Virus record (IMG/VR): IMGVR_UViG_3300028048_000040 | Span: 96,001 to 160,000 of that record | From: a virus | Lineage: Duplodnaviria; Caudoviricetes | Strand: one strand, 5' to 3' | Length of the DNA stretch: 64,000 nucleotides | Shown: piece by piece, positions 1 to 64,000 of the stretch | Layout: every line of letters starts with the position of its first letter | Numbering within the stretch: the first letter of the stretch is position 1 | Notes under the pieces: model-generated | Told to the model about the DNA's origin: nothing | The model's input: the letters and a program-made list of their open reading frames with translations, nothing else | Databases searched by the model: none | Position numbers and translations under genes: made by a program

Positions 1-2
1 AT

Positions 3-302
3 ATTACTATACCTAAAGCACTTACTCCAGTAGATCCATTTGAGATCACAGTAGAAGCTGCAAATCCATTCAAACCTATAGAAGAGATAGAGGAGTATAT
101 CAATAAGACTTATCTAGGAACTCAACAAGCAGCAGAAGATTTCCAGCTACTATATAAAGTAACTGAGTATTCCTATTGGCCAGTAGATTTTAGTATAGAC
201 AACAACTATCATATTCATATTAAGAAGAGTGAAGTATATTTAGGAGCTACATTGTATGCTTGTACGAATAAACAGTTCTTGTATGGTAAATATGTGATAT
301 AA
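3..302 (+). CDS. 3' end of a structural protein gene (partial, starts before the window)
   Basis: Open frame from 3 to TAA at 300-302 (ITIPKALTPVDPF...QFLYGKYVI), followed by SD AGGAGGT of the next gene. Confidence 0.75.
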   Translation: MTIPKALTPVDPFEITVEAANPFKPIEEIEEYINKTYLGTQQAAEDFQLLYKVTEYSYWPVDFSIDNNYHIHIKKSEVYLGATLYACTNKQFLYGKYVI

Positions 303-314
303 GGAGGTGAGATA

Positions 315-3098
315 ATGGCATCTGTATTTGAATGGTTTGAAATAACAAATGTTACTTTTGATAAAATAGGCACTTTAGAATTTACAGAGAATGCTGAACA
401 AATATATCCTATACAACGACCAGATATAGGTTTTTGGAGATTTATTTCATCTCACGATTCATTAACCAAATCAGATATAGAACAAATGGCTATTATTAAT
501 TCTAGTAATAATCTAGAATTGAAATTTATAGATAAACCTAAAACAAGTTCTCTTACTAATAATAGTGGATTAGGTTTGATACTAAATTATTTTTCTGGAC
601 AACAATATGCTTGGAATTGGCATGTATTAGAATCATTATCTCATACTTATAAATACGAATTTACATTTAAAAGACCAGATAATGATGCTTTAATATTTAC
701 TTTTGGACCATCAGCATTTGATAGCAAAAATTCAAATTATGGATATCAAATTACTGCATTAACATTGTATTTCAAAAACAATAGATTTTATCTATATTTA
801 GCTCAAACTAGAACAGATCTTGGTGGTGTAACACCACCATATGTATTTATTAGTCAAATAAATAATTCAGACGTAAGTGCTGGAACTTATCATACGTTTA
901 GATTAGAACAAAATTATCCTTTTGGTGGAACAGACATAACAGTTTATTTTGATGATGTAAAAGTAATTTCACTTATAGCAGAAGATTCTGATGGGCCTGG
1001 AAATCCTGATAAATATAACTACAAACTAAATGGTGATAAAGCTAATCCAATATATTATTATGACCGTTGGTCTAAAACTATTAAAAGTGAAAATGACAAT
1101 GATAGCACTACTGTATTTCCATTTTTTTATTGGGGAACATCCCCATACTCTTTATCATGGTATTCTGCTAATACTTGGAATTATAATGATTGGGGATATA
1201 CGTTAAGTTTAAATGTAAATGTAATGGATACAATTGGAGATGCATCATCTCCAAGAAGAACAGATTATATATCATATATTAAAGATCCATTACCTGCTCA
1301 AAATAATTTAAATTTATCATTTCCATTAAATCCTGGAAATAAAATAGAACTTAAAAATATAAAAATTTCTGCCAAAATTTTAAAAACTGATTTTGAGTAT
1401 AATTTTCCAATATCTATAGATGTAAAAAATACAGAAGAGTTTACTAAAGATCTATTCCCAATAAATATTGAAGTTCCATTAAATGAATATAAAGAAGATT
1501 TATTCACAATCACAGTTCCAGTAAAAGATGATTTCTCAGCTTCTTTATTAGATCCTATAAATATAGAAGTTCAATTAGATAAATCAGAAACAGATTTATT
1601 CAATATAACGCTAGATGTAGATGCACCAGTATATCAATTAGAACTAGGACCAGAATTTGTATCTGGGTGGGATGATAGAAAATACTTAGTATTTAGAAAT
1701 GGTCATCTACTTCCTAAACAGACTTACAATATCATCATTCCTTCTCACCACAATAATTATCTTAAGAAGATTTTGTATTCAACTGTAGGATTTAGTAAAG
1801 GAGATAGAATAGAAGTATTCTATATAGAGAATCAAGAGAATTTTGCTAATGTTCCTTTTAATAGAGAAACTAGGGTTGCTAGTTATATTTACTATGCTAA
1901 GTCTAATAATCAAAAGCTTATTAAGATTCCATATCCTAATTCTTCTTATAGAAGATCTAAAGACTCATTCTATCTATTCAATGATAAAGGAGAACATCTA
2001 GACTGTAGATTTGACTATACTGTATCTGCAGATGGAAGATATGTTACTCTTGCAGATCATGCTAAATTGAAAGTGATGATGTTAGACTATGTAGTATTTA
2101 CATTCTGCTATATTCAAAATAGATCTATTGATGGTCAAGAACAAGAAACAGATATGTTCGATACAGTAAATCTAGCAGAGATAGAATATGAGTATTCTTA
2201 TTCAGTAGAGAATATAGATGATACTAGTGGAACTGTAGTATTCTCTCCACCATTTGATAAATGGACAAATAATACTAAAGAGAACTTTATGCTATTCGGA
2301 AACTCTGTATATATAGATCCAGAGAGATATGAGATTATAGATAACTCTACTATACAGTTTGTAGATCCTGAAGAAGCTGAAGTAGCAAATTCTAGAAGAT
2401 ATACAATGTGTATTCCAGTTCATCAAACTAAATTAGCTCTTAGTGCAGATACTCAAATACATTATGAGGTTGTAAGAGTAATTGCTACTAAAGATAAGCA
2501 GTCTGTATTTACTCTAGAGCTTCCTGATAATAGTACTTATTGGTATCCATTCCTACTATTCAAAGGATCTATACTCTTAGACGTATATGATCAATATGAA
2601 TTTGAAGATACTACTGGTATATTAACTATAACAGATCCTGAATGCTATGTATCTGAAGGAAGAGCTTTAACTATAGTATATCTAAATAAATCATACACTG
2701 ATATCAAGAAAGAGATTAAGTATGTTAAGATGGAATTTAATGTAACTCCTACTGGAATGACAGAGATTCCTCTATATCTATATAGGAATAAAGATATTAA
2801 ATTCAATAGCTCAAATCTACTATTATTTGTCAATGGAGTATTCATAGAACCAGAAAGATATACAATCGAACCAGATAACTGGATTAAGTTTAATTCTATT
2901 CCAGAAATTGCTGGATATGATGAACCTTATGAAGATAAATCTTTCACTGGTATATATATAATGGCCTATGAAGATCCAGATTCAAATTCAGATGGATTTG
3001 ATGATTTATATGGTCAGAAAGAAGTAGATCCTTCTGAAGATAATGATAAGACTAGATTTGATGAGCTATATTCTAGAGTAGAAAGAAAGCCTGAATAA
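315..3098 (+). CDS. Virion structural protein (baseplate/tail-associated, repeated beta modules)
   Basis: 927 aa, strong SD; repeated 'LVFRNGHLL', 'LLFVNGVFIEPERY', 'LFGNSVYIDPERY' modules of the type seen in jumbo-phage baseplate proteins; structural-operon context. Confidence 0.6.
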   Translation: MASVFEWFEITNVTFDKIGTLEFTENAEQIYPIQRPDIGFWRFISSHDSLTKSDIEQMAIINSSNNLELKFIDKPKTSSLTNNSGLGLILNYFSGQQYAWNWHVLESLSHTYKYEFTFKRPDNDALIFTFGPSAFDSKNSNYGYQITALTLYFKNNRFYLYLAQTRTDLGGVTPPYVFISQINNSDVSAGTYHTFRLEQNYPFGGTDITVYFDDVKVISLIAEDSDGPGNPDKYNYKLNGDKANPIYYYDRWSKTIKSENDNDSTTVFPFFYWGTSPYSLSWYSANTWNYNDWGYTLSLNVNVMDTIGDASSPRRTDYISYIKDPLPAQNNLNLSFPLNPGNKIELKNIKISAKILKTDFEYNFPISIDVKNTEEFTKDLFPINIEVPLNEYKEDLFTITVPVKDDFSASLLDPINIEVQLDKSETDLFNITLDVDAPVYQLELGPEFVSGWDDRKYLVFRNGHLLPKQTYNIIIPSHHNNYLKKILYSTVGFSKGDRIEVFYIENQENFANVPFNRETRVASYIYYAKSNNQKLIKIPYPNSSYRRSKDSFYLFNDKGEHLDCRFDYTVSADGRYVTLADHAKLKVMMLDYVVFTFCYIQNRSIDGQEQETDMFDTVNLAEIEYEYSYSVENIDDTSGTVVFSPPFDKWTNNTKENFMLFGNSVYIDPERYEIIDNSTIQFVDPEEAEVANSRRYTMCIPVHQTKLALSADTQIHYEVVRVIATKDKQSVFTLELPDNSTYWYPFLLFKGSILLDVYDQYEFEDTTGILTITDPECYVSEGRALTIVYLNKSYTDIKKEIKYVKMEFNVTPTGMTEIPLYLYRNKDIKFNSSNLLLFVNGVFIEPERYTIEPDNWIKFNSIPEIAGYDEPYEDKSFTGIYIMAYEDPDSNSDGFDDLYGQKEVDPSEDNDKTRFDELYSRVERKPE

Positions 3099-3116
3099 AG
3101 GAGGTGAATCTTATAA

Positions 3117-5051
3117 ATGGATGCTAAAGAAGATTTATTTGGTTGGTTTGATGTGAAAAGTTATGATGGCTCTTCTGATTTGAATGCTAGTTTAAATGTA
3201 GCTGCTGTTTCTGGCAAAGATATTTCTGGTACTTTAAAAGTAGCAATATATCACACAAAAACTGATCTTAATGGTAGTATTAATATTAATACCACCACTC
3301 CAGAACCTGCAGAATTAGAAGGTTCTATGGAAGTAAGTGAACGAGCTTATCTACCAGGAACTATCAATATCATAGGAAATATTAGAGAAGAATTATTAAC
3401 TAAAGTAATAGTTCCTTTGCCAAATGAAGATCTAAATGGTACTGTAACTATAAGGTGCAATACTACAAAAGATATCAATATCACAATGACAGTTCCTCAT
3501 CTAGAAATGGATATACCAGGATCTATAGTCATTGAGAGAGACGATACATATGATATTCCTATCAATGTAAGAGTACCAGAGAACGTCAAACCAGCTGCAT
3601 ATGAACCAATAGTAGGTAGTCTTATTATAAAGATACCATTCCCATACACTCAGTTTACTGATACAGAATTCTTCTTAACAGAATCTAAAACTAATCTATT
3701 TATTCCTCAGAGATATTATGAGAGATATGATGAGTATCATTTGCTCCTTTCTGATGAATTAGGATTGCAAGAAGATGATGAAATAAGATTCACTTTCTGT
3801 CACAATGATGCTAAGTTCCATATACAAAAGATGGAATTTTATTTTAAAGCAAATGGTAATGCTTCTTATTACTATCTAGATCTAATTATTCCATACAAGA
3901 AGAGAATAGAAAACACTAATTTAGCGTTAAAAGTCTTTGTCAATAGAAGAGAAATAGTTCTAAACAAAGATTATATGATAGATAACGAAACTGGTATATT
4001 AGAATTCATTAATGATGATCTAGCTCAATCACCAAATGATAGAATAGATATCTTATGTTTCTATACTGGTATAGATGATACTGCTGTAGCAGATCTTCCT
4101 ATGAGTGGTTATATCTATTTAAAGAGAAATATGATAGATAGAAATTACAATAATAATCTAATGGCCACATTTATAAATGGTAAACTGATTCCTAGAGATA
4201 AGATACTTCATATCTCTAATAATATCTATAAGATCAAAGAAGATATCAAAACAAGACATGACCTGCAGATCCTTAATATGAGTAATCGTATAGATTGTAT
4301 GGTTCCATTCTATAAACAAGCCACTCAATATCCTCCACTTGATAAGTATTCTTTCTATCCTCCAAGTGTAAATATATATGATGAAGATATCAAATATATG
4401 GAAGCTGTTATGCCTATAACTATTACAGTTCCCGAATTAGAAACATTTGGAAGACAGAAGATAACTATATATCAAAATCCAGTATATTTCTCTCCAGAAT
4501 TCTTATTAGAGAATAAGGATAAATATATTTCGTTCATTCATCATGCTTCTTCTGAAGATATTCAATATGAACTATTATTCTATGAGAATGATACTATAAC
4601 ATATCCTACAAACAAAATGAAAGTTACACTAGAACTTCATATTAAGACACCATTTGAAGAGACTAAAGAAGAATCAAGATCCACTATCCTATTACTAACT
4701 TTCCCATATAGAATTACTGCTATATATGAAGATTATTGCTATGCTTGTCTGCAAATCAAACAGATTATCAATCTAGATATATGGAATAATAATTTCCTAG
4801 AATCTTGTGATGGAATCACTCTAAGAATAGAACCAAATAGAACTTATCAAGATCAACCTTCTGAAGTATATTTCCATATGTGGTGTAATAAATTTGAAAA
4901 TTTCGAGAATGAACAAATAACCGTATTTGAGTATAGAATAACTGACAAATATGATGGTCTTGGCAATATTTCTTATAGTAAATTCTTATCCTTCAATCCA
5001 GAAGAAACTGTAAAGGATGCTATAAGAGCAGAAGAAAATAACAAAGTATAA
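3117..5051 (+). CDS. Virion structural protein, same module family as the upstream gene
   Basis: 644 aa; 'KVFVNRREI..DY', 'TFINGKLI' modules; N-terminal D-L/I-x-G-x-L/I-x-V beta repeats. Confidence 0.55.
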   Translation: MDAKEDLFGWFDVKSYDGSSDLNASLNVAAVSGKDISGTLKVAIYHTKTDLNGSININTTTPEPAELEGSMEVSERAYLPGTINIIGNIREELLTKVIVPLPNEDLNGTVTIRCNTTKDINITMTVPHLEMDIPGSIVIERDDTYDIPINVRVPENVKPAAYEPIVGSLIIKIPFPYTQFTDTEFFLTESKTNLFIPQRYYERYDEYHLLLSDELGLQEDDEIRFTFCHNDAKFHIQKMEFYFKANGNASYYYLDLIIPYKKRIENTNLALKVFVNRREIVLNKDYMIDNETGILEFINDDLAQSPNDRIDILCFYTGIDDTAVADLPMSGYIYLKRNMIDRNYNNNLMATFINGKLIPRDKILHISNNIYKIKEDIKTRHDLQILNMSNRIDCMVPFYKQATQYPPLDKYSFYPPSVNIYDEDIKYMEAVMPITITVPELETFGRQKITIYQNPVYFSPEFLLENKDKYISFIHHASSEDIQYELLFYENDTITYPTNKMKVTLELHIKTPFEETKEESRSTILLLTFPYRITAIYEDYCYACLQIKQIINLDIWNNNFLESCDGITLRIEPNRTYQDQPSEVYFHMWCNKFENFENEQITVFEYRITDKYDGLGNISYSKFLSFNPEETVKDAIRAEENNKV

Positions 5052-5068
5052 CAGAGGGGGTGTTTTAA

Positions 5069-5461
5069 ATGGCTAAACCTGTAGTAGACCCAGATACTGG
5101 TGTCATAAATTTCCCTAATATTGTTTTCAACAATACAAATTGTTTCATGAGAAATTTATCTAAGTCTCTTTCTGATATGCAAGAAATAGGTTCTAAAAAT
5201 ATACCATTTAAAATGATGGTAATTGGTACCAACTCTGCTATCAATTTAAATATCAAACCAACTACAGATGATCCAAATTATTCTAATATAGAATTAAAGA
5301 ATGCAGCAGAAGATCCAACTTATACAATGAGTGGATATGAAAGAAAAGAAGATACTTATCTAAATTCTACTGTGTATCTTATGCTTCAAAATGGTTGGAC
5401 TGAAAATAGAATCTATGATTCTCAGAATAATATTATGTGTTCTCTCTTGTTAGGTGGTTGA
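5069..5461 (+). CDS. Hypothetical protein (structural operon)
   Basis: 130 aa with SD GAGGGGGTG, tight packing. Confidence 0.7.
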   Translation: MAKPVVDPDTGVINFPNIVFNNTNCFMRNLSKSLSDMQEIGSKNIPFKMMVIGTNSAINLNIKPTTDDPNYSNIELKNAAEDPTYTMSGYERKEDTYLNSTVYLMLQNGWTENRIYDSQNNIMCSLLLGG

Positions 5462-5467
5462 TAGTAT

Positions 5468-6406
5468 ATGCAATCTCCTAGAAAATATTATAGTGCTTTA
5501 ACATTCAAAGATGATCCCAATCCAATTATAGATGTTAGACCTACAAATGAATGGGACGTTCATGGTACATGTGACTTTACTCATCAATCTCAATTTAGAG
5601 ATCTAAAGAGCTTTACTTGTTTCACTTATACATTAAACTCTGAAGGCTATATAGATTCTTCTAATCTAGAAACATCAGATACTGGAGAATATTGTCTATC
5701 ATTCTGGTTTAAAGCAGAGAAAGAAATATTTAATGTATATTATCATCTTAATCTAATGAAAGCTGCTCCATTAATTTCATGGGATAATGGATATATAACA
5801 GCATATGATGTTCTTAATGGTCTAATACCAGAAACCAGCACATATGCTATTACTATTCAAGATAATGATGATTATATTCAATTACCGTATCCTTTAGAAG
5901 ATCATATGGGAGAATGGATTCATTTTATGATAAATAAAGATGGTAATGGATATACCAGAGTCTTTATAAATGGTATTAAGTATTTAGAAACTCCAAAATT
6001 TGATTTTGGTGGAAACTTTGATAATGTTAAAATAGGAAATACAGATACTACTGGTATATCTTATCCATCTGATATTGATATTAGTATAGACGAGATAGTA
6101 TTTTGTAATTCTTGTATGACTTTAGATCATTTCTTTCCTTATCCTAAATACTTATATGGGTTCTATCCTCCAGTAGAAATAAAAGAAGTTAATACAAGAA
6201 ATCTTCCATGTGGTCATACTAAATATGATAATGTGAATGATGCTGTTCTTATAACTAGACCAATATATTATCATCCTCCTCTTGGATGGGAAGATGATAT
6301 GATTACTAAATATAGATTTGATAGAGAAGAACCATTTGCTACATCATATTTTGATAAATGGATGGGTAATAGAACTCGTCCTGGACATGAGTATAAGAAA
6401 AAATAA
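5468..6406 (+). CDS. LamG/concanavalin-A-like domain protein
   Basis: 'YCLSFWFK', 'WIHFMINKDG..TRVFING', 'SIDEIVF' match the LamG-like pattern. Confidence 0.7.
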   Translation: MQSPRKYYSALTFKDDPNPIIDVRPTNEWDVHGTCDFTHQSQFRDLKSFTCFTYTLNSEGYIDSSNLETSDTGEYCLSFWFKAEKEIFNVYYHLNLMKAAPLISWDNGYITAYDVLNGLIPETSTYAITIQDNDDYIQLPYPLEDHMGEWIHFMINKDGNGYTRVFINGIKYLETPKFDFGGNFDNVKIGNTDTTGISYPSDIDISIDEIVFCNSCMTLDHFFPYPKYLYGFYPPVEIKEVNTRNLPCGHTKYDNVNDAVLITRPIYYHPPLGWEDDMITKYRFDREEPFATSYFDKWMGNRTRPGHEYKKK

Positions 6407-6410
6407 CTAG

Positions 6411-6439
6411 ATAAGAGTACGTGTATCACGTACTCTTAT
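6411..6439 (+). terminator. Intrinsic terminator
   Basis: ATAAGAGTACGTG-TAT-CACGTACTCTTAT plus T-tract. Confidence 0.8.
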
Positions 6440-6470
6440 TTTATTGATATAGAAAGAAGAGTGAGAGAGC

Positions 6471-8090
6471 ATGAATTATAATTATGAAGGAAAGGTAACA
6501 TGGCATGATTTATCTCGTCCTATTCAAGAACTATTAAAAGGATATCAAGATAAGATAAACAATGTTGCTAAATCTGTAGAAGATCTTAAAGCTTATATGG
6601 AAGATAAGCTTAATAATGAGATTAATAAGCTTAAAGATGATCAAGCTAATCTAGAAGGTTTATTGGAACAAGAAAAACAAGAACGTATGACTAAAGACCA
6701 AGAATTAGAAGATTTAATATCTCAATTTGCTAGTTCTAATCTAGGTCTAGAAGGTGCTAAAGGTCAAGTAGTAAGAACCAATGCTACTGGTAAACCATTA
6801 TATGCAGATGATCATTTCTTTGTATTAAGGGCAACAGCTTCTGATGAAGGTGTAGGAGTTTTAAAAGGAATAACTCCTATTACATTAGAAGATGTATTTA
6901 ATAATTGGGAACGTAATGCGTATATGGCAGATAAAGGAGCAGGTTCTGGTGGTACTAATGATACTGCTAGTGCTAAAAGTAAATGGAGCTATGATGCTGG
7001 AGTAAAAGGTATAAGAAATAATGGTAACTGGAATGCTGTTGGCTCATTTGGTTCTGTTTTAAAATACGATAATTTTTGGATTAAGATGTCTATGAATTCT
7101 ATGACTGGCAATGATGATGACGTTATTGGCTTCTATCCAGCATATGTATCAGCAGAAGATTCTCCCGATGGTCAAATTCATAATATTGCTGCTATTAGAA
7201 TTGGTAATATTGCCCATCAATGGAATTATTATCCAGGAAACTTTGTATTAGTATATGACTTTGGTTTGAGTACTGAAATTGTATTAGCATATGTAGATAG
7301 AACTATTATGCCAGATACTATGTGGAAATCTAATTATTATACTTCTCTTTATGTATATCGTAAAGGTGGTACTATTAAAGCATGGTCTAATAATCCTCAA
7401 ACTAATAGAACTCAAACGTATTTAGAAGATCCTGGAGAATATATAGAATGGTCCCTTCCTAAAACTAATCCTGGTTGGAGTACAGCTTCCTATGACATTA
7501 TGAAACAAATGCTTGATGGTATTTGTAAAGTAGGTTTTATGACTTGCTCTAATGATTGTCGTTTTTATTTAGATGATCAAAAACACTTATTTGAAGATCC
7601 TACAATATATGATATCAATAAAGGTGTCATATATGAATATGATATGGAAAATGGTGTTTATAAAGCAGCTGCCGATATGGGAGAAGAAGAAATACCATGG
7701 AGATCATTGCTATATAACCCATTAACTGAAGAACTATTCTGGTATAAATATCCTGGAGACTATACTAAAGTAAAAATAGGTGGTGGTAGTTCAAGCTCTG
7801 GATCATCTAATGGTGGAGTAGGATTCCCTGATTGGAATAATCAAACAACTATGACACATAATGTTGAAAATACTATTGATGAAAATGGTTGGATACTTTG
7901 GATAAATAGATTGACTACTAATACTAATGGAAATTTATATATTAATGGTACGCAGGTTACATTTTTAGCAAATCAAGCAACAAATATGTATACTTCTGAA
8001 TCAACAGTATTTGTTCCAGTAAAAGTTGGAGATGTGGTAAGATCAGTAGGACAATCTCCAACAACATTTATATTTATGCCATTTATATAA
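6471..8090 (+). CDS. Tail fibre / receptor-binding protein paralogue 1
   Basis: Shared N-terminal 'KVTWHDLS..IQE' anchor plus coiled coil, 'GQVVRT...LYADDHF' and 'PWRSLLYNP' motifs; C-terminal 'FPDWN...VPVKVGD' fibre-tip-like module. Confidence 0.65.
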   Translation: MNYNYEGKVTWHDLSRPIQELLKGYQDKINNVAKSVEDLKAYMEDKLNNEINKLKDDQANLEGLLEQEKQERMTKDQELEDLISQFASSNLGLEGAKGQVVRTNATGKPLYADDHFFVLRATASDEGVGVLKGITPITLEDVFNNWERNAYMADKGAGSGGTNDTASAKSKWSYDAGVKGIRNNGNWNAVGSFGSVLKYDNFWIKMSMNSMTGNDDDVIGFYPAYVSAEDSPDGQIHNIAAIRIGNIAHQWNYYPGNFVLVYDFGLSTEIVLAYVDRTIMPDTMWKSNYYTSLYVYRKGGTIKAWSNNPQTNRTQTYLEDPGEYIEWSLPKTNPGWSTASYDIMKQMLDGICKVGFMTCSNDCRFYLDDQKHLFEDPTIYDINKGVIYEYDMENGVYKAAADMGEEEIPWRSLLYNPLTEELFWYKYPGDYTKVKIGGGSSSSGSSNGGVGFPDWNNQTTMTHNVENTIDENGWILWINRLTTNTNGNLYINGTQVTFLANQATNMYTSESTVFVPVKVGDVVRSVGQSPTTFIFMPFI

Positions 8091-8125
8091 AATAAACTCT
8101 AGACCTTTTTGGTCTAGAGTTTATT
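8091..8125 (+). terminator. Intrinsic terminator
   Basis: AATAAACTCTAGACC-TTTTT-GGTCTAGAGTTTATT. Confidence 0.8.
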
Positions 8126-8142
8126 TTCTTAGTACAGCTAGC

Positions 8143-8153
8143 ACATCTATATA
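8143..8153 (+). promoter_or_regulatory. Late-type promoter motif ACA-N6-TA
   Basis: ACA-TCTATA-TA between terminator and phoH; same motif before many operons. Confidence 0.5.
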
Positions 8154-8193
8154 AAGGTATAGGTCTCTTTCTATTATTTTTTTTAAAAGGGAT

Positions 8194-8910
8194 GTGTTTT
8201 ATATGAGTAATACGAATACCTCCGGTGTTGATTTCATCAGCAAAGAAATTGAGAATCTGAAAAAGAAATTAGATGGAACACAATTAAAGCTTTACAATTC
8301 TATGATTGATAATTTAGTCACTTGTTGTAATGCTAAAGCAGGCACTGGAAAAACTACCGTAGCTACCATGGCAGCATTTGATTTGCTGCAAAAAGGAATC
8401 GTTACAAAAATTTATTACGTTCGTTTCCCAGATCAACTTATGCAGTCTCTTGGCGCGCTCCCTGGCGACATAGACGAAAAAGAAGACTATTATTTCCAAC
8501 CATTCTATCAAGCATGTGAAGAAATTGGTTTGGATAGATATCATTTAGAACGAGATTATGTACCTCAAAATACTGTCAATCTTGAAACTATAATTACTAT
8601 GCGTGGTATTAATATTAAGAATGCTGCTGTTATTGTAGATGAAACACAGAATGCTTCTTTTAAAGATCTAAAGCTATTACTTACTAGATTACATGATGAT
8701 TGCCATGTTGCTTTGATTGGTCATACTGCTCAGATTGACAATCATAACTGTGTAAAAGAGAAAGCATTCATTCATTATATTGAGCACTTCTGCAATAACA
8801 AACAATGGGCACAAAGAGTAGATCTAAAAAAGAATTATAGAGGCAAGATCAGTGCATTTGCAGATGCATTGTATTTAGATGATAATGGAAAACCATTCGT
8901 TGTAGAATAA
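8194..8910 (+). CDS. phoH: PhoH family ATPase (start may be 8203)
   Basis: Walker A 'AKAGTGKT', 'LGALPGDIDEK', 'MRG', 'IVDETQN', 'LTRL', 'G..AQID'. Confidence 0.92.
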   Translation: MFYMSNTNTSGVDFISKEIENLKKKLDGTQLKLYNSMIDNLVTCCNAKAGTGKTTVATMAAFDLLQKGIVTKIYYVRFPDQLMQSLGALPGDIDEKEDYYFQPFYQACEEIGLDRYHLERDYVPQNTVNLETIITMRGINIKNAAVIVDETQNASFKDLKLLLTRLHDDCHVALIGHTAQIDNHNCVKEKAFIHYIEHFCNNKQWAQRVDLKKNYRGKISAFADALYLDDNGKPFVVE

Positions 8911-8914
8911 AAAA

Positions 8915-8941
8915 TGAGGAGTCCTGTAATGGGACTCCTCA
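8915..8941. terminator. Bidirectional terminator between convergent genes
   Basis: TGAGGAGTCC-N7-GGACTCCTCA. Confidence 0.7.
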
Positions 8942-8955
8942 ATTGTGCTGGCATA

Positions 8956-9270
8956 TTATTTGCCAGTCTTTACATCAGTGATGATGTTGTTTACGATATT
9001 CCAGCTTATAACCTTATGAGAGAGAATGCGACTACGTATCTCCTCATATTCAGATCTGCTGATATCTACTTCAAAAGTGTCAGAAAGAGAAATCACCTTA
9101 TTTCCGAATTTTCCTTTTTTGGGAAGGGCAGGAGTGAATTTGAATTCGATATTCAATCCTTTCTGGTCATAGTTATAACGACCAAGCTTACATGCATACG
9201 CATGTTTTTGGTCTCTTTCAGAATTGAAGGTAACCTGATCAGAAGTGTGGTCATAAGTAATAATAAACAT
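8956..9270 (-). CDS. Hypothetical early protein
   Basis: 104 aa, SD AAAGGAGGA, early-type motif upstream. Confidence 0.8.
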   Translation of the reverse strand: MFIITYDHTSDQVTFNSERDQKHAYACKLGRYNYDQKGLNIEFKFTPALPKKGKFGNKVISLSDTFEVDISRSEYEEIRSRILSHKVISWNIVNNIITDVKTGK

Positions 9271-9330
9271 GATAAAGTCCTCCTTTATTATTATTATGCT
9301 ATACCTAATCTCTGATATAGCTTCACTTTA

Positions 9331-9394
9331 TCACTGCTATAATATACAAATATAAATATTTAAATTTTCAAATAGTTATATACTATATACATGA
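9331..9394. promoter_or_regulatory. Divergent pair of early-type promoters TATAYTAT-N5-TGA (9331-9346 minus; 9379-9394 plus)
   Basis: TATATTAT-AGCAG-TGA and TATACTAT-ATACA-TGA. Confidence 0.7.
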
Positions 9395-9458
9395 GTTAAC
9401 GTTAGGAAACATACAATTCTATTCTAAACTCAATTTATTTAAAGGAGGACTATTAATA

Positions 9459-9839
9459 GTGGTTCAGGAAGTTGATTATGAAGAAGAAGATGAGAGAAAG
9501 AAGTGGAATGATATCACACAAGATTATCTTGAACAAGTAGCTCGAAAAACTGAGCTTGCTTTTGAAGAAGAATATGAGGAGGGATTAAATACTTATTTCG
9601 TAAAAGACATTGTCATTACGGAAACTAGCAGAGAAAAGAAAAAGAAAGAAAGTGCTGTATTCAGAATTGAATTTAAAATTGAAGTCGGTCCTGAATATGG
9701 TGAAGAAACAAAAGAATGTTGTACTAATGTAATTTCACCAGTAGAGTATGATTCTACTAATATTACCTTATTCGAAGATAAGGTATATGATGCTATCATG
9801 GAAACTATTGGTGAAGAATTGGAGGATGATGTAAAATGA
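9459..9839 (+). CDS. Highly acidic early protein
   Basis: 126 aa, SD AAGGAGG, E/D-rich. Confidence 0.8.
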   Translation: MVQEVDYEEEDERKKWNDITQDYLEQVARKTELAFEEEYEEGLNTYFVKDIVITETSREKKKKESAVFRIEFKIEVGPEYGEETKECCTNVISPVEYDSTNITLFEDKVYDAIMETIGEELEDDVK

Positions 9840-10129
9840 AACTGACTGAAGAATTGCTGGAAACCATTGGAGAAGAAGTAGAAGACGATTTGGAATTGTA
9901 TTATGAGCAAGATAATTTCGAGCTCAATAGTTCTATCTCTCCAAGAATTGCTAAATATGAAGACGACACTTTCACAATTAATATTGGTATTGATTGGACC
10001 AATACTGATACAGGTGAATCATATGAGGAACTTTATCAAATGCAAGACTTTACAGAAGATGATATTCCTGATCTTAAAGAAAAGATGGTAGAAACTATCT
10101 TGGATAATATCCGTGGTAAATTTGACTAA
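9836..10129 (+). CDS. Highly acidic early protein related to the upstream gene
   Basis: 97 aa, ATGA overlap; 'ETIGEEVEDD' vs 'ETIGEELEDD'. Confidence 0.8.
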   Translation: MKLTEELLETIGEEVEDDLELYYEQDNFELNSSISPRIAKYEDDTFTINIGIDWTNTDTGESYEELYQMQDFTEDDIPDLKEKMVETILDNIRGKFD

Positions 10130-10150
10130 TAAGGAGTAATCCTTAACTTT

Positions 10151-10186
10151 ATAGAATACTACCGTTATGGTAGTATTCTATTTTTT
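10151..10186 (+). terminator. Intrinsic terminator
   Basis: ATAGAATACTACC-GTTAT-GGTAGTATTCTAT plus T-tract. Confidence 0.8.
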
Positions 10187-10236
10187 GTCAAACTTTTATA
10201 TAAGATTCTTTTTCAATTATAAGGAGGGTACACATT

Positions 10237-10533
10237 ATGATCACGAAGAACACCTACATTATCGTTTATGACAATTATGATTCTGTAAAAAAGGAGTATC
10301 GAGAAAAAGATCGTATCTTTGCTGCTACAGCTTTTAGTACCTGGGATCTTGTTAAAGCTGCTATGACCAAGATTTCTAATCTATATGATAAAGAACAAAT
10401 CTTTGAGTTTGACTTTGATGATGAGAATGAGTTGTTTACTCTTAAAGTGCATGTATTATATGGATATGATCTGTATTTTAGAGTTAACAGACTTGTTTAT
10501 GAACAAGATTTAGACGGGTTAGAAGTACAATGA
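10237..10533 (+). CDS. Hypothetical protein
   Basis: 98 aa, SD AAGGAGG. Confidence 0.75.
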   Translation: MITKNTYIIVYDNYDSVKKEYREKDRIFAATAFSTWDLVKAAMTKISNLYDKEQIFEFDFDDENELFTLKVHVLYGYDLYFRVNRLVYEQDLDGLEVQ

Positions 10534-10718
10534 CAGAACAAGAAAAGATTAGAGACACGTTTGCAAGATTAGATTTGTTTCTAGCAACTCATTATTCTAC
10601 TGATGAGGATCTTAATCAAAGAATAGAAAACAAAATTAAAGATTTTAAGATAGATGTCTTTAAATATGGGTATGATGAAGCTTGTGAACGAGCATTAAAA
10701 AGAAGGTTCGGAATTTAA
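10530..10718 (+). CDS. Hypothetical protein
   Basis: 62 aa, ATGA coupling. Confidence 0.65.
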   Translation: MTEQEKIRDTFARLDLFLATHYSTDEDLNQRIENKIKDFKIDVFKYGYDEACERALKRRFGI

Positions 10719-10937
10719 ATGAAAAAAGAAAAAGACGCAATATCAAAATTAAATAGTATGATAAGAATGGACAAAATGACCAGACTAGTCAATGAACTAA
10801 AAATTGCAATGCAACCTTATATTATGTATGGTAAAGGTGGAGCATGGGATAGAGAATTGACTGGTAAAACTCTAGAAGATTCTGAAAGAGAAGATAAGAT
10901 AGATTTATATTACTATCGTAAATACGGAAAAAGATAA
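10719..10937 (+). CDS. Hypothetical protein
   Basis: 72 aa, abuts previous stop; terminator follows at 10941-10976. Confidence 0.65.
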   Translation: MKKEKDAISKLNSMIRMDKMTRLVNELKIAMQPYIMYGKGGAWDRELTGKTLEDSEREDKIDLYYYRKYGKR

Positions 10938-11024
10938 GTTTAAAGACTAGAGGGAAACCTTTAGTCTTTATTTTTTGTTTTAAATACTTTATAATAAGTA
11001 CTAGAAGGAGGTAGAAGAAATCTT

Positions 11025-13481
11025 ATGGCATTTAATAAAGAAAATAAAATAACATGGGAAGAACTAAGTCCTTCCCTACAAGAAGTGTTTAAAGGTTTAC
11101 AAACTCAAATCACTAAAGAAACCGAAGAACGTGTAAAAGCTGATAATGAGTTATATGACGCATTAGCTTTACTTGAAGATAAATTGGTTAATCTAGGTAA
11201 ACAAATTGACTTGGTTAGAGGTGCATCTTTCAAATCATGGTCAATTCGTTTGTGGGAAAATCACCATATCTTCACAGATCTGTCATTCTATGAAACTCAT
11301 GATGTTCAGCAGTCTGGTGTTACTAACAAGATCACAGATAAAAGATATAACTGTATCTTTGGTATTATGAGTGGTCAGATTAATATTAATGGTGAACATC
11401 CAGGTTGGATTAAACATCAACAGCCATTTACTGGTCCTGATGGTGTAAGAAGAGTATATCTTGGTTGTGGTATTGCTATATCTGGTGGTGCATCTGTATA
11501 CAGATCAGATAAACAGGGATTAGACTTTAATAGAGTTGCTATTCTTGGAGGAAAAGCAATATGGGACTTCTGTGATGCAAGTTCTATTGGTGCTGGTTTA
11601 TTGGCTATTACATATAGCCCATGTGCGGTATATCAATCATTCGATGGAGTCAACTGGACTAAAGTTTTAACTCCTGGTGGTAATGTTAAAACTCTGTGTT
11701 TATTTAATGGTAGAGTTTTATGTGTAATTCCTGGAACCACTTATTATAGCTCTAATGGTACTAACTGGAGTTCTGTTGGTGGTAATGGATTAGGTGGTGG
11801 CTATAGCTACTCAAGATATTATGCTGGTAAGAGGGTATATATTGGCCAAGCTAATAGTGATTATGGAGGAAGAATATCAGTATCTACTGATCCAGATGGT
11901 TTTCATTATGAAAAATTAAAATATCCAAATGGAACTGTATGGAGTACAGGTAATGCTTATGTGAGATGGATTTGTTCTTGGCAACCAGCAAATTATAATG
12001 GTAAAGAATTAATTTGTTGGGGCACTGGTAATACTGGAACAGGTAACAGTCGTGCTGAATTATGGTGTTGGGATGAAACAGATGGTTCTATTTCATTATT
12101 ATATGACTTTAATGGAAAAGATAATTATAACGTAACTAAACCATCTTTGAATCATGGCCATGCTCCTATTGAACCTATGATGGAGACTTCTGCTGGTTCT
12201 AATAAGTATGTTCTTACTGGATTTAGAGAAAGTCAAATTAGATACATAGAGCCATTTGTTAATGACTATACTGGAGAATCATTCCTACTTGTTGGTACTT
12301 CTGATTGTTATTTTTATAACCACCTTAAAGATAAAGATCTTTATTATCAGCTCCATAATTATACTACTCATGTATCTGAACCTCTTCTTAATGATTCCGG
12401 TGAAAAAGTTTCGTGGAAGAAACTTGATAAAGAAGCATGGCATATGACTGATACTAGTCATTTTGTACAAGGTGAACAAGTTCAATATGGAGATTTTATG
12501 GGTAATGTATATGCTGTATCTCCTAGAGATGAGACTAAACCATTTAGAAAAGATGATCTCTGTATAGCTCTTATTAAACATACTGAAGATACTCGTGTAT
12601 ACTCAATGTCTGTATTTACAGATCCTCAGAATGTTAAATGGGCTTATGTAGGAACTGGTGGAGGTAATTACTCTGGTAAAGGTCTACTTTATAGATTTGG
12701 TTATTCTGATATGCTTAATCTTATAGAAGCTGCTAAAATTGGTGCTATTTATCCTCCAAAATGGTCTAGACTTGGTACTGGTAAAGATGGTGTAAATACT
12801 AGACTTGTTCAGTTATCTACTCGTTCTTTTCTTAAAGTTATGGGTGGTGTATCTGCTAGAGATAACTATGTTGAATTTAAGTTTGCTTTTAATAAGAAAT
12901 TCTTAAAATCTTCTGGCACTAACAGAGAACCATATATCAAACTTATTTTCAATCACCATGATACAGCAAATAACTATTCTATTATATATTATCCTCTTAC
13001 TAATACAATCAATTGTATGAGAAAAGAGAATAATGTAGATTTCCCAGTTCCAACAGTTCAAGGGAAAAAGACATTCTATACAACTAAACCATTTGATCTT
13101 TGGGAAACTACTGATATGGAAGAAGGTTCAGAATCTCCAATCATGGGCCCATATTATATTCTAGCAGCAAAAGTAAATCCAGGATTGATGGATCCAAATG
13201 CTCAAATGAGTGAAGATATTTATCCAAATCAGGACCTTGATGGTAGTATAGATTTCTATTTCAGAAAATCTAATAACCGTCAAGAACATTGTACAGATGG
13301 TGATAGAATAGCTAGTTGGACAATTGACTATGCTGGAGGTGAAAGAAAGCATATAGGTAACTATGGTTTTGAAACATTCGATATTAATGGTCTAGTTTTC
13401 ATATCAATGCATCAGATGTCTCTTGCTAGATATGAAAAAGATGCAATGGAGGATGGAGAAATTGTCTTTACAGTCAGCTAA
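11025..13481 (+). CDS. Tail fibre / receptor-binding protein paralogue 2 (beta-propeller-like body)
   Basis: N-terminal 'NKITWEELSPSLQEVF' anchor; Asp-box-like 'SFDGVNW', 'SSNGTNW' repeats. Confidence 0.65.
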   Translation: MAFNKENKITWEELSPSLQEVFKGLQTQITKETEERVKADNELYDALALLEDKLVNLGKQIDLVRGASFKSWSIRLWENHHIFTDLSFYETHDVQQSGVTNKITDKRYNCIFGIMSGQININGEHPGWIKHQQPFTGPDGVRRVYLGCGIAISGGASVYRSDKQGLDFNRVAILGGKAIWDFCDASSIGAGLLAITYSPCAVYQSFDGVNWTKVLTPGGNVKTLCLFNGRVLCVIPGTTYYSSNGTNWSSVGGNGLGGGYSYSRYYAGKRVYIGQANSDYGGRISVSTDPDGFHYEKLKYPNGTVWSTGNAYVRWICSWQPANYNGKELICWGTGNTGTGNSRAELWCWDETDGSISLLYDFNGKDNYNVTKPSLNHGHAPIEPMMETSAGSNKYVLTGFRESQIRYIEPFVNDYTGESFLLVGTSDCYFYNHLKDKDLYYQLHNYTTHVSEPLLNDSGEKVSWKKLDKEAWHMTDTSHFVQGEQVQYGDFMGNVYAVSPRDETKPFRKDDLCIALIKHTEDTRVYSMSVFTDPQNVKWAYVGTGGGNYSGKGLLYRFGYSDMLNLIEAAKIGAIYPPKWSRLGTGKDGVNTRLVQLSTRSFLKVMGGVSARDNYVEFKFAFNKKFLKSSGTNREPYIKLIFNHHDTANNYSIIYYPLTNTINCMRKENNVDFPVPTVQGKKTFYTTKPFDLWETTDMEEGSESPIMGPYYILAAKVNPGLMDPNAQMSEDIYPNQDLDGSIDFYFRKSNNRQEHCTDGDRIASWTIDYAGGERKHIGNYGFETFDINGLVFISMHQMSLARYEKDAMEDGEIVFTVS

Positions 13482-14136
13482 TCTTAATGGTATTAAAGTC
13501 TTAATGACTACTACCAGAAATGAATTAAAAAAACTAAATATTCCTAATTCAAGATTGTTTACTAATGATAGGGGCTATGGTGCAATCTACTATTCTGAAG
13601 TAACTAAAAATACTTATATTGGATGCTGTACTGTAGAACCTCCTGATTTAATTATGGCCACTAAAGAAGAGATTCCTGATTTTATTAAAGATCATATCTT
13701 TAGTTGTGCTACAGAAGATGTATTGAGTATGCATGATGTTAGACTCAAACGTAGATTAAATCGATTAGATATTGAATGGGAAGTAGAAAAAGAGTTTGAT
13801 GAGTCTGAACAACTTAAAAACTTTATGAATGCTACTAAGAATAAACCACAGTTTGTTCTAAGAAGAATGTCTACTGCTGCTGATAAGTTTGCTGATAAAT
13901 ATGGTATTAATATTAAGACCACTCATTTTGATGCAGATGGAAAAATGGCAATAGATTATTATGATTTTAATAATAGATATGTAGTATCATATGATGTATT
14001 TGGAATTACTGATGACGGTAGACTTCAATTGTATTATGTAAGATGGTATGATAAACCATCACTTCAGTATGTAGAAGATCATTTCGAGAATGATCCTAAT
14101 ATTGTTAAAGTTGGTGCTATTGAATTTATTATCTGA
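13423..14136 (+). CDS. Hypothetical protein (true start probably slightly downstream)
   Basis: 237-aa ORF filling the gap before the iron operon. Confidence 0.65.
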   Translation: MLDMKKMQWRMEKLSLQSANLNGIKVLMTTTRNELKKLNIPNSRLFTNDRGYGAIYYSEVTKNTYIGCCTVEPPDLIMATKEEIPDFIKDHIFSCATEDVLSMHDVRLKRRLNRLDIEWEVEKEFDESEQLKNFMNATKNKPQFVLRRMSTAADKFADKYGINIKTTHFDADGKMAIDYYDFNNRYVVSYDVFGITDDGRLQLYYVRWYDKPSLQYVEDHFENDPNIVKVGAIEFII

Positions 14137-14152
14137 ATAGGGGGAAATTAAT

Positions 14153-15133
14153 ATGAAAAATAAAGGACTATATGCTATAGTCTTTGCTGTATTGGTTGCT
14201 ATATTTGGATATGCTGGTTATCAGGTATCCCAAGATCAACCTATACCAGTTATTCAGCAAACTGAACAGAAAACTATTCAAGTTAAGCATGAATCTGGTA
14301 TAACAGAAGTTAAAGTAAATCCACAGAGAATTGTAGTATTAGACTTTGGTATATTAGATACATTGGATACGCTTGGAGTAGAACCAGAAATGATTGCTAC
14401 TGCCAAACAGTATACTCCAAAATATCTATCTAAATATACGGGAGATAATGTTCAAGATGTAGGTCATCTTAAAGAACCTTCTCTTGAAAAACTAGCAGAA
14501 CTAAAACCAGATCTGATTATCATGTCTGGTAGACAGCGTCCATATTATGATAAACTTGCTGAGATAGCACCAACTATCAATTTATCTGTTGCAAATGAAG
14601 GATATCTTGATGCTCTTCATCAGCAGATGACTATTCTTGGTCAAATCTTCCAGAAAGAAGAGAAAGCAGAACAAGAATTTCAATCTCTTAAATCTGAAAT
14701 TCTGAAAACCAGAGAACAAGCTCAAGCATCTGGTAAGAAATCCCTTATGCTGATTACTGTTGGTAATAAGCTTAATGCTTATGGACCTGGTATGAGATTT
14801 GGTTTCTTATATGATGAATCTTCTCTTCATCTTCCTACTGTAATGGAAAAATCTGATTCTATCGGTGTTCAGTCTCCTGGTGGCAAAGTAATCTCTTATG
14901 AGTATATTAAAGAGAAAGACCCAGACTATATCATGATTATTGATCGTAATGCTGCTACTAATCAGGGTGGTGTAACAGCAAAAGATCTATTAGATGTAGA
15001 TATCATTAAATCTACTAAAGCATATAAGAATGATAAAATTATATATGTAACTCCAGATTTGTGGTATCTGGCCAATAATGGATATACTGGTACTTTGTTG
15101 ATGCTTAGAGAGATTCAGGATGCTATTAAGTAA
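14153..15133 (+). CDS. Fe-siderophore ABC transporter substrate-binding protein (FatB/YclQ/CeuE family)
   Basis: 'NPQRIVVLDFGILDTLDTLG', 'VGHLKEPSLEKLAELKPDLII.SGRQ', 'ISYEYIKEKDPD', 'DLWYL'; N-terminal TM anchor, no lipobox Cys. Confidence 0.92.
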   Translation: MKNKGLYAIVFAVLVAIFGYAGYQVSQDQPIPVIQQTEQKTIQVKHESGITEVKVNPQRIVVLDFGILDTLDTLGVEPEMIATAKQYTPKYLSKYTGDNVQDVGHLKEPSLEKLAELKPDLIIMSGRQRPYYDKLAEIAPTINLSVANEGYLDALHQQMTILGQIFQKEEKAEQEFQSLKSEILKTREQAQASGKKSLMLITVGNKLNAYGPGMRFGFLYDESSLHLPTVMEKSDSIGVQSPGGKVISYEYIKEKDPDYIMIIDRNAATNQGGVTAKDLLDVDIIKSTKAYKNDKIIYVTPDLWYLANNGYTGTLLMLREIQDAIK

Positions 15134-15148
15134 GGTAAAGGTGAGAAC

Positions 15149-16333
15149 ATGAATAAAAAATTAATTGCCTTGAGTGTAGGTCTAGCCTTTTCTATGAATT
15201 CTTCTATAGTATTAGCTTCTAATGAAGATAAGAAGATTGATGAAGCTGCTGCTAAGTTAACTGAAGAACCAGCTAAAGAAATGGCTCAAGAGGTAAAACC
15301 ACTTACTACAGAAGAAAGAATTGCTCAGTTAGAAAAAGAAATCCAAGAACTTAAAGAAGCTAATCTTAATAATAATAAAGAGATAAAGAAAACCAATGAT
15401 AAGATTAAGAAAGAAGACGAAAGACTTCATTTCTTTGCTACTGGTCAGGTTGCTTTATCTGGAGCTAAAGAAGAAGGAAAAGAATTCGAAGATACTGGTT
15501 CCGCATTGAAATTAAATTTTGGTGCTAGAGCTAAGCTTAATGACAATTGGACTTTCTCTTGGCTTACTAAGTCTTCTCAGGCTTTTAGAAATACTGGAGA
15601 TAGAGGTACTCAGAATACTACAAATATTTATCTAAGTGGTAAAGATCTTCTCACTAAAGGAGATAGTCTTACTTTTGGTAAATATAGAAATGATGAGCTG
15701 TCTTTGCAGCAAGTTGGTAAATCAGAACAGACTGGTCTTAAATATACCATTCCTTTTGGTAAAGAGAAAGATACTTCTCTTACATTAATAGCTGGTAGAC
15801 TTGGTACTGGTAAACCATCAACTTTCTTAAACCCAGTAATTGCCAATGCATCTGATAATGCTAATTATAGAGCTGCTATTATTCAGCATAACTTTGGTCA
15901 TACTAAAGTAGCTTTAGCTTATCGCAGAGCATCTGCTATGAATGCTGTCAATGGTTATGAATTATATACTCAATTCCCAATTTCTGGTAAATTGAGTGGT
16001 AGATATTCATACTATAAAACAGATGCTGATGATACTGGAACTACTGGTAATGCTGGTCAGTATGCTGCACTGTATTGGGGTGAATTTAAACGTGGTACAG
16101 CTCATAGTGCAGACTGGTATATCAAATTCTATCACTCTCCTAAATATTCTATGATTGATGGTGAAAATCCAAAATATGCAGATTATAATATCTGGAAGAT
16201 TGGTGGTACTTGGTCATTCACTAAGAATATTTGGTTAGAATATAATTACTCTATCTTTAATAGAATGGGTGGAGCTTCTAATAAGCTGACTAATAAACAG
16301 ACTGTGGGTGCTACACTTAAATTCTCTATTTAA
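15149..16333 (+). CDS. Outer-membrane beta-barrel porin-like protein (signal peptide + coiled coil + barrel)
   Basis: Signal peptide, 'EERIAQLEKEIQELK' stalk, alternating beta strands, C-terminal 'GATLKFSI' beta-signal-like end; architecture like Negativicutes OmpM without SLH. Confidence 0.65.
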   Translation: MNKKLIALSVGLAFSMNSSIVLASNEDKKIDEAAAKLTEEPAKEMAQEVKPLTTEERIAQLEKEIQELKEANLNNNKEIKKTNDKIKKEDERLHFFATGQVALSGAKEEGKEFEDTGSALKLNFGARAKLNDNWTFSWLTKSSQAFRNTGDRGTQNTTNIYLSGKDLLTKGDSLTFGKYRNDELSLQQVGKSEQTGLKYTIPFGKEKDTSLTLIAGRLGTGKPSTFLNPVIANASDNANYRAAIIQHNFGHTKVALAYRRASAMNAVNGYELYTQFPISGKLSGRYSYYKTDADDTGTTGNAGQYAALYWGEFKRGTAHSADWYIKFYHSPKYSMIDGENPKYADYNIWKIGGTWSFTKNIWLEYNYSIFNRMGGASNKLTNKQTVGATLKFSI

Positions 16334-16340
16334 TTATAGA

Positions 16341-16366
16341 CCCTCTACCTCTATAGAGGTAGAGGG
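16341..16366. repeat. Perfect palindrome inside the iron operon (terminator or mRNA stabiliser)
   Basis: CCCTCTACCTCTA/TAGAGGTAGAGGG. Confidence 0.7.
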
Positions 16367-16387
16367 GTTATTAAAGAAGGTGATTAT

Positions 16388-17311
16388 GTGAATAAAAAAA
16401 TGATGTCGTCACTTGTTTTATTAGCATCTTTATCTATTCTATCTATATTTATAGGAGTACATGATTTTACATATGAGATATTGATAGAAAGTAGAATACC
16501 TAGACTAATGGCTGTACTTCTTACTGGTGTAGGAATGGGCATAGCTGGTTTGATAATGATGCAAATATCTCAAAACAAATTTGCTTCTCCATCTACTACT
16601 GGTACAATAGAGTGTGCTGGTTTAGGAATAATATTATGTACTGCATTTCTACCAGAGACTAAGATATTTTATAAACTGTTTATCATCTTTGGTATGGCTA
16701 TGATAGGTACTAAGATATTTACAACTATTTTAGATAGAATAGTATTTAAAGATACTATGTTTATACCATTGATAGGTATCATGTATGGTCATATCATATC
16801 TGCAATAACTACAATGATAGCATATGATCAAAACCTACTCCAAGAACTTAGTATTTGGTTTGCTGGTGATTTCTCTGCTATTCTACATGGAAAATATGAA
16901 TTACTATATGCAATTATACCTGCAGTAATAGTTGCTTATATATATGCTAATGCTTTAACTATTATAGGATTTGGTCAAGATTTCTCTGAGAATCTTGGGT
17001 TATCTTATAATAAGATTAAAAATATAGGTTTGTTTATAGTTGCTTTCTTAGTAGCTTCTATAGTAACAGTAGTAGGACAAATACCATTCATAGGATTGAT
17101 CATACCAAATATCATCACTCTTATTAATGGAGACAATATAAAATCTAATCTACCATATATAGCAATCTATGGAGCTATATATGTATTGATTTGTGATATA
17201 CTAAGTAGAATACTGATATTCCCATATGAATTATCTGTATCTCTAATATCTGGTCTATTTGGTAGTATAATCTTTATGTATCTAATCTTAAGGGGGAAGA
17301 ACAATGCATGA
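16388..17311 (+). CDS. Fe-siderophore ABC permease (FatD/YclN, FecCD family)
   Basis: 'SRIPRLMAVLLTG..MGIAGLIMMQISQNKFASPSTTGT', 'IPFIGLIIPNI'. Confidence 0.93.
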   Translation: MNKKMMSSLVLLASLSILSIFIGVHDFTYEILIESRIPRLMAVLLTGVGMGIAGLIMMQISQNKFASPSTTGTIECAGLGIILCTAFLPETKIFYKLFIIFGMAMIGTKIFTTILDRIVFKDTMFIPLIGIMYGHIISAITTMIAYDQNLLQELSIWFAGDFSAILHGKYELLYAIIPAVIVAYIYANALTIIGFGQDFSENLGLSYNKIKNIGLFIVAFLVASIVTVVGQIPFIGLIIPNIITLINGDNIKSNLPYIAIYGAIYVLICDILSRILIFPYELSVSLISGLFGSIIFMYLILRGKNNA

Positions 17312-18266
17312 TTTTAAAACCATTTTCTATACCTCTATAGTTTTAGTTATTTCGACTTCTTTATTCTTCTTCTATGATCTTAAAGAGTCTATCTATGTAT
17401 ATTCTCTTAATATGAGATTAGGTCAAATGATTGGTATTCTATTAATAGGATATGCTATAGCTATTTCTTCAGTATTATTTCAATCTATTACTAATAATAA
17501 AATTCTTACTCCATCTATATTAGGATTCAATTCTCTATATCTGATGATTCAATCTCTAGTAATATGGTTATTTAGTGATACTAAGCCAAATTTCTGGTCT
17601 GTAAATGAATTCTTTGCATTTAGTGTAATATTAATGATAGGATTCAGCTTTATACTGTATAAACTACTATTCAAATCTTCAGTAAAGAATATATACTTTA
17701 TTCTATTAGCAGGAGTTGTATGTGGTACTGTATTTAGTTCTATATCTTCATTTATTAATAGACTTATAGAAACAGATAGATTTCAACTATTTCAGCTTAA
17801 AGCATATGCTAACTTTGACTTAATTCAATCTAATCTATTACCAATATCAATAGTACTAATTCTGTTATGCTCGTATATTGTGTATAGAAAGATACCTGAA
17901 TTAGATGTATATCTGATTGGTTCAGATAATGCTAAGATGTTAGGAATTGATATAGATAGACTACAGATTGTATCTCTTTGTGTTATATCTGTAATGGTAT
18001 CTATATCTACAGTATTAGTTGGTCCTATTACATTCTTAGGATTAATAGTGTCTAATATAGCATATACTCTTCTTAGAAGTTATTCTCTTAGATATATATT
18101 CCCACTATCTATTATATTATCATGGATTATTTTATCTATAGGATTGATTATTACTCAAAGAATAGCAACATTTGATCTTAATCTTACTATGTTGATAAAT
18201 GCATTTGGTGGAATATACTTTATCTATTTATTGATATGGGGGTCTTCTAATGATAAGAATAAGTAA
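17304..18266 (+). CDS. Fe-siderophore ABC permease (FatC/YclO, FecCD family)
   Basis: 'FQSITNNKILTPSILG', 'LVGPITFLGLIVSN', 'GGIYFIYL'. Confidence 0.93.
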   Translation: MHDFKTIFYTSIVLVISTSLFFFYDLKESIYVYSLNMRLGQMIGILLIGYAIAISSVLFQSITNNKILTPSILGFNSLYLMIQSLVIWLFSDTKPNFWSVNEFFAFSVILMIGFSFILYKLLFKSSVKNIYFILLAGVVCGTVFSSISSFINRLIETDRFQLFQLKAYANFDLIQSNLLPISIVLILLCSYIVYRKIPELDVYLIGSDNAKMLGIDIDRLQIVSLCVISVMVSISTVLVGPITFLGLIVSNIAYTLLRSYSLRYIFPLSIILSWIILSIGLIITQRIATFDLNLTMLINAFGGIYFIYLLIWGSSNDKNK

Positions 18267-19005
18267 TGTTACTAAAGCGTATAAGAATAATCTAGTATTG
18301 GACAGTGTATCTGTTTCTATTCCTAATTCTAAATTTGTATCTCTTATTGGTCCTAATGGATGTGGTAAGTCTACTCTTATAAATTGTATATGTAGTCTTA
18401 TAGACTATGATGGTCATATATTTATAGATGAAGTTCCTATTAAATCTATTCCTAAAAAAGAACTAGCAAAGAAAATATCTCTTCTTAAACAAAATTCATT
18501 TCATGATCTAAAGATCACTTCTAAAGAATTAATATCTTTTGGTAGATTTCCATATTCTAATGGTAATCTTACTAAAGAAGATGATAAGAAGATAGAAGAA
18601 GTTATACAGTTCTTAGAATTAGATTCATTACAATCTAAATATATCACTGAACTATCTGGCGGAGAAAGACAAAGAGTTTATATAGGAATGATGTTAGCTC
18701 AAGATACAGAATATATGATATTAGATGAGCCACTAAATAATCTAGATATGAAGAATTCTAAACACATTATGTCTCTATTAAAGAAATTTGTAGAAGAGAA
18801 GAAGAAAACAGTCATATTAGTAGTACATGACATAAACTTCGCTTCTATGTATTCAGATGAGATAATAGCAATTAAAGATCATGATATCTTTGCTAGTGGT
18901 AAAACTAAAGCTATAATCAATGAAGATGTGCTTACTTCTATTTATGATACACCTATTAGAGTAACTAATACAGATATAGGTATATTGTGTAACTTTTATA
19001 AATAA
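18250..19005 (+). CDS. Fe-siderophore ABC ATPase (FatE/YclP)
   Basis: 'GPNGCGKST', 'LSGGERQR', 'LDEPLNNLDMK', 'VVHDINFAS'. Confidence 0.95.
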   Translation: MIRISNVTKAYKNNLVLDSVSVSIPNSKFVSLIGPNGCGKSTLINCICSLIDYDGHIFIDEVPIKSIPKKELAKKISLLKQNSFHDLKITSKELISFGRFPYSNGNLTKEDDKKIEEVIQFLELDSLQSKYITELSGGERQRVYIGMMLAQDTEYMILDEPLNNLDMKNSKHIMSLLKKFVEEKKKTVILVVHDINFASMYSDEIIAIKDHDIFASGKTKAIINEDVLTSIYDTPIRVTNTDIGILCNFYK

Positions 19006-19009
19006 ATTA

Positions 19010-19049
19010 TTCCCTAGGAGTTTGCTCCTAGGGAATTCACATTTTGATA
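19010..19049 (+). promoter_or_regulatory. Terminator hairpin (19010-19035) followed by late-type motif ACA-N6-TA (19039-19049)
   Basis: TTCCCTAGGAG-TTTG-CTCCTAGGGAA; ACA-TTTTGA-TA. Confidence 0.6.
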
Positions 19050-19061
19050 ATAGAAATATGA

Positions 19062-19961
19062 ATGGGGGATGGATATATGTCAACATATACAGCTGACGAT
19101 AGAATATATTGGGAATTAATATCTCCTTCAGTCCAAGAACTCTTTAAGACTATTCAGTCTGAGTTTAATTTCTTTAATAGAAGATTACTAGATGAAATAG
19201 CTAGAGCTAAAGCTGCAGAAGATATATTGAAAGATAATCTAGATAAAAAGATAAAAGAACTCTTTGGTTTAGATGGTGGAGAAAAAGGACAAGTCTTAAG
19301 AACAAATAGATCTGGTCTTAGTCTATATTGCGATGACCATTGTTTCTTAGTACAGAAAAACTTAGATATTGATCCAGATTTCTTTTACAACTATGATTTT
19401 ACTACTGGTAAAGCATTAGATTCAAATAACAATCTTATAGATTTGCCATGGAGATCATTTTATTATAATCCTAAATCACAAAAGTTTTGGTGGTATAAAT
19501 TTCCTAATGATTTTACTGAAATCAAAGTTACTTTCTCTAGTGCAGATGAGGTCGATGATTCTCAAGGTGCTACTGGTGTTATGGAACTATTAGATATGGG
19601 AACAGATTTCTATGATGGTAAATTAAGATACTATAAAATATATACTAATGGATGGTGTGAACAAGGTGGCTCTTATGCTCATGTAACTAAAAATGCAGAA
19701 GATCCAACTCAGTTCGTCAATGCCAATTCTAGATATGTTCCATTAAAGAAACCATATCAAGATGCAAAATATATTATAACTTTATCACAAGAATTTTGTG
19801 AACTACCTAATGGTTATAGTCATAATAACAAAGCTGTTAGTATATTAGATCTCTATCCAGATAAGATATTAGCTGTAGCTGATGCTAGTAACTATATGCC
19901 TTATAGTAGTTATAGAACTGAAGGTTTTGTTGACTTAGTTGCATTAGGTTACAAGAGTTAA
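19062..19961 (+). CDS. Tail fibre paralogue 3 with gp53-like C-terminal module (start may be 19077)
   Basis: 'RIYWELISPSVQELF' anchor; 'YKIYTNGWCEQGG...LKKPY' module. Confidence 0.7.
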   Translation: MGDGYMSTYTADDRIYWELISPSVQELFKTIQSEFNFFNRRLLDEIARAKAAEDILKDNLDKKIKELFGLDGGEKGQVLRTNRSGLSLYCDDHCFLVQKNLDIDPDFFYNYDFTTGKALDSNNNLIDLPWRSFYYNPKSQKFWWYKFPNDFTEIKVTFSSADEVDDSQGATGVMELLDMGTDFYDGKLRYYKIYTNGWCEQGGSYAHVTKNAEDPTQFVNANSRYVPLKKPYQDAKYIITLSQEFCELPNGYSHNNKAVSILDLYPDKILAVADASNYMPYSSYRTEGFVDLVALGYKS

Positions 19962-19976
19962 TAGGAGAAGGTAATT

Positions 19977-20852
19977 ATGTTTGAGAGAGAAGATAAAATA
20001 ACATGGTATGAGCTAGATCCTAATGTGCAAAGCTTATTCTTAGGATTAGAAACTCAAAGAGATAATGCTAGACAAGCTCTTAATGATGAAATTGCCAGAG
20101 AAACTAAAGCAACAGATGATATTATAGCATCTATAGATACTATGAAATCTGATCAATTTGGTTTGGCTGGTATAAGAGGTCAAGTTGTAAAGTATGGTGG
20201 TAGTGGTCAACCATTATATGCAGATGATCATTTCTTTAAAATAGAAAAAGACATGGGAGTAGATCCTGCTATATTTTATGAATATGATATGGATACTGGT
20301 TTTTATACTACTATAAATGGAGTACAAAAAGAATTACCTCCTAGATCTTTCTTATATGAAGATTCTAGTGAAAGATTATGGTATTATGTAAAACCAGGTA
20401 AGTATTTTAAAATAAAAGAAAGATATAGTAAAGTTACAGATTCATCTACTGTATTCACTAATGCTAATCTTTATGATAGCGGTTTTGATACTTATGATCA
20501 ACACGTAAGATATTTTAAAATATATGATAATGGTTGGTGTGAACAGGTTGGTGGTTATTCTCATTATCAACATGATCTTAGTAAACCAGATGATTGGATA
20601 TATTACTACAGCAGATATGTAACTTTTGCTGTTCCATATAAAGATACAAATTATGTAGTCACTCTTGGCGGTGAAATATGGCCAAAAACTCCAGATCTAT
20701 GTTCTCATGGTTATGGTACATTTAAAAAATTCCCAGAAAAAATGCAAGTATCAATTTGTGGAAATAAGGTAAATACACACTGGAGATTTTCCACATATCA
20801 TGTTGCTGGATTTATTGACTTAGATGCTTATAAGCAAAGTAAAAAACCATAA
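19977..20852 (+). CDS. Tail fibre paralogue 4 with gp53-like module
   Basis: 'KITWYELDPNVQSLF'; 'YFKIYDNGWCEQVG...FAVPYKDTNY'. Confidence 0.7.
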   Translation: MFEREDKITWYELDPNVQSLFLGLETQRDNARQALNDEIARETKATDDIIASIDTMKSDQFGLAGIRGQVVKYGGSGQPLYADDHFFKIEKDMGVDPAIFYEYDMDTGFYTTINGVQKELPPRSFLYEDSSERLWYYVKPGKYFKIKERYSKVTDSSTVFTNANLYDSGFDTYDQHVRYFKIYDNGWCEQVGGYSHYQHDLSKPDDWIYYYSRYVTFAVPYKDTNYVVTLGGEIWPKTPDLCSHGYGTFKKFPEKMQVSICGNKVNTHWRFSTYHVAGFIDLDAYKQSKKP

Positions 20853-20858
20853 GGTGGG

Positions 20859-22898
20859 GTGAATAATAATATGAATTTTGAAGATAACGTATCTTGGGAA
20901 GAATTTTCCCCATCTTTAAAAGAAAAATTTCAAGGATTGCAATCTGATATTACTACACTAGAAGAAGATTTAGAACAGCACATAAAAGACGCTAAAGCTA
21001 AAGAAGCTTTAGTTCAACAAGAAATAGATGATTTTAATCTAGATGATTGGAATTTAGCCGGTGCTAAAGGACAAGTAGTAAGGACAGATATAGTTGGTGG
21101 AGAACTATATTCAGATGATTATTTCTTTAACTTAAGAGCTATTACTAGTCCTACTACAAAAGAAGATATACAGGATCAAGATCTTATTACTCTTAAAGAA
21201 GTATGTGCTACTTGGGATAGAAGATCTTGGGGATCTGCTTTTGGTGCTAATGACTTAGATAGTGCTAAAAATAGTTGGCTTTATAGAGATGATATTAAAG
21301 CTATTGCTAATCGTGGTAATTGGAATTCAGTTGGTTCTTTTGGTTCTACAAAAAAATATGACTTTTTCTGGATAAAAATGTCTATGAATTCAGTAGAACC
21401 AAATTTTGTTGATGATGACTGGATTGGATTTATTCCTATATATTTAGATGAGAATGAGTCTCCTGATGGTCAAATTCATACTATTATGGTTGGTAGAGTT
21501 GGAAATTCAGCTCAGCAATGGAATCAATATCCTGGCAATTTCTGTTTAATATATGATTTTGGAAAACCTACTCAAATTATATTAGATTATATACCTAGAT
21601 CTGTATTTGGCAATACTTTATGGAAAAAAGGATGGTATACATCTTTATATGTATATCGTAAAGGTGGTAATATTCAAGCAGCTTCTAGCAATCCACAACA
21701 AACTAGACAACAAGATTATCTTATGGATGACGGTCAATATATTAACTGGAATTTGCCAAAGAACAATCCTGGTTGGCCATCTGCTTCTTGGGATATTATA
21801 TGTCAAATGATGGATGGCCCTGCTAAGATTGGTTTCTGGACTTGCTCTAATGACTGCTTATTCTATCTAGATGATCAGAAACATCTTTGGAGACCAAATG
21901 ATATCATAGTAGACTTTAATACTATTTATGAATATGACTTTAAGACTGGTAAATATTTAGATGGTAGATCTCTCACAGTAGAAGATATACCTCTAAGATC
22001 TTTTGTCTATAACAATCTAACGGAACAACTATTCTGGTATAAACAACCAGGTCAATTTGTTGATATAAAGAAATCATTCGTTGTAGATCCTACTACAGAT
22101 AAAACTAATAGTAGTGGTCCTTTTGGTTTAATAGATTCTGGTTATGATGAATATGATGGTCATTTAAGATACTTCCGTGTGTATACTAATGGATGGTGTG
22201 AACAAGGAGGTTATTTCTCCCATGTTAAAAGTGAAATGACCGATCCTTCTCTATGGGTTAGTACGTCAAGAATATATGTAAAATTTAAGATTCCATTCAA
22301 ATCAGCAGATTATTTAGTCACATATGCTAATCATGCAGCGTCTGTTAGTACTGGTCCAAACTGGTCTATAGCATTAGTAGAAAAGAAATTAGATAGAATG
22401 TTATGTGGTAATAGTACGGCATCTAAAGGTTCATTCTATCATGCTGAAGGATATGTAGATTTGAATACATATAAAGATCAACCTCAACAACCAGTACAAC
22501 CACAGCCACAACCTGTAAATACTGTTAAAACTTGCTATAATATGGGAGAAAATAATTTAGACTATGCTTATCCTTATCCAGGTCTTGTTCTTGGATATAT
22601 TATAACTGTTCCAAATAACGTATCGAAAATATTAGGTTATTATAATATTCCAAATTCTAGTAGTGCAAAATGGGTAGATAAGCCATCTTCTGGTACAATG
22701 TATACATTTTCTAATCAACCAACTGTTACTCCAGGTCAAACAATCTATGTTATAGGTCCATTCCATAATTCTAAACATGCAGATGGTTATGTAGGATCTA
22801 CAAACTATTATTTTGATAATTCTTTTTATAGTGGAGAAATATTCTTTATACCAGTTTCTCAAATGAGTAATGTATTTGGTCTTTTAGCTTTTGGTTAA
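20859..22898 (+). CDS. Tail fibre paralogue 5 (inserted domain + gp53-like module + Q/P linker + extra C-terminal domain)
   Basis: 'VSWEEFSPSLKEKF'; central domain closely similar to 6471..8090; 'YTNGWCEQGG'; 'QPQQPVQPQPQP'. Confidence 0.7.
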   Translation: MNNNMNFEDNVSWEEFSPSLKEKFQGLQSDITTLEEDLEQHIKDAKAKEALVQQEIDDFNLDDWNLAGAKGQVVRTDIVGGELYSDDYFFNLRAITSPTTKEDIQDQDLITLKEVCATWDRRSWGSAFGANDLDSAKNSWLYRDDIKAIANRGNWNSVGSFGSTKKYDFFWIKMSMNSVEPNFVDDDWIGFIPIYLDENESPDGQIHTIMVGRVGNSAQQWNQYPGNFCLIYDFGKPTQIILDYIPRSVFGNTLWKKGWYTSLYVYRKGGNIQAASSNPQQTRQQDYLMDDGQYINWNLPKNNPGWPSASWDIICQMMDGPAKIGFWTCSNDCLFYLDDQKHLWRPNDIIVDFNTIYEYDFKTGKYLDGRSLTVEDIPLRSFVYNNLTEQLFWYKQPGQFVDIKKSFVVDPTTDKTNSSGPFGLIDSGYDEYDGHLRYFRVYTNGWCEQGGYFSHVKSEMTDPSLWVSTSRIYVKFKIPFKSADYLVTYANHAASVSTGPNWSIALVEKKLDRMLCGNSTASKGSFYHAEGYVDLNTYKDQPQQPVQPQPQPVNTVKTCYNMGENNLDYAYPYPGLVLGYIITVPNNVSKILGYYNIPNSSSAKWVDKPSSGTMYTFSNQPTVTPGQTIYVIGPFHNSKHADGYVGSTNYYFDNSFYSGEIFFIPVSQMSNVFGLLAFG

Positions 22899-22922
22899 TA
22901 TAAATTAAAGGAGGTTATAAAG

Positions 22923-23522
22923 ATGAGAGAAGTAGACTTAACAGAACTGATGGATAATGCATATGCTTCTAAGTGGAACTTAGAACGAAAAGCAGCAGCT
23001 AATGGAAGAGATGTACAAATCTTCTTACATTGGACTGCTTGTCCTTATGGTAGATATTATCCTGGTTATCATGTTAATATTGATGATGATGGTACTATAA
23101 TTTTAACTGCTGATTTAGATGAGACTCTATCTCATACATATATGAGAAACTCTGGTTCTATTGGATTGACTCTATGTTGTTGCTATAATGCTACTACTGA
23201 CGATCCTGGTCCTCAACCACCTACACAAATACAGATTGAAACTATGGCTAAATGTATTGCAGTATTATCGGAAGCATTAGATATTCCTATAGATAAACAA
23301 CATGTACTTACTCATGGTGAAATTGCTGATTGTGAAGATGGATCACCAATCTATTTTGATGGTAAATACGGCCCAAAAACAGATTGCCAACGCTGGGATT
23401 TGGAGGTCTTATGGACAGATGAATCCCCTGTATTTAATCCTTATGATGAAGAACATAGGGGTGGAACTATATTACGTGGAAAAGGCAATTTCTATAAATA
23501 TAAATTCTATGGTCATTACTAA
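22923..23522 (+). CDS. N-acetylmuramoyl-L-alanine amidase (Amidase_2-type), putative endolysin
   Basis: 'IFLHWTA', 'YHVNIDDDG', 'HTYMRNSGSIG', 'VLTHGE'. Confidence 0.85.
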   Translation: MREVDLTELMDNAYASKWNLERKAAANGRDVQIFLHWTACPYGRYYPGYHVNIDDDGTIILTADLDETLSHTYMRNSGSIGLTLCCCYNATTDDPGPQPPTQIQIETMAKCIAVLSEALDIPIDKQHVLTHGEIADCEDGSPIYFDGKYGPKTDCQRWDLEVLWTDESPVFNPYDEEHRGGTILRGKGNFYKYKFYGHY

Positions 23523-23529
23523 AATTACC

Positions 23530-23553
23530 AGGATAGCTCATATGAGCTATCCT
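23530..23553. terminator. Perfect palindrome between convergent genes (AGCTCATATGAGCT family)
   Basis: AGGATAGCTCAT/ATGAGCTATCCT. Confidence 0.7.
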
Positions 23554-23557
23554 ATTG

Positions 23558-24172
23558 TTATAAAGAATATGAAATAACTGGAAAAAATCCCTGATATGCT
23601 GAACCATAATTTTTAACAGCACCATTTTTATCTAGACATATACCATTTTTTTTAGGATAATATATATAACTATTGCTATCATTTCCATTATAATTATAAG
23701 ATCTGCCAATTTCAGTATATATTCTAATCTCTGTTTCATTAGTATGATTATCTTGATATGATACTGAATATGCCATGCTATTACTATATCTATAAGAATA
23801 TTCTGAAATGAATCCATTTATTGTTGAGCCACGATTTGACAGATATCGCATCGTTGCTAATCTATTAATTTTAGTCTTAGTCCCATGAAGCCTTATATAT
23901 TCTGAGCGTAATATAAACCATTTATTATTATGGAATGCATTTGAGGGATAATTTTCCTTTTTATTATCCCATAATTTATCAGCGTTCCAAGGAATAATTA
24001 CTTTAAATATAGCTTCATCTACACTAATTAGTCTTATTTTAGTATTGGGAGTTCTATTATTTTCAATTCTTTTATTAAAGCTTTCATTTATATCTCTTTT
24101 AGTTATATTAAACTTAGACTGCAATTGGTCTAGCAGCCTAAGTGCCTCTTCCTTAGTAGTAGGTTCATTCAT
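23558..24172 (-). CDS. Cassette 1: DUF6273-like / C-type-lectin-like protein
   Basis: 'KIRLISVDEA', 'WFILRS', C-terminal 'GFFPVI' resemble the KIFLLSxDE / WWLRS / GVRP pattern; SD GGAGGAG. Confidence 0.55.
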   Translation of the reverse strand: MNEPTTKEEALRLLDQLQSKFNITKRDINESFNKRIENNRTPNTKIRLISVDEAIFKVIIPWNADKLWDNKKENYPSNAFHNNKWFILRSEYIRLHGTKTKINRLATMRYLSNRGSTINGFISEYSYRYSNSMAYSVSYQDNHTNETEIRIYTEIGRSYNYNGNDSNSYIYYPKKNGICLDKNGAVKNYGSAYQGFFPVISYSL

Positions 24173-24198
24173 TTATATCTCCTCCAATAAATTGTTTC

Positions 24199-24232
24199 TA
24201 CTTAGTTAAGTGGACATCCACTTAACTAAGTA
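24199..24232. repeat. Palindrome P1 (core CA): embedded ACA-N6-TA points away from cassette 1
   Basis: TACTTAGTTAAGTGGA-CA-TCCACTTAACTAAGTA. Confidence 0.95.
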
Positions 24233-24273
24233 AATAGATTGTTTTGATTAAAGATAGATATTAATAATAAATC

Positions 24274-24299
24274 TTCCTAGGGGATTATTCCCCTAGGAA
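24274..24299. terminator. Hairpin at the 3' end of cassette 2
   Basis: TTCCTAGGGGA-TTAT-TCCCCTAGGAA immediately after the stop codon. Confidence 0.75.
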
Positions 24300-24947
24300 T
24301 TATACTTTAAAACATGGTACAAATGTAAGAATTTGTTGAAAATGTAGTGTGTGAGATTTATAGTTATATGATATTACATTTGTTATCTCATTTAAATAAG
24401 ATGATTTATTTGAAGATGATGGTTCTATCATAGTACCTTCCCTACCTCCAACCCATGTTATATAATAAGTAAAAATTAGTGTTCCATTTATAATATTATT
24501 ATTATTAGATGAATTTTGCACAAGCAATCTACTAAATTTCCAATAAGTATTACCGCTAGCATTTGGTTCTGGTTTCTTTAAATTTTGAGAAATATCATTA
24601 TAATAATTTGTCTGGTATCCTGGTTTATTATAATTTGTTGTATTAATATCACCACAAGTTGGTATTATTGTATTATCAATGTTGTTACCATTTTTTTTAA
24701 TTGATAATTGTCCACCATAATAATATCTAGTACCTATTATATTATTTAACGTATCGTTTAACATATATTTTTTATATTTATTATTAGCTTCATTCCACAC
24801 TAGACAACATATAGTCTGTTTGTCTGATTTGTCAGTCAAATTAAAATCAGATCCAGCTTGTAAGTAATCCCCATTTTTTATTCCAAAAGATTTAGCTAAT
24901 GAAGTCATTAATTGTAAAGCTTCATCTTTATTTTTAGGATCATTCAT
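24300..24947 (-). CDS. Cassette 2: Asn-rich paralogue
   Basis: N-terminus like cassette 1 ('MNDPKNKDEAL'); 'TICCLVWNEA' and 'TLHFQQILTFVPCFK' like cassette 3. Confidence 0.8.
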   Translation of the reverse strand: MNDPKNKDEALQLMTSLAKSFGIKNGDYLQAGSDFNLTDKSDKQTICCLVWNEANNKYKKYMLNDTLNNIIGTRYYYGGQLSIKKNGNNIDNTIIPTCGDINTTNYNKPGYQTNYYNDISQNLKKPEPNASGNTYWKFSRLLVQNSSNNNNIINGTLIFTYYITWVGGREGTMIEPSSSNKSSYLNEITNVISYNYKSHTLHFQQILTFVPCFKV

Positions 24948-24972
24948 TTACAGTTCCTCCAATCAATAGATC

Positions 24973-25014
24973 TATCTACTTAGTTAAGTGGACATCCACT
25001 TAACTAAGTAGATA
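24973..25014. repeat. Palindrome P2 (core CA): embedded promoter motif points away from cassette 2
   Basis: TATCTACTTAGTTAAGTGGA-CA-TCCACTTAACTAAGTAGATA. Confidence 0.95.
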
Positions 25015-25034
25015 ATTCAATCGAAAGAATATAG

Positions 25035-25054
25035 GATAGCTCATATGAGCTATC
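25035..25054. terminator. Palindrome at the 3' end of cassette 3 (AGCTCATATGAGCT family)
   Basis: GATAGCTCAT/ATGAGCTATC. Confidence 0.65.
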
Positions 25055-25063
25055 ATCCTATAT

Positions 25064-25726
25064 TTAAAATTTAAAACAAGGAACAAATGTAGCTAATTGT
25101 TGAAAATGTAATGTGTAATTAATAGAAGATGAACCCCACTTTTGTGATATATCTAAAATAAATGACTGCTTATCAAATTCGCATATTTTATTTTGATTAT
25201 TAATCAAAAAAGATGCTATATCACTACCACCAGCTCTATTAAAAACAGCTTTTATAGATGATAATTGGTTGTTTACATTAAAAGAACTATTTTTAGAATC
25301 TTGGTTTATAATTCTGGTAAATTTTAGGTATGAATCACTACCAGAAATATAATTTTCACCAATACCACCATTACTATTATATACATTGTATTCTTGTGTA
25401 AATCCTGGTTTGTTTATATTATCATCTTGAACATGACCACAATTATCAATAATAGTGCCTTGAGATAAAACCTTACCATTTTGTGCATTTCTGATATAAT
25501 TGCAATTATAATAATACCACCTATTACCAGTTATAGTATTTACAGTATCATTTTTCATATATTGTTTATATTTATTATGGGCTTCATCTGATACTAGACA
25601 GCATATGGTTACTTTACTTGCATTTTCATTATTTACATTTATATTATTTTGTAATATTTCTCTATTTGTTATTCCATTTTCTTTCATCAATGATAGTATC
25701 TGATCAATGATATTTGATTTGCTCAC
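25064..25726 (-). CDS. Cassette 3: Asn-rich paralogue
   Basis: GTG start with SD GGAGGA; 'TICCLVSDEA', 'NKPGF', 'TLHFQQLATFVPCFK'. Confidence 0.8.
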   Translation of the reverse strand: MSKSNIIDQILSLMKENGITNREILQNNINVNNENASKVTICCLVSDEAHNKYKQYMKNDTVNTITGNRWYYYNCNYIRNAQNGKVLSQGTIIDNCGHVQDDNINKPGFTQEYNVYNSNGGIGENYISGSDSYLKFTRIINQDSKNSSFNVNNQLSSIKAVFNRAGGSDIASFLINNQNKICEFDKQSFILDISQKWGSSSINYTLHFQQLATFVPCFKF

Positions 25727-25754
25727 TTATACTTCCTCCAATCAAACGTAATTC

Positions 25755-25790
25755 CTACTTAGTTAAGTGGATGTCCACTTAACTAAGTAG
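25755..25790. repeat. Palindrome P3 (core TG, inverted): embedded ACA-N6-TA points into cassette 3
   Basis: CTACTTAGTTAAGTGGA-TG-TCCACTTAACTAAGTAG. Confidence 0.95.
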
Positions 25791-25821
25791 ATAACTCATC
25801 GAGATATATAAAAAATAATAG

Positions 25822-25843
25822 GGGAAGCTCATATGAGCTTCCC
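25822..25843 (-). terminator. Palindromic terminator insulating the cassette array from the upstream operon
   Basis: GGGAAGCTCAT/ATGAGCTTCCC with T-tract on the minus strand. Confidence 0.7.
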
Positions 25844-25870
25844 TATGTATTTATTCTTTTAGTTTATATT

Positions 25871-26236
25871 TCATTTATCCTTATCATACATTCTTACTAC
25901 TCCTTCATATACGTTCTTTACTAACTCTTCTAAATCACTTTGAGTGATATCATACATTTTAAATATTCCTGCATGTAATTTTCTAAGCAAACTTTCTGTT
26001 TGTTTTTGATCAAGCTCTTCATTAACAATATTATCTATATAGATACTATGAGCTTTTTCTTGCTCATTGACAACAGAAACAAATCTAAATACAACCTTTT
26101 TCTTTGGTGGAGTATTATTTATTGGAATCAATCCTATCTCTTCAAGATCAACTCTAGATACATAAATATTATCACTTGCCAAGAAACCACCATTATAAAT
26201 TAATCTAAATTCTTCATTGTACTTATCTTTTGACAT
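25871..26236 (-). CDS. Hypothetical protein
   Basis: 121 aa, SD GGAGGAG. Confidence 0.75.
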   Translation of the reverse strand: MSKDKYNEEFRLIYNGGFLASDNIYVSRVDLEEIGLIPINNTPPKKKVVFRFVSVVNEQEKAHSIYIDNIVNEELDQKQTESLLRKLHAGIFKMYDITQSDLEELVKNVYEGVVRMYDKDK

Positions 26237-26237
26237 T

Positions 26238-26771
26238 TTACTTCTCCTCCATATTTATATAATTATTCAAATTGAAACCAAGAGCATGAACTACATTTCT
26301 TATACTAGTTTTAAACTCATCCATCCATTCATCAGCAGTTTTTACATACTTATCATCCACCATATCATTAAATTCAAAGCAGAACAAGTCTATTATGAAT
26401 CCAGAAGTGCGTTTGATATGACCATCGCTGTAGTTTAGTTCTAAACATATATTACCATCTCCAACATATGTCAATCTAAACTCCAAACAGTCTTCATTGT
26501 ACATTTTTCTAAAAACATAACCAATCTTTTTTACATAGCCATATCCAAACTCATCTACACAAGCACTAATAGTTTCATATGTTTGACTATTGATCATATC
26601 ATGAAGAACTTCTTTAGCATCATATATATCAAATGTTTTAGTAAGTCTCATGTAAAGCTCATCTACTGCTTGCTCATCTACACCTTTAGCATAGTTGAAT
26701 AACACATCAATTTTTTGTATTTTTAGTCCTTCCATTACAAATACCCCACTTTCTATTCCTAAAGTCCCCAT
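26238..26771 (-). CDS. Hypothetical protein (start may be 26735)
   Basis: 177-aa ORF in minus-strand operon. Confidence 0.7.
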   Translation of the reverse strand: MGTLGIESGVFVMEGLKIQKIDVLFNYAKGVDEQAVDELYMRLTKTFDIYDAKEVLHDMINSQTYETISACVDEFGYGYVKKIGYVFRKMYNEDCLEFRLTYVGDGNICLELNYSDGHIKRTSGFIIDLFCFEFNDMVDDKYVKTADEWMDEFKTSIRNVVHALGFNLNNYINMEEK

Positions 26772-26852
26772 TCTAGCCTGAATCTGACATTAGGATTTCT
26801 TAAAAAACTCCACAGGGCAGTTGCCCTGTGGGAGTATACACACCATATCGTT

Positions 26853-27218
26853 TTAACCCTCATAATCAACGTATCTTAAATATTTTATCAGAGTTCTACC
26901 ATAATTCTTCTTTTCTGATACATGGAATATCAAATCACCATTATCACAGAAAGATACTTGAATATAGTATTGTGGAAATACCATTCTCATTACACTAAAT
27001 GGATCATCTTCTTTTGCAACCAATTCCAGTATTGTTTTACAATCTTCTAATGTAAATCCTTCTGGATAATCAAATAAGTATTTAAAATTATTGCTAAGCA
27101 TTTTAAGCATTCTCCTATTTTTTATAGGTCCCTTTATGGGTCCGTCAAGATGAAACTCTTCTCCAGTAGTTTCATTAAATAAATGATAATCATATAAAGT
27201 ATATTTAATACGTTCCAT
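26853..27218 (-). CDS. Hypothetical protein
   Basis: 121 aa, SD AAGGAG; terminator hairpin at 26810-26831. Confidence 0.75.
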   Translation of the reverse strand: MERIKYTLYDYHLFNETTGEEFHLDGPIKGPIKNRRMLKMLSNNFKYLFDYPEGFTLEDCKTILELVAKEDDPFSVMRMVFPQYYIQVSFCDNGDLIFHVSEKKNYGRTLIKYLRYVDYEG

Positions 27219-27222
27219 TTAT

Positions 27223-27786
27223 TTACTCCTTCTTTAACCACTGAGGATATGGGCTAAATACCTTTATAGTTTCATATTCCTCTAACTTAGTCTCCTTAGT
27301 ATTGGAATAAATGGGATCTCCATTCTCATTTGTTCCAACTATTTCAGGAGATTTAATGGTTCCACCTGGTATTATTCTTTTGATAAAAGATACATCACTC
27401 TTTTCTCTTCCTCCTAGAGACATCTTTCTTCCAGTGTGCATATAAGAATTGATAAACTCTTTAGAGAATGATATCATTGCTTTAGCATCATTAGTACTAA
27501 ATTCATAATGATCCATTATTCTCTTAGATTCACTTGGTTGAACTCCGGTAGTATTAGTAATTATACCACCTATCATTTTTCTAATCTCTTTAGATGGATT
27601 ATATACCCCTATACACCCATTCTTATTATATACTGAAACTTCATATGAGGGATCATTTAATATTCCCTTCATTACAGCAATCTCATCTTTTTGAGATCTA
27701 GTTTCATATTTTTTCCCTGTAGTAGACTCTATACGTTTCTTCTCTATCTCTTTAATGATTTCTTTTACATCTTGCAACTTCTTCAC
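27223..27786 (-). CDS. Hypothetical protein, possibly HU/IHF-like DNA-binding fold
   Basis: 187 aa; C-terminal half 'YMHTGRKMSLGG...SFIKR...TIKVFSPYPQWLK' loosely parallels the HU beta-arm; function call weak. Confidence 0.45.
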   Translation of the reverse strand: MKKLQDVKEIIKEIEKKRIESTTGKKYETRSQKDEIAVMKGILNDPSYEVSVYNKNGCIGVYNPSKEIRKMIGGIITNTTGVQPSESKRIMDHYEFSTNDAKAMISFSKEFINSYMHTGRKMSLGGREKSDVSFIKRIIPGGTIKSPEIVGTNENGDPIYSNTKETKLEEYETIKVFSPYPQWLKKE

Positions 27787-27788
27787 CT

Positions 27789-28007
27789 CTAATCATCAAA
27801 GAAGTATCTATACACTAATACGAATGGTAATAAGATCAAACAGAATATGAGGAACATAGAACCAAATACAACACCTAATGCTGCTAAAATAGCTCCTACT
27901 AAAACCATTGCTAATAGCTCTAGGAATAGTTTAAGACCAAAATATAAAATAGGACAAATCACAAAGATTAATAAGAGAAAGCCAGAAATGATAAGTACAT
28001 CATCCAT
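27789..28007 (-). CDS. Small multi-TM membrane protein
   Basis: Very hydrophobic; start at 28007 (MDDVL) couples to the upstream stop. Confidence 0.7.
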   Translation of the reverse strand: MDDVLIISGFLLLIFVICPILYFGLKLFLELLAMVLVGAILAALGVVFGSMFLIFCLILLPFVLVYRYFFDD

Positions 28008-28164
28008 TCTTATCGCCTGTCTTTCTCTTGTCATCTTTTGGTAGTCTTATAAAATACACTGGTGAGATTGGTTTCTTTTTGGCATTTTTTGATTCCAATA
28101 TTTCTCTTATTTGATCTCGATCCATTCGACTTATTTCTTCTAAGAATTTTGATTTACTCATCAT
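28000..28164 (-). CDS. Small hypothetical protein, 54 aa (not in ORF track)
   Basis: SD GAGGGGG; MMSKSKFLEEISRMDRDQIREILESKNAKKKPISPVYFIRLPKDDKRKTGDKNG; ACA-N6-TA at 28204-28194. Confidence 0.7.
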   Translation of the reverse strand: MMSKSKFLEEISRMDRDQIREILESKNAKKKPISPVYFIRLPKDDKRKTGDKNG

Positions 28165-28222
28165 AATTCCCCCTCATAAGCCCGAATCTGGATTATAATG
28201 TTGTCCCTCCCCTCATTATAAA

Positions 28223-28747
28223 TTACATGCAGAGTTCTTGTTTGAATAATTTTTCTTTGATTTTATCCCATAACCCTTTCTTAGTTCCATAAAGTTCAAT
28301 TACTGTACTAGAATCATCATGCACCTTTACATATCCTTCAGATTCTTTATTTGCGCATTTTATTTCTGTAGAATCTTCATCAGTAACTTTGTCTGCATAA
28401 TAAGCACAATAGACTTCATATTCTTTGAAATCATTGTATTTACTCTTTAAAACTAATACTTGATCTTTCTCATTAAGAAGTTCATTATAATCGTGATATC
28501 TACTAAAAGAAGGATTATTAGGACAATAACTACATTTAGGAGTATTCTTATCAATAATTTCTGGATTATACCATCCATAAATTTTAAGAAAGAAAGTTTG
28601 CATACTAGCTATTTTAGGACTTTCTGATGCTGCATCTGAATCTTGTATTTTCATTAATTCTTTATACAACTGCCTCACTGTCCAATAACCAGTAAATTTA
28701 ATTTTTCCTAACGGTTCCTGACCAATTCTTACCTTTACATTATTCAT
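28223..28747 (-). CDS. Hypothetical early protein
   Basis: 174 aa, SD AAGGAG. Confidence 0.75.
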   Translation of the reverse strand: MNNVKVRIGQEPLGKIKFTGYWTVRQLYKELMKIQDSDAASESPKIASMQTFFLKIYGWYNPEIIDKNTPKCSYCPNNPSFSRYHDYNELLNEKDQVLVLKSKYNDFKEYEVYCAYYADKVTDEDSTEIKCANKESEGYVKVHDDSSTVIELYGTKKGLWDKIKEKLFKQELCM

Positions 28748-28902
28748 TTTTTCTTCTCCTTTTCTCTTTTGACTTTCGTTCTCCTCATTTGACGAAGTCT
28801 TTTTAACTTAGCTTTATAAATACCACATGTTTTACAGCAATCTTTCATTACAGTATTGCTGCATTTGACAAGTGGATTATGAGGACATTGTTCTGTTGGC
28901 AC
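28744..28902 (-). CDS. Small Cys-rich basic protein, 52 aa (not in ORF track)
   Basis: GTG start after AAGGTGA; MPTEQCPHNPLVKCSNTVMKDCCKTCGIYKAKLKRLRQMRRTKVKKRKGEEK; ATGA overlap with next gene. Confidence 0.7.
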   Translation of the reverse strand: MPTEQCPHNPLVKCSNTVMKDCCKTCGIYKAKLKRLRQMRRTKVKREKEKKK

Positions 28903-29063
28903 TATACATCACCTTTTCTGCGTATCTCCTCTAACTCACCCTCAATAGAATAGTATATATCTAAAAAAATTTTTACTAAAAAAGAATAGAACTAGTTAAG
29001 CCTCTAGTCTATTCTTTAAGAAATATAGAAGATACTTAGAAATAAAATACTTATGCAGCCCTA

Positions 29064-29252
29064 TTAGAGAGAATAAGGCTTATTATGTCTGGCTACTAAC
29101 ATAGCCTTCATATTTTGAAAGTGAAGTTGATGTGAGTCAATTGTTGGGTATTTAATTGGCTCATTATCTTCTTCATCTTCTATAGGTTTGAACCTATAAT
29201 TATTAAGTGGGTTTTTGATATTTGGGTTTAAAGTGAATCGACTCACTTTCAT
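29064..29252 (-). CDS. Small early protein in a 5'/3'-paired transcript
   Basis: 62 aa, SD AAGGAAAGGT, own promoter and downstream hairpin. Confidence 0.55.
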   Translation of the reverse strand: MKVSRFTLNPNIKNPLNNYRFKPIEDEEDNEPIKYPTIDSHQLHFQNMKAMLVARHNKPYSL

Positions 29253-29328
29253 TTACCTTTCCTTTCTCTAGATAGGTCAATCTATCTAGGTATTTCTTCT
29301 ATATCTCTCATAGATATAATATACAAAT

Positions 29329-29403
29329 AAAAAAGAAAAGGTATACCAGTAGAGGATTATCCTCTACTGGTATTTTAACTGTACCTCTCTCTCACTCACC
29401 CTC
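29329..29403 (-). ncRNA. Candidate ~75-nt small RNA
   Basis: Early motif, purine-rich leader, terminator ATACCAGTAGAGGA-TAA-TCCTCTACTGGTAT plus U-tract; no ORF. Confidence 0.5.
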
Positions 29404-29442
29404 AATAGAATAATATATCTCTATTTTTTAGTTTACTTATAT

Positions 29443-29550
29443 AAAAAATAGATAGGGTGGACAAATCCCTATCTATTTTATAAAGTGGAAGTCTTTAGGG
29501 TAATATAAGAGAAAAATATCGGGAAGTATATTCCTCCCTCAGACTACCTC
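29443..29550 (-). ncRNA. Candidate ~108-nt small RNA
   Basis: Early motif, 5' hairpin, pyrimidine-rich linker, terminator AAATAGATAGGG...CCCTATCTATTTTTT; no ATG. Confidence 0.55.
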
Positions 29551-29683
29551 AATAGAATAGTATATAACTGAAATTTTGAACACTCTTCAAAAATATCATT
29601 TTATCTATTCCTTCCTCAGACTCATACTCATAGGAATGGTATATAACTAAAAAATTTTTTACTTTGCAAAAACTAGGTAGATC

Positions 29684-29694
29684 ACATTAGAATA
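29684..29694 (+). promoter_or_regulatory. Late-type motif upstream of the RNAP gene
   Basis: ACA-TTAGAA-TA. Confidence 0.5.
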
Positions 29695-29724
29695 ATCAGG
29701 AACTATTTAAGGAGGAGAAACTAA

Positions 29725-32700
29725 ATGGCTTTAATGATTGATGAACTTCATCCTCTGAAGTTATACTCTGGTAATTATTTCTATAATATCCAGAAAGAAG
29801 ATAGAAAGAAAGGATCATTAGTGTATCTAATGACTCCTAATAAACAATCTTCTATCAATGTAATAAATCATAAGTTAGGAAAGAGAAATCTTATTCTATT
29901 CCAATCTTATTTCTTAGATAGAAATATAGATTTCATTATAAATGGTAATCTAAGTGAAAGTAAGACTTACAATATCAATGATGAAGAAGTTATACCAGAA
30001 ATAGGTATAACTGAATCTCTTATGATAGATAATAGAGATGAGATATCCTTAACAGAGAATGCTCTTATATATAATGGAGAAGATTATAAAGAAAGAATAT
30101 TATTTCCAGATGATGTAGATGATATATTATCTGAAGCATCTCAGTATAAGACTAAATATGGTTCTTATAATCTTACTGCTATATTTAAGAATATGCTATA
30201 TAAGCATAGACTTAAAACAAATAAGGATGTACTAAAAATCTATGATGAAATTAAAAAATCTTGTGATCTTATAAAATTTACTTATGTAGATCCAAGATTA
30301 TATAAAGGAAGAAATCTATTCTATGATTGGTCTTATTATACAGAGATATTCTTCAAAGAGAATTCTAAGTTCCAACAAGAAAGAGGATTAGATGTATTCT
30401 TCAGTTTTATGGATAGATTTATAACTGATAGAAGATTCCCAGATTATAATATTAAGACTATAGTTATACCAGTAAATGATTGGTGTAGAGGATTAGAAGA
30501 TCCATATGATTTTAAGAAGAATATAAATCCAATCTCTCTATTCTTTAGAAGATTTAGAATGAACTTTACTCAATTTGATAATTGGAATAACCATAATATT
30601 CTCTTCTTAGGAACTAATGGATTCTTTACTATGAAATTAGATTCCTTTGATCCTAATAAGAATCTTTCTAGATTTAAGATGTGTTGTGATAAGCTTATTA
30701 GGGAAGATTATAGCGATGCGGAGGTTATTGATACTGATTCTAAGACTATGATGATGAGCTTTATTGCAGATAGATTAGCTCAAGGTGGTATAGAATTAGA
30801 CAATATATCTGGTGCTACTAAGCATTTCTCTAGAGAAGAGATTAAAGATATGGGAACAATGAAGAATCCTACTCTAGAGAAAGATAAGTCTATTAAGAAA
30901 GCTATCTTAGTACAGAAACTAGAAAAGATAGTAAATCAATCTAAAGATGCTAATGAAGTTCTTAAAAGATTTGAAGATAATGATGATAGTGAAGAGAATG
31001 AGCAATTAAAAGAACTATTGTTAGATATCCAATCTGATGATGGTGTTAAGATGAATCAGGCTAGAACTGATAGAATGCAGTTGACTAGAAAAGAGTTACT
31101 AAAGAAACAGATCAATGGCAAATCTGTAGCAGATCTTATGGATCAATTCTCTAAGAATTATGATCTTAAAGAAGCAGGAGTAGAGATAGATTCTATTGAT
31201 GAAACTTGGAAACATCTTAAGTTCCCCTCTTTCTATTCTTCTTACACTAAAGAAGATATGGAAGCAGATATAGTTGCTGTATTTAAACACTATACAACTG
31301 TAACCCATCCAATGAATATCTTAGATATCAATGTAGAGAATACTTCTACTGCTGAAGATTATGTAAATACTTGGACTGTTAAGTATGAAGATGCTGAAAC
31401 AGGCAAAAGATATACAATGGTAGTAGATATGCCTAGATTGATTGATAATCGTTTCATGATGTTAAGAGGTAATGAGAAAGTATTGATTTCTCAGTTTATG
31501 CTTATGCCTATTATCAAAACATCTGAAACTGAATGTCAGATGGTATCTAACTACAACAAGATATTCATCAGAAGAAAATCACCAACAGGTAATGGTAAAT
31601 CTACAGTTATCATTAATAAGCTTATGAGAGCTTTACTAAAGTACGATGGCAAAGATTTCAAAGTAAATACTGGTGATAATAGAAAAGTAGCATCTAGATA
31701 TGAATTACCAATAGACTTCATTGATATGACTACCACATTTGATTCCATTCAATTTAAAGATGGTTCTTATATTTCTTTCAATATGAAAACTCTATCAGAG
31801 ATTCCTATAGATAAGAAATTCTTAACTAAGGATGATGCTAAACTTACTGAAGAAGAATTGAATAGAAAGTATTTAGCAATCTATGTAAATAAAGATGGTA
31901 AGAGAGAGCCTATCTTTAATGATGGTTGTGATAAGTTTATTTTAGATAAGATAGAAGAATATGATACTTCTAAGAGATTCAAAGAGCTATATGATGTATC
32001 TTCTGTATCTAAGAAACTTATGTATGCTGAAGCATCTATCTTAGGTATCAAAATACCAGTAATAGTATTGCTTTCTTATAATATAGGCTTACAGAAAGTA
32101 TTATCTCGTCATAATATCAAATATGAATTTACTGAGAAAAGACCATCTAAAGATCAATTCTATATCAAATTCTCTGATGGATATCTAGTATATGAACCTA
32201 AATCTGAAGCAGATAATTTATTAGTAAATGGATTAATGCAATTTGATACATCTGAATATTCTATATCTGATATCAATTCTAAAGACATGTGGATTCCAGT
32301 ATTAGATGAATTTGGTGGTAGAGTTAAAGCAGATGGTTTAGATAACTTCTATGATCTCTTTATGGATCCAATTACTACAGAAATTTGTAGACTTACTAAT
32401 CTACCAACTGATTATGTAGGTGCTATGCTGTATGCTAATGATCTATTGATAGATAATAAGTTCAATCGTCATACTGATATTACTGGTAATAGATTAAGAA
32501 CTAATGAGATTATAGTAGGTCACTTATATCTAGTAACTTCTAGAGCATTTGGTGATTATAGAAAGACTATAAAGAAGAATCCTAACTTAGCTCAGTTTAC
32601 AGTAAAGAAATCTGCTGTAATCGATTCTATCTTAACTCACGATCAGACCTCTTCTGACTTATCTACATTAACACCACTTCTAGAATCTGAATCTGGTGGT

Positions 32701-34197
32701 AAAGTAACATTCAAAGGTCTATCAGGTATGAACTCAGAGAGAGCATTCTCTGTAGATAAGAGAACCTATGATAAGTCTATGCTAGGTATAGTAGGTATTT
32801 CTACTGGTTTTGCTACAACTGTAGGTGTTAATAGACAGCTTACTATAGATGCCAATATTAGAAATAAGAGAGGATTTGTTGGTAATACAGAAGCAAAGAA
32901 TCTAAATAGTACTAATGGTTTCTCTATGTTTGAAGCATTATCTCCAATGGCTATTAATCATGATGACCCATTCCGTACAGCAATGGCATATACACAAACT
33001 GGTCAACACCAAATGACTACTAGAAAATCTATGCCTAACTTGGTAACCACTGGAGCAGATCAAGCTATCGCTTATCTCACTTCTAATAAATTTGCTTATA
33101 AGTTTAGAGGTAATAGAGGAGTAGTCAAAGAGATCAATGATCAATATATGATTATTGAAGATCAAGATACTAAAGAATGTGAATTTGTTGATCTTAGAGA
33201 AACTATTAGAAAGAATTCTGATGGTGGTTTCTATCTTACTACTAAACTTACAGCTACAGAAGGATTGAAGAAAGGATCTAAACTAAAACAAAATGAAATT
33301 GTTGCATATGATAGGAAGAACTATTCTAAGTCTGTTGGTACTACTGGAGATCCTCACGATATTTCTTATAATATTGGAACTCTTGCTAAAGTAGCTATAA
33401 TGAATACAGATATGGCATTCGAAGACTCTTGTGTAGTAGATGAATATGTATCTGATGCATTGACTACAAATCTATGCTATATGAAAGATATCAATCTAAA
33501 TAAACTCTCAAACGTATATAATCTAGTAAAACCTGGAGATAAAGTAGAAGCAGATGATAGCTTATTAGTATTCCAGGATTCATTTGATGAAGAAGAAGCA
33601 AATGAACTATTAAGAAATATCTCTATGGATCAAGAATTCATTTCAGATATTGGTAGAAAACATATCAGATCTAAAACATCTGGTGTAGTACAAGATGTAA
33701 AGATATATAGAACTTGTGAAATATCTGAACTCTCTCCAACATTACAAAAAATATGTAAAGAACATGATGCCAGAATCAATAAACTCAAGAAAGCTATGAG
33801 AGATAATAAGATAGAAAGGGAATATACTCTAGAACCTACTAAGAAATTAGAGCAAACTGGTAAACTAAAAGGTTTAGAAGGTGTAAGAATAGAGATCTAT
33901 GTAAAAGCAGTAGATAAGTTTGGTATCGGTGATAAACTTGTATTCTATCAAGCTTTAAAAGGTGTATGTTCTTATACTATTCCTAAAGAAGTATCTGGAT
34001 ATACGGATTATAGACCTAATGAAAAAGTAGGAGCTTATCTATCTCAGATTGGTACATTCAAACGTATGGTTCCTTCTTGCTATCTATTAGGATTTACTAA
34101 TAAACTATTAGTAGAACTTACTAGACAATGCCAAGAAGAACTGGGAATCAAATGGAGACCAATACAAGAAATAATGGAAGATGAACCAGAAGAATAA
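29725..34197 (+). CDS. Phage multisubunit RNA polymerase beta-like subunit with long N-terminal extension
   Basis: RpoB-like motifs 'GNEKVLISQ', 'HDDPFRTAMAYTQTGQ', 'AFEDSCVV', 'GDKL....KGV', 'KRMVPS'; ends before the RpoB C-terminal GGQRFGEME region. Confidence 0.92.
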   Translation: MALMIDELHPLKLYSGNYFYNIQKEDRKKGSLVYLMTPNKQSSINVINHKLGKRNLILFQSYFLDRNIDFIINGNLSESKTYNINDEEVIPEIGITESLMIDNRDEISLTENALIYNGEDYKERILFPDDVDDILSEASQYKTKYGSYNLTAIFKNMLYKHRLKTNKDVLKIYDEIKKSCDLIKFTYVDPRLYKGRNLFYDWSYYTEIFFKENSKFQQERGLDVFFSFMDRFITDRRFPDYNIKTIVIPVNDWCRGLEDPYDFKKNINPISLFFRRFRMNFTQFDNWNNHNILFLGTNGFFTMKLDSFDPNKNLSRFKMCCDKLIREDYSDAEVIDTDSKTMMMSFIADRLAQGGIELDNISGATKHFSREEIKDMGTMKNPTLEKDKSIKKAILVQKLEKIVNQSKDANEVLKRFEDNDDSEENEQLKELLLDIQSDDGVKMNQARTDRMQLTRKELLKKQINGKSVADLMDQFSKNYDLKEAGVEIDSIDETWKHLKFPSFYSSYTKEDMEADIVAVFKHYTTVTHPMNILDINVENTSTAEDYVNTWTVKYEDAETGKRYTMVVDMPRLIDNRFMMLRGNEKVLISQFMLMPIIKTSETECQMVSNYNKIFIRRKSPTGNGKSTVIINKLMRALLKYDGKDFKVNTGDNRKVASRYELPIDFIDMTTTFDSIQFKDGSYISFNMKTLSEIPIDKKFLTKDDAKLTEEELNRKYLAIYVNKDGKREPIFNDGCDKFILDKIEEYDTSKRFKELYDVSSVSKKLMYAEASILGIKIPVIVLLSYNIGLQKVLSRHNIKYEFTEKRPSKDQFYIKFSDGYLVYEPKSEADNLLVNGLMQFDTSEYSISDINSKDMWIPVLDEFGGRVKADGLDNFYDLFMDPITTEICRLTNLPTDYVGAMLYANDLLIDNKFNRHTDITGNRLRTNEIIVGHLYLVTSRAFGDYRKTIKKNPNLAQFTVKKSAVIDSILTHDQTSSDLSTLTPLLESESGGKVTFKGLSGMNSERAFSVDKRTYDKSMLGIVGISTGFATTVGVNRQLTIDANIRNKRGFVGNTEAKNLNSTNGFSMFEALSPMAINHDDPFRTAMAYTQTGQHQMTTRKSMPNLVTTGADQAIAYLTSNKFAYKFRGNRGVVKEINDQYMIIEDQDTKECEFVDLRETIRKNSDGGFYLTTKLTATEGLKKGSKLKQNEIVAYDRKNYSKSVGTTGDPHDISYNIGTLAKVAIMNTDMAFEDSCVVDEYVSDALTTNLCYMKDINLNKLSNVYNLVKPGDKVEADDSLLVFQDSFDEEEANELLRNISMDQEFISDIGRKHIRSKTSGVVQDVKIYRTCEISELSPTLQKICKEHDARINKLKKAMRDNKIEREYTLEPTKKLEQTGKLKGLEGVRIEIYVKAVDKFGIGDKLVFYQALKGVCSYTIPKEVSGYTDYRPNEKVGAYLSQIGTFKRMVPSCYLLGFTNKLLVELTRQCQEELGIKWRPIQEIMEDEPEE

Positions 34198-34201
34198 AAA
34201 T

Positions 34202-34231
34202 AAACCAGTAGGGATTTCTCCCTACTGGTTT
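34202..34231. terminator. Bidirectional terminator
   Basis: AAACCAGTAGGGA-TTTC-TCCCTACTGGTTT. Confidence 0.8.
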
Positions 34232-34336
34232 TTAATTTCTTGAAACACGATCTAGTACTTTTCCAAGCAAGTATGATATTCCTATAACCATACACCAGAA
34301 AAGAAATTCACCAATCATCGGATTCGTCGTAGTCAT
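34232..34336 (-). CDS. Single-TM microprotein (~34 aa, start uncertain)
   Basis: MTTTNPMIGEFLFWCMVIGISYLLGKVLDRVSRN, stop abuts terminator. Confidence 0.5.
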   Translation of the reverse strand: MTTTNPMIGEFLFWCMVIGISYLLGKVLDRVSRN

Positions 34337-34430
34337 TGCCATCATCATCACTTTCTCCATAACCAGTAAATAATATAATTGCTATTCCAACCAGCATTAA
34401 AAATCCACCAAATGCAATCATCTCATACAT
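34308..34430 (-). CDS. Single-TM microprotein with acidic tail (40 aa)
   Basis: SD GAGGGA; MYEMIAFGGFLMLVGIAIILFTGYGESDDDGNDYDESDDW. Confidence 0.65.
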   Translation of the reverse strand: MYEMIAFGGFLMLVGIAIILFTGYGESDDDGNDYDESDDW

Positions 34431-34440
34431 ATAAATCCCT

Positions 34441-34572
34441 CTAATCTGTTAAAGATTCTAATATAGCTCCTAAGATCTCAAAGATAGCTTCAAAGAACCC
34501 TATCTTTATTAATAACCAAATCCCCCCTAAACATCCCATTCCGATTAGTCCATATAACCAATATACACTCAT
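34441..34572 (-). CDS. Hydrophobic microprotein (43 aa)
   Basis: SD GAGGTG right after early motif 34583-34598; MSVYWLYGLIGMGCLGGIWLLIKIGFFEAIFEILGAILESLTD. Confidence 0.65.
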   Translation of the reverse strand: MSVYWLYGLIGMGCLGGIWLLIKIGFFEAIFEILGAILESLTD

Positions 34573-34607
34573 ATCCATCACCTCATAGATATAATATATG
34601 GATAAAA

Positions 34608-35486
34608 TTAATTTTCTAATTCAAGAATCCCACCTTGTTTTCTATGAATAGTTCCTTTCTCAGTTTCTATAGTAAACTCATCTTGAAGAGTATCCATTAT
34701 ATTAATTTGAGTGAGATATGCAGGTAATGTATGCATTTGAATCTTATCTACTAAATCTCTTAGTTCTATAGATTCTCCATTATAAGTGCAAGATTTTACT
34801 TCTTCTAATCCATTATCTTTCATAAACTTTTCTACTATATCAAATTCAGTTCTAAGTTTGCCCATCTCTTCTTCTCTTACTGTTAATATATCTCTAACCA
34901 TTATATCTTCAAATTCCTGTTTATGGTCATCTATATTTTTTACCATAAGTTTAGTAAGAGATTGAGATAATATTAAAGCTTGAACTTTTCTTACTTCATC
35001 TTTATCTCTTTTTAATTCTTTTTCTATTTCATCTCTTTTATTCTGATATTCTATATAATTTTCCATTATATCGTCACTTACCTGACGATTTAGAATCTTG
35101 ATCTTCTTATCAGTCATTTTATTGAAATCATGAATAGAATATATCTGACCATCTGCAGTCATGATATAGAATTTTACTTCTATATCATGGTCATACAAAT
35201 TTATTCTCTCATCATCTAGCATATTATATATATCGGCTAAAAAATATCCTCTTACATCAGCTTCTTTAATAGCATCATATGAGCAAAAAGCATTAAATGT
35301 ATAATCTTTTTTATCTTCCCAAGATGGTAAAACTTTAACATGACCATTATTCCAATATTCTATATTTTCATATATAAAGCCTTTAAGTTTTTTAATTATT
35401 CTTGGAGTACCATCACATAAAGAAATAAATACATCATCATCTAGCATTTCCGCATCAGTAATAGCGTAAATATGAATCTTGAGCAT
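34608..35486 (-). CDS. Hypothetical protein with central coiled coil
   Basis: 292 aa, SD AGGAGGAG. Confidence 0.8.
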   Translation of the reverse strand: MLKIHIYAITDAEMLDDDVFISLCDGTPRIIKKLKGFIYENIEYWNNGHVKVLPSWEDKKDYTFNAFCSYDAIKEADVRGYFLADIYNMLDDERINLYDHDIEVKFYIMTADGQIYSIHDFNKMTDKKIKILNRQVSDDIMENYIEYQNKRDEIEKELKRDKDEVRKVQALILSQSLTKLMVKNIDDHKQEFEDIMVRDILTVREEEMGKLRTEFDIVEKFMKDNGLEEVKSCTYNGESIELRDLVDKIQMHTLPAYLTQINIMDTLQDEFTIETEKGTIHRKQGGILELEN

Positions 35487-35588
35487 AATGTTCTCCTCCT
35501 ATATAGCCTGTTTTCTTATCTTAAAGTTTGCCATATAGTGATTGATCACATTTAGATAATGAGAACAACGAAGGAGGTTAATAAGAAA

Positions 35589-37370
35589 ATGCCTATTCTT
35601 AAGAAATATCAGGCTAGTCCATTTTATATAAATATAACTGTCCCTCAAGTTATACCTATTATTATGGGTGCACTTATAATAAAAGGAAATGTTAGACTAG
35701 TTCCACCTCATCAAACATCTTCATATCTTCCTGGAAATGTTACATTAATTCCAGAAGAATTTACACCAGAAGAATTTGATGGTACGGTTACAATTAAACT
35801 AAGTGAATATAAGCCAGGAAGTCCTGATGATATTATAATAGAAGGTAGCTCATTAGCAGGTTCTGTTACTTTTACTAATACTAAAGTTCCAGTACAATCT
35901 AATGACATAGTATGCCATGTAGAACTTGTGGATACATATTATAGAACTAATTTGCTAGATCCTATTGAATTAATAGTTCCGCAAACAACTGATTGGGATT
36001 TCCCAACAGATCCTACTGTAAAAGAGTATGATTCTACTAAATATGGTAGAGCTGATATAAAAGGTTCAGGTACTTTGGTAGCATATGACTATGAAGATCC
36101 TAATAATGATATATCTGGTTCTGGTAGATTGATGTATGAGTGGTATAAGAAATTTGTAATGGTTGGTAAAGTTACTCTTCCAAAAATAGAAGAATCTATG
36201 GATATAGATGCATCTGTAAGTATTCTACCAGAGGATTATGAACAAGATTTAATAGATATAGCAGTAAGAGTTCCTAGATATGATGTAAGTGTATACATTG
36301 ATACTAGGGTTATAGTTCCCAAGTTTAGAGTTCAATATACTATTCCCATAGATATAGAAGTTGTATCAGGATATTGTACATGTTTACCAGTAGATATAGA
36401 TGTAGTTAATGAATGTATTTGGGAATTTGATGGTAACGTATCTCTTCCTAAAATAGATACTGAAGACGATATAGATTCTACTGTTACTCTATTACCAGAA
36501 GCATATGAGGATATAGATTGTCATGCTAAATTAAATATATTAGCTACATATAGAGAGTTTGATTGCTCTGGATTCTTGATTGGTAGAGTTATAGATGAAT
36601 TTGGTATAGAAATAACTACAGAAGAATATGAAGATCCTATATATGATTTCAGTGAAGATATTATGGATTGTGTAGTACACTTTGGTGGTAAATCTCTATT
36701 TGATTTTGATATAACTGTTAAAACTGAAGCTATTCCTTTATTTGATTTTAAAGAAGATCTTATTGAAGGTATGGTTCATTTAAGAGATTATAAGAGAATT
36801 GGTATTGTTGTAGATCCTAGATGGAACTATGATGCTTATGTATTCAAATCTTCTCTATTAACTCTATTTGATAAATACTATGATAAGACTGTATTAGATA
36901 TAGTTTATGGTGGTAATCCTAGATCAGATTGGGATATAGAACATCTTGGATATGTATTCCATAATAAGCTTACTAAAGTTCCTATTATATTTGATCCTAT
37001 TCATCCAGATCACACTAAGAGAACTATAGAGCATTATATCTATCATCTATCTGATACTCCTATAGATGTACCTATAACAAAAGTATTCTTATTTACAGAT
37101 AGACCAGATTATATTGCTTCCAATCCATTATCTCTAATTACTCAGTTCTGTAAAGATAACTATATAGACTTTGCTATTATTACATCTAGTGGAGAGTTTA
37201 TAGATTATCATGATAATCAAGCTTTCTCTACTACAACTAATCCATTAAGAACTGAACCTCATTCAGTAATGGGTCCATTATCAGTAATGCCTATGGATCA
37301 TTTTAATAAAGTTGCTGAACCTAGTGATCCTAAACACCCATATTATCATCCTACTAAGATTATATATTAA
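35589..37370 (+). CDS. Probable structural protein: beta-repeat stalk plus C-terminal alpha/beta domain
   Basis: Start moved to MPILKK after SD AAGGAGGT; ACA-N6-TA at 35548-35558; D-I/F-x-x-x-V-x-L/V repeats like those in 315..5051. Confidence 0.6.
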   Translation: MPILKKYQASPFYINITVPQVIPIIMGALIIKGNVRLVPPHQTSSYLPGNVTLIPEEFTPEEFDGTVTIKLSEYKPGSPDDIIIEGSSLAGSVTFTNTKVPVQSNDIVCHVELVDTYYRTNLLDPIELIVPQTTDWDFPTDPTVKEYDSTKYGRADIKGSGTLVAYDYEDPNNDISGSGRLMYEWYKKFVMVGKVTLPKIEESMDIDASVSILPEDYEQDLIDIAVRVPRYDVSVYIDTRVIVPKFRVQYTIPIDIEVVSGYCTCLPVDIDVVNECIWEFDGNVSLPKIDTEDDIDSTVTLLPEAYEDIDCHAKLNILATYREFDCSGFLIGRVIDEFGIEITTEEYEDPIYDFSEDIMDCVVHFGGKSLFDFDITVKTEAIPLFDFKEDLIEGMVHLRDYKRIGIVVDPRWNYDAYVFKSSLLTLFDKYYDKTVLDIVYGGNPRSDWDIEHLGYVFHNKLTKVPIIFDPIHPDHTKRTIEHYIYHLSDTPIDVPITKVFLFTDRPDYIASNPLSLITQFCKDNYIDFAIITSSGEFIDYHDNQAFSTTTNPLRTEPHSVMGPLSVMPMDHFNKVAEPSDPKHPYYHPTKIIY

Positions 37371-37375
37371 ATAAC

Positions 37376-37408
37376 TAGGAGAGCTCATATGAGCTCTCCT
37401 ATATTTTT
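37376..37408 (+). terminator. Palindromic terminator (AGCTCATATGAGCT family)
   Basis: TAGGAGAGCTCAT/ATGAGCTCTCCTA plus T-tract. Confidence 0.75.
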
Positions 37409-37445
37409 GTAATTATTAAAAATTTTAAGCATATATTATATCAGT

Positions 37446-37638
37446 GAAAGAACTAAGGACTATAGGAGACAAATCCGGTCCAGGCTCGGAAAGTGCAGCA
37501 TACCCACGCTGAGGTGGTAGCCTTTGACCACAAAAAGGGAGATAGCACTTGCGTGCTAGAAAGGGGTGAGTCCATTGAACAATTTAATTTAGTAATTTAA
37601 AGAAAAGAAGGTGTAGTCGAGCCTTCCTTTCTTTTTTT
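37446..37638 (+). ncRNA. Candidate GC-rich structured RNA (~190 nt)
   Basis: Early motif 37432-37447, ~51% GC core (hand count), several hairpins, terminator 37599-37638, no ATG-started ORF. Confidence 0.7.
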
Positions 37639-37699
37639 ATTTTATTCTTCAAAAGACAATAGAATAGCATTTATTCTATTTATAAGGAGAGGATTCAAT

Positions 37700-39031
37700 A
37701 TGAACATTCTAAACAAAATCAAAGATTTTTTTTCTGGTAAACAGAAAGAAGAAGAATTATTCAGTAAAGCAGAACAAGTAGATCGATCATCTGTTCATGT
37801 ACTAAGTGTTTCTCCTAATGTATATTTAGCATGTAGAGCTGCTAAATTATGCATTGGTAAAAAAGTAAATGGTACTATTACAGATAGAATGAAGTATATA
37901 GAGAAAATAGTAGGTATGGGTCATGAGAGTATTCTAGAACATACCAATGTGGTTGCTATGATTATCTATTATAATCCTATCTCTAAACCAGAACAATTTT
38001 CTGAAATCGTTGCTAATGGTAAGTATTTAGATATTATTCCTAAGCAAGATGGAGAAAAAACTGTTGTTCTTATTGGTGGTTCTATTAGAGCTTATATGCA
38101 TCTAGTAAGAGAAACAGATCAGAATAATGTATATCTAGAAGACATCAAAAAAGTGATGTATCAGTCTATTGAGAAATGTTTCTTGAAATCTCTTATTGAA
38201 AAAGGATTACTTGATGAAGCTGAATGTAACTTCATGACATATGCTACAGTAGATAAACATGTAGAAGATGATCAAGAACCATTACCAGAAATTATAGAAG
38301 ATCCTAAAGAAAAAGAAAGCAAAACTTCTGATCTTATCTATATTACTGATTTTGATAAACTTTATAGCGATGTGGTATTACTTTCTGATAGATATACTAA
38401 GAGAGAAATAGTAAGAATGTGTCACTTTACATTCTTATTCCATGATATTTCTCGTTCTTGTGGTAATCAGTTATGCAGACACCGTAATGGTATTACACAA
38501 GAATCTCAAAGATATGTAACTCATGAATATACTAAAGAGAAAGACTTTATTGATCCTATCAGAATGCAGTTAGATGATAGATATAACAATCTGGCTCCTA
38601 ATCTTATAGAGAAATTTAATAAAGTAGACTTTAAGACTTATAAAGATATGATCTCTGCTGGTATATTTAAAGAAGATGCTAGAGCATGGTTACCAATGAA
38701 TGTTACTACTAAGATTATGATGACATTCAATGGATTTACTTTAGCTAAATTCTTACATCTTAGAACAGCTAAAGGAGCTCAATTAGAGATTAGAAATATG
38801 GCTAATGAAATGGTTCATCAGTTATTTACTAATACAGAAGCATATGTAGACTTTATAAATACAGTATTAAAATTTGGGTATGAAGATGTAAAACCAGCAT
38901 ATACTTCTGATACTATAGATGAAGAAATTGATATTAAAACTGAATCATTTGAAGATTCTAAAATAGACTCTGATGAAGCAAAAAGACTTCTTGAAGTAGA
39001 AGAAGAATATAAGAATTTAGAGAAGAATTAA
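37700..39031 (+). CDS. thyX: Flavin-dependent thymidylate synthase ThyX-like, with large insertion
   Basis: 'GHESILEH', 'ISRSCGNQLCRHRNGITQESQRY', 'KEDARAWLP', 'LRTAKGAQLEIR'; own ACA-N6-TA at 37656-37666. Confidence 0.85.
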   Translation: MNILNKIKDFFSGKQKEEELFSKAEQVDRSSVHVLSVSPNVYLACRAAKLCIGKKVNGTITDRMKYIEKIVGMGHESILEHTNVVAMIIYYNPISKPEQFSEIVANGKYLDIIPKQDGEKTVVLIGGSIRAYMHLVRETDQNNVYLEDIKKVMYQSIEKCFLKSLIEKGLLDEAECNFMTYATVDKHVEDDQEPLPEIIEDPKEKESKTSDLIYITDFDKLYSDVVLLSDRYTKREIVRMCHFTFLFHDISRSCGNQLCRHRNGITQESQRYVTHEYTKEKDFIDPIRMQLDDRYNNLAPNLIEKFNKVDFKTYKDMISAGIFKEDARAWLPMNVTTKIMMTFNGFTLAKFLHLRTAKGAQLEIRNMANEMVHQLFTNTEAYVDFINTVLKFGYEDVKPAYTSDTIDEEIDIKTESFEDSKIDSDEAKRLLEVEEEYKNLEKN

Positions 39032-39082
39032 CAAATGATTAGTTCTGTTAACTCTATTATATATGAAAAAGGAGATTTCAAA

Positions 39083-40150
39083 ATGGAAAACAACGAAATC
39101 AAAAACGAACAAGTCAATGAAAGAAAACCTTACTATCGTAAAAACAACTATCGCCGTCATCAGTGGAGAGAAAAACCTCAGGCTATTTCTTATATTAAAT
39201 CCTTTGATAACTTTAATGATGGTTTTACCGAAGTGATTCGGTTTAATCCTGAATTGAAGAACTATTGTGGTGATTTTGGTTCTTATGATGCTGTAATTGC
39301 TTCTATGACCAAAGCGATTAATGATAATATTCCGTCTCCAAATAATATTAACTATCCTAACACTCTTTCTCTTAGTATTGATGCTAATGAAGTAGGATTT
39401 AAAACGGATACTAATATTGCTCTTGGTTGGAGAATTAGATACTCTTATAAAGAAGCTAAGACTTATTATAATTTCCGTGTAACCTTCATCTCTATTCCTG
39501 TATATAAGAATAATACTATTGCAGATATGGTAGAAGCAGGTTGGAAGAAACTTGTAAAGTCTAATCGACAGAATCGTTATTGGAATCATCTCGAAGGAAA
39601 AGATCGTGAAGAATCCAATGAAGGATTTAAAGTAAAAGAACTCATTGGAGAACAGAAGATTTCTACTAATCATTCTATGAGTATGCCTAAAGCATATAAT
39701 GAAGATGAATATGATGATGTAGAAGATTCTGTAGCTGATTTAAAAGAGATTCATACTGCTGATAATACAGTAGATGATGAAGATATTCTCAATCCAGGAG
39801 ATGAAGTTGCTATTATTAGTGATGAATCTGTAGCTGCTGAACTTGGAGTAGATAAAATCATCTTGAATGGTGAAGATATCAGTAAAGAAGAAGCAGCTGA
39901 AAAGATGGAAGAAGTTCTTGATAAAGTAGAAGAGCAAGCAACTTCTGGATATGTAGAATCTAATGATAGTATCTCTGCAACTGCTAACCCTAGTGTATTT
40001 ATCATCAATCACAAAGGTGAACCTCGTGTAATCAATATTGATGCAGATGATATTGCTTATGGTGATATGCTCGTTAATAAAGAAACTGGTTTGATTAGCT
40101 TTGCTGATGGAACTATTTTTGATTATAAGAACTTAAATATAATGCATTGA
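39083..40150 (+). CDS. Hypothetical protein, basic N-terminus and acidic C-terminal half
   Basis: Start MENNEI after SD AAAGGAG; cotranscribed with thyX. Confidence 0.75.
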   Translation: MENNEIKNEQVNERKPYYRKNNYRRHQWREKPQAISYIKSFDNFNDGFTEVIRFNPELKNYCGDFGSYDAVIASMTKAINDNIPSPNNINYPNTLSLSIDANEVGFKTDTNIALGWRIRYSYKEAKTYYNFRVTFISIPVYKNNTIADMVEAGWKKLVKSNRQNRYWNHLEGKDREESNEGFKVKELIGEQKISTNHSMSMPKAYNEDEYDDVEDSVADLKEIHTADNTVDDEDILNPGDEVAIISDESVAAELGVDKIILNGEDISKEEAAEKMEEVLDKVEEQATSGYVESNDSISATANPSVFIINHKGEPRVINIDADDIAYGDMLVNKETGLISFADGTIFDYKNLNIMH

Positions 40151-40296
40151 AATGCATCTCCTTAATTCATAACATTTAACACCTCATAACTTACCCCTAG
40201 AGCTTAATTGCTCTAGGGGGTGTTATTTGTTTGCCGAGACATAGGTGTAAGTCTAGACTAAATAAAAGACTAGGAGAAAGGAGGAAATTGATAATT

Positions 40297-43200
40297 ATGG
40301 CAAGCAATAGCATTGTAGACTATCTTAAAAATGTAGGTCAATCTGTTAAGTTTGCTGCTATCGAAAGTGTAACTGAAAAGACGCCTAATCTACAAAAAGT
40401 ATTTGGTGAAAACAACAAGAAATATGTTCAAGAACTCTATAAAGATGTGAATCAACATAGACAAGAATTGAATATGATTGATCGCATTAGAAATGCGACT
40501 GTTTTCAAACAGATATCTGTAGGTTGGGATAATCTAAAGGATTCTATCAAAACTGGTAAATTCAAGGATGATTCTAGAAGTACTGGTTTTGATGAGATGG
40601 AAATGATGTTCGCAATGATGGGAGATGACTTCTTAGGTGGAGATTCAGATCTTATCGAAGCTGAAATGAATGGAGAAGAAACAGGCTCAACTAACGATCA
40701 TCGAATCCGTGGTATACCAGAAATCACTAAAGGTGATGCTCTTGTTGCAACAGCATCAGCTACAGCAACAAAGAATGCAGCCTCTACTATATCTAAAGCC
40801 ATTGTTAGATCTGCTGAATTAACAGATATAACTGCAAGAAAGTCTACAAATTTACAATTAAGGGCCCTGCAACAACAAGCAAACATTTTATCTAGTGGTT
40901 TTCAACAACTATCTAGCTCATTGCATACCATAAATCAATTTAATAATCAAGTTGTCATAACTCATGCTCAAAATAGCAGAATGTTCTTTGAACAAGCCAC
41001 TGCATTAGCTCAAGAGAGAAATGCTATTCTTAGAGAAATGCTAGAAATGCAGCGTGAAACCTTTGGTGCTACAATGAAATCAAATCTGTCTTCTGATGCA
41101 AATGATTTGACTAAAATGAGTAAAATCTTTGATAAAGAAAAAGGATTTGATTTAAGAGCCTATATGAGCTTAATGCAAAAGAGAATGAAAGAAACTCCTA
41201 TTGGAATGATGATGATGTCTATAAAGATGCTTCCAATGATGATAGGAGAAGTAGTTCAAAATCCATTGCATTATATTGCTAAAATGGGTATAGATTCAAT
41301 CATAGATAATAGTCTTAAGAAAGCTATTTATAATATAGATCAGTCAATAAGTGGAATGATATCTACTGGACTAGCTAAACTTGCTAATTATGGTAAAGAT
41401 AAAGCTACTAAGAATACATTGTTAGGTCAAATAGCTAGTTTTTTTGGTGTAAGAAATGAAAATACTAGATTATCTGCAGTAGATACTTCTAAATATAATA
41501 AAGAAGCAATTCAATGGAATGGCATTGCTCAAAAAGCTTTAGTAGAAGTTATACCAGGTCATTTAAGAAGAATAGAAGCTGCTCTTACTGGTGAAGGAGA
41601 AAGAGTATTCGATCTCCAATCTGGTAAGTGGTCTACAATGAAAAAAGTAGCTAATATAGAAAAAGATATAGATCGCAAAGTATTCAAAGAAACTTTCTCT
41701 AAAGAGAAGAATCAACTTCTTAATATGATGCAATTTAAAAATAGAGGAGAAATGAGAGATTGGATTAAAGCTCTTGATAGCTTCTTTAAAGGAGTTAGAA
41801 ATAGAGGTATGGTGGATTATAACCATATTAGAGAGAAATCTAGTGAATATGGAGATAATGAAAATATAGTTAAAGCTATAGCATACATGATCCATTCTGG
41901 TGGATTAGATTCTTCTCAGATATTCAATCTTACTAATAAAATCAATGAAGGTAATGCTAAGAAAGCTGCTATGATAAGAGATCTTAGCCCAGCTAATCAA
42001 TCTCTTGTAACTGAAGCAGTTAATAATTCTTATAATGCTAAATGGGCTGCTGGTACTGGATCTATATATGGTGCAAATGGTAAACAGCAAGTAGATAAAA
42101 ATGGTAGATGGTTATCAATGCCATTTAATGATCTTACTAAACTTACTGATACCAGAGGATACACATTATATGATTATCAATATAATATTCTTCAAACTCT
42201 TTTAAATATGCAAAGATCTGGTGGATTAGGTGGTGGAAGACCTGCAGGCCCTGTAGGACCAGTTGGACCATCTAATGGTGGTATACCAATTCAGAATCCT
42301 CAGAATATAATAGCTGGTGGATTGGTAAGAACTGGAAATACTTTCACTAATGCTGTTCCATCAGAAGCAAAAGATCCAAATTCTGCTCAAAGACAGCATG
42401 CTGCTAATCTAGTACAAAAAGCTCAAGAAAAATCAATATCTAGAAGAGCTCTTTATCATCCAGATAAAAGTGGATTAGATGAAGAGCAAAAACTCGACTT
42501 CTCTGTAGAAAGAATTAAAAATGCAAGTAAAGAAGAATTAGAAGAAATGATAGCTCATATGTATTTTGCTGGTCAAACTGGTAAAGAATATAGAGCTAAT
42601 ACTAAAGTAGCATCTTCTGGTGGAATATTTGGAGATCTTAAATCTGCTGCTAGAGGTTTAGGAGTTTCAAGTATTGATAGCTTCATGGCAGATATGCAAG
42701 AAGCAACTTCTATTGCAGATAAATTCAATGTTGTTGGCGAAGCATTAAGATCAATGACTTCTGCCCCTCAAAAGATATTAACTTCAGTTCTTACTGAAGC
42801 AGATAGATTCATGTATGAATTTATGTTTGGAAATCCTGTAGGCACTGAAAAGGATGAGAATGGTAAACCGATAGAAGGATTCTTTGGTAAAGTTACTCAT
42901 GAATTTGGTAAAACCATGGATAATCTCAATAATAAATTCAATGAGTGGTTTAAAGATACATTCAAAAAAGGTGCTGGTGGAATAGCAGGATTTTTCAAAG
43001 GAGTTCTTGAAGATTATTTCAATATTGATGTAGATGAAAAGGTTGAACAGGCTAAACGCCACGTGAAGAAATATACTAATAAAGTCAAAAAAGGTGCATT
43101 ATCTGCTGGTGCTGATCTATTTGGTATTGCCAAAGAAGCAGTATTAGGAACAGCTCAAGATATGGGTATTTATGAACCAGATGAAGAGGAGGAACAAAAA

Positions 43201-46200
43201 AAAGAGCAACAAACTCCTCCTACAGCATATAGAGGAATTAGAAAATATGATTCTAAATATGGTATAGGTGTAGTAGGTCCTGGTGAAAAAATAATATCTC
43301 CAGGTAGAGGAAAGGTATTAGATAATACTACTGGTTATAAAGTATATGCTTTGCAATATGGAGATTCTGTAATACCTTCTTATCTAAATACATCTAATGC
43401 AGGCAGAGGCAGAGTAACTCCTCAATCTCTTGCATCTCAAGAATATAATGAAAAATCTTTAGCTAAAAGTATAGCAAGAGGCAATGTACCAATATTAGGT
43501 ACATTTAGTGGTGCTAATGCATCATGGAAAGATATAGGTGGATGGATAGGAGAGCTTAAACGTAAAGAGCAAGAAAGATTTGAGCATGGAGATGGAACTC
43601 CTAAATTAGAAGATGCTAAATCAAAACGTGGATTCTTCCATAACTTTGTAAATTGGATGACTGGTTATAATGAACCAGAATTTACTGAAGATCAAATCAA
43701 AATGCAAGAGTTCATTAAAGATATAGTAAATAGTGCTACTAAAGCTGCTATTGAAGCTAATGGTGGAGCATTTGAAGATGAAGAATCAAAAGGAAGATCT
43801 ATTACACAAGCTGGCTTTGAAATGGCTGGTAAACTAAGAAGAGGTAATGTAGATCTTAATACTAATGAATTCCAAGAAGCATTAAAAGAAGTTCTCGCTA
43901 TGAGTGAGAATATCAAAGATCCAGATTTTAGAGATACACTTCAATTTATTTTAAATACTGCTGGATATAAAGGTGAATTTGATACTGTAGATGATTCTAA
44001 AAAAGTAAGAAGATCAAGAAGAAATAATCTATTTGTTGGTGTAAATCAATTTATGGATAATGCCTTTGGTATTGATTCTAAAAAAGCAATAGATACAGCA
44101 GATAAAACTATTAGAAAGAATCTGCCAGAACTCGCTAAAGGTGGAACATTTGGTGCTTTATTAAGTACAGTTCTTCCTCTTGGTGGTCCTTTAATGGGTG
44201 CACTTGTTGGTGCTGGAGCTTCTGTATTAACTAATAGCAAATCTTTCCAATCCTATATGTTTGGAACAGAAATAACAGATAAAGATGGAAATGTAATAGA
44301 TAGAAAAAATGATGGTATTGTATCAAGAAAAACTGTAAAAGCTATTCAAAGATATTTACCAGATGCTAAGAAATATGGTATTACAGGTGCATTAGCAGGT
44401 CTTGTTCTTCCTTTTGGTCCACTTGGTGGTTTGATGATTGGTGCTGGTGCTTCTTTCTTAAAGAACAACAGTAGATTCCAAGAATTTATGTTTGGTGAAG
44501 AAGGAGGCTTAATCAATAAAGATAGAAAAGAAAGAATCAAGAGAGCTCTTCCAAATATAGGTGTCGCTACACTAGGAACGTTATTCCTCGGACCTTTTGG
44601 TATCGTAGGTAACGCTATGCTTGGTGCTGGTCTAGGTATTTTATCTACAACAGAATCATTTAAACGTATTATGCTCGGTTCTAAGGATCGTAATGGTATA
44701 AGACGTGGTGGTTTAGCTGATATTATTAGAAGGCAAATTACAGACCCATTCAAGAAATCAATGCAAGATATTCAAACTAGATTAGCTGCTTGGTTCAAAG
44801 ACGATCTATTCAATCCTGTAGCTAGAACTATTAAACCACTTGGTAGAAATATTACTGGTGAAATATCTAGACTCCTTAGATGGGGAGCAGGTCAAATCTT
44901 TGGTAAGAAAGATGAAAAAGAAAAATCAATATTTGGTAAATATGGACTCAAATCTGTAGATAGAATGCTGGGATTGGTTCGTAATGCTGGTGGTCTAGGT
45001 AAATTTATTACTGGTGGAATAGGCAATGTAATTGGTGCTGGTGCACATGCACTAGAAAATCAAGTAGGTAAGAGATTAGAAAGAAGAGCTTTCAGAAAAG
45101 GATACTATGAAGATGGTACTCTTGCTGATGAAAGAATGGCTCGTGGTGCTGAATTAGGTCTTGATGCAAATAATGCAGATCAATATGCATTAGGTGGTTT
45201 AGATCAGTTAATGGCTAAACTAGAACAGGGGCCAAATGCTCAGAAGAACCTAACATCTTTAGCAGCTGCATTAAGTGCTATTCAATCAAGAACTGAAGGT
45301 ACAGACGATAACCTCAATAGACAAATAGCTGCAGAAAGAGATAATATTATTTCTAATTCTGAGAAGCTATATTCTGATTATCTAAAGAAGAATCCAACAG
45401 AAAAGAATCCTCATGATCTATATCGAAAAGTAGAATCTATGAGAGATAAAATGCTCAAGATGGCAAAAGCAGAAAACTTTAATCCAGAAATAGCTCAAGG
45501 TGAATTTGCAAAAGAATTAGCTAAATCTGATCTTCCTAGAGAGATAAAAGATCAAATGATGGAATTGTTCTTAGATTCTGGTGGCTCTATAGCCAAATTC
45601 CAGAGTGCTAAAGATAATCTAAGTAAACGTAACTATGCTGAAGCAGAAATAGCCAAACTATTAGGATATAATGTAGACGAACAGCAATATGATAAATTAG
45701 ATGAAAGTGTCAAAAAACAAATAGAAGCAATAAAGAAACACCCAGAAGCAATATCTGCTGTTAATAATGATATTAGAACTCTAAAAGAAAGAGCAAGCTC
45801 TGATGAGTCTGCTGCAGCAAAACTAAAAGATCAAGTAACTGATCCTGGAGATCTGTCTATAATCAATAATATGGAAAAACAGGTAGATCAGAATGATGTT
45901 ATCATTGCCACTTTAGAGCATATAGCTAATATACTACAGACTAATGATCCCAAGAAAAGAGAAGAGCTTCAAGCTCAATTTAAAGATACTCTAGATAAAT
46001 ATAGAGGTACTGGAAATAGCGATAAGATAAATAATGCTATTGCTAATGCCAAAATAGCATCTCAAAGAGCTAAGAATCAAAAAGACAAAGATGATGCTAA
46101 AGTAGAACAAGGTAAAGATTTAAATAAAGAAATCTATGATGATTCTTACTTTGACCCAGATAAAGCTATCAATAATCCAGAGATAAAAGCTAAATTCGAA

Positions 46201-49200
46201 AAAGATCATGGAAAATTACTTGAAAATTGGCACGATCAATACCAGAAAGGTCTGCTATCAACAGAAGACTACTATCGTAGAAGAAATGAGTTATTAAAAG
46301 GTACATGGGATGAATACCATGGCAATACAACAATGGGTGCTATTAAGCACGATATAAAACTAGTTGGTGGTAAAGTTGCTAAAGCAGCTAATTCAATTAC
46401 AGAGAAAAGAGAAAAAGCTCTAGATTATATAGACGAAAAGACTACAGACTTCTTAAATGAAGCTCCTGATAAAATAAAAGAAAATATAGTAGAACCAACA
46501 GCAGAAGCTTTTGGTATGGTATCTAAACCTATCATAGCAGGTTTCCAGATGCTAGGTAAAGCAGTAATTGGTTTAGCTAGAAAGATATCTGGAGAGTATG
46601 AAACAATTGCTGATAAAGCAAATCCGATGTCAAATATTGAGAAAGATCAAACAGACAAAAATATTCCTCCTACAGCTACATATGGTTTACCATTCTTTGG
46701 TACATTTGCTGGTGGTACTGCTGCTGCAGGCGCTGCCAAATCAGGTGGTGGATCATTAATAGGTTCTGTTCTCAAAGGTGCTCTTGGTGGAGCTAAAGAC
46801 TATTTTACTGGTGGATCAAGTGATAAGAAAGAAGAACCTTCAAACAATGTAAAAGAAGTTCAACAATCTACTCCTTCTGCAGGAGAAGTCAAATCTACAG
46901 CTGGTCTCGTGGCATCCTTCGACCACTCTAAGGCGAATGGTGGTGCTCCCGATATCAATGCTAAAGATAATGTATCTTATACATCTGATGCTGATGGTAA
47001 CCTAGTGGCTATCGTAAAAGGGCCAGATGGAACACCAATGAAATTAAAGAACAAAGATAATGCTGAAATTGAAAAGAAACATCAACAAGAATTTGAATTC
47101 AAAGAAAGATCTGCAAATGCATTAGAAGCAATTGCTGCTAGATTAGGTGCCAAAGTTAAAGGTGTGGGTAAAGCCATAGCTGATGCTGGTGGTGGACTAC
47201 TTGGCGGTTTGCTAGATTCTATAGGTGGACTCATAAACACATTGTTCCTTGGTCTCCCTGTAGGTACATGGTTGATTAGCAAACTTAAATCTTTACCAGG
47301 CAAATTATTCAAATTATTAGGAAAACTAGTTCCAAATTCAATCAAAAAATTCGGTGCCGATTTAATGGCAAAAGTTGCAAAACTTCCTGGGAAACTAGGA
47401 GAAATGGTAGGAAAAGGTTTCGCTTCTGTTAAATCATTAGTAGGAAAGAAACTAGGTCAAATAGCTCCTTCACTTACCAAAAACTTAGTAAAATTATTAT
47501 CAAAGAGTAGAGTAGGTGCGCTATTACTTGGTGGTGGTGCAGTTGCTACTGGTGCTCTCAAAATGTTTGGTGTTATAGATGATGATGATAAAACTCCATC
47601 ATTACCTCCTGGATCAAAAGTGATAGAAAAAGAAAATGGTTCAAAGGTAGTTGTAGATGAAAATGGTAAAGAACTAGATATTCCAGCAGAAGAAGTAGAA
47701 TCTGAAGAAGATTCTGGTATGAGTGCTGGTAGTCTTGCTAAAACAGCAGTAGCTGGTTATGTTGGTCGTGAAGCTGCTAAAAAAGTAGGATTAAAGAGTG
47801 CAGGTGGTAGAGCTGCTGGTGCAACACTTGCTAATATAATTGCTAATGGTGGAGAAGTAGATGCTGGTACTATAGCTGATTTTGGTATGTCTTATGGAGC
47901 TGAAAAGCTAATAGATAAATTTAGTGGAAATAAAGTACCAACAACTGGTTTAGAAGCAGAAGGTCCTAAAAATAGACCTGCAGGTCAATATAGAAATGCT
48001 ATAGAAGCTAAGAAAGCTGAGATTGCTCAAAGAAAAGCAACAGAAAAGAGTATAGCTCGTCATCAAAGAAAACTTGCACAACAAGCTGCAAAGAGTGGAG
48101 CCAATGTAATTGAAAACAATGCAACTAATCCATCCATTTGGGATAAAGCTAAAAATGCTGCTAGCAGTCTAAAAGATTGGGCATCTAGTAAATTCTCAAC
48201 TGGTACAGAATCAGCCAAAAGTATATTCAAGACTGGAATGAATTCTGAAGTAGCTAATAAGCTCAAAGATACTACTTCTTTGGTTAAAGATACTTCTAAA
48301 CAAGGTGTAGAGGCTGCTGTTGGTAAAATTAGATCTGCTATGCAAACTGTAGTAGAAGCTGCAGGAAAATGGCTACCAGGCAAGACTGTTGGGGAGGCTG
48401 TATCTAATTTCTGTAAGAAAATTATGGAAAAGGTCACATCTTCTCAAGGTATGCAAATACTCCAAAAGAAGTTATCTCAGCAAGCTGCTACAGCTGCTGG
48501 AGGTGCTGCTCTTGGTATTGGTGCCGTTGCAATAGGAACTATGTTCTGCGTAACTTCTTTTATTAGTGGTTACAATCATGCAGCAGAACAATTTGAAGTT
48601 CAAGAGTCTGTTGTTACTAATGGTATGAAAGTAATATCTGGTTTAGTTCATGCCATTCATTGTGCTATTGGATTAATTCCTATAGTTGGATTAGCTTTTG
48701 CATTGATAGTATCTCCAAAACAGATGCTTGATTATGCTATAGACTTAATTGGTCCAGCAGTAGGATTATCAAGACAAGATTTACAAAAATTACAAAAATC
48801 AGGTCAAAGTGTAGTAGAAAATAATGTTAAAGCTGCTCAAGAATATGGTAAAGGCAATCCTGAAATCAATGATAACCATTCTGGTGGTGGATTCTTTGAT
48901 ACAGTTAAAGAAACTGCTGCTGGTGCATGGGATAAAGTTAAAAGCGTTGCATCCTCTGCTTGGGAAGGAGTTAAATCTGGAGCAAGCTGGGTAGGAGATA
49001 AAATTTCAAGTGCTGGAAGTTGGATCAAGAATAAACTTACTGGTCAAGGTAAACACTCTACTTATGGTAGAGGAGGATTATTTGGAACTGGATTCCACTC
49101 TCAATTAGATCCTGCTATTGCAGGTATGGGATTCAATGTATCTGGAGATACAGAAAAACAAACTGTAAAAGATTCTGCTTGTGGTCCAATGGCTATGGCA

Positions 49201-52200
49201 AATGCTCTTGAATCAGTTGGTGTATCTGTAGATGATAAAGATATTATTAATAAAACTAAAGGTGGAAAAGAGAAGAATGGTGGTACACCAGACTATGTAC
49301 TCAATAGATACGCTAATAATCAAGGAATCGCTACTAAATCTGTAGGAACATCTGAAAAAGATCTTGCTAACTCTCTTAAATCTGGTAAACCATTAGTACT
49401 AATGGGTCAGAATAATATGGGAGAAACAGATAAAGATCCATTTGCAGAAAATCCACATTACGTTACTGCTACTGGACTAGATAAAGATGGTAATGTAATA
49501 ATAAAAGATCCAGAATCATATCAACCAGTTAAGACTTATAAACTTAGAGATATTGCTCAAAAGACTACTATTGCTACTGAATTAAGTAAAGACAGAGAAC
49601 CTAAATTCTCTGAAGGTGCAAGTTTAAAAGAAATAATGGCATGGAAACTAAGACATGCTGGAAGATCAAAATGGGGTAGAGAAAGATCTAATGGTAATGC
49701 TGAATTACTATGGAACCATCTGAAATCTAAAGGATTATCAAATCAAACCATATCTGGCATGTTGGGTAATTTCGCTGCTGAATCTGGTTGGAGATCTTCT
49801 GCTGTACAGAGTCCATCAGGAAAACCAATAGATTCGGATACAATGACTATAGATGGGAAAACAGGATATGGACTAGCTCAATGGACAGACAAGGGTAGAC
49901 AGCAAAGATTGCGCAGTTTCTTACAATCAAAAGGATTACAAGATTCAGATTATAAGGGTCAATTAGATTTTGTTCTTTCTGGTCAAGATGGTGATGTATC
50001 TAATCTATTCAAAGAAATGGACGGGATGACTCCAGAAGCAGCTGCAGAAAAATTCTGTGCAGCATATGAGCGTCCAGCAAAAGATAACAATGGTGTTTGG
50101 TTAGGACTTGCTACAAGAAAACAAAGAGCAAGAGAATTATTTCAAAAAGAAGGTAAAGGAGTAACATCAAGTAGCTCCTTCTCAGGAGGTTCGAGTTCAT
50201 CTTCTGGAGCTGCCGAGATTGCTCAAGAAGAACAAGAACCTGGAATTCTTGGAGCAATTGCTCAAGTACTTAATAAAATAAGGTCAATAACAGATATATT
50301 TGGTACTAATTCTTCATCATCTAGTGGGACTCCTGGTTCTATTAGTGGTGGATCTGTAAATTATCAAGATGCTGCTAAAAAGATAGTAGAATGTGCATTA
50401 GCATATGAAAAATCTAAAATTCAATACGGTCAAGTTAATCCTCCTTCTCCTCCAAAAGACGGTGGACAGTGTGACTGCTCTGGTATGGCTCAAAACTGTT
50501 ATAGAGCAGCTGGAATAGAAATTCCTAGAACAGCTGATATTCAATGTGCTTTCTTTAAGAAGCATAATGCTACATTTACCGGAGATATGAAACAGCTCAA
50601 AGCTGGTGATCTAGTATTTACTAGTGATTCTAGTGGAGAAGTTGATCACGTATTCGTATATATTGGTGATGGTAAAGCTGTCAACCTAGGTGGAAGAAAT
50701 GGCAAAGGTTCAAATGGTGGAGATGCTCGTCTATATAATGGATGGGATCAAATCAAAGCAGGTATTGAATGGCACAAGGGCCCAGCAACATTTGGTAGTC
50801 TAGAAAAGCTTTGTGCTGCTACTGGTCAAACTCAAGCTACAGGCACTGGTTATTCAGGATATGGACCTAAAAGATCTTCAACTAATAGAATTATCATTCA
50901 TCACACTGCTGGAGCTAAAGGTATTGATCCAAGTGCAGCAGAAATAGATAAGATGCATAAAGGAAATGGTTGGTCAGGAATTGGCTATCATTTTGTTATT
51001 CGCAAAAATGGTACTATAGAAAAAGGTAGAGCTGAAGATGAACAAGGAGCTCATGCTGAAGGTGCCAATAAAGATTCTATTGGTATTCATGTAGGAGGAA
51101 ACTTCGAATTAGAAAGCCCTACTCAACAACAAATTGCTTCATTAGTAAAATTATTACAACAACTTTGCAAGAAATACAATATTCCTATTGATAGAAAACA
51201 TATTTTAGGCCATAAAGAAGTAGGTCAAACTGCATGCCCTGGTGCAAATCTTTACAGTCAATTAGATTCGATAGTTGCTCAAGCAGCTGGAGGAAAAGGA
51301 AAATCAAGATTTTGTAAAGACAAACCCAATGTGCCAGATATACTAAAAGAAAAATCAAATAAATTTGGTAAAGGTAAATCAAAATATGGTAGAAGTATAT
51401 TCAGTGATATATCAAATTGGTGGAATACTAGAGATCAAAGAAATGCTAGAAGATATGCTGGTCAAGATGATTCTTTAGCAGCAAGATATGGACATGATTC
51501 AGAAAATGAAGGATATGTTGCTCCAACAGTATCTACAACAGATCAAATGGCAGATCAAAGAGATGAAGAATTTAGTGGTCAAGAAAAAATAAGAACAATG
51601 TCTTCTGAAGAACTTGCTGAAGCAGAAGAAGCTGGAAATGTTATTAAATCTATAGCTCAAAAGAAATCTACTGGAGAAGATGCTACTAATGAAGAAATTC
51701 AAAAAGCTGCTAAAGAAGGAAACTTAGAAACTGGAGATCAAACAGTACAAAATATAACCGAGCAGCAGCAAAAAGCTTCTCAAACTAATCTAATGGATAA
51801 ATTCTTCGGTGGTGTTGGCGCTAGATTAGATGCAATTGGAGCTAAATTAGCTCCTATCAAAGATATGATTAGATCAAAACTTGGTTCTGTTATTGGAGAT
51901 AAATTTGGCAAATTTGCTGATTTAATTGGAGATCCTCTTAAACATTTTGGAGGTCTTTTTGGTTCAAATAATAGTAGTTCTTCAAGTGCTGATGGTTCAC
52001 ATGGCGGTGGAGGAGGAACCTTTAATGGTGATGCTACAGCTATACCTGCTACTGGTTCTGCTGCCGCTGCTTTAAAGAAAGCACTCAATTGTGAAATCAC
52101 TAGTCAATTTGGTCCACGTAGTAGTGGAGTGCACCATGGTATAGATTATGGTATTGGTACAGGTACTCCTGTTCCTACTGTAACTGATGGTGTGATTGAT

Positions 52201-53772
52201 GATATAGGATCTCAAGGTGGATCTGGATATGGTAATTATGTTGTCGTAAAAGACAAGAAAGGTATGTATCATATTTATGCTCACTTAAGTCAAAATAATC
52301 TAGCTAAGAAAGGCGATTCAGTAAAAGCTGGTCAAATTATAGCAAAATCTGGTCATAGTGGACATTGTGATCCACCTGGAGATCAAGGATCACATCTACA
52401 TTATGGAATCTATAATAATCCTAATTGTGCTGCTGGTGATGGATGTATTAATCCAAATTCTTATAAAATAGATGGATTAAGTTCTTCAGGTCAAGGAAAA
52501 TATGGTAGAGGTAGATTAATCAAAATCAACCCAGTCAAAACTAAAGGTTCTGATGAAGGTGGAGTTGATACAAAGAAATATGTTCCTAAAAGTGGCAGAG
52601 GCAAATTCAAATCTACTGGATTAGAAGATCTAGATATTACTAGAGCTGCTACATATCCAGATTTCCCAAAAGAAATAAAAAGTCCAGATAATACTTTTGG
52701 TATTACTGACAATATGATTACTCAATCTAAATATGGAAGAGGTAAGTATGGTAGAGGATTTAGCTTAGATAGTATTTCTTCTGCAATATCTTCCTTTGGT
52801 AATATATTTGGTCAAGTATCTAAAATAGGAAATTCTATATCTGGTTTATTCCATCATCCTAAAGGAATCTTTGGAAATAAACAAGATCAAAAATCTAAGA
52901 GTAAGACTACTACTTCAACTACAACAACTAAAGCTCAAGCCCAGCAAGCTATATTAAGTGCTGATGATCCTGAAGTCAAGAAAATAGAAGAAGATTATAA
53001 GAAAGAAATGGAATCCTTTAATGGTATTCCTACAGCTCAACAACAGATGATGGCTCAAATGGGTCTACATCCAGCTGTTAAAAGAGAAAGAGCTCTTAAA
53101 GCTCTGATTGAGAAAAAGAAATCTAATTCTATTACTAAAGCTCAAGATGATTCTAAATTTAAATTAGGACAAGAAGGTTCCCATGGAGCAGGTCCTAATG
53201 GAAAGAAATATACTAATAATGATATAGCATATATACTCAAGAATTCTGATAAATTTGGTGGAGCTAAAACTATAGAAGATGCTATCAAGATTCTAGAAAA
53301 AGATAAAAAATATACAGAAAAAACAGAAACTACCAAAAAAGAAGATAAGACCACTCCAGATTCAGGCACTACCGCCAACTCTGGAGAGGGTGTAGAAGAG
53401 AAAAACGAAAATATTAAGAGTGGTGTTACTACTCCCACACAAAAGACTTCTCAAGAGGCTTCTAAGCCTGTTTCTGCTCAAGATAAGCTTGATATGCTAA
53501 TTGCTGCTCAAAATAAGACTAATGAATTATTATCTGCTATACTTAATATGGCAGCTAAAGCAATGGATGTCAAAGAAACTGATGTCAAAGCAGCTGAAAA
53601 GACTGCTAAAGCAAATAATAAGAAGATGAATGAAACTGCTGCTATGACTAAGTTGAATTATTTCTATAATAACTCAATGAAGAATAGCGGAGTTGATACA
53701 AGCTTCTTCAATCCTGATTCAGGAGATTTTATTGATATAACTAAACGTATGCAAAATATAGCTTCAATGTAA
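40297..53772 (+). CDS. Giant tape-measure-like virion protein with C39 peptidase-like, tail lysozyme, NlpC/P60, amidase and M23 domains
   Basis: Start MASNS after SD AAAGGAGG, ACA-N6-TA at 40239-40249; helical body with Gly-zipper hydrophobic segments; 'SQLD..ACGP..HYV', 'GNFAAES..GLAQWT..YERP', 'CDCSG..HV', 'IIIHHTA..GYHF..HK..TACPG', 'HHGIDY..YAHL..HLHY'. Confidence 0.88.
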   Translation: MASNSIVDYLKNVGQSVKFAAIESVTEKTPNLQKVFGENNKKYVQELYKDVNQHRQELNMIDRIRNATVFKQISVGWDNLKDSIKTGKFKDDSRSTGFDEMEMMFAMMGDDFLGGDSDLIEAEMNGEETGSTNDHRIRGIPEITKGDALVATASATATKNAASTISKAIVRSAELTDITARKSTNLQLRALQQQANILSSGFQQLSSSLHTINQFNNQVVITHAQNSRMFFEQATALAQERNAILREMLEMQRETFGATMKSNLSSDANDLTKMSKIFDKEKGFDLRAYMSLMQKRMKETPIGMMMMSIKMLPMMIGEVVQNPLHYIAKMGIDSIIDNSLKKAIYNIDQSISGMISTGLAKLANYGKDKATKNTLLGQIASFFGVRNENTRLSAVDTSKYNKEAIQWNGIAQKALVEVIPGHLRRIEAALTGEGERVFDLQSGKWSTMKKVANIEKDIDRKVFKETFSKEKNQLLNMMQFKNRGEMRDWIKALDSFFKGVRNRGMVDYNHIREKSSEYGDNENIVKAIAYMIHSGGLDSSQIFNLTNKINEGNAKKAAMIRDLSPANQSLVTEAVNNSYNAKWAAGTGSIYGANGKQQVDKNGRWLSMPFNDLTKLTDTRGYTLYDYQYNILQTLLNMQRSGGLGGGRPAGPVGPVGPSNGGIPIQNPQNIIAGGLVRTGNTFTNAVPSEAKDPNSAQRQHAANLVQKAQEKSISRRALYHPDKSGLDEEQKLDFSVERIKNASKEELEEMIAHMYFAGQTGKEYRANTKVASSGGIFGDLKSAARGLGVSSIDSFMADMQEATSIADKFNVVGEALRSMTSAPQKILTSVLTEADRFMYEFMFGNPVGTEKDENGKPIEGFFGKVTHEFGKTMDNLNNKFNEWFKDTFKKGAGGIAGFFKGVLEDYFNIDVDEKVEQAKRHVKKYTNKVKKGALSAGADLFGIAKEAVLGTAQDMGIYEPDEEEEQKKEQQTPPTAYRGIRKYDSKYGIGVVGPGEKIISPGRGKVLDNTTGYKVYALQYGDSVIPSYLNTSNAGRGRVTPQSLASQEYNEKSLAKSIARGNVPILGTFSGANASWKDIGGWIGELKRKEQERFEHGDGTPKLEDAKSKRGFFHNFVNWMTGYNEPEFTEDQIKMQEFIKDIVNSATKAAIEANGGAFEDEESKGRSITQAGFEMAGKLRRGNVDLNTNEFQEALKEVLAMSENIKDPDFRDTLQFILNTAGYKGEFDTVDDSKKVRRSRRNNLFVGVNQFMDNAFGIDSKKAIDTADKTIRKNLPELAKGGTFGALLSTVLPLGGPLMGALVGAGASVLTNSKSFQSYMFGTEITDKDGNVIDRKNDGIVSRKTVKAIQRYLPDAKKYGITGALAGLVLPFGPLGGLMIGAGASFLKNNSRFQEFMFGEEGGLINKDRKERIKRALPNIGVATLGTLFLGPFGIVGNAMLGAGLGILSTTESFKRIMLGSKDRNGIRRGGLADIIRRQITDPFKKSMQDIQTRLAAWFKDDLFNPVARTIKPLGRNITGEISRLLRWGAGQIFGKKDEKEKSIFGKYGLKSVDRMLGLVRNAGGLGKFITGGIGNVIGAGAHALENQVGKRLERRAFRKGYYEDGTLADERMARGAELGLDANNADQYALGGLDQLMAKLEQGPNAQKNLTSLAAALSAIQSRTEGTDDNLNRQIAAERDNIISNSEKLYSDYLKKNPTEKNPHDLYRKVESMRDKMLKMAKAENFNPEIAQGEFAKELAKSDLPREIKDQMMELFLDSGGSIAKFQSAKDNLSKRNYAEAEIAKLLGYNVDEQQYDKLDESVKKQIEAIKKHPEAISAVNNDIRTLKERASSDESAAAKLKDQVTDPGDLSIINNMEKQVDQNDVIIATLEHIANILQTNDPKKREELQAQFKDTLDKYRGTGNSDKINNAIANAKIASQRAKNQKDKDDAKVEQGKDLNKEIYDDSYFDPDKAINNPEIKAKFEKDHGKLLENWHDQYQKGLLSTEDYYRRRNELLKGTWDEYHGNTTMGAIKHDIKLVGGKVAKAANSITEKREKALDYIDEKTTDFLNEAPDKIKENIVEPTAEAFGMVSKPIIAGFQMLGKAVIGLARKISGEYETIADKANPMSNIEKDQTDKNIPPTATYGLPFFGTFAGGTAAAGAAKSGGGSLIGSVLKGALGGAKDYFTGGSSDKKEEPSNNVKEVQQSTPSAGEVKSTAGLVASFDHSKANGGAPDINAKDNVSYTSDADGNLVAIVKGPDGTPMKLKNKDNAEIEKKHQQEFEFKERSANALEAIAARLGAKVKGVGKAIADAGGGLLGGLLDSIGGLINTLFLGLPVGTWLISKLKSLPGKLFKLLGKLVPNSIKKFGADLMAKVAKLPGKLGEMVGKGFASVKSLVGKKLGQIAPSLTKNLVKLLSKSRVGALLLGGGAVATGALKMFGVIDDDDKTPSLPPGSKVIEKENGSKVVVDENGKELDIPAEEVESEEDSGMSAGSLAKTAVAGYVGREAAKKVGLKSAGGRAAGATLANIIANGGEVDAGTIADFGMSYGAEKLIDKFSGNKVPTTGLEAEGPKNRPAGQYRNAIEAKKAEIAQRKATEKSIARHQRKLAQQAAKSGANVIENNATNPSIWDKAKNAASSLKDWASSKFSTGTESAKSIFKTGMNSEVANKLKDTTSLVKDTSKQGVEAAVGKIRSAMQTVVEAAGKWLPGKTVGEAVSNFCKKIMEKVTSSQGMQILQKKLSQQAATAAGGAALGIGAVAIGTMFCVTSFISGYNHAAEQFEVQESVVTNGMKVISGLVHAIHCAIGLIPIVGLAFALIVSPKQMLDYAIDLIGPAVGLSRQDLQKLQKSGQSVVENNVKAAQEYGKGNPEINDNHSGGGFFDTVKETAAGAWDKVKSVASSAWEGVKSGASWVGDKISSAGSWIKNKLTGQGKHSTYGRGGLFGTGFHSQLDPAIAGMGFNVSGDTEKQTVKDSACGPMAMANALESVGVSVDDKDIINKTKGGKEKNGGTPDYVLNRYANNQGIATKSVGTSEKDLANSLKSGKPLVLMGQNNMGETDKDPFAENPHYVTATGLDKDGNVIIKDPESYQPVKTYKLRDIAQKTTIATELSKDREPKFSEGASLKEIMAWKLRHAGRSKWGRERSNGNAELLWNHLKSKGLSNQTISGMLGNFAAESGWRSSAVQSPSGKPIDSDTMTIDGKTGYGLAQWTDKGRQQRLRSFLQSKGLQDSDYKGQLDFVLSGQDGDVSNLFKEMDGMTPEAAAEKFCAAYERPAKDNNGVWLGLATRKQRARELFQKEGKGVTSSSSFSGGSSSSSGAAEIAQEEQEPGILGAIAQVLNKIRSITDIFGTNSSSSSGTPGSISGGSVNYQDAAKKIVECALAYEKSKIQYGQVNPPSPPKDGGQCDCSGMAQNCYRAAGIEIPRTADIQCAFFKKHNATFTGDMKQLKAGDLVFTSDSSGEVDHVFVYIGDGKAVNLGGRNGKGSNGGDARLYNGWDQIKAGIEWHKGPATFGSLEKLCAATGQTQATGTGYSGYGPKRSSTNRIIIHHTAGAKGIDPSAAEIDKMHKGNGWSGIGYHFVIRKNGTIEKGRAEDEQGAHAEGANKDSIGIHVGGNFELESPTQQQIASLVKLLQQLCKKYNIPIDRKHILGHKEVGQTACPGANLYSQLDSIVAQAAGGKGKSRFCKDKPNVPDILKEKSNKFGKGKSKYGRSIFSDISNWWNTRDQRNARRYAGQDDSLAARYGHDSENEGYVAPTVSTTDQMADQRDEEFSGQEKIRTMSSEELAEAEEAGNVIKSIAQKKSTGEDATNEEIQKAAKEGNLETGDQTVQNITEQQQKASQTNLMDKFFGGVGARLDAIGAKLAPIKDMIRSKLGSVIGDKFGKFADLIGDPLKHFGGLFGSNNSSSSSADGSHGGGGGTFNGDATAIPATGSAAAALKKALNCEITSQFGPRSSGVHHGIDYGIGTGTPVPTVTDGVIDDIGSQGGSGYGNYVVVKDKKGMYHIYAHLSQNNLAKKGDSVKAGQIIAKSGHSGHCDPPGDQGSHLHYGIYNNPNCAAGDGCINPNSYKIDGLSSSGQGKYGRGRLIKINPVKTKGSDEGGVDTKKYVPKSGRGKFKSTGLEDLDITRAATYPDFPKEIKSPDNTFGITDNMITQSKYGRGKYGRGFSLDSISSAISSFGNIFGQVSKIGNSISGLFHHPKGIFGNKQDQKSKSKTTTSTTTTKAQAQQAILSADDPEVKKIEEDYKKEMESFNGIPTAQQQMMAQMGLHPAVKRERALKALIEKKKSNSITKAQDDSKFKLGQEGSHGAGPNGKKYTNNDIAYILKNSDKFGGAKTIEDAIKILEKDKKYTEKTETTKKEDKTTPDSGTTANSGEGVEEKNENIKSGVTTPTQKTSQEASKPVSAQDKLDMLIAAQNKTNELLSAILNMAAKAMDVKETDVKAAEKTAKANNKKMNETAAMTKLNYFYNNSMKNSGVDTSFFNPDSGDFIDITKRMQNIASM

Positions 53773-53864
53773 AAAAGAAAGAGTAAGGCTTTTATAGCCT
53801 TACTCTTTTAAAATAGGAGATGATTCACAACCTGGAATAGTTTGTCTGCACTCTCAAACTACCC
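53771..53864 (-). ncRNA. Candidate ~94-nt small RNA sharing a bidirectional terminator (53778-53808) with the giant ORF
   Basis: Early motif 53863-53878; hairpin GGGTAGTTTG...CAAACTATTC; linker containing CATCTCCT. Confidence 0.55.
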
Positions 53865-53899
53865 ATTATAATAATATATCTCTATTTTTTAGTTTACTC

Positions 53900-53981
53900 A
53901 AAAAAAGATAGGCAGTTATGGCTCTACCTATCTTTTCTCTAAAGGGATAATGGATAGTAGGTCTCTAGTCTCCTATCCATC
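53900..53981 (-). ncRNA. Candidate ~82-nt small RNA
   Basis: Early motif 53980-53995; hairpin ATGGATAG...CTATCCAT; terminator AAAAGATAGGTAG...CTGCCTATCTTTTTTT. Confidence 0.6.
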
Positions 53982-54064
53982 ATAATAATAATATATAACT
54001 ATAAAAAAGTTTGCTTCAGCACAAATGTATAATGAGAAGTTTAAAAGGAGGAATATATAATACT

Positions 54065-56182
54065 ATGATTAAATATAAGAAACCTACTCCTTATATTATA
54101 AAAGGTAGACCAGTAAAAGTTTATAGTGAACCATCTGCACTATCAGGAAATATTATTAATGCTTTACCTCCAGAAACTACTGTATATGCTGTAGGAGAAG
54201 AAAATGGATATATTCAGCTATATGAAGATGGTGGATTTGTACATAAAAACAATAATGTTATTATAGATAGACAAACCATAACTCAAAATAGAATAACTGA
54301 AAAGATACAAGCTCAAAGAAAAAAGAAAATAATGACTGCATCTCTTGCTATGGCAACTTCTGCTTTAGAAGGAAAAAGGATATACCTTAATAAAGGGGTT
54401 ACTGTAGATGAATATAACAATACAATACCTCCAGAAGAAAGAAATAGACCTTTAACATACGTTGGAACTTCATCAGTTGATGGAGGGATTATTTTACAAG
54501 ATGCAACATCAGGTCATAGATATAAAGTATCTAGCAGTAATTTCTCAGTTTTAGAAATTGATACTAAAGAAAATGTAGATCCAGAAAATCCAGATATCTC
54601 TATGGTTAATGGTAGTTTATATCTAAAACAAACTGGTGCTGCTGCTCAAGCTAAAGAAGAAGCTGCTAATAATGCTGTAGAACAAGCTCAAGCTTATTCT
54701 AGTGCAGATGATAGTACAGACAGTAAAGCTAAACCTTCTAAAACATTAGCTGAAACTATGCAAGGTATAGCTAATGGATGGTTTAGTGATAGTGCAACTG
54801 TAGTAAAATTAATAGGATATGATCATGATCAAGATGCATCTAAATTTAAAGTAAATAATACAAGATCTGTATTTGGATTCCCATATCAATTTGAACCTTG
54901 GGTAGATAATAGATTAGATGGTAGTATGGATTGGGAACCATTTGGAAGAAAGTTCTCACAAAAAATAGTATCTAGAGCTCCTATACTTATTATGCAAGCA
55001 GGTGATCCTAAATTCTTAGCAGGATTTTCTGATGAAGATAGAAAAGGAGCTATAGAAGGATTATTTGGTAAAAGTGATACCACTGCTGATAAAGTAGCTA
55101 ATGAAGCTGGTAAATATTATGCATTTAGTGATAGTTCAGTAGAGTATTATAGAGCAGTAAATGATATGTGTAAATCTGTAGCTGCTATGATAGGTGTAGG
55201 AAATAGATCTATAACTGTAAATGGTCATACTGGTGCTGCATCTAAATTTAATTGGAGTGATGCTGCATCCGGTAATGGTGGCTCACATAACTTCTTTGGT
55301 TATTACAGACAAGCAGTAGCATTTTATGTAAATGCTGAGCCTACTATGCAAGATGCTTTTACTAATGGATCTAGACAATCTCAATTAGCTAGTAAAGTAA
55401 ATCAGTTATCTGATCAAGCAGCAGAATTACAATTTATTTTAGGTGGTGCTGAAGGTTATGACCCCACTGGATTAGCAGAAAAAGCACATAGAGAAAGTAA
55501 AGAAGTAGCAGAAAATGCTGGTAATAAAGAAAATTCTGGTTCTACTGGCATATTAGGAACTCTTATAGATAGAATAGATACACTTATGGCTGGTGGTAAA
55601 TTAATTTTTCCAGAGATTTGGTCTGATTCTCAATATACAAAGAACTATAACGTTACTATTAAACTAGACTCTCCAGATTGTGATCCGTTATCTATTTATC
55701 TAAATATATTTGTTCCTCTTATCCATATAATAGCATTTTGTATGCCTAGATGGTCTGCTCCAAATGCATATGTTTCTCCATTTATAGTAAGAGCATATCT
55801 AAGATCTATGTTCCATGTAGATATGGGAATAATTACATCTTGTGATATTACCAGAGGTACACAACAAGGTTGGACTCAAGATGGATTACCAACAGAAGTA
55901 ACAGTAAACCTTACTATAAAAGATCTGTATAATGTATTATCTATGATATCTGGTAAGAATACTAATGATGTTATCTCTAATCCAGCTCAATTAGATTACC
56001 TAGGAAATCTTTGTGGAATTAACGTAGCAGTTCCAGATTTCTCTAGAACCCTTACTCTTTGGGCAGCATGTAGAAATCCATCTACTGCTTTATCTGATGC
56101 TATATTAAGAGTACAATCTAGAGCAGCTGGTACAGTAAATAATGCTTGGCAAAATCTATTTAATAAATATTGGAGAATGTAA
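54065..56182 (+). CDS. Virion structural protein (N-terminal SH3b-like domain; tail/baseplate-associated)
   Basis: 'VKVYSEPS..GNIINAL...VGEENGYIQL..GGFV' SH3b-like; C-terminal 'DGLPTEVTVNLTIKDL' like tube/baseplate proteins; ACA-N6-TA at 54021-54031. Confidence 0.6.
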   Translation: MIKYKKPTPYIIKGRPVKVYSEPSALSGNIINALPPETTVYAVGEENGYIQLYEDGGFVHKNNNVIIDRQTITQNRITEKIQAQRKKKIMTASLAMATSALEGKRIYLNKGVTVDEYNNTIPPEERNRPLTYVGTSSVDGGIILQDATSGHRYKVSSSNFSVLEIDTKENVDPENPDISMVNGSLYLKQTGAAAQAKEEAANNAVEQAQAYSSADDSTDSKAKPSKTLAETMQGIANGWFSDSATVVKLIGYDHDQDASKFKVNNTRSVFGFPYQFEPWVDNRLDGSMDWEPFGRKFSQKIVSRAPILIMQAGDPKFLAGFSDEDRKGAIEGLFGKSDTTADKVANEAGKYYAFSDSSVEYYRAVNDMCKSVAAMIGVGNRSITVNGHTGAASKFNWSDAASGNGGSHNFFGYYRQAVAFYVNAEPTMQDAFTNGSRQSQLASKVNQLSDQAAELQFILGGAEGYDPTGLAEKAHRESKEVAENAGNKENSGSTGILGTLIDRIDTLMAGGKLIFPEIWSDSQYTKNYNVTIKLDSPDCDPLSIYLNIFVPLIHIIAFCMPRWSAPNAYVSPFIVRAYLRSMFHVDMGIITSCDITRGTQQGWTQDGLPTEVTVNLTIKDLYNVLSMISGKNTNDVISNPAQLDYLGNLCGINVAVPDFSRTLTLWAACRNPSTALSDAILRVQSRAAGTVNNAWQNLFNKYWRM

Positions 56183-56208
56183 TACCAAGGGAGAATTCTC
56201 CCTTGGTA
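56183..56208 (+). terminator. Perfect palindrome terminator
   Basis: TACCAAGGGAGAA/TTCTCCCTTGGTA plus T-tract. Confidence 0.75.
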
Positions 56209-56238
56209 AACTTTTTTTCAGTTATATATTATTATTAT

Positions 56239-56323
56239 GAGAGTATGATGAGAGCCAAACATTATACTCTTAAAAACTTCCTAAGAAGATAGATAGTTAA
56301 TGTGCTGACTATCTATCTTTTTT
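56239..56323 (+). ncRNA. Candidate ~85-nt small RNA
   Basis: Early motif 56225-56240; hairpin GAGAGTATGATG...CATTATACTCTT; terminator AAGATAGATAGTTA...TGACTATCTATCTTTTTT. Confidence 0.6.
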
Positions 56324-56388
56324 ATAAAGTAAAATAAAAAATAGATATATACTATTCCTATGAGTATGAGTTGAAGGAGGAATAAGTT

Positions 56389-56586
56389 ATGCCGGTATTT
56401 TTAGCATTCTTAGCAGGGAGTATATTTACAGTAGCAGTATCAAGATCTACTAGAAATAATCTAAAAACTGCTAATGAAGACTTGAATGATGTTCTAGACA
56501 ATCGTAGAGAATTGATTGAAAAAGTGAATAAGATTCTAGAACAAAAAGAAAAGAATGGAGAGATAATAATAAAACGTAATTCTTAA
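56389..56586 (+). CDS. Small early protein, N-terminal TM plus coiled coil
   Basis: Early motif 56348-56363, SD AAGGAGG, 34-bp palindrome 56593-56626 after stop. Confidence 0.75.
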   Translation: MPVFLAFLAGSIFTVAVSRSTRNNLKTANEDLNDVLDNRRELIEKVNKILEQKEKNGEIIIKRNS

Positions 56587-56662
56587 TCAAACAAAAATAA
56601 TACCTGGAATTCCAGGTATTATTTTTTAACTTATTTTTTACTATTAGATAATCAAGAAAGAG

Positions 56663-57391
56663 GTGATACTTATCAAATCTAGAAAACAAAAGAAAACTCT
56701 CTATGACTCTAAATACTCTCATATTCCTAGAGATTATAATGAGAGATTATCATGGATGTATGACACACTTCATATTACACCAGATAAAGAAAATTATATT
56801 TTACAAGCAAGAGATCAATATATTCAAAACATGGCATTTAGTCCAGAAATATTAGTAGTATTATATGAAGAACCAGAAGGTTCTCCTAGACCAAGAGCTA
56901 GATTTGTCAATAAAGGAAATCTATCTGCTAGTGCTAAAGCAAATCCAGGATTCATACAAGTATATTCTATTACTGGTGCTGCAGATAGAAAGTTTATGAA
57001 ACAATTTATATCAGATAATGATTTTCTACAATTAGATCAATTGATATATACTCCATGTAATATAGAATTCGATGCATTCTTTAAAACACCAAATTCATTT
57101 AATAACACAGATACATTTTTAGCAGAACTTGGATGTATACGACCGATATCAAAACCAGATTTTGATAATATTGAAAAGAAATATGCTGATATGTATAATG
57201 GAAATGTTTGGATAGATGATGCTCTAGTAGTAGATGCAGTAGTTAGGAAATACTATTCTATTCTTCCTAGAGTTGAGATTCATCTTAGATTTCTAAACAT
57301 GCTTTATAACAAATACCAATATAAATCTATATCTAATAGAGTAGAGAGCACTAACGTAAATTATTTCAATACTATATATAAAAAGGAATGA
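56663..57391 (+). CDS. rusA: RusA-family Holliday junction resolvase
   Basis: 'PEGSPRPR', 'KPDFDNIEKKYADMYNGNVWIDDALV', 'KYYSILPRVEI'. Confidence 0.85.
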   Translation: MILIKSRKQKKTLYDSKYSHIPRDYNERLSWMYDTLHITPDKENYILQARDQYIQNMAFSPEILVVLYEEPEGSPRPRARFVNKGNLSASAKANPGFIQVYSITGAADRKFMKQFISDNDFLQLDQLIYTPCNIEFDAFFKTPNSFNNTDTFLAELGCIRPISKPDFDNIEKKYADMYNGNVWIDDALVVDAVVRKYYSILPRVEIHLRFLNMLYNKYQYKSISNRVESTNVNYFNTIYKKE

Positions 57392-57765
57392 TTTACATGT
57401 TAAAAATTTATCCATCTGGTTTAGATCTAAATATGAAGAACAATATCCTAACAGCTCAGTATATGAAACAAAAACTAACACGAATGGGATATCTAACAAC
57501 ACAATCTATTTATAATACTATAAAGGAGTTCTTTCCTCAGTTTAATGAGAATGCTATAGGATATATGAATACAGAAATAACAATATCATTATCAGGAGAA
57601 ACTATATATCAGATAAGGAGTATCTTAGTAGAGTTATTTAATAGATTGAGTAGTAAACTAAGTGGATTAGTTAGTTTAGATGAACAGAATATATTGATCA
57701 GTAGACCTGAATTATTTTATACTATTCAAACAGTAGCTCCAAACATATATATAATCAGAATATAA
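57388..57765 (+). CDS. Hypothetical protein
   Basis: 125 aa, overlaps rusA stop. Confidence 0.7.
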   Translation: MIYMLKIYPSGLDLNMKNNILTAQYMKQKLTRMGYLTTQSIYNTIKEFFPQFNENAIGYMNTEITISLSGETIYQIRSILVELFNRLSSKLSGLVSLDEQNILISRPELFYTIQTVAPNIYIIRI

Positions 57766-57882
57766 GATAAGGAATGGCGAGACTTATCTTAGTTTTGTTT
57801 TGACATAATGAATCCTCCTAAAATACTCCTTTCATGATGTTTGTTCGTTGTTTCTCCTTTTTCATAAAACTTCCCTAATACA

Positions 57883-57908
57883 CTCCCTAGGTAGAAATAC
57901 CTAGGGAG
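57883..57908 (+). terminator. GAAA-loop hairpin closing a long 3' UTR
   Basis: CTCCCTAGGTA-GAAA-TACCTAGGGAG. Confidence 0.7.
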
Positions 57909-58044
57909 ATGAATATTGCATTTTGGGAAAATTACTGTGATGAAAAGTGTTTAATTGCATCAAAAATAGGTATAAGTTCATTATTTCAAGCATATATTAT
58001 ATCAGTGATAAAAGCCATATAATTAAAGGAAGGAGGTAAAAATT

Positions 58045-58770
58045 ATGGCTAAGAAAAAAGCTGAACCTCAGGTTCAGAAGCTGGAACCAAATCCAGCATT
58101 AGATATTCTGGCTCTTAACTTGTTTGAAAAAACAAATGGGTCAGAAACAATGACTCCTGAACAACTTAAGGAGGCAATTAATAGAGTTGAAACTATAGTC
58201 AAACTCTATGCTAGAAGAATGTCTGAATGCACAGATGTTCAACGGTTACTTATCACAAAATGGTTTTCTGATACGACGATTAAAGAAGAAGATCGTATCA
58301 GAGTACTGGGGGTTGACCAGTACAATGAATGGTTAGCAGTTACCAAAAAAGCTGCAGAAGAATTGGCGGTAACAAAGTCGCCAGCTTCGGAAAATAACTC
58401 TGAAGCAGCAGCGACAATAGAAATGAATGGTACTGGTACCATGAAAGTGGATACCAAAGAGAAGGAGGAAACTAAAATGGCTATGTCTAAAGAAGAAATT
58501 CAGGAACTCGCAGCAGCAATGGCAGCAATGCAGCAGGGAGGCAAGGAAGAGAAGAAAGAAGACTCCAAAAAGGAGCAGGGATTCTTTGATGAGATGTGCG
58601 GCACGGTAAAAGAGGCAACCGATACCACTGTAGGTAAGGTAGCCCTTATCGCAGGCGGCGCAGCAGCAGGCATTTATCTGAAGAAGAAATTCTTCGACGA
58701 GCCAGCTGATTCCGACTGGGCGTCTGGTGAAACCCAGATCGCGTCCCAGGGAGCATCTATGTTCTTCTAA
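58045..58770 (+). CDS. Early protein with in-frame internal start at 58477 and C-terminal TM-like segment
   Basis: Early motif 57993-58008; SD AAGGAGGT; second SD AAGGAGG before ATG 58477; terminator 58786-58810. Confidence 0.75.
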   Translation: MAKKKAEPQVQKLEPNPALDILALNLFEKTNGSETMTPEQLKEAINRVETIVKLYARRMSECTDVQRLLITKWFSDTTIKEEDRIRVLGVDQYNEWLAVTKKAAEELAVTKSPASENNSEAAATIEMNGTGTMKVDTKEKEETKMAMSKEEIQELAAAMAAMQQGGKEEKKEDSKKEQGFFDEMCGTVKEATDTTVGKVALIAGGAAAGIYLKKKFFDEPADSDWASGETQIASQGASMFF

Positions 58771-58816
58771 TGACAACATTACTCAGAGGAGCACCAATTT
58801 GGTGCTCCTCATTTTT

Positions 58817-59833
58817 TTATTTTTTATTAATAGATTTCTTCATGTCATTCAGCATCTTAGTAATATAACCCTCATTGATAGGAATCATATTCAGTGTATT
58901 CAAGCATTCCAAGAATGAATACATAACTTTAGTATCATTTACTACTTTACCAAAGTTTACTTTATTATATTCAGTACTATAAGCTTCCTTTAACACATCT
59001 ACACTATGAATAGATTCTAGCATAATCTGAGTCATACTATTAAATACATTACAAGGAGATTCAAGAATAGCTCTTTCTTTTCTCTTTGCCATTCTTACTG
59101 CTTCTTGTTGCATCTGCTGAACATCTTCAGGAGAATTAGATACTATTTCTTGACTACCATCCATAGTATTCTCTGCAGCATCTAGTTCATCTATTCTTTG
59201 CTTAGCATTATCATAGATCTGCTTAATAGCATATTTATTCTTTTTATTAAAATCAATAAAGTCATCTACTGAATCTTGTACTCTATCAGCAATAATCTTA
59301 GTTACATCTTTAGGAATTGAATCTTTAATATCTACTACAAAGCTTTCAATATCATGATCTTCAATCTTATAAGCATCTTCTTCAGGAAGACCTTCTTTAA
59401 TTTTTTCTTTGGTATCTTCAAGAAGTCTATCTAGATGCTGGTCAATTGTTCTAGAGATATCAGATAAATAAATAGACTTATGAGACCATTCATTCAGTAG
59501 AGCTGGAACATTCTGCTCATTTACGAAATCATTAACAACACCTTTAGCAAGGGTTCTCTCATGAGTATTAGCAACCTGTTCATTCAATACTGGTTCTAAT
59601 ACTGAATAATAGATAGCATTAGTAAGAAGAGTCTTCTGAGCTTCTTCAGCAAAGCTTATCCAGCTATTATCAAATTTCTTTTTACCCATCCAAGCATCAT
59701 ATGCTTGTTCACCATAAGATTTAGGCTTATCTTCTTTCTTAGGATATAGATCAATAGATTGCTCCTGTAAAGACTTTAAATATTCTAATTTTACAGAGGC
59801 ATTAGATTTGGGTGCACGTTTAAAAGTATACAT
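58817..59833 (-). CDS. Hypothetical (probably virion) protein
   Basis: 338 aa, SD AAGGAGGT, late-type operon. Confidence 0.7.
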   Translation of the reverse strand: MYTFKRAPKSNASVKLEYLKSLQEQSIDLYPKKEDKPKSYGEQAYDAWMGKKKFDNSWISFAEEAQKTLLTNAIYYSVLEPVLNEQVANTHERTLAKGVVNDFVNEQNVPALLNEWSHKSIYLSDISRTIDQHLDRLLEDTKEKIKEGLPEEDAYKIEDHDIESFVVDIKDSIPKDVTKIIADRVQDSVDDFIDFNKKNKYAIKQIYDNAKQRIDELDAAENTMDGSQEIVSNSPEDVQQMQQEAVRMAKRKERAILESPCNVFNSMTQIMLESIHSVDVLKEAYSTEYNKVNFGKVVNDTKVMYSFLECLNTLNMIPINEGYITKMLNDMKKSINKK

Positions 59834-59851
59834 TATGTCTTTACCTCCTTA

Positions 59852-61084
59852 TTAGAATAATGGACCACCAGTAGAGCTCATAGCAGTATCTGGATTAGTA
59901 TTTACATCATCAATTCTATACTTTCTACTATCTGCTTTAATCTGATTGGTTGCTGCTCTTTCATTCTTATTATGATCAATAGCAATCTTATCAGCTAGTT
60001 TACGGAAAGCAGATGCGATCTTAAGCTGTCTTCTAACAACAGAAGATTTGTCTCCAACTGTTTTAATATCATTAGTACTATTTAACTGATTAGCATTCAT
60101 CTCTAATAGATCTGCTTGAATGTCTAGATAAGTAGATACTCTAGCTCTAGAAGCATAGAAATAATATACTAGGTCTTTAAGCATAGATACACATGCTAAT
60201 ACAACACCAACCATGGATACTACTGCACCTACACCTACTAATACAGTCAAAGGATCAAATCCTTTAGCTTTAGCTTTTACAAGAGGTCTAAGAGCATTCT
60301 CTACATCACCTTTGCGAGCTGCATCATTAAACTTAACTAAGCTTTCATACATAAGAGATTCTTTAACTTTAGAGATGCCTGCTTTATCAAGAGCAATATC
60401 CATACCATCATTCTTAGGAGACTTAATGTATTCAATACAAGTAGCAATCATATAAGAAATAGAAGATATAATACCAAGAACTATATTATTATACATTGCA
60501 ATACCAATAGAGATCTTGCCAGCAAAGCAAGCCATGAAAAGATCTTTATTGTATTCTACATACTGAAGAGCATTTTGTATTTCAATGATTGGTTTTGTAT
60601 CTTCTTTATACTGAGTGAAAATCTGTTTAAGAATATCAATACATTGTTCAATCTGTTCATATTTAGGAAGTCTAGTAATATCACCTTTAGTATTAGGAAT
60701 ATCACCATAATCAATCTCATCTACTTTATCAATCATCATCTGATAAAGTTTATTAGTAAGAGATACAATAAGAGCATTTTGTTCTGCTTCATCTAAAGCA
60801 AAGATAGCCATGTTAGTTTTAACGTCATGATAGTCAAAATACTCATTAACAATAGCTACAAAGCCTTCATGGAATTTAGCAGTATCATTCTTTTGAGAAA
60901 GGTCATTCATTTTTTTATAAGGTTCATATTTATTAATAACCATACCTTTGTTTTCCTCCTCCTTCTTATCTTTTTTATCATCAGAAAGTTCTGTATCATT
61001 AAAAAGATCTTCTGTATCTACATCAGGAACTACCATATTATCCTGATCTGCTATTCCAGTTTCTGAGAGTTTAAATAGTGGCAT
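59852..61084 (-). CDS. Hypothetical (probably virion) protein with hydrophobic segments
   Basis: 410 aa, SD AAGGAG. Confidence 0.7.
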   Translation of the reverse strand: MPLFKLSETGIADQDNMVVPDVDTEDLFNDTELSDDKKDKKEEENKGMVINKYEPYKKMNDLSQKNDTAKFHEGFVAIVNEYFDYHDVKTNMAIFALDEAEQNALIVSLTNKLYQMMIDKVDEIDYGDIPNTKGDITRLPKYEQIEQCIDILKQIFTQYKEDTKPIIEIQNALQYVEYNKDLFMACFAGKISIGIAMYNNIVLGIISSISYMIATCIEYIKSPKNDGMDIALDKAGISKVKESLMYESLVKFNDAARKGDVENALRPLVKAKAKGFDPLTVLVGVGAVVSMVGVVLACVSMLKDLVYYFYASRARVSTYLDIQADLLEMNANQLNSTNDIKTVGDKSSVVRRQLKIASAFRKLADKIAIDHNKNERAATNQIKADSRKYRIDDVNTNPDTAMSSTGGPLF

Positions 61085-61095
61085 AGTATCACTCC

Positions 61096-62586
61096 TTATC
61101 TCTTAGAAACCATATTGATAACTTTCTTATACATACCTGAACTTTCTTCACGTTCAAGACTCATGAAGGAATAAGTTTCAAAACTCTTACCGCCATCATC
61201 CCAAAGCATATCTACTCTTTCCATTGCTTCATCTACAATGACAGCACACATAAAACTATATCCTCTCATAATAGAAAGAAGAGTTCCTGGATTCTTAATA
61301 TCCAATCTATGATACTTCTTAATTAGATCTGCTTCTTCTTTAGAAATAACTATAGTAGCAATAGCAGAGCAAGAAGCATCATTTTTAAACACCTGTTTAT
61401 TTCTCTTAGCCTGATTAGCTCTAAGTTCTAGAAGTTTCCAAACAGAAGATGTAGAACCTTTGCCTACCTTAGACAAAGCATCTACTTTAGCTCTATCTAC
61501 AGAGAATAAGAAATCTTTAAAGAATGAAATTTCTCTAGTAGTAGCTCTAATGAAATTAAATAATCCTCTACGATCTGAATTTTTGAGCATGATCTTATTT
61601 ACCATATCTTCAGATTTAACATAGTGGATCATTGCTTTAACGCCAATAACAGCAACATTCTCTACATTATTTGTAGCAAATCCATCTCTTGTTTGACCAC
61701 TAACTGTAGTGAATCTAACAATAACAAGGGATGGCATAGCTTCATTAGCTTTTTCTACATCGGTTTTAATAATGCCTTTATTAAGCATATCGTAAGCATT
61801 TTTTATATTACTAATGCCTGGATCATTAGAATATTCTGTATTATAATTTACATCTGTTTCATAACCAGTTCTATTTCCATTATTATCATATTGATTGCGA
61901 TTATTTCTAATAACTGTATCTCTAGTAATACCAGTTCTATGAGCTGTAAACTCATTAAATACTTGCTTTACAACATAATCATTTACGGAAGTCTCGCTTA
62001 AACATTCATCAAGATAATAATGACAATTCTGTTTCAAATCTTCTTGAACAGCTTTAATTCCATCTCTAACTGCAATTTCTGTAGCAGCATTTAGATTATT
62101 AGTATTATTATATACAGTACCACCACGATAAGCATCTATAGTATCTACACCAGCAGACAAAACATCATCAATATTAGCATTAGACCAATCAAGTTTAGAA
62201 TCTAAATTATTATGAAATTGAGAAAGATAGTCATATGCATTAGTAGCAGAATCAATAGATGCGGAAGCAAATAACATTTCTAGCATACCAACACATTTTC
62301 TCTCTACTGCTTTAGAAATCATAACAGCTTGATCAAGTGGTGTAGCCTCAGTAACAATAACTGGGAATACAGCTGTTAGACCTTTTGTAGCTGTAGCAAT
62401 ATTTCTACTAATAACTTGATTAAATTTAGATCTGTCATTGATCTCAGTCATATTCTTTTTATTTTCTCGATAAAAATAGTCCCATACAGTGCTTGGATTT
62501 TTAGATGTGCCAATTTTACTGGCCATATCAATGATGTCACGAAGAAACCCTTCGTGAATAGTAGTAAAGTCTGTGTTAGAACTCAT
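61096..62586 (-). CDS. Hypothetical (probably virion) protein
   Basis: 496 aa, SD AAGGAGG; ACA-N6-TA on minus strand at 62652-62642. Confidence 0.7.
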   Translation of the reverse strand: MSSNTDFTTIHEGFLRDIIDMASKIGTSKNPSTVWDYFYRENKKNMTEINDRSKFNQVISRNIATATKGLTAVFPVIVTEATPLDQAVMISKAVERKCVGMLEMLFASASIDSATNAYDYLSQFHNNLDSKLDWSNANIDDVLSAGVDTIDAYRGGTVYNNTNNLNAATEIAVRDGIKAVQEDLKQNCHYYLDECLSETSVNDYVVKQVFNEFTAHRTGITRDTVIRNNRNQYDNNGNRTGYETDVNYNTEYSNDPGISNIKNAYDMLNKGIIKTDVEKANEAMPSLVIVRFTTVSGQTRDGFATNNVENVAVIGVKAMIHYVKSEDMVNKIMLKNSDRRGLFNFIRATTREISFFKDFLFSVDRAKVDALSKVGKGSTSSVWKLLELRANQAKRNKQVFKNDASCSAIATIVISKEEADLIKKYHRLDIKNPGTLLSIMRGYSFMCAVIVDEAMERVDMLWDDGGKSFETYSFMSLEREESSGMYKKVINMVSKR

Positions 62587-62716
62587 TGACTTACTCCTCC
62601 TTATTAATTTATTTTAGCATAATATTAATATAGTGAATACTTAATCTAATGTTTCTCAAAATAGGCTTTTAAGGACCAATTAGTAAGACAACCTGTTAAG
62701 AAAAGGGGGGAATAAG

Positions 62717-63769
62717 ATGGCAAAGACTACAATTGGAGGATATCAATACGGATCAGGAAAAGTAGAAGTAAATAGCTCAACAGAAATGAGCTCATTTAAA
62801 GATGATGGGAATATAAGACCTAAAGTATTAGAAGATCAACAACTCTTAAAACAAATGAGATCTAATAGTATATTTCAACCATCAGATATGAGATATAGAA
62901 GATCTTTTTATCCATTTAAAAGAATAGATCCATTTAATAGAGTACAAGGAACAAAAGAATATGTATTCTTTACTAAACCACGTATTCCTATAGTGAAAGA
63001 TGATACATTGCAACCTCAATTTCAAAAAATACCTTATTATAGAAATTTATGGTCTTCTGGATATGGTTATCAAGAAATCTTAAAAGACTTATCTGGTACT
63101 GGTGATATATGCCCATTTGTACAGATACTAACTAATAGAATAACTTCTAATATAGATATACCTTCAGTAAATGTAGATATGTTAGAAACAGCTCAAAATT
63201 TTTGGGGTAGTAAAATAGTTTATCCTAAAACTTCTATGTCTTCCGATGAAGGCATGGAATTTACATGTGAATTTGAAGAGACTAAATATCTAGAAATTTA
63301 TCATTTCTTCAAAGCATGGGATATGTATAGACAGATGAAATGGTGGGGAATTATTAGTCCACCAGATTATTGTATTAACCATAAAATTTTAAATGATCAT
63401 ATCGCCGTCTATAAAATTATTGTTGCTGAAGATGGTGAAAGAATATTATATTGGTGTAAATGGACTGGAGTATTCCCATCTACTATAGGAAGAGATACAT
63501 TCTCAGAAATACCAGTTGAAGGGCCATTAAAAATAACAGTAAACTTTAAAGTTAGTGGATGGTTTGAAGATATGGAACCAAATATAATTACAGACTTTAG
63601 ACAAATAGTATCTACTGGGTTAAATAGAAATTATAATAGATGGAAAATTTGGGATGATGATATTGGAGGAATAGAACAAGAGAATATGTATATGCCTTGG
63701 ATTGAACCAGCAGGTAGATTAAATGGTGAAAACTTTACTAATCTTTATTTTGAATGGTTAGAATTTTAA
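62717..63769 (+). CDS. Tail-tube-fold / baseplate tube initiator-like protein
   Basis: 'FTCEFEETKYLEIYHFFKAW', 'YWCKWTGVFPSTI', 'KITVNF' resemble the T4 gp19/gp54-type fold; ACA-N6-TA at 62688-62698. Confidence 0.55.
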   Translation: MAKTTIGGYQYGSGKVEVNSSTEMSSFKDDGNIRPKVLEDQQLLKQMRSNSIFQPSDMRYRRSFYPFKRIDPFNRVQGTKEYVFFTKPRIPIVKDDTLQPQFQKIPYYRNLWSSGYGYQEILKDLSGTGDICPFVQILTNRITSNIDIPSVNVDMLETAQNFWGSKIVYPKTSMSSDEGMEFTCEFEETKYLEIYHFFKAWDMYRQMKWWGIISPPDYCINHKILNDHIAVYKIIVAEDGERILYWCKWTGVFPSTIGRDTFSEIPVEGPLKITVNFKVSGWFEDMEPNIITDFRQIVSTGLNRNYNRWKIWDDDIGGIEQENMYMPWIEPAGRLNGENFTNLYFEWLEF

Positions 63770-63782
63770 GAGGAGGTAGAAC

Positions 63783-64000
63783 ATGGCATCTATATCAACT
63801 ACTATCCTCAATACTGATATCTATAAGATTAATCAGTTTGTAGATAGTCTTAAAGCAAGATATGTTGATATTCCAGAAGATACCCTAGTATTAGGTGTTT
63901 ATGGTTATCTATCTTCTGTTATATCTAACGCATTAGAGAATACTGCAGTGATGGCATCTGAGTATTCTAATGAAGCAATTCCTACTAAAGCAAAGTTTGA
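63783..64000 (+). CDS. Baseplate wedge subunit-like protein (partial, runs off the window)
   Basis: SD GAGGAGGT; MASISTTILNTDIYKIN...LGVYGYLSSVIS...NEAIPTKAKF resembles a gp6-type N-terminus. Confidence 0.55.
   Translation, partial: MASISTTILNTDIYKINQFVDSLKARYVDIPEDTLVLGVYGYLSSVISNALENTAVMASEYSNEAIPTKAKF

Follow-up and report, generated by a model that had tools for sequence, protein, structure and literature searches.

A strictly conserved 20-bp palindrome, a new element that belongs to a single fast-diversifying gene family, precedes every member of that family found in a jumbo phage and its relatives, and its central dinucleotide is found in both orientations. The flips of this core recur, ordinary hairpins flip in the same way, and the phage encodes no recombinase of the classes searched for. 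Sequence comparison indicates that the CA/TG flip is real and frequent in wild relatives, whereas ON/OFF switching by the flip is putative. The most likely function of the element is that of a symmetric operator or a leader hairpin specific to the gene family. The reading we prefer, with a little less than even confidence, is that the palindrome is a symmetric duplex-DNA operator for a dimeric regulator and that the CA/TG difference is a template-switch inversion of its spacer.

The palindromes and their gene family

The window, by which we mean the whole 64-kb stretch of DNA analysed, is part of a 342,328-bp genome of an AR9/phiKZ-type jumbo phage. It contains three perfect inverted repeats with a 2-nt core (P1 to P3), located 44-47 nt 5' of three diverged minus-strand paralogs. 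The positions of these palindromes and their surroundings, with the palindromes read directly from the sequence, are as follows:

23530..23553, G+C-rich perfect hairpin of the AGCTCATATGAGCT type, terminator-like on both strands, between the endolysin gene and cassette 1
23558..24172, minus strand, cassette 1 gene (P0004), 204 aa
24199..24232, palindrome P1, perfect 16-nt arms, core at 24215-24216 reading CA on the plus strand and TG in gene sense
24274..24299, hairpin separating cassettes 2 and 1, with a terminator-like form on both strands
24300..24947, minus strand, cassette 2 gene (P0003), 215 aa
24973..25014, palindrome P2, perfect 20-nt arms, core at 24993-24994 reading CA on the plus strand and TG in gene sense
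25028..25064, hairpin separating cassettes 3 and 2, with its core at 25035-25054
25064..25726, minus strand, cassette 3 gene (P0001), 220 aa, GTG start
25755..25790, palindrome P3, perfect 17-nt arms, core at 25772-25773 reading TG on the plus strand and CA in gene sense
25821..25844, hairpin 5' of cassette 3
28950..28957, minus strand, early-type promoter core TATACTAT, at the head of the minus-strand block whose far end holds the three cassettes
29557-29564, second copy of TATACTAT

The three palindromes with CA/TG cores are thus present where the preliminary description had placed them, and the strand that spells ACA-TCCACT-TA is indeed the plus strand in P1 and P2 and the minus strand in P3. 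The boundary hairpins given for positions 23530, 24274, 25035 and 25822 are all there as well; a scan for terminator-like hairpins found 8 against 0.6 expected, and perfect RNA hairpins are plentiful across the genome. A 28-nt palindrome pattern was matched three times in the window and not once in 100 shuffles, and the whole genome holds no copies other than P1-P3. In a second assembly (L019, an ENA k141 contig that possibly derives from the same reads) the gene-sense cores are likewise CA/TG/TG.

The three cassette ORFs encode paralogs, the first two being 39% and 25% identical to the third. Proteins of this family have in common a two-helix segment, conserved at the N-terminus, and a GFFPV motif at the C-terminus, with a variable body in between. 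Searches of Pfam, PHROGs, PDB profiles and the ESM Atlas gave no usable match, and the AlphaFold2 model of a family protein was poor (pLDDT 40.6). The cassettes form the far end of a minus-strand block headed by early promoters. They had been described as insulated, an inference that is unsafe because a hairpin followed by a gene without recognisable promoter is common in the genome (28 other genes). Among relatives the number of cassettes ranges from 1 to 3, in tandem or convergent arrangement (L016 has two convergent cassettes), and a unit of hairpin plus palindrome is repeated so that it flanks each gene.

Every homolog found on other metagenomic phage contigs has the same palindrome, which brings the family sites with the element to 17 of 17 (the window plus L004, L007, L014-L018, L021 and L024-L026). 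An exact-pattern scan of JGI metagenomes contributed one true relative, L007, and two further palindromes that were dismissed as chance matches. Exact-pattern scans of IMG/VR yielded no relative; two IMG/VR matches, both with AT as core, fall within a coding region and were likewise attributed to chance. Neither the related-loci search nor blastn against GenBank phages returned a match, and a search of the element against Rfam gave nothing near threshold.

In every family member and every related contig found, the element lies 36-48 nt 5' of the start codon, with arms of 16-29 nt and a 2-nt spacer at all 17 sites. The inner 20 bp, TTAAGTGGA-YR-TCCACTTAA, are conserved as two 9-bp half-sites around a CA:TG step, while the outer arms diverge between sites yet remain perfectly Watson-Crick. 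Across 16 aligned sites there are 20 invariant columns, all within the arms, and the 16 inner pairs are Watson-Crick in all 16 sequences. Six of these pairs are altered on both sides together, with no one-sided or G-U intermediates, and the covariation score of 0.344 (0.144 in shuffles) was exceeded in none of 500 shuffles. The alignment indicates that the inner 20 bp is under sequence selection and that the outer arms are kept merely complementary. The core itself is CA or TG at all 17 sites, with no other dinucleotide, and this points to selection on the 2-bp spacer, which is always a CA:TG step. ACA and TAA are also invariant across the 17 sites, and conservation ends directly after TAA.

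Inversion of the two-base core among relatives

The proposal that CA and TG cores differ by a 2-bp inversion is borne out in nature. Related genomes hold other combinations of orientations, and both core orientations are observed between samples. Contigs L016 and L017 agree at 4,657 of 4,659 positions, with mismatches solely at the two core bases. Between L018 and both L021 and L025, too, the spacer is exactly reverse-complemented while arms and flanks stay the same, and the site orthologous to P3 is TG-sense in L007 and L004 and CA-sense in the window. On the family tree, from which L007 (its contig stops short of the gene) and the duplicate rows L005, L019, L020 and L017_B were left out, at least four independent flips are forced by well-supported (starred) branches. 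The CA/TG label was no more clustered on this tree than when shuffled (215-222 of 500 shuffles were as low), and the flip rate appears high enough to randomise orientation on it. With the flip as the sole difference between two otherwise identical 4.6-kb stretches and a random orientation on the family tree, the element provides a clean natural example of the speed of 2-bp spacer inversion at perfect palindromes in jumbo-phage genomes.

In gene sense, the 17 cores comprise 5 CA and 12 TG. This excess of sense TG is not significant (one-sided binomial 0.07), but it may hint at an orientation that is not fully neutral. An apparent confinement of CA to first cassettes was not significant either (p ~0.13).

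The flip is not special to the palindrome sites: unrelated hairpins with 2-nt spacers flip too. One ordinary hairpin served as a control:

26810..26831, intercistronic hairpin CACAGGGCA-NN-TGCCCTGTG, spacer at 26820-26821 reading, in gene sense, AC in the window, GT in L004 and L026, and AT in L007

The AC/GT difference could also have come about by single substitutions, and the flip is less clear at this hairpin because the AT intermediate also exists. Two other ordinary hairpins with 2-nt spacers differ between relatives by exact flips (TT/AA in both cases). As ordinary hairpins flip too, the flip most likely corresponds to the known template-switch inversion of spacers and not to a dedicated switch. 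The earlier remark that no recombinase is adjacent can be extended, in that searches of the complete 342-kb genome for serine, tyrosine and IS110-type recombinases (PF00239, PF00589 and PF01548; E <= 0.1) gave no match. Template switching was among the causes that the preliminary description allowed, and in view of the missing recombinase, template switching within the perfect inverted repeat is the likely cause of the CA/TG difference.

Possible functions of the palindrome

In our preferred reading, the palindrome would be a cis element belonging to the cassette gene family, at which a dimeric regulator would bind two half-sites on duplex DNA. The candidate regulator is the family's own conserved N-terminal helix-turn-helix-like segment. 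Such an operator would control the flow of transcription into each cassette, whether it comes from the upstream early operon or from a weak local promoter. Rotated by 180 degrees, a CA site in duplex DNA is identical to a TG site and orientation is therefore free, so that core flips would be neutral for function. The flips themselves would stem from replication template switching in the perfect inverted repeat, a recombinase-free copying error that inverts the spacer; the same error, frequent in these phages, would flip ordinary spacers and keep the arms perfectly complementary.

Besides the conservation, the covariation and the recurrent flips described above, further observations speak for this reading. 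The core never takes a third value, whereas the spacer of an ordinary hairpin takes AT. Genes that follow a hairpin without a promoter are common (the 28 cases mentioned above), and the cassettes stand at the end of an early-promoter block; both facts fit a gene set served from upstream. On the other side, the helix-turn-helix reading of the N-terminus was made by inspection alone, in a family without Pfam, PHROG or PDB match. An operator also needs a promoter, yet the sole promoter recognised is the minimal ACA-N6-TAA inside the palindrome. Finally, the strict CA:TG core, the boundary at TAA and the distance of 36-48 nt are equally expected for a working ACA-N6-TAA promoter.

It is possible, though unlikely, that the element acts as RNA. 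It would then form a long hairpin in the 5' leader of read-through transcripts, where it would stabilise the cistron or bring about its processing (5' stem-loop, RNase III-type site) or would hold back translation through pairing around the SD, and the loop flip from AUGU to ACAU would be nearly neutral. Compared with shuffles, the leaders do fold much more stably (z -7.7 to -9.3), and perfect RNA hairpins are abundant in the genome. The P1 and P2 stems extend with G-U pairs over SD and AUG, and the 3' arm overlaps the SD in L014, L015_b and L016_B. Sense flanks fold better than antisense flanks in 15/15 sites (p = 6e-5), but this asymmetry is largely compositional, with a mean z of only -0.6 against shuffled flanks, and SD sequestration by the palindrome flanks was set aside on this ground. 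Moreover, an RNA stem would tolerate G-U pairs and mismatches, of which there are none at the 16 inner pairs in 16 sequences, and a freely flipping loop should accept point changes, whereas the core is solely CA or TG. The missing Rfam match also speaks against an RNA role.

The phage's transcription signals bear on a further reading, in which the palindrome is a promoter. The genome encodes split multisubunit polymerases of the AR9/phiKZ type, and phages of this type are independent of the host polymerase. The early motif of the phage, TATACTAT-N6-G, parallels that of AR9, and the proposed late-promoter class ACA-N6-TA(A) does exist in this phage: the density of ACA-N6-TA is raised in front of genes (3.7 per kb versus 1.1 per kb), with a peak 30-50 nt before start codons. 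Throughout the family, the ACA of the palindrome precedes the start codon by 36-48 nt. Of the exact late-promoter match claimed for the palindrome, the minimal ACA-N6-TA holds, but the extended consensus is violated. On the phage's own late-promoter profile the palindrome scores -5.5 bits (posterior 0.06), which places it at the 19th percentile among candidate promoters and at the 71st among background ACA-N6-TA sites. Its N6 position 5 is C, a base that is practically absent there from ~35 confident promoters (modelled frequency 0.01), and it departs further from the profile with C at +2 and G at +6. The base before ACA is G in the palindrome, at a position that is not conserved among 47 phage sites (A 16, C 11, G 11, T 9).

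Other signals in the leaders were considered and set aside. The TGGACA on the CA strand resembles a -35 hexamer of a host-type promoter, but the scan total was no higher than in shuffles. A search for a third (middle) promoter class by dyad enrichment gave just a variant of the late motif, ACT-N6-TAA, that does not occur in the leaders, and the early motif of the TATACTAT type is absent between hairpin and gene in every cassette. The mini-ORF ATG-TCC-ACT-TAA in TG-sense leaders lies inside the stem without a usable ribosome site and was regarded as a coincidence.

The model put forward in the preliminary description, which we consider improbable, is a minimal late promoter (ACA-N6-TAA) for the non-virion RNA polymerase with its direction set by the 2-bp core, acting as a recombinase-free phase-variation switch. 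Through spontaneous inversion of the spacer, sense CA would turn a cassette ON, and sense TG would turn it OFF by firing into the upstream hairpin. This model can draw on the encoded polymerases, the AR9-like early motif, the enrichment of ACA-N6-TA before genes and the usual spacing of the palindrome ACA. It would also account for the invariance of ACA and TAA with a conservation boundary right after TAA, for a core that is always CA or TG with both orientations natural and flipping fast, and for the maximum of one CA-sense site per locus; from the upstream hairpin to the genes no other promoter was recognised. Against these points stand the low profile score and an N6 that is invariant here, though general late promoters leave N6 unconserved. 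Of the sites, 12/17 face 'OFF', the fully visible loci L004 and L017 lack any 'ON' copy, and promoterless genes after a hairpin are common in the genome. Hairpins without any ACA flip as well, so nothing marks the flip as an evolved switch. A related version, to which we give slightly less credence, takes the palindrome as a two-way minimal promoter whose firing is reversed by a frequent, recombinase-free core flip, so that any phage population would include genomes in which different members of the fast-evolving protein family are switched on. The flipped dinucleotide does complete the ACA of the phage late-promoter motif. A switch of promoter direction by the flip would make the element the smallest invertible promoter known, with replication template switching as its sole driver; if the copying error cannot do so, the case would be a warning against reading function into flipped hairpin centres in phages.

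We think it doubtful, more so than the promoter models, that the palindromes are recombination joints that mediate gain, loss, inversion and exchange of cassettes, either by PeSL-like homologous recombination or by a recombinase cutting at the 2-bp core, with flips as a by-product. Identical palindromes are direct and inverted repeats of each other at once, the repeated hairpin-plus-palindrome unit flanks each gene, and the varying cassette number (1 to 3) and the convergent pair of L016 would fit such exchange, as would the resemblance of the 2-bp non-palindromic core to serine-invertase sites. Contigs L017, L020, L027 and L007 end at or near a palindrome, but short k-mers and poor coverage of hairpins would also produce such breaks. 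The 342-kb genome yielded no recombinase gene, and conventional site-specific recombination is unable to flip the core alone. The inner 20 bp, moreover, are conserved across lineages with different outer arms, which points to recognition and not to homology alone.

An origin of the flipped core in faulty assembly or sequencing of the hairpin is very improbable: palindromes disturb de Bruijn graphs and the flipped example in L017 lies 16 nt from a contig end, but P3 is inside a 342-kb contig and reads the same in the second assembly, CA-sense sites also occur deep within L016, L021, L025 and L026, other hairpins show flips of this type in several samples, and an assembler k of 115-141 spans the arm plus flank, so that a flipped form cannot be invented.

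Comparison with known systems

Operators of dimeric helix-turn-helix regulators measure about 18-22 bp and have two half-sites around a central step. The palindrome resembles them in its 20-bp core, its two 9-bp half-sites, the conservation of the flexible CA:TG step and the freedom of orientation that two-fold symmetry leads one to expect. It differs in that the palindrome far exceeds the half-sites and in that no recognised promoter overlaps it, the minimal ACA motif excepted.

The AR9 non-virion RNA polymerase recognises the late promoter AACA-N6-TA/G (PMC5312081, PMC5449584). Common features are ACA-N6-TA with TAA, the usual distance to the start codon, the AR9/phiKZ-type polymerase genes and the AR9-like early motif. 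Unlike that promoter, the element reads GACA instead of AACA, violates the phage's own extended consensus and is embedded in a perfect palindrome, whose other conserved positions a promoter leaves unexplained.

With invertons such as fimS of E. coli and the hin/gin-type systems, the element shares a segment bounded by inverted repeats that occurs in both orientations just 5' of variable paralogs. The segment is 2 bp here as opposed to about 100-1000 bp, an invertase gene is missing, ordinary hairpins flip too, and promoter activity of the element is putative and disfavoured by the profile score. Serine-invertase sites of the hix/gix type likewise have inverted half-sites around a 2-bp non-palindromic core; here there is no invertase, and close relatives differ at the core with no inversion of the segment between sites seen.

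Promoter-early stem-loop (PeSL) cassettes are known in T4-type phages (PMC2839356, PMC4122927). As in those cassettes, a repeated stem-loop unit stands before the small variable genes of a plastic region, one unit per gene, and the number of cassettes varies among close relatives. In contrast to PeSL, the unit lacks an early-promoter motif, is tied to one protein family and not to unrelated ORFs, and has a much longer stem (16-29 bp) with a conserved apex.

Quasipalindrome mutations of the Ripley type are of the same class as the flips, arising by template switching at inverted repeats. In a yeast survey, template switching was found to homogenise the arms of inverted repeats and to invert 2-5-bp spacers reversibly when the arms exceed 9 bp (PMC8604942), and the 'small inversions' of chloroplast hairpins represent a comparable inversion of spacers (e.g. 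the review PMC12371153). The phage palindromes agree with these cases in having arms of more than 9 bp and a short spacer that is exactly reverse-complemented with the arms untouched, in flips that are recurrent, reversible and recombinase-free, and in arm changes that occur on both sides together. They differ from the usual cases of template switching in that the flips take place within a conserved candidate regulatory palindrome, at a spacer that appears to be selected and that overlaps the ACA of a phage promoter motif.

Three paralogous cassettes and their palindromes

The source record comprises 342,328 bp (G+C 31.6%), is rated complete and contributes its bases 96001-160000 to the window. 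Direct reading of the sequence bore out the arrangement claimed in the preliminary description for 23530-25843, with three minus-strand paralogous ORFs (204, 215 and 220 aa; pairwise identity 25-39%), one perfect palindrome type preceding all three, CA, CA and TG cores, and hairpins:

23530, G+C-rich hairpin
23558-24172, minus strand, cassette 1 ORF
24199-24232, palindrome P1, arms 16 nt, 2-nt centre CA on plus strand
24274, G+C-rich hairpin
24300-24947, minus strand, cassette 2 ORF
24973-25014, palindrome P2, arms 20 nt, 2-nt centre CA on plus strand
25035, G+C-rich hairpin
25064-25726, minus strand, cassette 3 ORF
25755-25790, palindrome P3, arms 17 nt, 2-nt centre TG on plus strand
25822, G+C-rich hairpin

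The palindrome pattern had no chance matches in shuffled sequence and no further copies besides P1-P3 across the whole genome. Three of the four hairpins share a AGCTCATATGAGCT core, which occurs only four times genome-wide.

The cassettes lie between endolysin and tail-fibre genes and an early block. This position, the conserved N-terminus and the variable body would suit accessory early proteins as well as adhesin-like parts. Relatives were found by profile and word searches and their contigs then retrieved, giving ~20 family members, every one metagenomic. One protein (P0006, contig L018, 531-980) retains of the family only the 60-80 residues of the conserved N-terminus, to which a C-terminal part of another kind is fused that weakly matches an HNH-endonuclease PHROG. 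Two GIY-YIG/NUMOD3 proteins (P0023 and P0024) weakly match the family profile.

Conservation of the palindrome and inversion of its core

Wherever the DNA upstream of a member is visible, a perfect palindrome whose centre is 2 nt long precedes the start codon at a distance of 36-48 nt. When 16 of the sites were aligned, the inner 20 bp, TTAAGTGGA-YR-TCCACTTAA, proved invariant bar one position, the exception being one lineage in which both arms had changed together (GTGGA/TCCAC to GTTGA/TCAAC). Past TTAA the arms were wholly different among lineages but still complementary, up to 29 nt. The 16 inner pairs were Watson-Crick in all 16 aligned sequences; six had changed on both sides, one-sided or G-U states were absent from these sequences, and none of 500 shuffles exceeded the covariation score (0.344, versus 0.144 in shuffles). 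Relatives' contigs frequently break off inside the palindrome or no more than ~30 nt from it (starts of L017, L020, L027, L007 and L015), for which coverage lost at hairpins, short k-mers or genuine variation in the cassettes could each be the cause; in L027, unrelated sequence replaces the palindrome.

The centre was CA or TG in 17 of 17 sites. Read along the gene strand it was CA in five (the window's P3, L016_A, L021, L025 and L026) and TG in 12. While P3 has CA, its orthologs in L007, with flanks ~94% identical, and L004 have TG, and L018 has TG where its close relatives L021 and L025 have CA. L016 and L017, which come from different samples and encode the same protein, are identical over 4,659 bp save the two centre bases. 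A tree was built from the leaders plus the opening 150 nt of the genes, after deletion of the core and with L007 and exact duplicates omitted. Its well-supported branches required four or more flips, and the CA/TG label clustered on it no more than shuffled labels did. The comparison of relatives proposed in the preliminary description thus found both orientations and a core that is not fixed. That the flipped core, the TG core included, is an assembly artefact of a hairpin is very improbable, because flipped sites lie inside long contigs, where assembly k-mers span flank, arm and core, and because the window's CA/TG pattern recurs in a second assembly of the locus.

The control set comprised every perfect hairpin in the window and the retrieved loci whose spacer is non-palindromic; these hairpins were grouped by their arms, and their orientation was verified against flanking sequence. 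In three unrelated hairpins, 2-nt spacers were reverse-complemented between relatives:

CATAGAGCA, spacer TT/AA, L015 versus L024
CAGACTCCA, spacer TT/AA, L018 versus L021 and L025
CACAGGGCA, window 26810-26831, ordinary intercistronic hairpin, gene-sense AC, GT in L004 and L026, AT in L007

The change at 26810-26831 could have occurred in single steps, since L007 carries AT. Two control hairpins with 4- and 7-nt loops showed no flips. Template switching is a process that homogenises the arms of an inverted repeat and turns a short spacer into its reverse complement; reversible spacer inversions of 2-5 bp between arms over 9 bp are documented (PMC8604942). By their sequence pattern the spacer flips bear the signature of such switching by DNA polymerase, which would also account for the both-sided arm changes. 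No serine, tyrosine or IS110-type recombinase was detectable in the complete 342,328-bp genome, which agrees with the earlier proposal of template switching as a possible cause. The 2-bp micro-inversion is therefore real, recurrent between relatives and recombinase-free; as a type of mutation, however, it is generic and already known, and it is not special to these palindromes, since ordinary hairpins with 2-nt spacers flip too.

Possible roles of the palindrome

The centre is always a CA:TG step yet its orientation is free, and the two facts need one joint explanation; the spacer of an ordinary hairpin, unlike this centre, takes a third value. The reading we tentatively prefer is that the palindrome is a site for a two-fold symmetric protein, which would bind the duplex and to which CA and TG cores would be the same site. 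Such recognition would explain why all nine positions per half-site are invariant. A candidate binder is the two-helix segment conserved at the N-terminus of the family itself. The AlphaFold prediction models no other part well (pLDDT ~77 for this segment), and by sequence pattern the segment may resemble a helix-turn-helix.

Action as an RNA hairpin is unlikely: a loop accepting both AUGU and ACAU should accept point changes too, and in an RNA stem some G-U pairs would be expected, which makes an exclusively RNA-level role the poorer fit.

The preliminary description had proposed a promoter switch, in which the promoter needs ACA and a flip reverses the direction of firing. Its premise is sound: ACA-N6-TA occurs at 3.7 per kb upstream of genes versus 1.1 per kb genome-wide, with a peak 30-50 nt ahead of start codons, so that this phage has a late-promoter class like that of AR9 (AACA-N6-TA/G; PMC5312081, PMC5449584). 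Candidates of the ACA-N6-TAA form in the window have T after ACA, purines before TAA and an A-rich stretch next:

8143, 19039, 29684, 35548, 37656 and 62688, plus strand, late-type candidates
62652, minus strand, late-type candidate

A late-promoter profile was built as a two-component mixture on 47 well-placed ACA-N6-TA sites. Its confident members read ACA-(T/A)-T-N-N-R-R-TAA followed by an A-rich stretch, with C practically absent from the last two N6 positions and infrequent at +2. The palindrome, ACA-TCCACT-TAACTAAG, contains the minimal motif but fits the extended profile poorly (-5.5 bits, posterior 0.06, despite being in the training set), its score lying at the 71st percentile of background sites, within their bulk. 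A promoter switch would fit both the restricted centre and its free orientation. However, it leaves the half-site invariance unexplained, most sites would be 'OFF', and some loci lack any 'ON' copy; for these reasons and the profile score we prefer the symmetric protein, and regard the switch as possible but disfavoured, less probable even than an RNA hairpin. The claim that the cassettes are insulated is also unsafe, as 28 other genes in the genome have a perfect hairpin upstream and then no promoter that can be recognised ahead of the ribosome site, so that transcription must commonly read through intercistronic hairpins. The cassettes come last in a minus-strand block that has predicted early promoters at its head (28957 and 29564). 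Least probable among these roles is that of recombination joints, which we consider improbable.

Genome context and likeness to AR9-type phages

Outside the window, (AT)11-15 tracts at G000:C1 (the whole record) 231732-231761, 250223-250252, 275271-275293 and 277140-277166 each directly follow a short 'ATGA..ATGAARGAT' gene start region and have the look of dinucleotide repeats prone to slippage, placed at the 5' ends of paralogous genes. Within it, an ABC-transporter ATPase-like gene (18250-19005) adjoins two paralogous PHROG 12197 genes (16388-18266), and in L026 the neighbouring gene matches FecCD permease; together they look like a transporter-type module within the phage's structural region. 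A 1,490-aa ORF with a beta-subunit RNA polymerase domain (29725-34197) is an unusually long beta-like subunit, perhaps a fused one, and a giant 4,513-aa ORF (40231-53772) lies ~6 kb downstream of it.

An ACT-N6-TAA variant is likewise enriched upstream of genes. A zero-spacer perfect palindrome, AAATTAATACCCACATGTGGGTATTAATTT (G000:C1:217466-217495, outside the window), carries ACA-N6-TA on both strands; it precedes a minus-strand gene by 41 nt and might be a symmetric promoter site that fires both ways.

The genome encodes multisubunit RNA polymerase fragments, two beta-like and two beta'-like, and these split genes resemble those of AR9/phiKZ-type jumbo phages. A strong early-type motif (AGTAAA, ~12 nt, TAG-NN-ATATACTAT-N6-G) precedes genes at ~60-80 sites genome-wide, with these examples in the window:

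9379, early-type motif
28957, minus strand, early-type motif
29564, minus strand, early-type motif
56348, early-type motif

It parallels the early motif of AR9, AAATATATATTAT-N6-G, also written ATATATTAT-N6-G (PMC5312081).

Follow-up and report, generated by a model that had tools for sequence, protein, structure and literature searches.

The stretch of DNA analysed here (64,000 nt, hereafter the window) corresponds to bases 96,001-160,000 of the IMG/VR record IMGVR_UViG_3300028048_000040, a phage genome record of 342,328 bp with 31.6% GC. Between a gene for a 603-aa protein and thyX it contains a short GC-rich segment, which raises the question of whether this segment encodes an RNA that functions in its own right, serves as a leader of thyX, or does neither. 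An earlier note, made from the letters of the window, had described it as a novel stand-alone structured non-coding RNA with a loose likeness to helix 8 of SRP RNA, possibly a decoy or mimic. The analysis described below makes it highly probable that the segment, here named RNA-A, is a functional structured RNA, while its reading as a stand-alone, trans-acting, protein-binding early RNA, taken as a package, is an inference that we hold to be evenly poised.

Genome setting and anatomy of the transcription unit

The GC-rich core, which the earlier note had put at about 51%, was recovered at 37450-37549 with a GC fraction of 0.51 vs approximately 0.30 in the surroundings, and scanning of the 342-kb genome in 80-nt windows revealed that 37446-37638 (+ strand) is the only stretch of at least 50% GC located outside ORFs. 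A second GC-rich candidate island lies within the gene 58045-58770 and was discarded. The GC-richest island genome-wide (0.59; window positions 58571-58799) is coding, is situated inside a gene for 241 aa whose promoter is the second copy of the predicted motif described below, and is not an RNA gene. The locus was found to be composed of the following elements:

up to 37370: gene for the 603-aa protein, directly preceding the RNA unit, with no family in a Pfam search
37376..37411, + strand: intrinsic terminator T1, belonging to the upstream 603-aa gene (scan hit 37376-37401)
37427..37445, + strand: predicted early promoter, core ATATATTAT at 37431-37439, followed by 6 nt and a predicted +1 at G37446
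37446..37638, + strand: predicted transcript of RNA-A (about 193 nt), running from the predicted start G to the T-run of T2
37599..37638, + strand: intrinsic terminator T2, a hairpin with a T-run ending the RNA unit (terminator scan and fold)
37653..37668, + strand: 16-mer before thyX, outside the RNA unit, candidate promoter or operator of thyX
37700-39031: thyX, 60-nt spacer after T2, assigned to the Thy1 family in relatives

The whole genome contains two beta-like and one beta'-like RNA polymerase ORFs. The beta-like protein adjoining the locus has its closest cultured relatives in LPJP1 (Listeria), Goe21/PBS1 (Bacillus) and Staphylococcus jumbo phages, with 27-33% identity; a 1490-aa RNA polymerase beta-like protein is encoded next to the RNA locus at 29725-34197 (+). 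The distant relatives L048 and L049 share the gene order of the locus (RNA polymerase beta-like gene, two genes on the minus strand, 603-aa gene, thyX) and have radical-SAM genes 3' of thyX. ARAGORN detected no tRNA or tmRNA in the window; a single tRNA (Arg-TCT) is present in the 342-kb genome at genome positions 65,360-65,434 (-), outside the window, which is a low number for a jumbo phage.

The predicted promoter was recognized as part of a 21-mer occurring exactly twice in the window, at 37427-37447 and 57988-58008, where no repeat would be expected. The repeat noticed in the earlier note was thus real, as was the motif with which it opened the unit at 37432, but the first copy begins 5 nt earlier, at 37427. 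The second copy is located about 40 nt 5' of a gene with a strong ribosome-binding site. In the Bacillus phage AR9, dRNA-seq defined the early consensus AAATATATATTAT-N6-G(+1), which is used by the injected virion RNA polymerase (PMC5312081). The 21-mer motif matches this consensus and predicts a start at G37446, and both the promoter-to-+1 spacing and the +1 G are identical in six of six homologues. With up to two mismatches allowed, the motif was found at 46 genome sites, most of them shortly upstream of genes, and the early motif precedes 29 of 291 crude gene calls vs about two in shuffles. Sites of the form ATATA[T/C]TAT-N6-G include window positions 9347(-), 29418(-), 34599(-) and 57992(+), and a hairpin in the 5' UTR follows many of the approximately 46 early-promoter sites. 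By analogy with AR9, transcription of RNA-A is probably immediate-early, starting at G37446. The AR9 late motif AACA-N6-T[AG] showed no enrichment in this genome, so this phage must have late promoters of another kind.

T1, with an 11-bp stem including 6 GC pairs and a T-rich tail in the terminator scan, was kept in all relatives, including the cassette-free ones described below, and insulates the RNA unit from upstream transcription. T2, which the earlier note had correctly recognized as a terminator with a U-tract, was found in the homologues, where altered stem letters still pair. The unit therefore has what is expected of a small-RNA gene, namely its own promoter, its own terminator and no conserved reading frame. 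The 16-mer upstream of thyX occurs once in the genome, at the same distance to thyX as in cassette-free relatives. At window positions 37653-37683 it lies within an inverted repeat (AATAGAAT ... ATTCTATT) directly 5' of the thyX ribosome-binding site and may be an operator or promoter. Its reading as an AR9-type late promoter was rejected; the resemblance is loose, and the AR9 late motif is unenriched here.

Homologues, coding status and fold

Comparison of the region with 50,697 phage records by blastn returned no match. Exact and gapped DNA patterns, searched against IMG/VR, JGI metagenomes and GTDB genomes, yielded one real match, in a related UViG; the remaining pattern matches were GC-rich chance hits, all of which failed the covariance model. 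Most homologues were reached via contigs encoding homologues of the upstream 603-aa protein. In total, six homologues were obtained from related rumen/gut phage contigs (loci L003, L006, L007, which is cut by the contig end, L039, L040 and L044, the latter with the same sequence as L045), giving seven sequences that belong to one narrow clade. The covariance model built from three sequences recovered all seven with E values of 1e-8 to 1e-41 and indicated a single copy of RNA-A each in this genome and the related record of 333 kb, and it detected no RNA-A in the cultured relatives LPJP1, Goe21, S6 and JD-Fnp6. The identity of the RNA-A core between phages, 84-95%, is not above that of the flanking genes, so the case for selection rests on the pattern of change and on the invariant core.

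The same homologues settled coding status and strand. The insert at the tip of the second hairpin measures 31, 29, 24, 41, 9 and 7 nt across the phages; since these differences are not multiples of three, no frame is kept and the locus is non-coding. The listed ORFs of 35 and 40 codons were accordingly discarded as genes or as a conserved peptide, their frames being broken by indels. Several helices contain G-U pairs, which would read A-C on the opposite strand and thus fix the strand as +, in agreement with the orientation of the promoter and T2.

RNA-A adopts a two-domain fold, in which the P1 hairpin is joined by a one-nucleotide linker to a long irregular hairpin, P2-P3, and is followed by a tail:

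37457..37481, + strand: hairpin P1, with P1a (37457-37460 paired with 37478-37481) and P1b (37465-37467 paired with 37474-37476)
37482: the linker, A37482
37483..37557, + strand: hairpin P2-P3, with P2 strands 37483-37496 and 37545-37557
37497-37502 opposite 37540-37544: internal loop of P2-P3
37503-37505 paired with 37537-37539: P3, 3 bp
37506-37536: variable tip, containing a GUGG/CCAC hairpin (37514-37517 paired with 37528-37531)
37558..37592, + strand: purine-rich tail, with an SD-like run at 37563-37569, an invariant CCAUUG at 37572-37577 and a mini-ORF at 37575-37592

In P1 a stem of 4 bp leads through an asymmetric internal loop (UAUA opposite G) to a stem of 3-5 bp capped by an A-rich loop. 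Of the eight P1 pairs, five are changed on both sides. Double-change cells numbered 11 vs 4.3 in shuffles, and none of 500 shuffles reached the observed covariation. Across the whole structure, pairing holds in 98% of cells and falls to 22-49% when the partner is slid by 1-3 columns. The comparison of L006 with L044 is illustrative: of the five substitutions that separate the two over 116 nt, four make up two compensatory pairs of P1a.

In P2 all 11 pairs form in every homologue and the sole change is C-G to U-G. Because P2 is nearly invariant, covariation cannot prove the long helix; its pairing rests on energy, on this one-sided change and on one coordinated 2-nt insertion, L006 and L044 having two extra nucleotides on each P2 strand that extend the helix. 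The consensus long-range fold is the minimum free energy structure in four of six homologues and lies no more than 1.4 kcal/mol off in the other two. The alternative fold, made of two local hairpins, is less stable by 4-9 kcal/mol. Hardly any change was seen in the central 45 nt, whereas the rest of the locus differs by 10-20%. Readings of parts of the fold as a K-turn or as a boxB-like loop were dropped on inspection, their consensus being absent.

The helices drawn in the earlier note were only partly retained. The GGA/TCC hairpin covaries among homologues, and TAGCAC/GTGCTA can form, but the latter belongs to the alternative fold and is broken by A-C in two homologues. The CCAC/GTGG pairing as originally drawn would leave a loop of 1 nt in L003, and GTGG pairs instead with a downstream CCAC; CCTTT/AAAGG fails through deletion of TT in L003 and L040. 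A closing helix GGACT/AGTCC is contradicted by the local pairing of GGAC with GTCC, which shows compensatory changes, and by L006, in which the 5' strand is altered and the 3' AGTCC is unchanged.

The purine-rich tail occurs as two sequence variants, with the SD-like run in both. Its UUG-initiated mini-ORF comprises five codons here and 2-5 across homologues, and is not conserved. An early gene at genome position 167,489 has an SD, an ATG and first codons that agree with window positions 37561-37583 at 20 of 23 positions. Judged by this sequence likeness, the tail looks like a translation-initiation region; it may descend from a lost gene, serve in ribosome binding or have arisen by chance through recombination. 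The early gene concerned encodes 718 aa with no assigned family, the similar stretch being at genome positions 167,476-167,500, outside the window, and its 5' UTR extends only 13 nt after the early promoter. The tail is not a specific copy of the thyX start, as the starts of other genes score equally well or better. Ribosome-mediated attenuation via the mini-ORF was also rejected, the stop-to-terminator distance varying from 6 to more than 12 nt. In the 333-kb phage (L003:5971-6150) about 150 extra nt separate the RNA-A core from the terminator; they comprise an A-rich stretch and two more hairpins with no promoter motif, and might represent either a remnant or a third RNA module.

An accessory slot upstream of thyX

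The unit of promoter, RNA and terminator is present or absent as a block among close relatives, even within one 90%-identity cluster of the upstream protein. The position between the structural-type gene and thyX is a variable spot, with the following contents:

RNA-A only: the window, L003, L006, L039, L044
RNA-A then RNA-B in tandem, each with an early promoter and a terminator: L040
RNA-B only: L009-L011
neither, with a gap of 97-105 nt: L008, L012, L041-L043
neither, with a gap of about 122 nt between called genes (judged from gene calls): L048-L051, more distant phages

RNA-B is a GC-richer RNA of about 140 nt, unrelated to RNA-A (L009:2840-2981, same in L010 and L011; L040:3589-3726) and absent from the genome of this window. 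It has an AR9-type early promoter and a terminator of its own, and two complementary hairpin loops (GGUGGA / UCCACC) suggest a kissing or pseudoknot contact. No match to RNA-B was found in Rfam.

Both thyX and its upstream 16-mer are retained where the content of the slot differs. The gain and loss of the unit while thyX keeps its 16-mer argue that RNA-A is not a thyX leader, as the earlier note had judged probable, and that accessory RNA genes have a hot spot here. It may be, as a tentative generalization, that RNA-A and RNA-B are interchangeable immediate-early structured-RNA cassettes of AR9/PBS1-like jumbo phages, acting as RNA-based agents of take-over or counter-defence (aptamer-like decoys for a host protein or signal) and swapped in the manner of anti-defence protein genes.

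Comparison with known RNAs and proposed role

A search of the whole window against Rfam at the gathering score returned no match to RNA-A, and at E<=10 on 37300-37750 (451 nt) it gave only terminator-like noise. The family is thus previously uncatalogued in Rfam. Together with the promoter and terminator of its own, the non-coding indels, the compensatory changes and the gain and loss of the unit, this bears out its description in the earlier note as a novel stand-alone structured non-coding RNA.

In the proposed mode of action, the virion RNA polymerase would transcribe RNA-A right after infection from the AR9-type early promoter, and the transcript would stop at its own intrinsic terminator. 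The conserved irregular helix would then bind a host or phage protein in trans, RNA-A serving as a decoy, sponge or cofactor in early take-over or counter-defence, and neither base-pairing with a target nor SRP mimicry would be involved. No partner protein is encoded beside RNA-A at the locus. Two observations count against parts of this proposal: the layout of promoter, structured RNA, terminator and gene also fits a cis element, and the initiation-like tail suggests that RNA-A descends from an mRNA leader or is used as one.

The first of these observations leads to a cis-acting leader, acting by polymerase modification or by sensing of a ligand or protein, in which read-through of T2 would add early thyX expression to the late one. 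Its best precedent is the putRNA of phage HK022, in which one base at the fork separates two long stem-loops, the second of them (stem II) containing non-canonical pairs, and which is located between early promoters and terminators (PMC9378689). RNA-A shows the same arrangement, with P1, A37482 and P2-P3 placed between the promoter and T2 and a gene behind, and it shares with putL and putR the promoter-proximal position, a size of roughly 70-125 nt, a second stem with conserved non-canonical pairs and the terminators that follow, which makes putRNA the nearest functional analogy in shape and position. The likeness is one of shape and position: put acts in cis on the host RNA polymerase and has no terminator of its own, whereas RNA-A has one, is not needed by thyX and would encounter a polymerase of phage type. 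Since T2 travels with the cassette, an antiterminator would cancel a terminator met solely by its own transcripts. Inspection and folds revealed no segment of RNA-A complementary to, or able to compete for, the 5' strand of T2, which forms in the full-length fold, and no Rfam family of known aptamers was matched, so that a thyX riboswitch or leader of known class was rejected. Moreover, the spacer to T2 varies in sequence and is about 150 nt longer in L003. Linkage to thyX is not constant either: thyX stands without any cassette in the close relatives L008, L012 and L041-L043 and in L048-L051, and in L040 the RNA-B unit intervenes, with a promoter and a terminator of its own. A cis-acting leader is, on this evidence, unlikely.

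Rather less probable is a trans-acting small RNA whose 5' leader, tail or AU-rich spacer would pair with host or phage mRNAs. In favour of it, RNA-A resembles classical phage and bacterial sRNA genes in being a self-contained, non-coding unit of about 190 nt with its own promoter and Rho-independent terminator, and the purine-rich tail could pair with pyrimidine-rich targets. What RNA-A conserves, in contrast to those sRNAs, is a GC-rich folded core and not a single-stranded seed: the paired parts are conserved and the accessible spacer is the least conserved part, the tail exists in two variants, and the 5' leader resembles other early transcript starts and may be promoter-related.

The tail is also the main argument for a relic, that is, what remains of the 5' leader and start of an early gene since lost, functionless today, as the stretch that matches the start of a genuine early gene at 20 of 23 positions leads into an ORF of merely 2-5 codons. 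This explanation appears somewhat more doubtful still, considering that at least 4-5 independent compensatory changes arose in P1 while the ORF-less form spread, and that the central 45 nt escaped the divergence seen elsewhere in the locus. A small self-cleaving ribozyme of an undescribed class would fit the small size, the invariant internal-loop core, the variable peripheral stems and the phage setting; it is very improbable, as Rfam gave no ribozyme match, the setting is neither repeated nor of the rolling-circle kind, and the conserved junctions that mark known classes are lacking.

Least plausible, to the point of being nearly negligible, is a mimic of SRP RNA that would bind Ffh through its helix-8-like segment. 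SRP helix 8 is a GNRA-capped hairpin with an AGG/AGCA symmetric loop and outer strands paired together. The string seen in the earlier note is indeed present in RNA-A, with AGG ... GGAA ... AGCA in SRP order and the AGCA strand facing purines in a purine-rich internal loop, but the structure around it is different. The strand 5' of AGG is taken up by P1, where it pairs upstream, as the five compensatory pairs indicate, GGAAA is a strand of the long helix in the favoured fold and a pentaloop only in the fold that is 4-9 kcal/mol worse, the flanking strands are not paired together, and RNA-A has neither a GNRA tetraloop hairpin in the favoured fold nor a terminal rod. The Rfam search, which the earlier note had proposed as a check, found no SRP family even at E<=10 in the 451-nt region, nor at E<=1 in L003, L006 and L009, which refutes membership of that family.

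Two further known RNAs were considered. The 6S RNA is a long closed rod with a large central bubble; RNA-A has no Rfam match to it, its ends are unpaired and its largest internal loop is 6 by 5 nt, so this identity was rejected. In phiKZ, Grad-seq revealed an intergenic RNA of about 100 nt between PHIKZ298 and PHIKZ297 (PMC8545117). By description, this RNA and RNA-A are alike in being short, non-coding and intergenic and in coming from jumbo phages with their own multisubunit RNA polymerases; RNA-A differs in its covariation-backed fold, its consensus early promoter and its cassette behaviour.

Although many orphan structured RNAs are already held in catalogues and this family is confined so far to one uncultured rumen/gut phage clade, RNA-A is useful for its clear anatomy, for the evidence of selection on its structure and for the natural 'knock-out' and 'swap' variants (A, B, A+B, none) that occur among near-identical phages. 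To our knowledge, the roles of early transcripts in jumbo phages with their own RNA polymerase are largely unknown, and folded non-coding RNAs among them have barely been described; RNA-A offers a tractable entry point to the roles of early phage RNAs. If it binds a host factor or a defence component, as the protein-binding reading supposes, it would bring a class of RNA into a field in which protein inhibitors predominate.

Follow-up and report, generated by a model that had tools for sequence, protein, structure and literature searches.

Two putative ORF-less early transcription units between virion genes of an uncultured rumen-type jumbo phage

The spacer between two virion genes and its early promoters

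The analyzed DNA is a 64-kb window of the 342-kb genome of an uncultured rumen-type jumbo phage, and positions are those of this window unless stated otherwise. Two plus-strand virion genes, encoding a multi-hydrolase of 4513 aa and a structural protein of 705 aa, are separated by a spacer of 292 nt. This spacer is occupied by two tandem units on the minus strand, U1 and U2, each of which runs from a promoter through a 5' hairpin with a GA-rich loop and a CU-rich linker to an intrinsic terminator. U3, the third unit of this build, lies on the plus strand at 56204..56325. The features were as follows:

29725-34194: RNAP-beta-like gene, multisubunit RNAP of AR9/phiKZ type
Genome position ~14.5 kb: second RNAP-beta-like gene, under the early motif, in an operon with a helicase
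End at 53772, plus strand: 4513-aa multi-hydrolase virion gene, left neighbor of the spacer
53771..53808, minus strand: U2 terminator, 13 bp and U-run; bidirectional, also ends the giant gene; homologous to the lone ancestral terminator of relatives L031 and L033
53809..53834, minus strand: U2 linker containing AAUCAUCUCCUAUUUU; similar to the 3' tail of 16S and able to pair with SDs of the AGGAGGUGAU type
53835..53864, minus strand: U2 5'-terminal hairpin, 10 bp, loop GAGAGUGCAGAC (nt 1-30 of the fold)
53864..53878, minus strand: U2 promoter core TATATTAT-N6-G, predicted start at G 53864; 37.6 bits
53879..53899, minus strand: U2 promoter upstream element (GAGTAAACTAAAAAATAGAGA), which came in along with the U1 cassette
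53900..53939, minus strand: U1 intrinsic terminator with A-tract, 16-bp stem, 8-nt loop and U7 (from the fold)
53940..53948, minus strand: U1 single-stranded linker UAUCCCUUU, UCCC-type, anti-SD-like (from fold, pairing and pentamer analyses)
53949..53981, minus strand: U1 5'-terminal hairpin, 9+2 bp, GA-rich loop AGGAGACUAGAGAC (nt 1-33 of the fold)
53981..53995, minus strand: U1 promoter core TATATTAT-N6-G, predicted start at G 53981; 33.4 bits
53996..54017, minus strand: U1 promoter upstream element (GAAGCAAAC-T6-ATAGTTA), equivalent to the element driving U2 in relative L029
54018..54064, plus strand: leader or probable late promoter (AGCACAAATGTATAATGAG) and SD of the 705-aa virion gene; columns invariant in all 8 relatives
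ATG at 54065, plus strand: 705-aa virion structural gene, right neighbor of the spacer
56204..56325, plus strand: U3 with promoter, start at 56239, 12-bp hairpin, linker AAAAACUUCCUAAG and terminator

A sequence-only reading had described two ORF-less minus-strand units of this build between late structural genes, and the folds, the promoter matches and the ORF scan agreed with it. No ORF of at least 30 aa was found on either strand of the spacer; the earlier statement that there is no credible ORF stood for the units overall and was amended for U1, which contains a frame of 13 codons with an AUG at +2 and no SD. Each unit was folded from the final G of its promoter motif and compared with 200 shuffles. 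None of these folded as well as the native sequence, with z-scores of -5.6 for U1, -4.1 for U2 and -8.2 for U3. The U2 terminator, a 13-bp stem with UUUCUUUUUU, was also found by a simple terminator scan. Counted to the end of the U-run, the predicted RNAs are about 82 nt (U1) and 94 nt (U2) long, which refines the 80-95 nt proposed before. The loops, first described as GAGA-rich, are indeed GA-rich and were reread as AGGAGACUAGAGAC and GAGAGUGCAGAC. Neither RNA would overlap a flanking coding region or the SD of the 705-aa virion gene, the leader of which forms the right-hand limit of the insertions.

The early promoter of the phage, TATAYTAT-N6-G, agrees with the experimentally defined consensus of the AR9 virion RNA polymerase, AAATATATATTAT-N6-G(+1) (PMC5312081), so that the early motif of the sequence-only reading proved to be real. 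The genome encodes an AR9/PBS1-like multisubunit RNAP and carries 107 copies of the promoter, most of which precede small genes or an RNAP-subunit/helicase operon. In the window, the exact 15-mer TATATTATTATWATG was found at three places only, i.e., at 53995-53981 (minus strand), 53878-53864 (minus strand) and 56225-56239 (plus strand); with up to two mismatches, 12 matches were found, compared to 5.0 ± 2.1 in shuffled sequences. U1 and U3 have the exact core ATATATTAT-N6-G, and U2 has the variant GATATATTAT-N6-G. With PWM scores of 33-38 bits, all three promoters belong to the top quartile of the 107 copies (U2 ranking 5th, U3 21st and U1 26th). For AR9, RNAPs and transcripts stop at predicted terminators. 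By analogy with AR9, transcription of U1 and U2 is predicted to start at the G of the motif and to be early, and the two units probably make the ~82- and ~94-nt early RNAs. About one third of the early transcripts of this phage begin with a hairpin; a 5' hairpin is a common feature, and the GA-rich loop of the units occupies the place where early mRNAs have their SD.

Relatives and insertion history

U1 and U2 are lineage-specific. In relatives whose proteins are 46-78% identical, only one bidirectional terminator lies here, and this terminator-only state, with a spacer of 86-124 nt, was seen in G001/L001, L030, L032, L031, L033 and L039-L043. Since most relatives are without U1 and U2, the units are dispensable. 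Two contigs represent other states: L029 (85% identity) has U2 alone, without U1 and U3, and L028 (89% identity) has the U1 promoter and U3. U3, which sits within the promoter of a 65-aa early gene, is absent from G001, L027 and L029. A fourth inserted unit, at genome position 300518, lies like U3 in an early, co-oriented context. U1, U3 and the 300518 unit were inserted exactly within pre-existing early promoters, the mark of cassette insertion by promoter homology that is also known from the PeSL elements of T4-type phages. Repeated modules of early promoter and stem-loop thus stand at indel boundaries between close relatives, and at G001 277898 a gene cassette was deleted.

From the sequence comparison, U1 and U2 were shown to be recent, stepwise insertions at promoter sequences, i.e., accessory cassettes. 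First, a promoter and an RNA body were put before the ancestral bidirectional terminator, yielding U2; U2 reuses this terminator and shows a compensatory G-C to A-T change relative to the copy of L031/L033. Second, a core promoter, a body, a terminator and a new upstream element recombined into the U2 promoter, yielding U1. A parallel event at another early promoter yielded U3.

Only two orthologous sequences were available per unit. U2 of G000 and of L029 differ at five positions, all of which lie in loops or linkers or change G-U to A-U, and no pair is broken; the loop reads GAGAG in one and GGAAG in the other. The U3 terminator shows a double change of G-C to A-U compared to L028. Since the identity of U2 to L029 (95%) is not above that of the adjoining 270 nt of coding sequence (85-97%), it carries no signal of selection beyond a possibly recent shared tract. 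For the RNA bodies, neither paralogues nor other homologues were found. In Rfam, there was no match at the gathering score, and sub-threshold matches covered the terminator hairpins only. A blastn comparison of the U1 and U2 bodies revealed no repeat, the two having only architecture and promoter in common.

Linker pairing and competing explanations

The linkers carry the motifs UCCCU (U1), UCUCCU (U2) and CUUCCU (U3), which are unpaired or weakly paired in both MFE and centroid folds. Together with the pentamer analysis, the folds bear out the earlier description of the linkers as unpaired, CU-rich and anti-SD-like. All four inserted units have an anti-SD pentamer in their linker of 11-29 nt (joint chance about 3e-5 for a motif set chosen post hoc), and across the ten ORF-less early units such pentamers are enriched 2.6-fold, again with a set defined after viewing the linkers. 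When paired with 311 phage initiation regions, the mean energy of the U2 and U3 linkers was beaten by none of 40 shuffles of their own sequence, and that of U1 by 3 of 40. The best duplexes reached -24.6 kcal/mol for U2, a value attained by 1 of 40 shuffles, and -16.7 kcal/mol for U1, attained by 0 of 40. No specific target stood out among these 311 regions, the best duplexes being formed with ordinary SD regions, and the affinity of the linkers for SD regions appears to be generic.

The chances are about even that U1 and U2 are self-contained ORF-less early transcription units, part of a class of about ten in this AR9-like jumbo phage, acquired stepwise as accessory cassettes, whose linkers pair with SDs. 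The injected virion RNA polymerase would start at the G of TATAYTAT-N6-G and stop at the intrinsic terminators, so that RNAs of ~82 and ~94 nt would result. Their ends would be shielded, at the 5' side by the hairpin beginning at nt +1 and at the 3' side by the terminator hairpin, leaving a short CU-rich single strand between the two hairpins of each RNA. Through UCCC, CUCCU or CUUCC, the linkers may pair with purine-rich SD regions of host or phage mRNAs. Such pairing would damp translation right after infection, like the Hfq-independent C-rich-seed sRNAs of Bacillota.

According to the main rival, shuffling of promoter/terminator cassettes has left the units behind as by-products without a function, either cassettes emptied by ORF loss or selfish mini-cassettes, the RNA perhaps being transcribed without a role. 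This is possible, although somewhat unlikely. Early promoters and terminators exist in about 100 copies, between which recombination occurs, and both the patchy presence among close relatives and the junctions within promoter repeats fit such an origin. One ORF-less unit in relative G001 (277898) is a demonstrable deletion scar of a two-gene cassette still present in G000. Moreover, the 5' arm and loop of U3 are similar to the resident leader as far as its SD, the first ~12 nt of the U2 hairpin match the leader start of an early gene at position 68302 of the same numbering, and the GA-rich loops have the look of former early-leader SDs. Conservation not above the local background and bodies without paralogues or other homologues point in the same direction. 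However, four independently inserted units have one compact design, in which a very short linker holds a CU-rich patch. Their 5' stems pair perfectly over 9-12 bp, and the promoters score in the top quartile. The substitutions seen spare or compensate the stems, and the SD or ORF fragments expected in scars were not seen in the linkers. The best reading is still that of mobile accessory cassettes for early small RNAs whose seeds pair with SDs.

A role in cis at the late-gene boundary is very unlikely, be it in strengthening bidirectional termination after the 13.5-kb giant gene or in antisense pairing with late read-through that leads to processing. Both terminators are symmetrical (A-tract, hairpin, T-tract) and replace the lone ancestral one, and the units are perfectly antisense to any plus-strand read-through; but one hairpin suffices in relatives, termination needs no promoter, the RNAs miss both coding regions and the SD of the virion gene, and U3 and the 300518 unit show the same design in early, co-oriented contexts. 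SD-less micropeptides of 13 aa from U1 (AUG at +2) and 15 aa from U3 (AUG at +7) are hardly to be expected. The frames exist, and that of U3 differs in L028 by one synonymous and two Arg-to-Lys changes, which compensatory changes in the terminator stem explain equally well; the AUGs are buried in stable 5' stems without an SD, and U2 has no AUG-initiated frame, its UUG frame turning Arg to Glu in L029. Just as improbable are decoys that mimic a host CRISPR repeat, a type III antitoxin or a CsrA-type GGA loop and titrate a host factor: the predicted early and strong expression, the exposed GA-rich loops and an accessory, patchy presence typical of counter-defense genes would suit them, but the loops differ in sequence from unit to unit, the U2 orthologues included, the bodies do not form direct repeats, and neither an adjacent toxin gene nor an Rfam match was found.

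The likeness to type III antitoxin repeats raised by the sequence-only reading was not upheld. A ToxI-like RNA, with near-identical tandem repeats of ~36 nt and an endoribonuclease toxin, found no support, since the bodies of U1 and U2 are not repeats of each other in sequence and the neighbors are virion genes.

Known systems and meaning for jumbo phages

The promoters compare closely with the early units of AR9/PBS1, whose consensus, ATATATTAT-N6-G(+1), is essentially identical (Lavysh et al. 2017, PMC5312081); the present phage is a distant relative that likewise encodes a multisubunit RNAP. Of 33 motif copies found in PBS1, 30 were examined, and nearly all lead into an SD and a gene, usually via a short leader. 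One possible micro-unit was among them, compared to about ten ORF-less units in the present phage. As in the PeSL of T4-type phages (Arbiol et al. 2010, PMC2839356), repeats of early promoter and terminator mark insertions, deletions and replacements with junctions in the repeats, and cassettes occasionally lie within virion-gene modules. The PeSL promoter, however, is of the sigma-70 type and its cargo an ORFan gene, whereas the cassettes of the present phage combine a promoter of the phage virion-RNAP type with an RNA body that lacks an ORF, and the events were read from sequence comparison.

In design, the predicted RNAs resemble RsaE/RoxS and other Rsa RNAs of Bacillota (Geissmann et al. 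2009, PMC2790875), i.e., short RNAs with an unpaired C-rich or CU-rich, SD-complementary motif between hairpins and an intrinsic terminator. They differ in being phage-encoded, predicted to be early and provided with one seed each, and have no relationship to them in sequence or Rfam. Phage transcriptomes contain intergenic, ORF-less ncRNAs, some with their own early promoters, such as the snc/lnc RNAs of phage K (PMC9241854) and the ncRNAs of PA5oct (PMC7318152); these were detected by RNA-seq, whereas U1 and U2 are predictions. For phiKZ, one sRNA was predicted and not confirmed (PMC8244752). Neither the insertion history nor the common hairpin-seed-terminator design has been described before.

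U1 and U2 are clean, minimal candidates of ~82-94 nt with one exposed seed each. To our knowledge, a function has been assigned to very few small RNAs from strictly lytic phages, and for the immediate-early phase of jumbo phages, in which the virion polymerase is at work, none is established. Since natural genomes with and without the units exist, the idea would be directly testable given a host, or through rumen metatranscriptomes. A wider picture, which we regard as unlikely, is that of a mobile pool of promoter-bounded small-RNA cassettes that would hop by promoter homology, be transcribed in the first minutes by the injected virion RNAP and sponge or block SD-led mRNAs of the host or of rival phages with 16S-tail-like seeds, as an RNA-only host-takeover module exchanged among co-infecting phages. 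Whatever the function, PeSL-style modular shuffling extends to the virion-RNAP promoters of AR9-like jumbo phages, and such shuffling can build tandem promoter arrays and put early promoters into late virion-gene clusters.

Locus and architecture of the units

The window (bases 96001-160000) belongs to a single contig of 342,328 bp with 31.6% G+C (G000). Its gene products include a 1490-aa protein of RNA-polymerase beta type, whose nearest database relatives, all below 33% identity, are in Listeria phage LPJP1, Bacillus phages PBS1/Goe21, Staphylococcus jumbo phages and Yersinia phiR1-37. Since these are jumbo phages with their own multisubunit RNA polymerases, G000 is, judging from this protein, an uncultured member of that group. 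The tandem units U1 and U2 occupy a 292-nt spacer between two late-type plus-strand genes, neither of which has an early-promoter copy on its own strand. The features, including a third unit (U3), are as follows (w, window coordinate).

Ends at w53772, plus strand: gene of a 4513-aa protein with amidase and M23 peptidase domains
w53864 down to w53771, minus strand: U2; 10-bp hairpin with loop GAGAGUGCAGAC, 26-nt linker with AAUCAUCUCCUAUUUU, 13-bp terminator with U-run
w53981 down to ~w53900, minus strand: U1; hairpin at nt 1-33 with GA-rich loop, free UAUCCCUUU, 16-bp terminator with U7
ATG at w54065, plus strand: gene of a 705-aa virion structural protein
w56239-56322, plus strand: U3; layout as U1 and U2, fold z-score -8.2

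Sequence reading and folding confirmed two head-to-tail minus-strand units, each with early motif, hairpin, linker and terminator, as described in the sequence-only reading. The absence of a credible ORF was also borne out, with no frame of 30 or more codons on either strand. Folds were computed from the final G of the motif with 200 shuffles as control, and z-scores of -5.6 (U1) and -4.1 (U2) were obtained, equalled by none of the shuffles. U1 and U2 open with the 15-mer TATATTATTATWATG, which has three exact copies in the window, the third at w56225-56239 (+); at up to two mismatches, 12 matches were found as compared to 5.0 ± 2.1 in shuffles.

No known RNA family accounted for the units. 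A tRNA/tmRNA scan yielded none, Rfam searches (whole window at gathering score, both loci at E ≤ 10) returned sub-threshold terminator-like matches only, and the region had no blastn match in the phage collection. A paralogue search with the RNA bodies in G000 and in the 333-kb genome of a relative (G001) matched promoter segments only. Exact-word scans of IMG/VR with the U1 and U3 bodies gave nothing; five matches to a U2 17-mer were rejected as chance matches in unrelated context. A conserved pseudoknot between GA-rich loop and CU-rich linker was rejected by inspection (at most 3-4 bp, unconserved in L029, another relative). An 8-nt pairing of the U1 loop with the U2 linker (AUAGGAGA/UCUCCUAU) was put down to generic SD/anti-SD complementarity, since L029 retains the linker without U1.

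The 705-aa gene has an unusually long GGAGG-to-ATG gap of 13 nt (w54047-54067, +), which is kept in close relatives. Upstream of it, AGCACAAATGTATAATGAG (w54018-54040, +) does not vary among the eight relatives, which range down to 60% in protein identity; it contains CACA-N6-TA, resembling the AR9 late-promoter consensus AACA-N6-TA. When a repeated late-promoter 15-mer from this upstream stretch was looked for in the genome, no family emerged at up to three mismatches.

Early promoters and leaders

In phage AR9, dRNA-seq and primer extension located the early promoters, which were active in the absence of protein synthesis and share the consensus AAATATATATTAT-N6-G(+1) (PMC5312081). The units carry this same word. 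G000 has 107 copies of TATAYTAT-N6-G, about 85 of them intergenic, and most copies are followed by a short leader, then an SD and a small gene. One copy heads an operon with an RNAP-beta-like gene in first place and a helicase-like gene among the others, the pattern expected for early genes. A weight matrix of all 107 copies, extended over the AGTAAA and A/T-tract element upstream, ranked U2 5th, U3 21st and U1 26th. In AR9, transcription stops at predicted terminators. Taken together, the consensus match, the promoter ranks and AR9 termination give good grounds to infer that U1 and U2 would be transcribed early into discrete RNAs. These would probably be made immediately after infection, with lengths of ~82 and ~94 nt.

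The 5' hairpin is not peculiar to the units. A stable hairpin starting no more than 3 nt from the predicted start was present at 17 of 54 strong early promoters, many of them before ordinary genes; it is thus regarded as a general device of G000 early transcripts, most simply a 5'-end protector. Hairpins starting at +1 to +3 are possibly a lineage- or host-specific protection device; when the PBS1 leaders were inspected by reading alone, no such start was noted. GA-rich pentamers peak at +10 to +15 of early transcripts because the SD of short-leader early mRNAs sits there, and the GA-rich loops of U1-U3 occupy the same position. In addition, the first 20 nt of U3 resemble the neighbouring resident leader AGTATGAGTTGAAGGAGG, and the early gene at w68302 has a leader whose start equals the first 12 nt of the L029 copy of U2. 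Thus, the RNA bodies are partly built from early-leader material.

Near-identical promoter-plus-leader modules (TATATTATAGCNGTG, ATAAAG ... hairpin ... AAGGAGG-ACTTTATCATGGCAAAG) were found at genome positions 9156, 29888, 80204, 89633, 105332 (w9332) and 162651 (w66651). Their 5' GATAAAG complements a CTTTATC abutting the start codon and may close the leader by a helix before paralogous genes.

Stepwise gain of the units in one sub-lineage

The complete relative G001 (332,775 bp; 86% nucleotide identity across 77% of the genome) and several metagenomic contigs found via the 705-aa protein were compared at the locus. A search for more orthologues, with queries cut from the N-terminus of the 705-aa protein and the C-terminus of the giant protein, gave no new close relatives. 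The spacer is only 86-124 nt in relatives at 78% (G001, L030, L032), 60% (L031, L033) and 46% (L039-L043) protein identity, and the five spacers read (G001, L030-L033) each contain one bidirectional terminator. L029 (85%) has U2 and lacks U1. The contig L028 (89%) ends at the same junction, where it carries the U1 promoter; it additionally contains U3, which L029, G001 and L027 lack. The U2 terminator and the single terminator of the 60% relatives are homologous, with a compensatory change (G-C to A-T); therefore, U2 arose when a promoter and body were set before a terminator already in place.

Where a relative lacks U1, U3 or a fourth unit of like design (genome position 300518), its empty site is an intact early promoter. 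At filled sites, the resident upstream element drives the insert, and the resident core receives a terminator and a new upstream element from it. This is the product expected of promoter-repeat recombination, e.g., integration of a circular cassette, and parallels the promoter-early stem-loop cassettes of T4-type phages (PMC2839356). U1 and U2 are real, well-formed ORF-less units running from early promoter to terminator, and one sub-lineage acquired them step by step through insertion at promoter repeats. At least two more inserted units have the same design of hairpin, CU-rich linker and terminator.

Loss and replacement were also observed. The ORF-less unit at G001 277898 (-) is the deletion remnant of a two-gene early cassette present in G000 (genome 216600-217650), its promoter being fused to the 3' end and terminator of the lost cassette. 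At L029 2420-2460 (-), 5' of the U2 promoter, half of a G001-type terminator (ACCAGTAGG) persists without its partner arm, which shows that the spacer underwent terminator replacement besides cassette gain.

Other ORF-less early units were noted. Three tandem early promoters (w29300-29560, -; genome 125309/125403/125550) diverge from the gene of the 1490-aa RNAP protein; ORF-less units of ~107 and ~73 nt follow the first and second of them. G001 has kept the former at ~98% identity and, by a ~480-bp indel, lacks the latter and the following 62-aa gene. The unit at genome 15727 (+), which precedes the window by 80 kb, has a counterpart at ~83050 in G001; its body has been replaced or is hypervariable, since the ~70-nt interior is ~60% identical as compared to 98-100% for promoter, terminator and flanks. 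Such units are not common to the wider group: PBS1 has 33 motif copies, and nearly all of the 30 examined lead into genes, with at most one micro-unit. The possible micro-unit (NC_043027.1, ~130208, -; locus L074) consists of an early promoter, a 13-codon frame and a terminator hairpin directly after it. RNA-seq data exist for AR9, a close relative of PBS1.

Possible roles of the RNAs

All four inserted units carry a pentamer complementary to an SD variant in linkers of 11-29 nt (UCCCU in U1, UCUCC/CUCCU in U2, CUUCC in U3, CCUCC in the 300518 unit). The joint chance, about 3e-5 from equal-length random genomic windows, is an overly favourable figure, as the motif set was defined post hoc. Across ten ORF-less early units, anti-SD pentamers were 2.6-fold enriched. 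Against 311 predicted phage initiation regions, the linkers paired better than their own shuffles (mean energy matched by 0/40 for U2, 0/40 for U3 and 3/40 for U1); no specific target emerged among these regions, the top matches being ordinary SD regions. The U2 word ATCAYCTCCT, which could form a 10-nt pairing with AGGAGGUGAU, has seven genome copies; several others are evidently reverse complements of real ribosome-binding sites, and no gene start lies opposite the U2 copy. Hfq-independent UCCC-seed sRNAs of Bacillota (PMC2790875) have the same design but are unrelated by sequence. Tentatively, the RNAs might act through these anti-SD-like linkers.

Conservation was compatible with constraint on the RNAs but did not demonstrate it. 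U2 and its L029 orthologue differ at 5 of 94 positions, each in loop or linker or changing G-U to A-U; the differences between U3 and its L028 orthologue, among them a double change of G-C to A-U, are confined to the surroundings of the terminator base. In the L029 comparison, U2 is 95% identical versus 71-79% for four-fold sites of the flanking genes. This initially strong signal was lost against local identity: over its final 270 nt, adjacent to U2, the giant gene matches L029 at 85-97% identity, so U2 may lie in a recently shared tract. That the units are functionless by-products of cassette traffic is the second most likely reading, though less likely than not.

The units may have a cis role, either in termination or as antisense control of late read-through, but this leaves unexplained the promoters as well as U3 and the 300518 unit, which lie in early contexts. 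Micropeptides could be encoded by a 13-codon frame in U1 (AUG at +2) and a 15-codon frame in U3 (AUG at +7); however, neither has an SD, both AUGs lie within stable stems, and U2 has no such frame. Mimicry of type III antitoxin repeats can be set aside, as the units have neither repetitive bodies nor a toxin gene beside them, and a role as replication origin or R-loop primer was rejected because most relatives lack the units. On balance, the best combined reading, to which we give an even chance, is that the units produce early small RNAs that would act via their linkers.

Follow-up and report, generated by a model that had tools for sequence, protein, structure and literature searches.

The pyrimidine-rich stretch that we describe here most likely forms the unpaired body of a conserved, ORF-less transcription unit on the plus strand of an AR9-like phage genome. 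Its promoter motif, covarying hairpins and conservation in relatives suggest that this unit is probably a late noncoding RNA. Our best explanation overall, in which such a late plus strand RNA pairs with Shine-Dalgarno (SD) and start regions in a generic manner, has about an even chance of being correct, and the proposal that the RNA would work by masking SD sequences is put forward tentatively. The start, 3' end and strand of the unit are predictions from sequence.

Genomic setting

The window, meaning the whole stretch of 64,000 nt that was analysed, corresponds to bases 96001-160000 of a 342,328-bp virus record; the G+C content is 31.5%. The stretch under study lies in a 279-nt gap whose flanking genes are all on the plus strand, and a blastn search with 57300-58300 against public phage records gave no match. 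The features of the locus are as follows.

56663-57391, plus strand: RusA-like resolvase gene, preceding the 122-aa gene
57388-57765, plus strand: 122/125-aa gene directly upstream of the gap; stop codon TAA at 57763-57765
57742-57753, plus strand: putative AR9-type late promoter AACA-N6-TA, AACATATATATA, within the last codons of the 122-aa gene; predicted start A57753
~57753 to ~57915, plus strand: whole predicted unit, ~165 nt, ORF-less
57756-57802, plus strand: predicted 5' stem-loop with a variable loop; outer helix 57756-57759/57799-57802, inner helix 57763-57771/57783-57791
57804-57819, plus strand: block 1, anti-SD motif CAU-N7-CCUCCU; CCTCCT invariant in five clades
57803-57842, plus strand: predicted middle hairpin, clade-limited, with CCUCC and CUCC in an 18-nt loop
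57844-57869, plus strand: 26-nt core with UUUCUCCUUUUU and CAU, predicted single-stranded (unpaired probability 0.73-0.96)
57870-57876, plus strand: block 4, CUUCCCU, C-rich; sequence varies but is always YUCC-rich
57883-57908, plus strand: 3' hairpin with an 11-bp stem and a GAAA tetraloop; likely 3' end/terminator
58045-58770, plus strand: downstream gene, 241 aa, with its own early promoter at 57992
39062-39097, plus strand: start region of gene 39083, the claimed target, outside the unit

The elements named in the preliminary description of this DNA are present, namely the stop codon at 57765, the GAAA hairpin at 57883-57908 and four pyrimidine blocks (TCCTCCT at 57813, ACTCCTTT at 57825, TCTCCTTT at 57853 and CTTCCCT at 57870).

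The transcription signals of the genome resemble those of phage AR9. The early motif, ATATAYYAT-N5-TG, occurs in 77 copies genome-wide, 70 of which are intergenic in a genome with an intergenic fraction of 9%, and it is positioned 30-60 nt before gene starts with a conserved upstream element. This motif agrees with the early promoter consensus of AR9, AAATATATATTAT-N6-G (PMC5312081). There are two genes similar to the RNA polymerase beta subunit (two RNA_pol_Rpb2_6 matches above the cut-off). Judged by these transcription signals, the phage is an uncultured AR9-like giant (jumbo) phage, a metagenomic relative of AR9 that encodes thyX.

A late promoter in the last codons of the upstream gene

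In AR9, late promoters read AACA-N6-TA/G, with the last base as the start site (PMC5312081). The corresponding motif at 57742-57753 predicts transcription from A57753, inside the 122-aa gene. The core late motif carries little information, with 268 copies genome-wide. The extended form AACA-N6-TAATC occurs six times in 342 kb. Only the copy at 57742 sits in coding sequence; the five others are intergenic and point towards a gene downstream of them. Three of these five were checked and precede genes for the tail sheath, a virion structural protein and the major head protein; these copies, of the form AACA-N6-TAATC(A/G)GA, are found at window positions -93174, -89970 and 212537, respectively. 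The late motif is positioned at -24 from the stop codon in 13 of 13 relatives and is also present in the two most distant loci described below, L049 and L051. The final 27 nt of the 122-aa coding sequence are 93% invariant, with no synonymous change, whereas the codons just upstream vary freely. The AACA-N6-TA motif, the two RNA polymerase beta-like genes and the AR9-type early promoter are the marks of an AR9-type late unit, and all three were found; the likeness to AR9 late units extends to the AACA-N6-TA/G motif, the placement of late promoters inside early operons and the early consensus (PMC5312081).

The region had been described earlier as the 3' untranslated region (UTR) of the rusA operon. 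It may indeed share its 3' end with the early operon transcript, but it has a late promoter of its own, and since this promoter is of the major-capsid class and lies in the last codons of the upstream gene, the region is better described as a late unit in its own right. A sigma-70 candidate, TTGACA-16-AATACT at 57800, is not conserved beyond two clades, and the number of sigma-70 promoter-like sites equals the shuffle expectation; the candidate was dropped because AR9-type phages are independent of the host RNA polymerase. Elsewhere in the record, at about window position -30550 on the minus strand, a tRNA-like sequence comes immediately after an AACA-N6-TA motif; among the AR9 genes that are expressed late there is also one for a tRNA (PMC5312081).

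Structure of the predicted RNA

The predicted RNA is framed by two hairpins, the 5' stem-loop and the GAAA hairpin, both of which are recovered by RNAalifold from ten sequences. In each of three unrelated versions of the sequence the 5' stem begins 2-4 nt downstream of the predicted start, and two of its pairs show double changes (RNAalifold and pair counts, alignment A3). In the 3' hairpin, double-sided compensatory changes are found in 5 of the 11 pairs and 100% of the cells are paired. Taken together, the two hairpins contain seven double-sided pairs with 98.3% of cells paired, which 0 of 500 shuffles reach, and slid registers are far worse. The covariation in relatives that had been suggested as a check is seen in both hairpins. 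Nine G.U cells pair on the plus strand only, as they would be A.C mismatches on the minus strand.

The stem of the 3' hairpin is strong and covarying and is followed by no canonical U-tract, and the hairpin was not called by the terminator scan; there is a weak U-rich tail at 57909-57920, the U-rich run beginning 5-10 nt past the stem. Long hairpins with GAAA loops recur genome-wide directly after stop codons, and in 9 of the 11 informative cases the sense strand of the flanking genes is the one that gives the GAAA loop. A hairpin of this class, with the same form as the 3' hairpin here, follows the major head gene, and it is among several members of the class that have no adjacent U-tract. 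The 5' hairpin was also considered as a terminator of the rusA operon, and this was rejected because its U-run pairs with CAGA in the outer helix, with G.U and G-C variation.

The region between the two hairpins is largely exposed. Block 1 has an unpaired probability of 0.87-0.96; in distant relatives its CAU is lost in L051 and CCUCC is absent from L049. The middle hairpin is predicted for clades A/B (-5.4 kcal/mol) and, with a compensatory change from A-U to G-C, for L010 (-6.3 kcal/mol); it is absent from the L018 and L019 clades. Block 2 (57825-57832), which lies within this hairpin, is unconserved and absent outside clades A/B. Block 4 has an unpaired probability of 0.84-0.98 and reads CUCCCU, CUUCCCCCU, UUUUCCUC or CUUCCUC in other clades. 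A scan of 57300-58300 against Rfam 15 (E up to 5) returned only a chance match to RAGATH-34 inside the next gene.

Conservation and the alternative of a cis-acting region

Relatives were gathered through the 122-aa protein and the core DNA pattern, and they comprise five clades with 76-99% protein identity. The 26-nt core at 57844-57869 is identical in all five clades. Across the same clades, 31% of the third codon positions and 62% of the first and second positions of the adjacent gene are invariant, and under the 31% third-position rate the invariance of the core has a P value of about 5e-14. Wider pattern searches in viral contigs recovered just one close relative. More distant homologues of the 122-aa protein, with 43% and 36% identity, came from an exhaustive protein search. 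At their loci (L049 and L051) almost nothing of the sequence is shared, yet the layout is retained in full: the last codons contain AACA-N6-TAAT, a stem starts at nt 2 of the predicted RNA, there is an unpaired stretch rich in C and U, UUUCUCCUUU precedes a GC-rich terminal hairpin by 4-5 nt, and an early promoter for the next unit comes after that hairpin. The properties looked for in a pairing seed are found here, as the core is invariant, UUUCUCCUUU is kept in distant relatives and the motifs are predicted to be accessible (unpaired probability 0.73-0.98).

Homology with the relatives ends directly after the 3' hairpin, at 57910. The slot beyond it (58045-58770 here; also seen in L003, L008, L010, L018 and L019) is a swapped cassette that holds unrelated genes in each clade. 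The same slot in L049, at ~3120-3300, contains another ORF-less unit with an early promoter and its own terminator.

The region could instead be a cis-acting UTR, with the late promoter serving the downstream gene or genes, or with the region being the shared 3' end of the rusA operon. The CU-rich tract would then be bound by a protein, such as ribosomal protein S1 or an RNA-binding protein of the phage, or would serve in stability or termination. In AR9, many genes have an early promoter as well as a late one, and late sub-operons lie within early operons (PMC5312081). The downstream gene in the window has an early promoter of its own at 57992, and there is no strict early motif before the next gene in L003 and L008. 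The absence of a U-tract beside the stem of the 3' hairpin is also in keeping with such a role. Generic pairing would not need as many as 26 invariant nucleotides; a dedicated structural or protein site fits them better, so that a cis-acting or protein-binding role stays plausible. However, most relatives have promoter-like AT-rich motifs after the hairpin. The element stays linked to the upstream gene, whereas different clades carry different downstream genes and homology breaks off directly beyond the hairpin, which belongs to the class that ends the major head gene. On balance we consider a cis-acting region rather unlikely.

Exposed anti-SD motifs

The late noncoding RNA that we favor would carry an array of anti-SD motifs exceeding chance expectation, an excess that is observed directly in the DNA. 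The array has 5 clusters per 100 nt, and at least 5 clusters occur in 48 of 342,229 plus strand scanning windows of 100 nt (0.014%). It is the only fully intergenic plus strand place with 5 clusters, which are carried by the strand that is sense for the neighbouring genes. A second anti-SD-rich plus strand segment, 34435-34535, is accounted for by the minus strand region 34240-34590, where an early promoter at 34584 (minus strand) is followed by small hydrophobic ORFs of <60 aa that were missed by the length cut-off. A crude genome scan found no other ORF-less units with a late promoter that are rich in anti-SD motifs.

The unit displays two to four motifs that resemble the 3' tail of 16S rRNA (CCUCCU, UUUCUCCUUU and CUUCC), and the anti-SD motifs of the linker include CCUCC and UCUCCUUU. 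In seven lineages, these motifs have an unpaired probability of 0.73-0.98 compared with a whole-RNA mean of ~0.5. When the mean pairing with all 351 start regions was calculated, the element was stronger than 40 of 40 block-preserving shuffles. The start regions of early and late genes pair equally well (P 0.13-0.93), indicating that a generic masker would also affect the phage's own late mRNAs. A more specific version of the proposal, in which an abundant late RNA, made from a promoter of the capsid class and conserved in a family of uncultured AR9-like jumbo phages, mimics the 3' tail of 16S rRNA and masks the SD sequences of host and earlier phage mRNAs, is possible but doubtful.

Coding potential and the minus strand

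Every argument from anti-SD sequence on the plus strand is mirrored by an SD plus ATG on the minus strand. The minus strand could be the functional one, giving a small transcript in which SD+ATG modules, with ATGs at 57865 and 57806, direct ribosomes to micro-ORFs or serve as a ribosome or CsrA-type decoy. The reverse complement of block 1 is a start region of median quality (12.7 bits against a median of 13.7), and only 61 orphan sites in 684 kb score like it. The SD-N7/8-ATG geometry is preserved in five clades despite a varying spacer, and ORF1 (MKKEKQR...) is open for 10-19 codons in all five. However, ORF1 keeps only those residues that are encoded by invariant nucleotides and has no synonymous variation, and ORF2 (MSKQN) ranges from 4 to 28 aa, with shifting frames even among close relatives. 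In L051 and L049, MKHTKKT and an ORF of 3 codons stand in place of these minus strand ORFs, and the ATG of block 1 is gone. Among 13 relatives, the minus strand has neither a strict early nor a strict late motif, the one relaxed early-like match being confined to two lineages. The flanking genes are all on the plus strand, and the nine G.U cells of the hairpins would be mismatched on the minus strand. Pairing with a conserved AUG of the plus strand middle hairpin can account for the conserved CAU. The two signs of a micro-ORF cassette, a conserved peptide with synonymous variation and a minus strand promoter, are both missing. We therefore regard a functional minus strand as improbable, and the micro-ORFs that the preliminary description had named as an alternative are neither conserved nor preceded by a promoter.

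The plus strand offers no better coding candidate. Its ORFs of 8-19 aa have no SD and change frame between clades, and the best start-region score downstream of the promoter is 1.1 bits. A micro-ORF found in three clades (M..FVVSPFS) was rejected, as it has no SD and in clades A/B is in another frame or has a TTG start.

Pairing with the thyX operon and other targets

The preliminary description had interpreted the region as a multi-target antisense RNA that represses distant phage genes; in this model its blocks would have evolved to repress thyX (37700) and gene 39083. The complements behind this model exist. The reverse complement of 57853-57866 equals 39062-39075 at 14/14 positions and that of 57844-57853 equals 39088-39097 at 10/10. 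A 13/14 match to 37689-37702 in thyX is also present, but at 57804-57817, since the segment that had been claimed, 57814-57827, gives only 5/14. In local comparisons, the reverse complement is most similar to thyX and 39083. When only the 26-nt core is used, 39083 ranks first among the 351 start regions at -27.1 kcal/mol, an energy reached by 1.3% of CTCC-preserving shuffles.

These matches are nevertheless ordinary when the whole linker is considered. Shuffled controls kept either the anti-SD blocks (94-nt linker) or CTCC (26-nt core) and were compared with the same 351 start regions. In RNAduplex calculations with the 94-nt linker, gene 39083 ranks 17th, and an equally low best energy is found in 75% of block-preserving shuffles, so that the best target is no stronger than in shuffled controls with SD complements. 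The local similarities of the reverse complement (17 to 39083 and 15 to thyX) are inside the range of real start-region pairs; of the real start regions, 18.5% have an equally similar partner at the 39083 level and 43% at the thyX level.

The targets also drift where the core is fixed. In G001, a 332-kb relative with an identical core, the second 39083 block reads AAACACTGAA and the complement is broken. In L025, a clade-B genome, the first 39083 block is reduced to AAAGGAGA (TATGAA lost), and the thyX start region differs as well. Target energies in relatives drop to -21.8, -18.9 and -15.8, the level of the shuffle mean, and block 2 is absent outside clades A/B. There is no shared top target in G000 and G001, the best partners in G001 being other genes. 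An ungapped whole-genome search for partners of the core in G000 and G001, with G.U allowed, returned only generic SD regions (<=37/59), and an extended complement of the core is absent from both genomes. No 22-nt match to the complement of the core was found in 185,579 species genomes, and no conserved pairing was seen in cis with the start regions of the 63-aa, rusA and 122-aa genes of the rusA operon. Among the phage start regions compared, no target with conserved or covarying complementarity was found. Of the antisense model, the plus strand noncoding RNA with accessible anti-SD motifs is retained, and its specificity for the thyX operon is not; we judge a dedicated repressor of thyX and gene 39083 very improbable.

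The segment 39026-39037, AACAAATGATTA, is a candidate late promoter that overlaps the thyX stop 44 nt before gene 39083 and is conserved in G001, L025 and L026. Gene 39083 may thus be late too, besides being served by the early thyX promoter at 37431.

That the region is a functionless relic of inverted gene starts or terminator arms is almost certainly wrong, for although its likeness to gene starts looks like homology and terminator stems elsewhere in the genome are built of SD-like and anti-SD-like arms, the core is invariant against 31% of synonymous sites, the hairpins covary and the layout is kept at 36-43% identity.

Other small elements near the locus

Three ORF-less mini units are found in the vicinity, at 56224-56325 (plus strand), 53864-53775 (minus strand) and 53981-53895 (minus strand). 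In all three, a strict early promoter, ATATATTAT-N5-TG, and a 5' hairpin are combined with a canonical T-run terminator, and the short linkers contain CUUCCU, CAUCUCCU or UCCCUUU. The region 56185-56334 cannot be aligned with the close relative L001, indicating that such mini units turn over quickly. Between a 65-aa gene and rusA, at 56593-56626, there is a perfect 15-bp palindromic hairpin, AAAAATAATACCTGG/CCAGGTATTATTTTT, with T-runs on both strands, which is terminator-like in both directions and has an inverted copy in L001.

Discussion

We propose that the non-virion RNA polymerase of the phage transcribes from the late promoter that sits within the final codons of the 122-aa gene. The RNA would begin at A57753 and at once form a protective 5' stem-loop, continue as an unstructured CU-rich stretch and end with the GAAA-capped hairpin. 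Earlier in infection, the same sequence may already form the 3' end of the early transcript from the rusA operon. The anti-SD motifs would pair in trans with SD and start regions of mRNAs, thereby lowering translation late in infection, and this pairing would be generic or aimed at other targets, possibly host mRNAs, rather than specifically at the thyX operon.

By analogy with the base-pairing small RNAs (sRNAs) of Firmicutes that carry C-rich or UCCC motifs, such as RsaE/RoxS and other Rsa RNAs (PMC2790875, PMC6158497), pairing with SD regions is the most likely mode of action (PMC2790875). The predicted RNA resembles RsaE/RoxS in being ORF-less and Hfq-independent-looking, in having unpaired C-rich, SD-complementary motifs, placed in loops or linkers, beside a terminal hairpin and in having the seed as its most conserved part. 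It differs in having no sequence or structure homology to them (Rfam), in being phage-encoded and in having a phage-specific late promoter. The motifs also differ, as those found here are CUCC or CCUCC with U-rich flanks, similar to the 16S tail, whereas those of RsaE/RoxS are CCCC or UCCC.

The arrangement of the unit is similar to that of type I 3'UTR-derived sRNAs (DapZ, MicL type), which have their own promoter in the upstream coding region and share a terminator with the mRNA. As in these sRNAs, the predicted promoter lies in the last codons of the upstream gene, and the RNA would correspond to the 3' UTR of that gene with a shared hairpin. Unlike them, the unit would involve two promoters, one for the early operon and one for the late RNA, that belong to different temporal classes and different phage RNA polymerases.

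In its proposed role, the RNA has a functional analogue in T4 RegB, which disables mRNAs through the GGAG Shine-Dalgarno sequence and shapes the temporal programme (PMC1702504, PMC3014915). Both would be phage devices that act on mRNAs via the SD. RegB, however, is an early-made protein nuclease that cuts GGAG, whereas here a late-made RNA would mask SDs by pairing, and, unlike in the RegB analogy, no preference for early mRNAs was found (P 0.13-0.93). Antisense oligomers against ribosome-binding sites silence jumbo-phage genes, as reported (PMC12571901), which suggests that masking of the SD by an RNA is feasible in such phages.

In the literature searched, we found no description of a regulatory RNA for AR9-like phages, and the terms "noncoding" and "small RNA" do not occur in the main text of the AR9 paper (PMC5312081). 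The early motif and the extended late motif together provide a usable promoter code for the present genome. Its small size, sharp boundaries and conservation from promoter to hairpin make the unit a clean candidate for experimental tests. To our knowledge, few phage-encoded small RNAs have an established function. AR9-like phages run their own two-polymerase programme, and a conserved late RNA with exposed anti-SD motifs would suggest that the timing of their gene expression is set at translation by RNA as well as by protein. If the mimicry of the 16S tail is true, such an RNA would help shift translation to the late programme and would be an RNA counterpart of T4 RegB.
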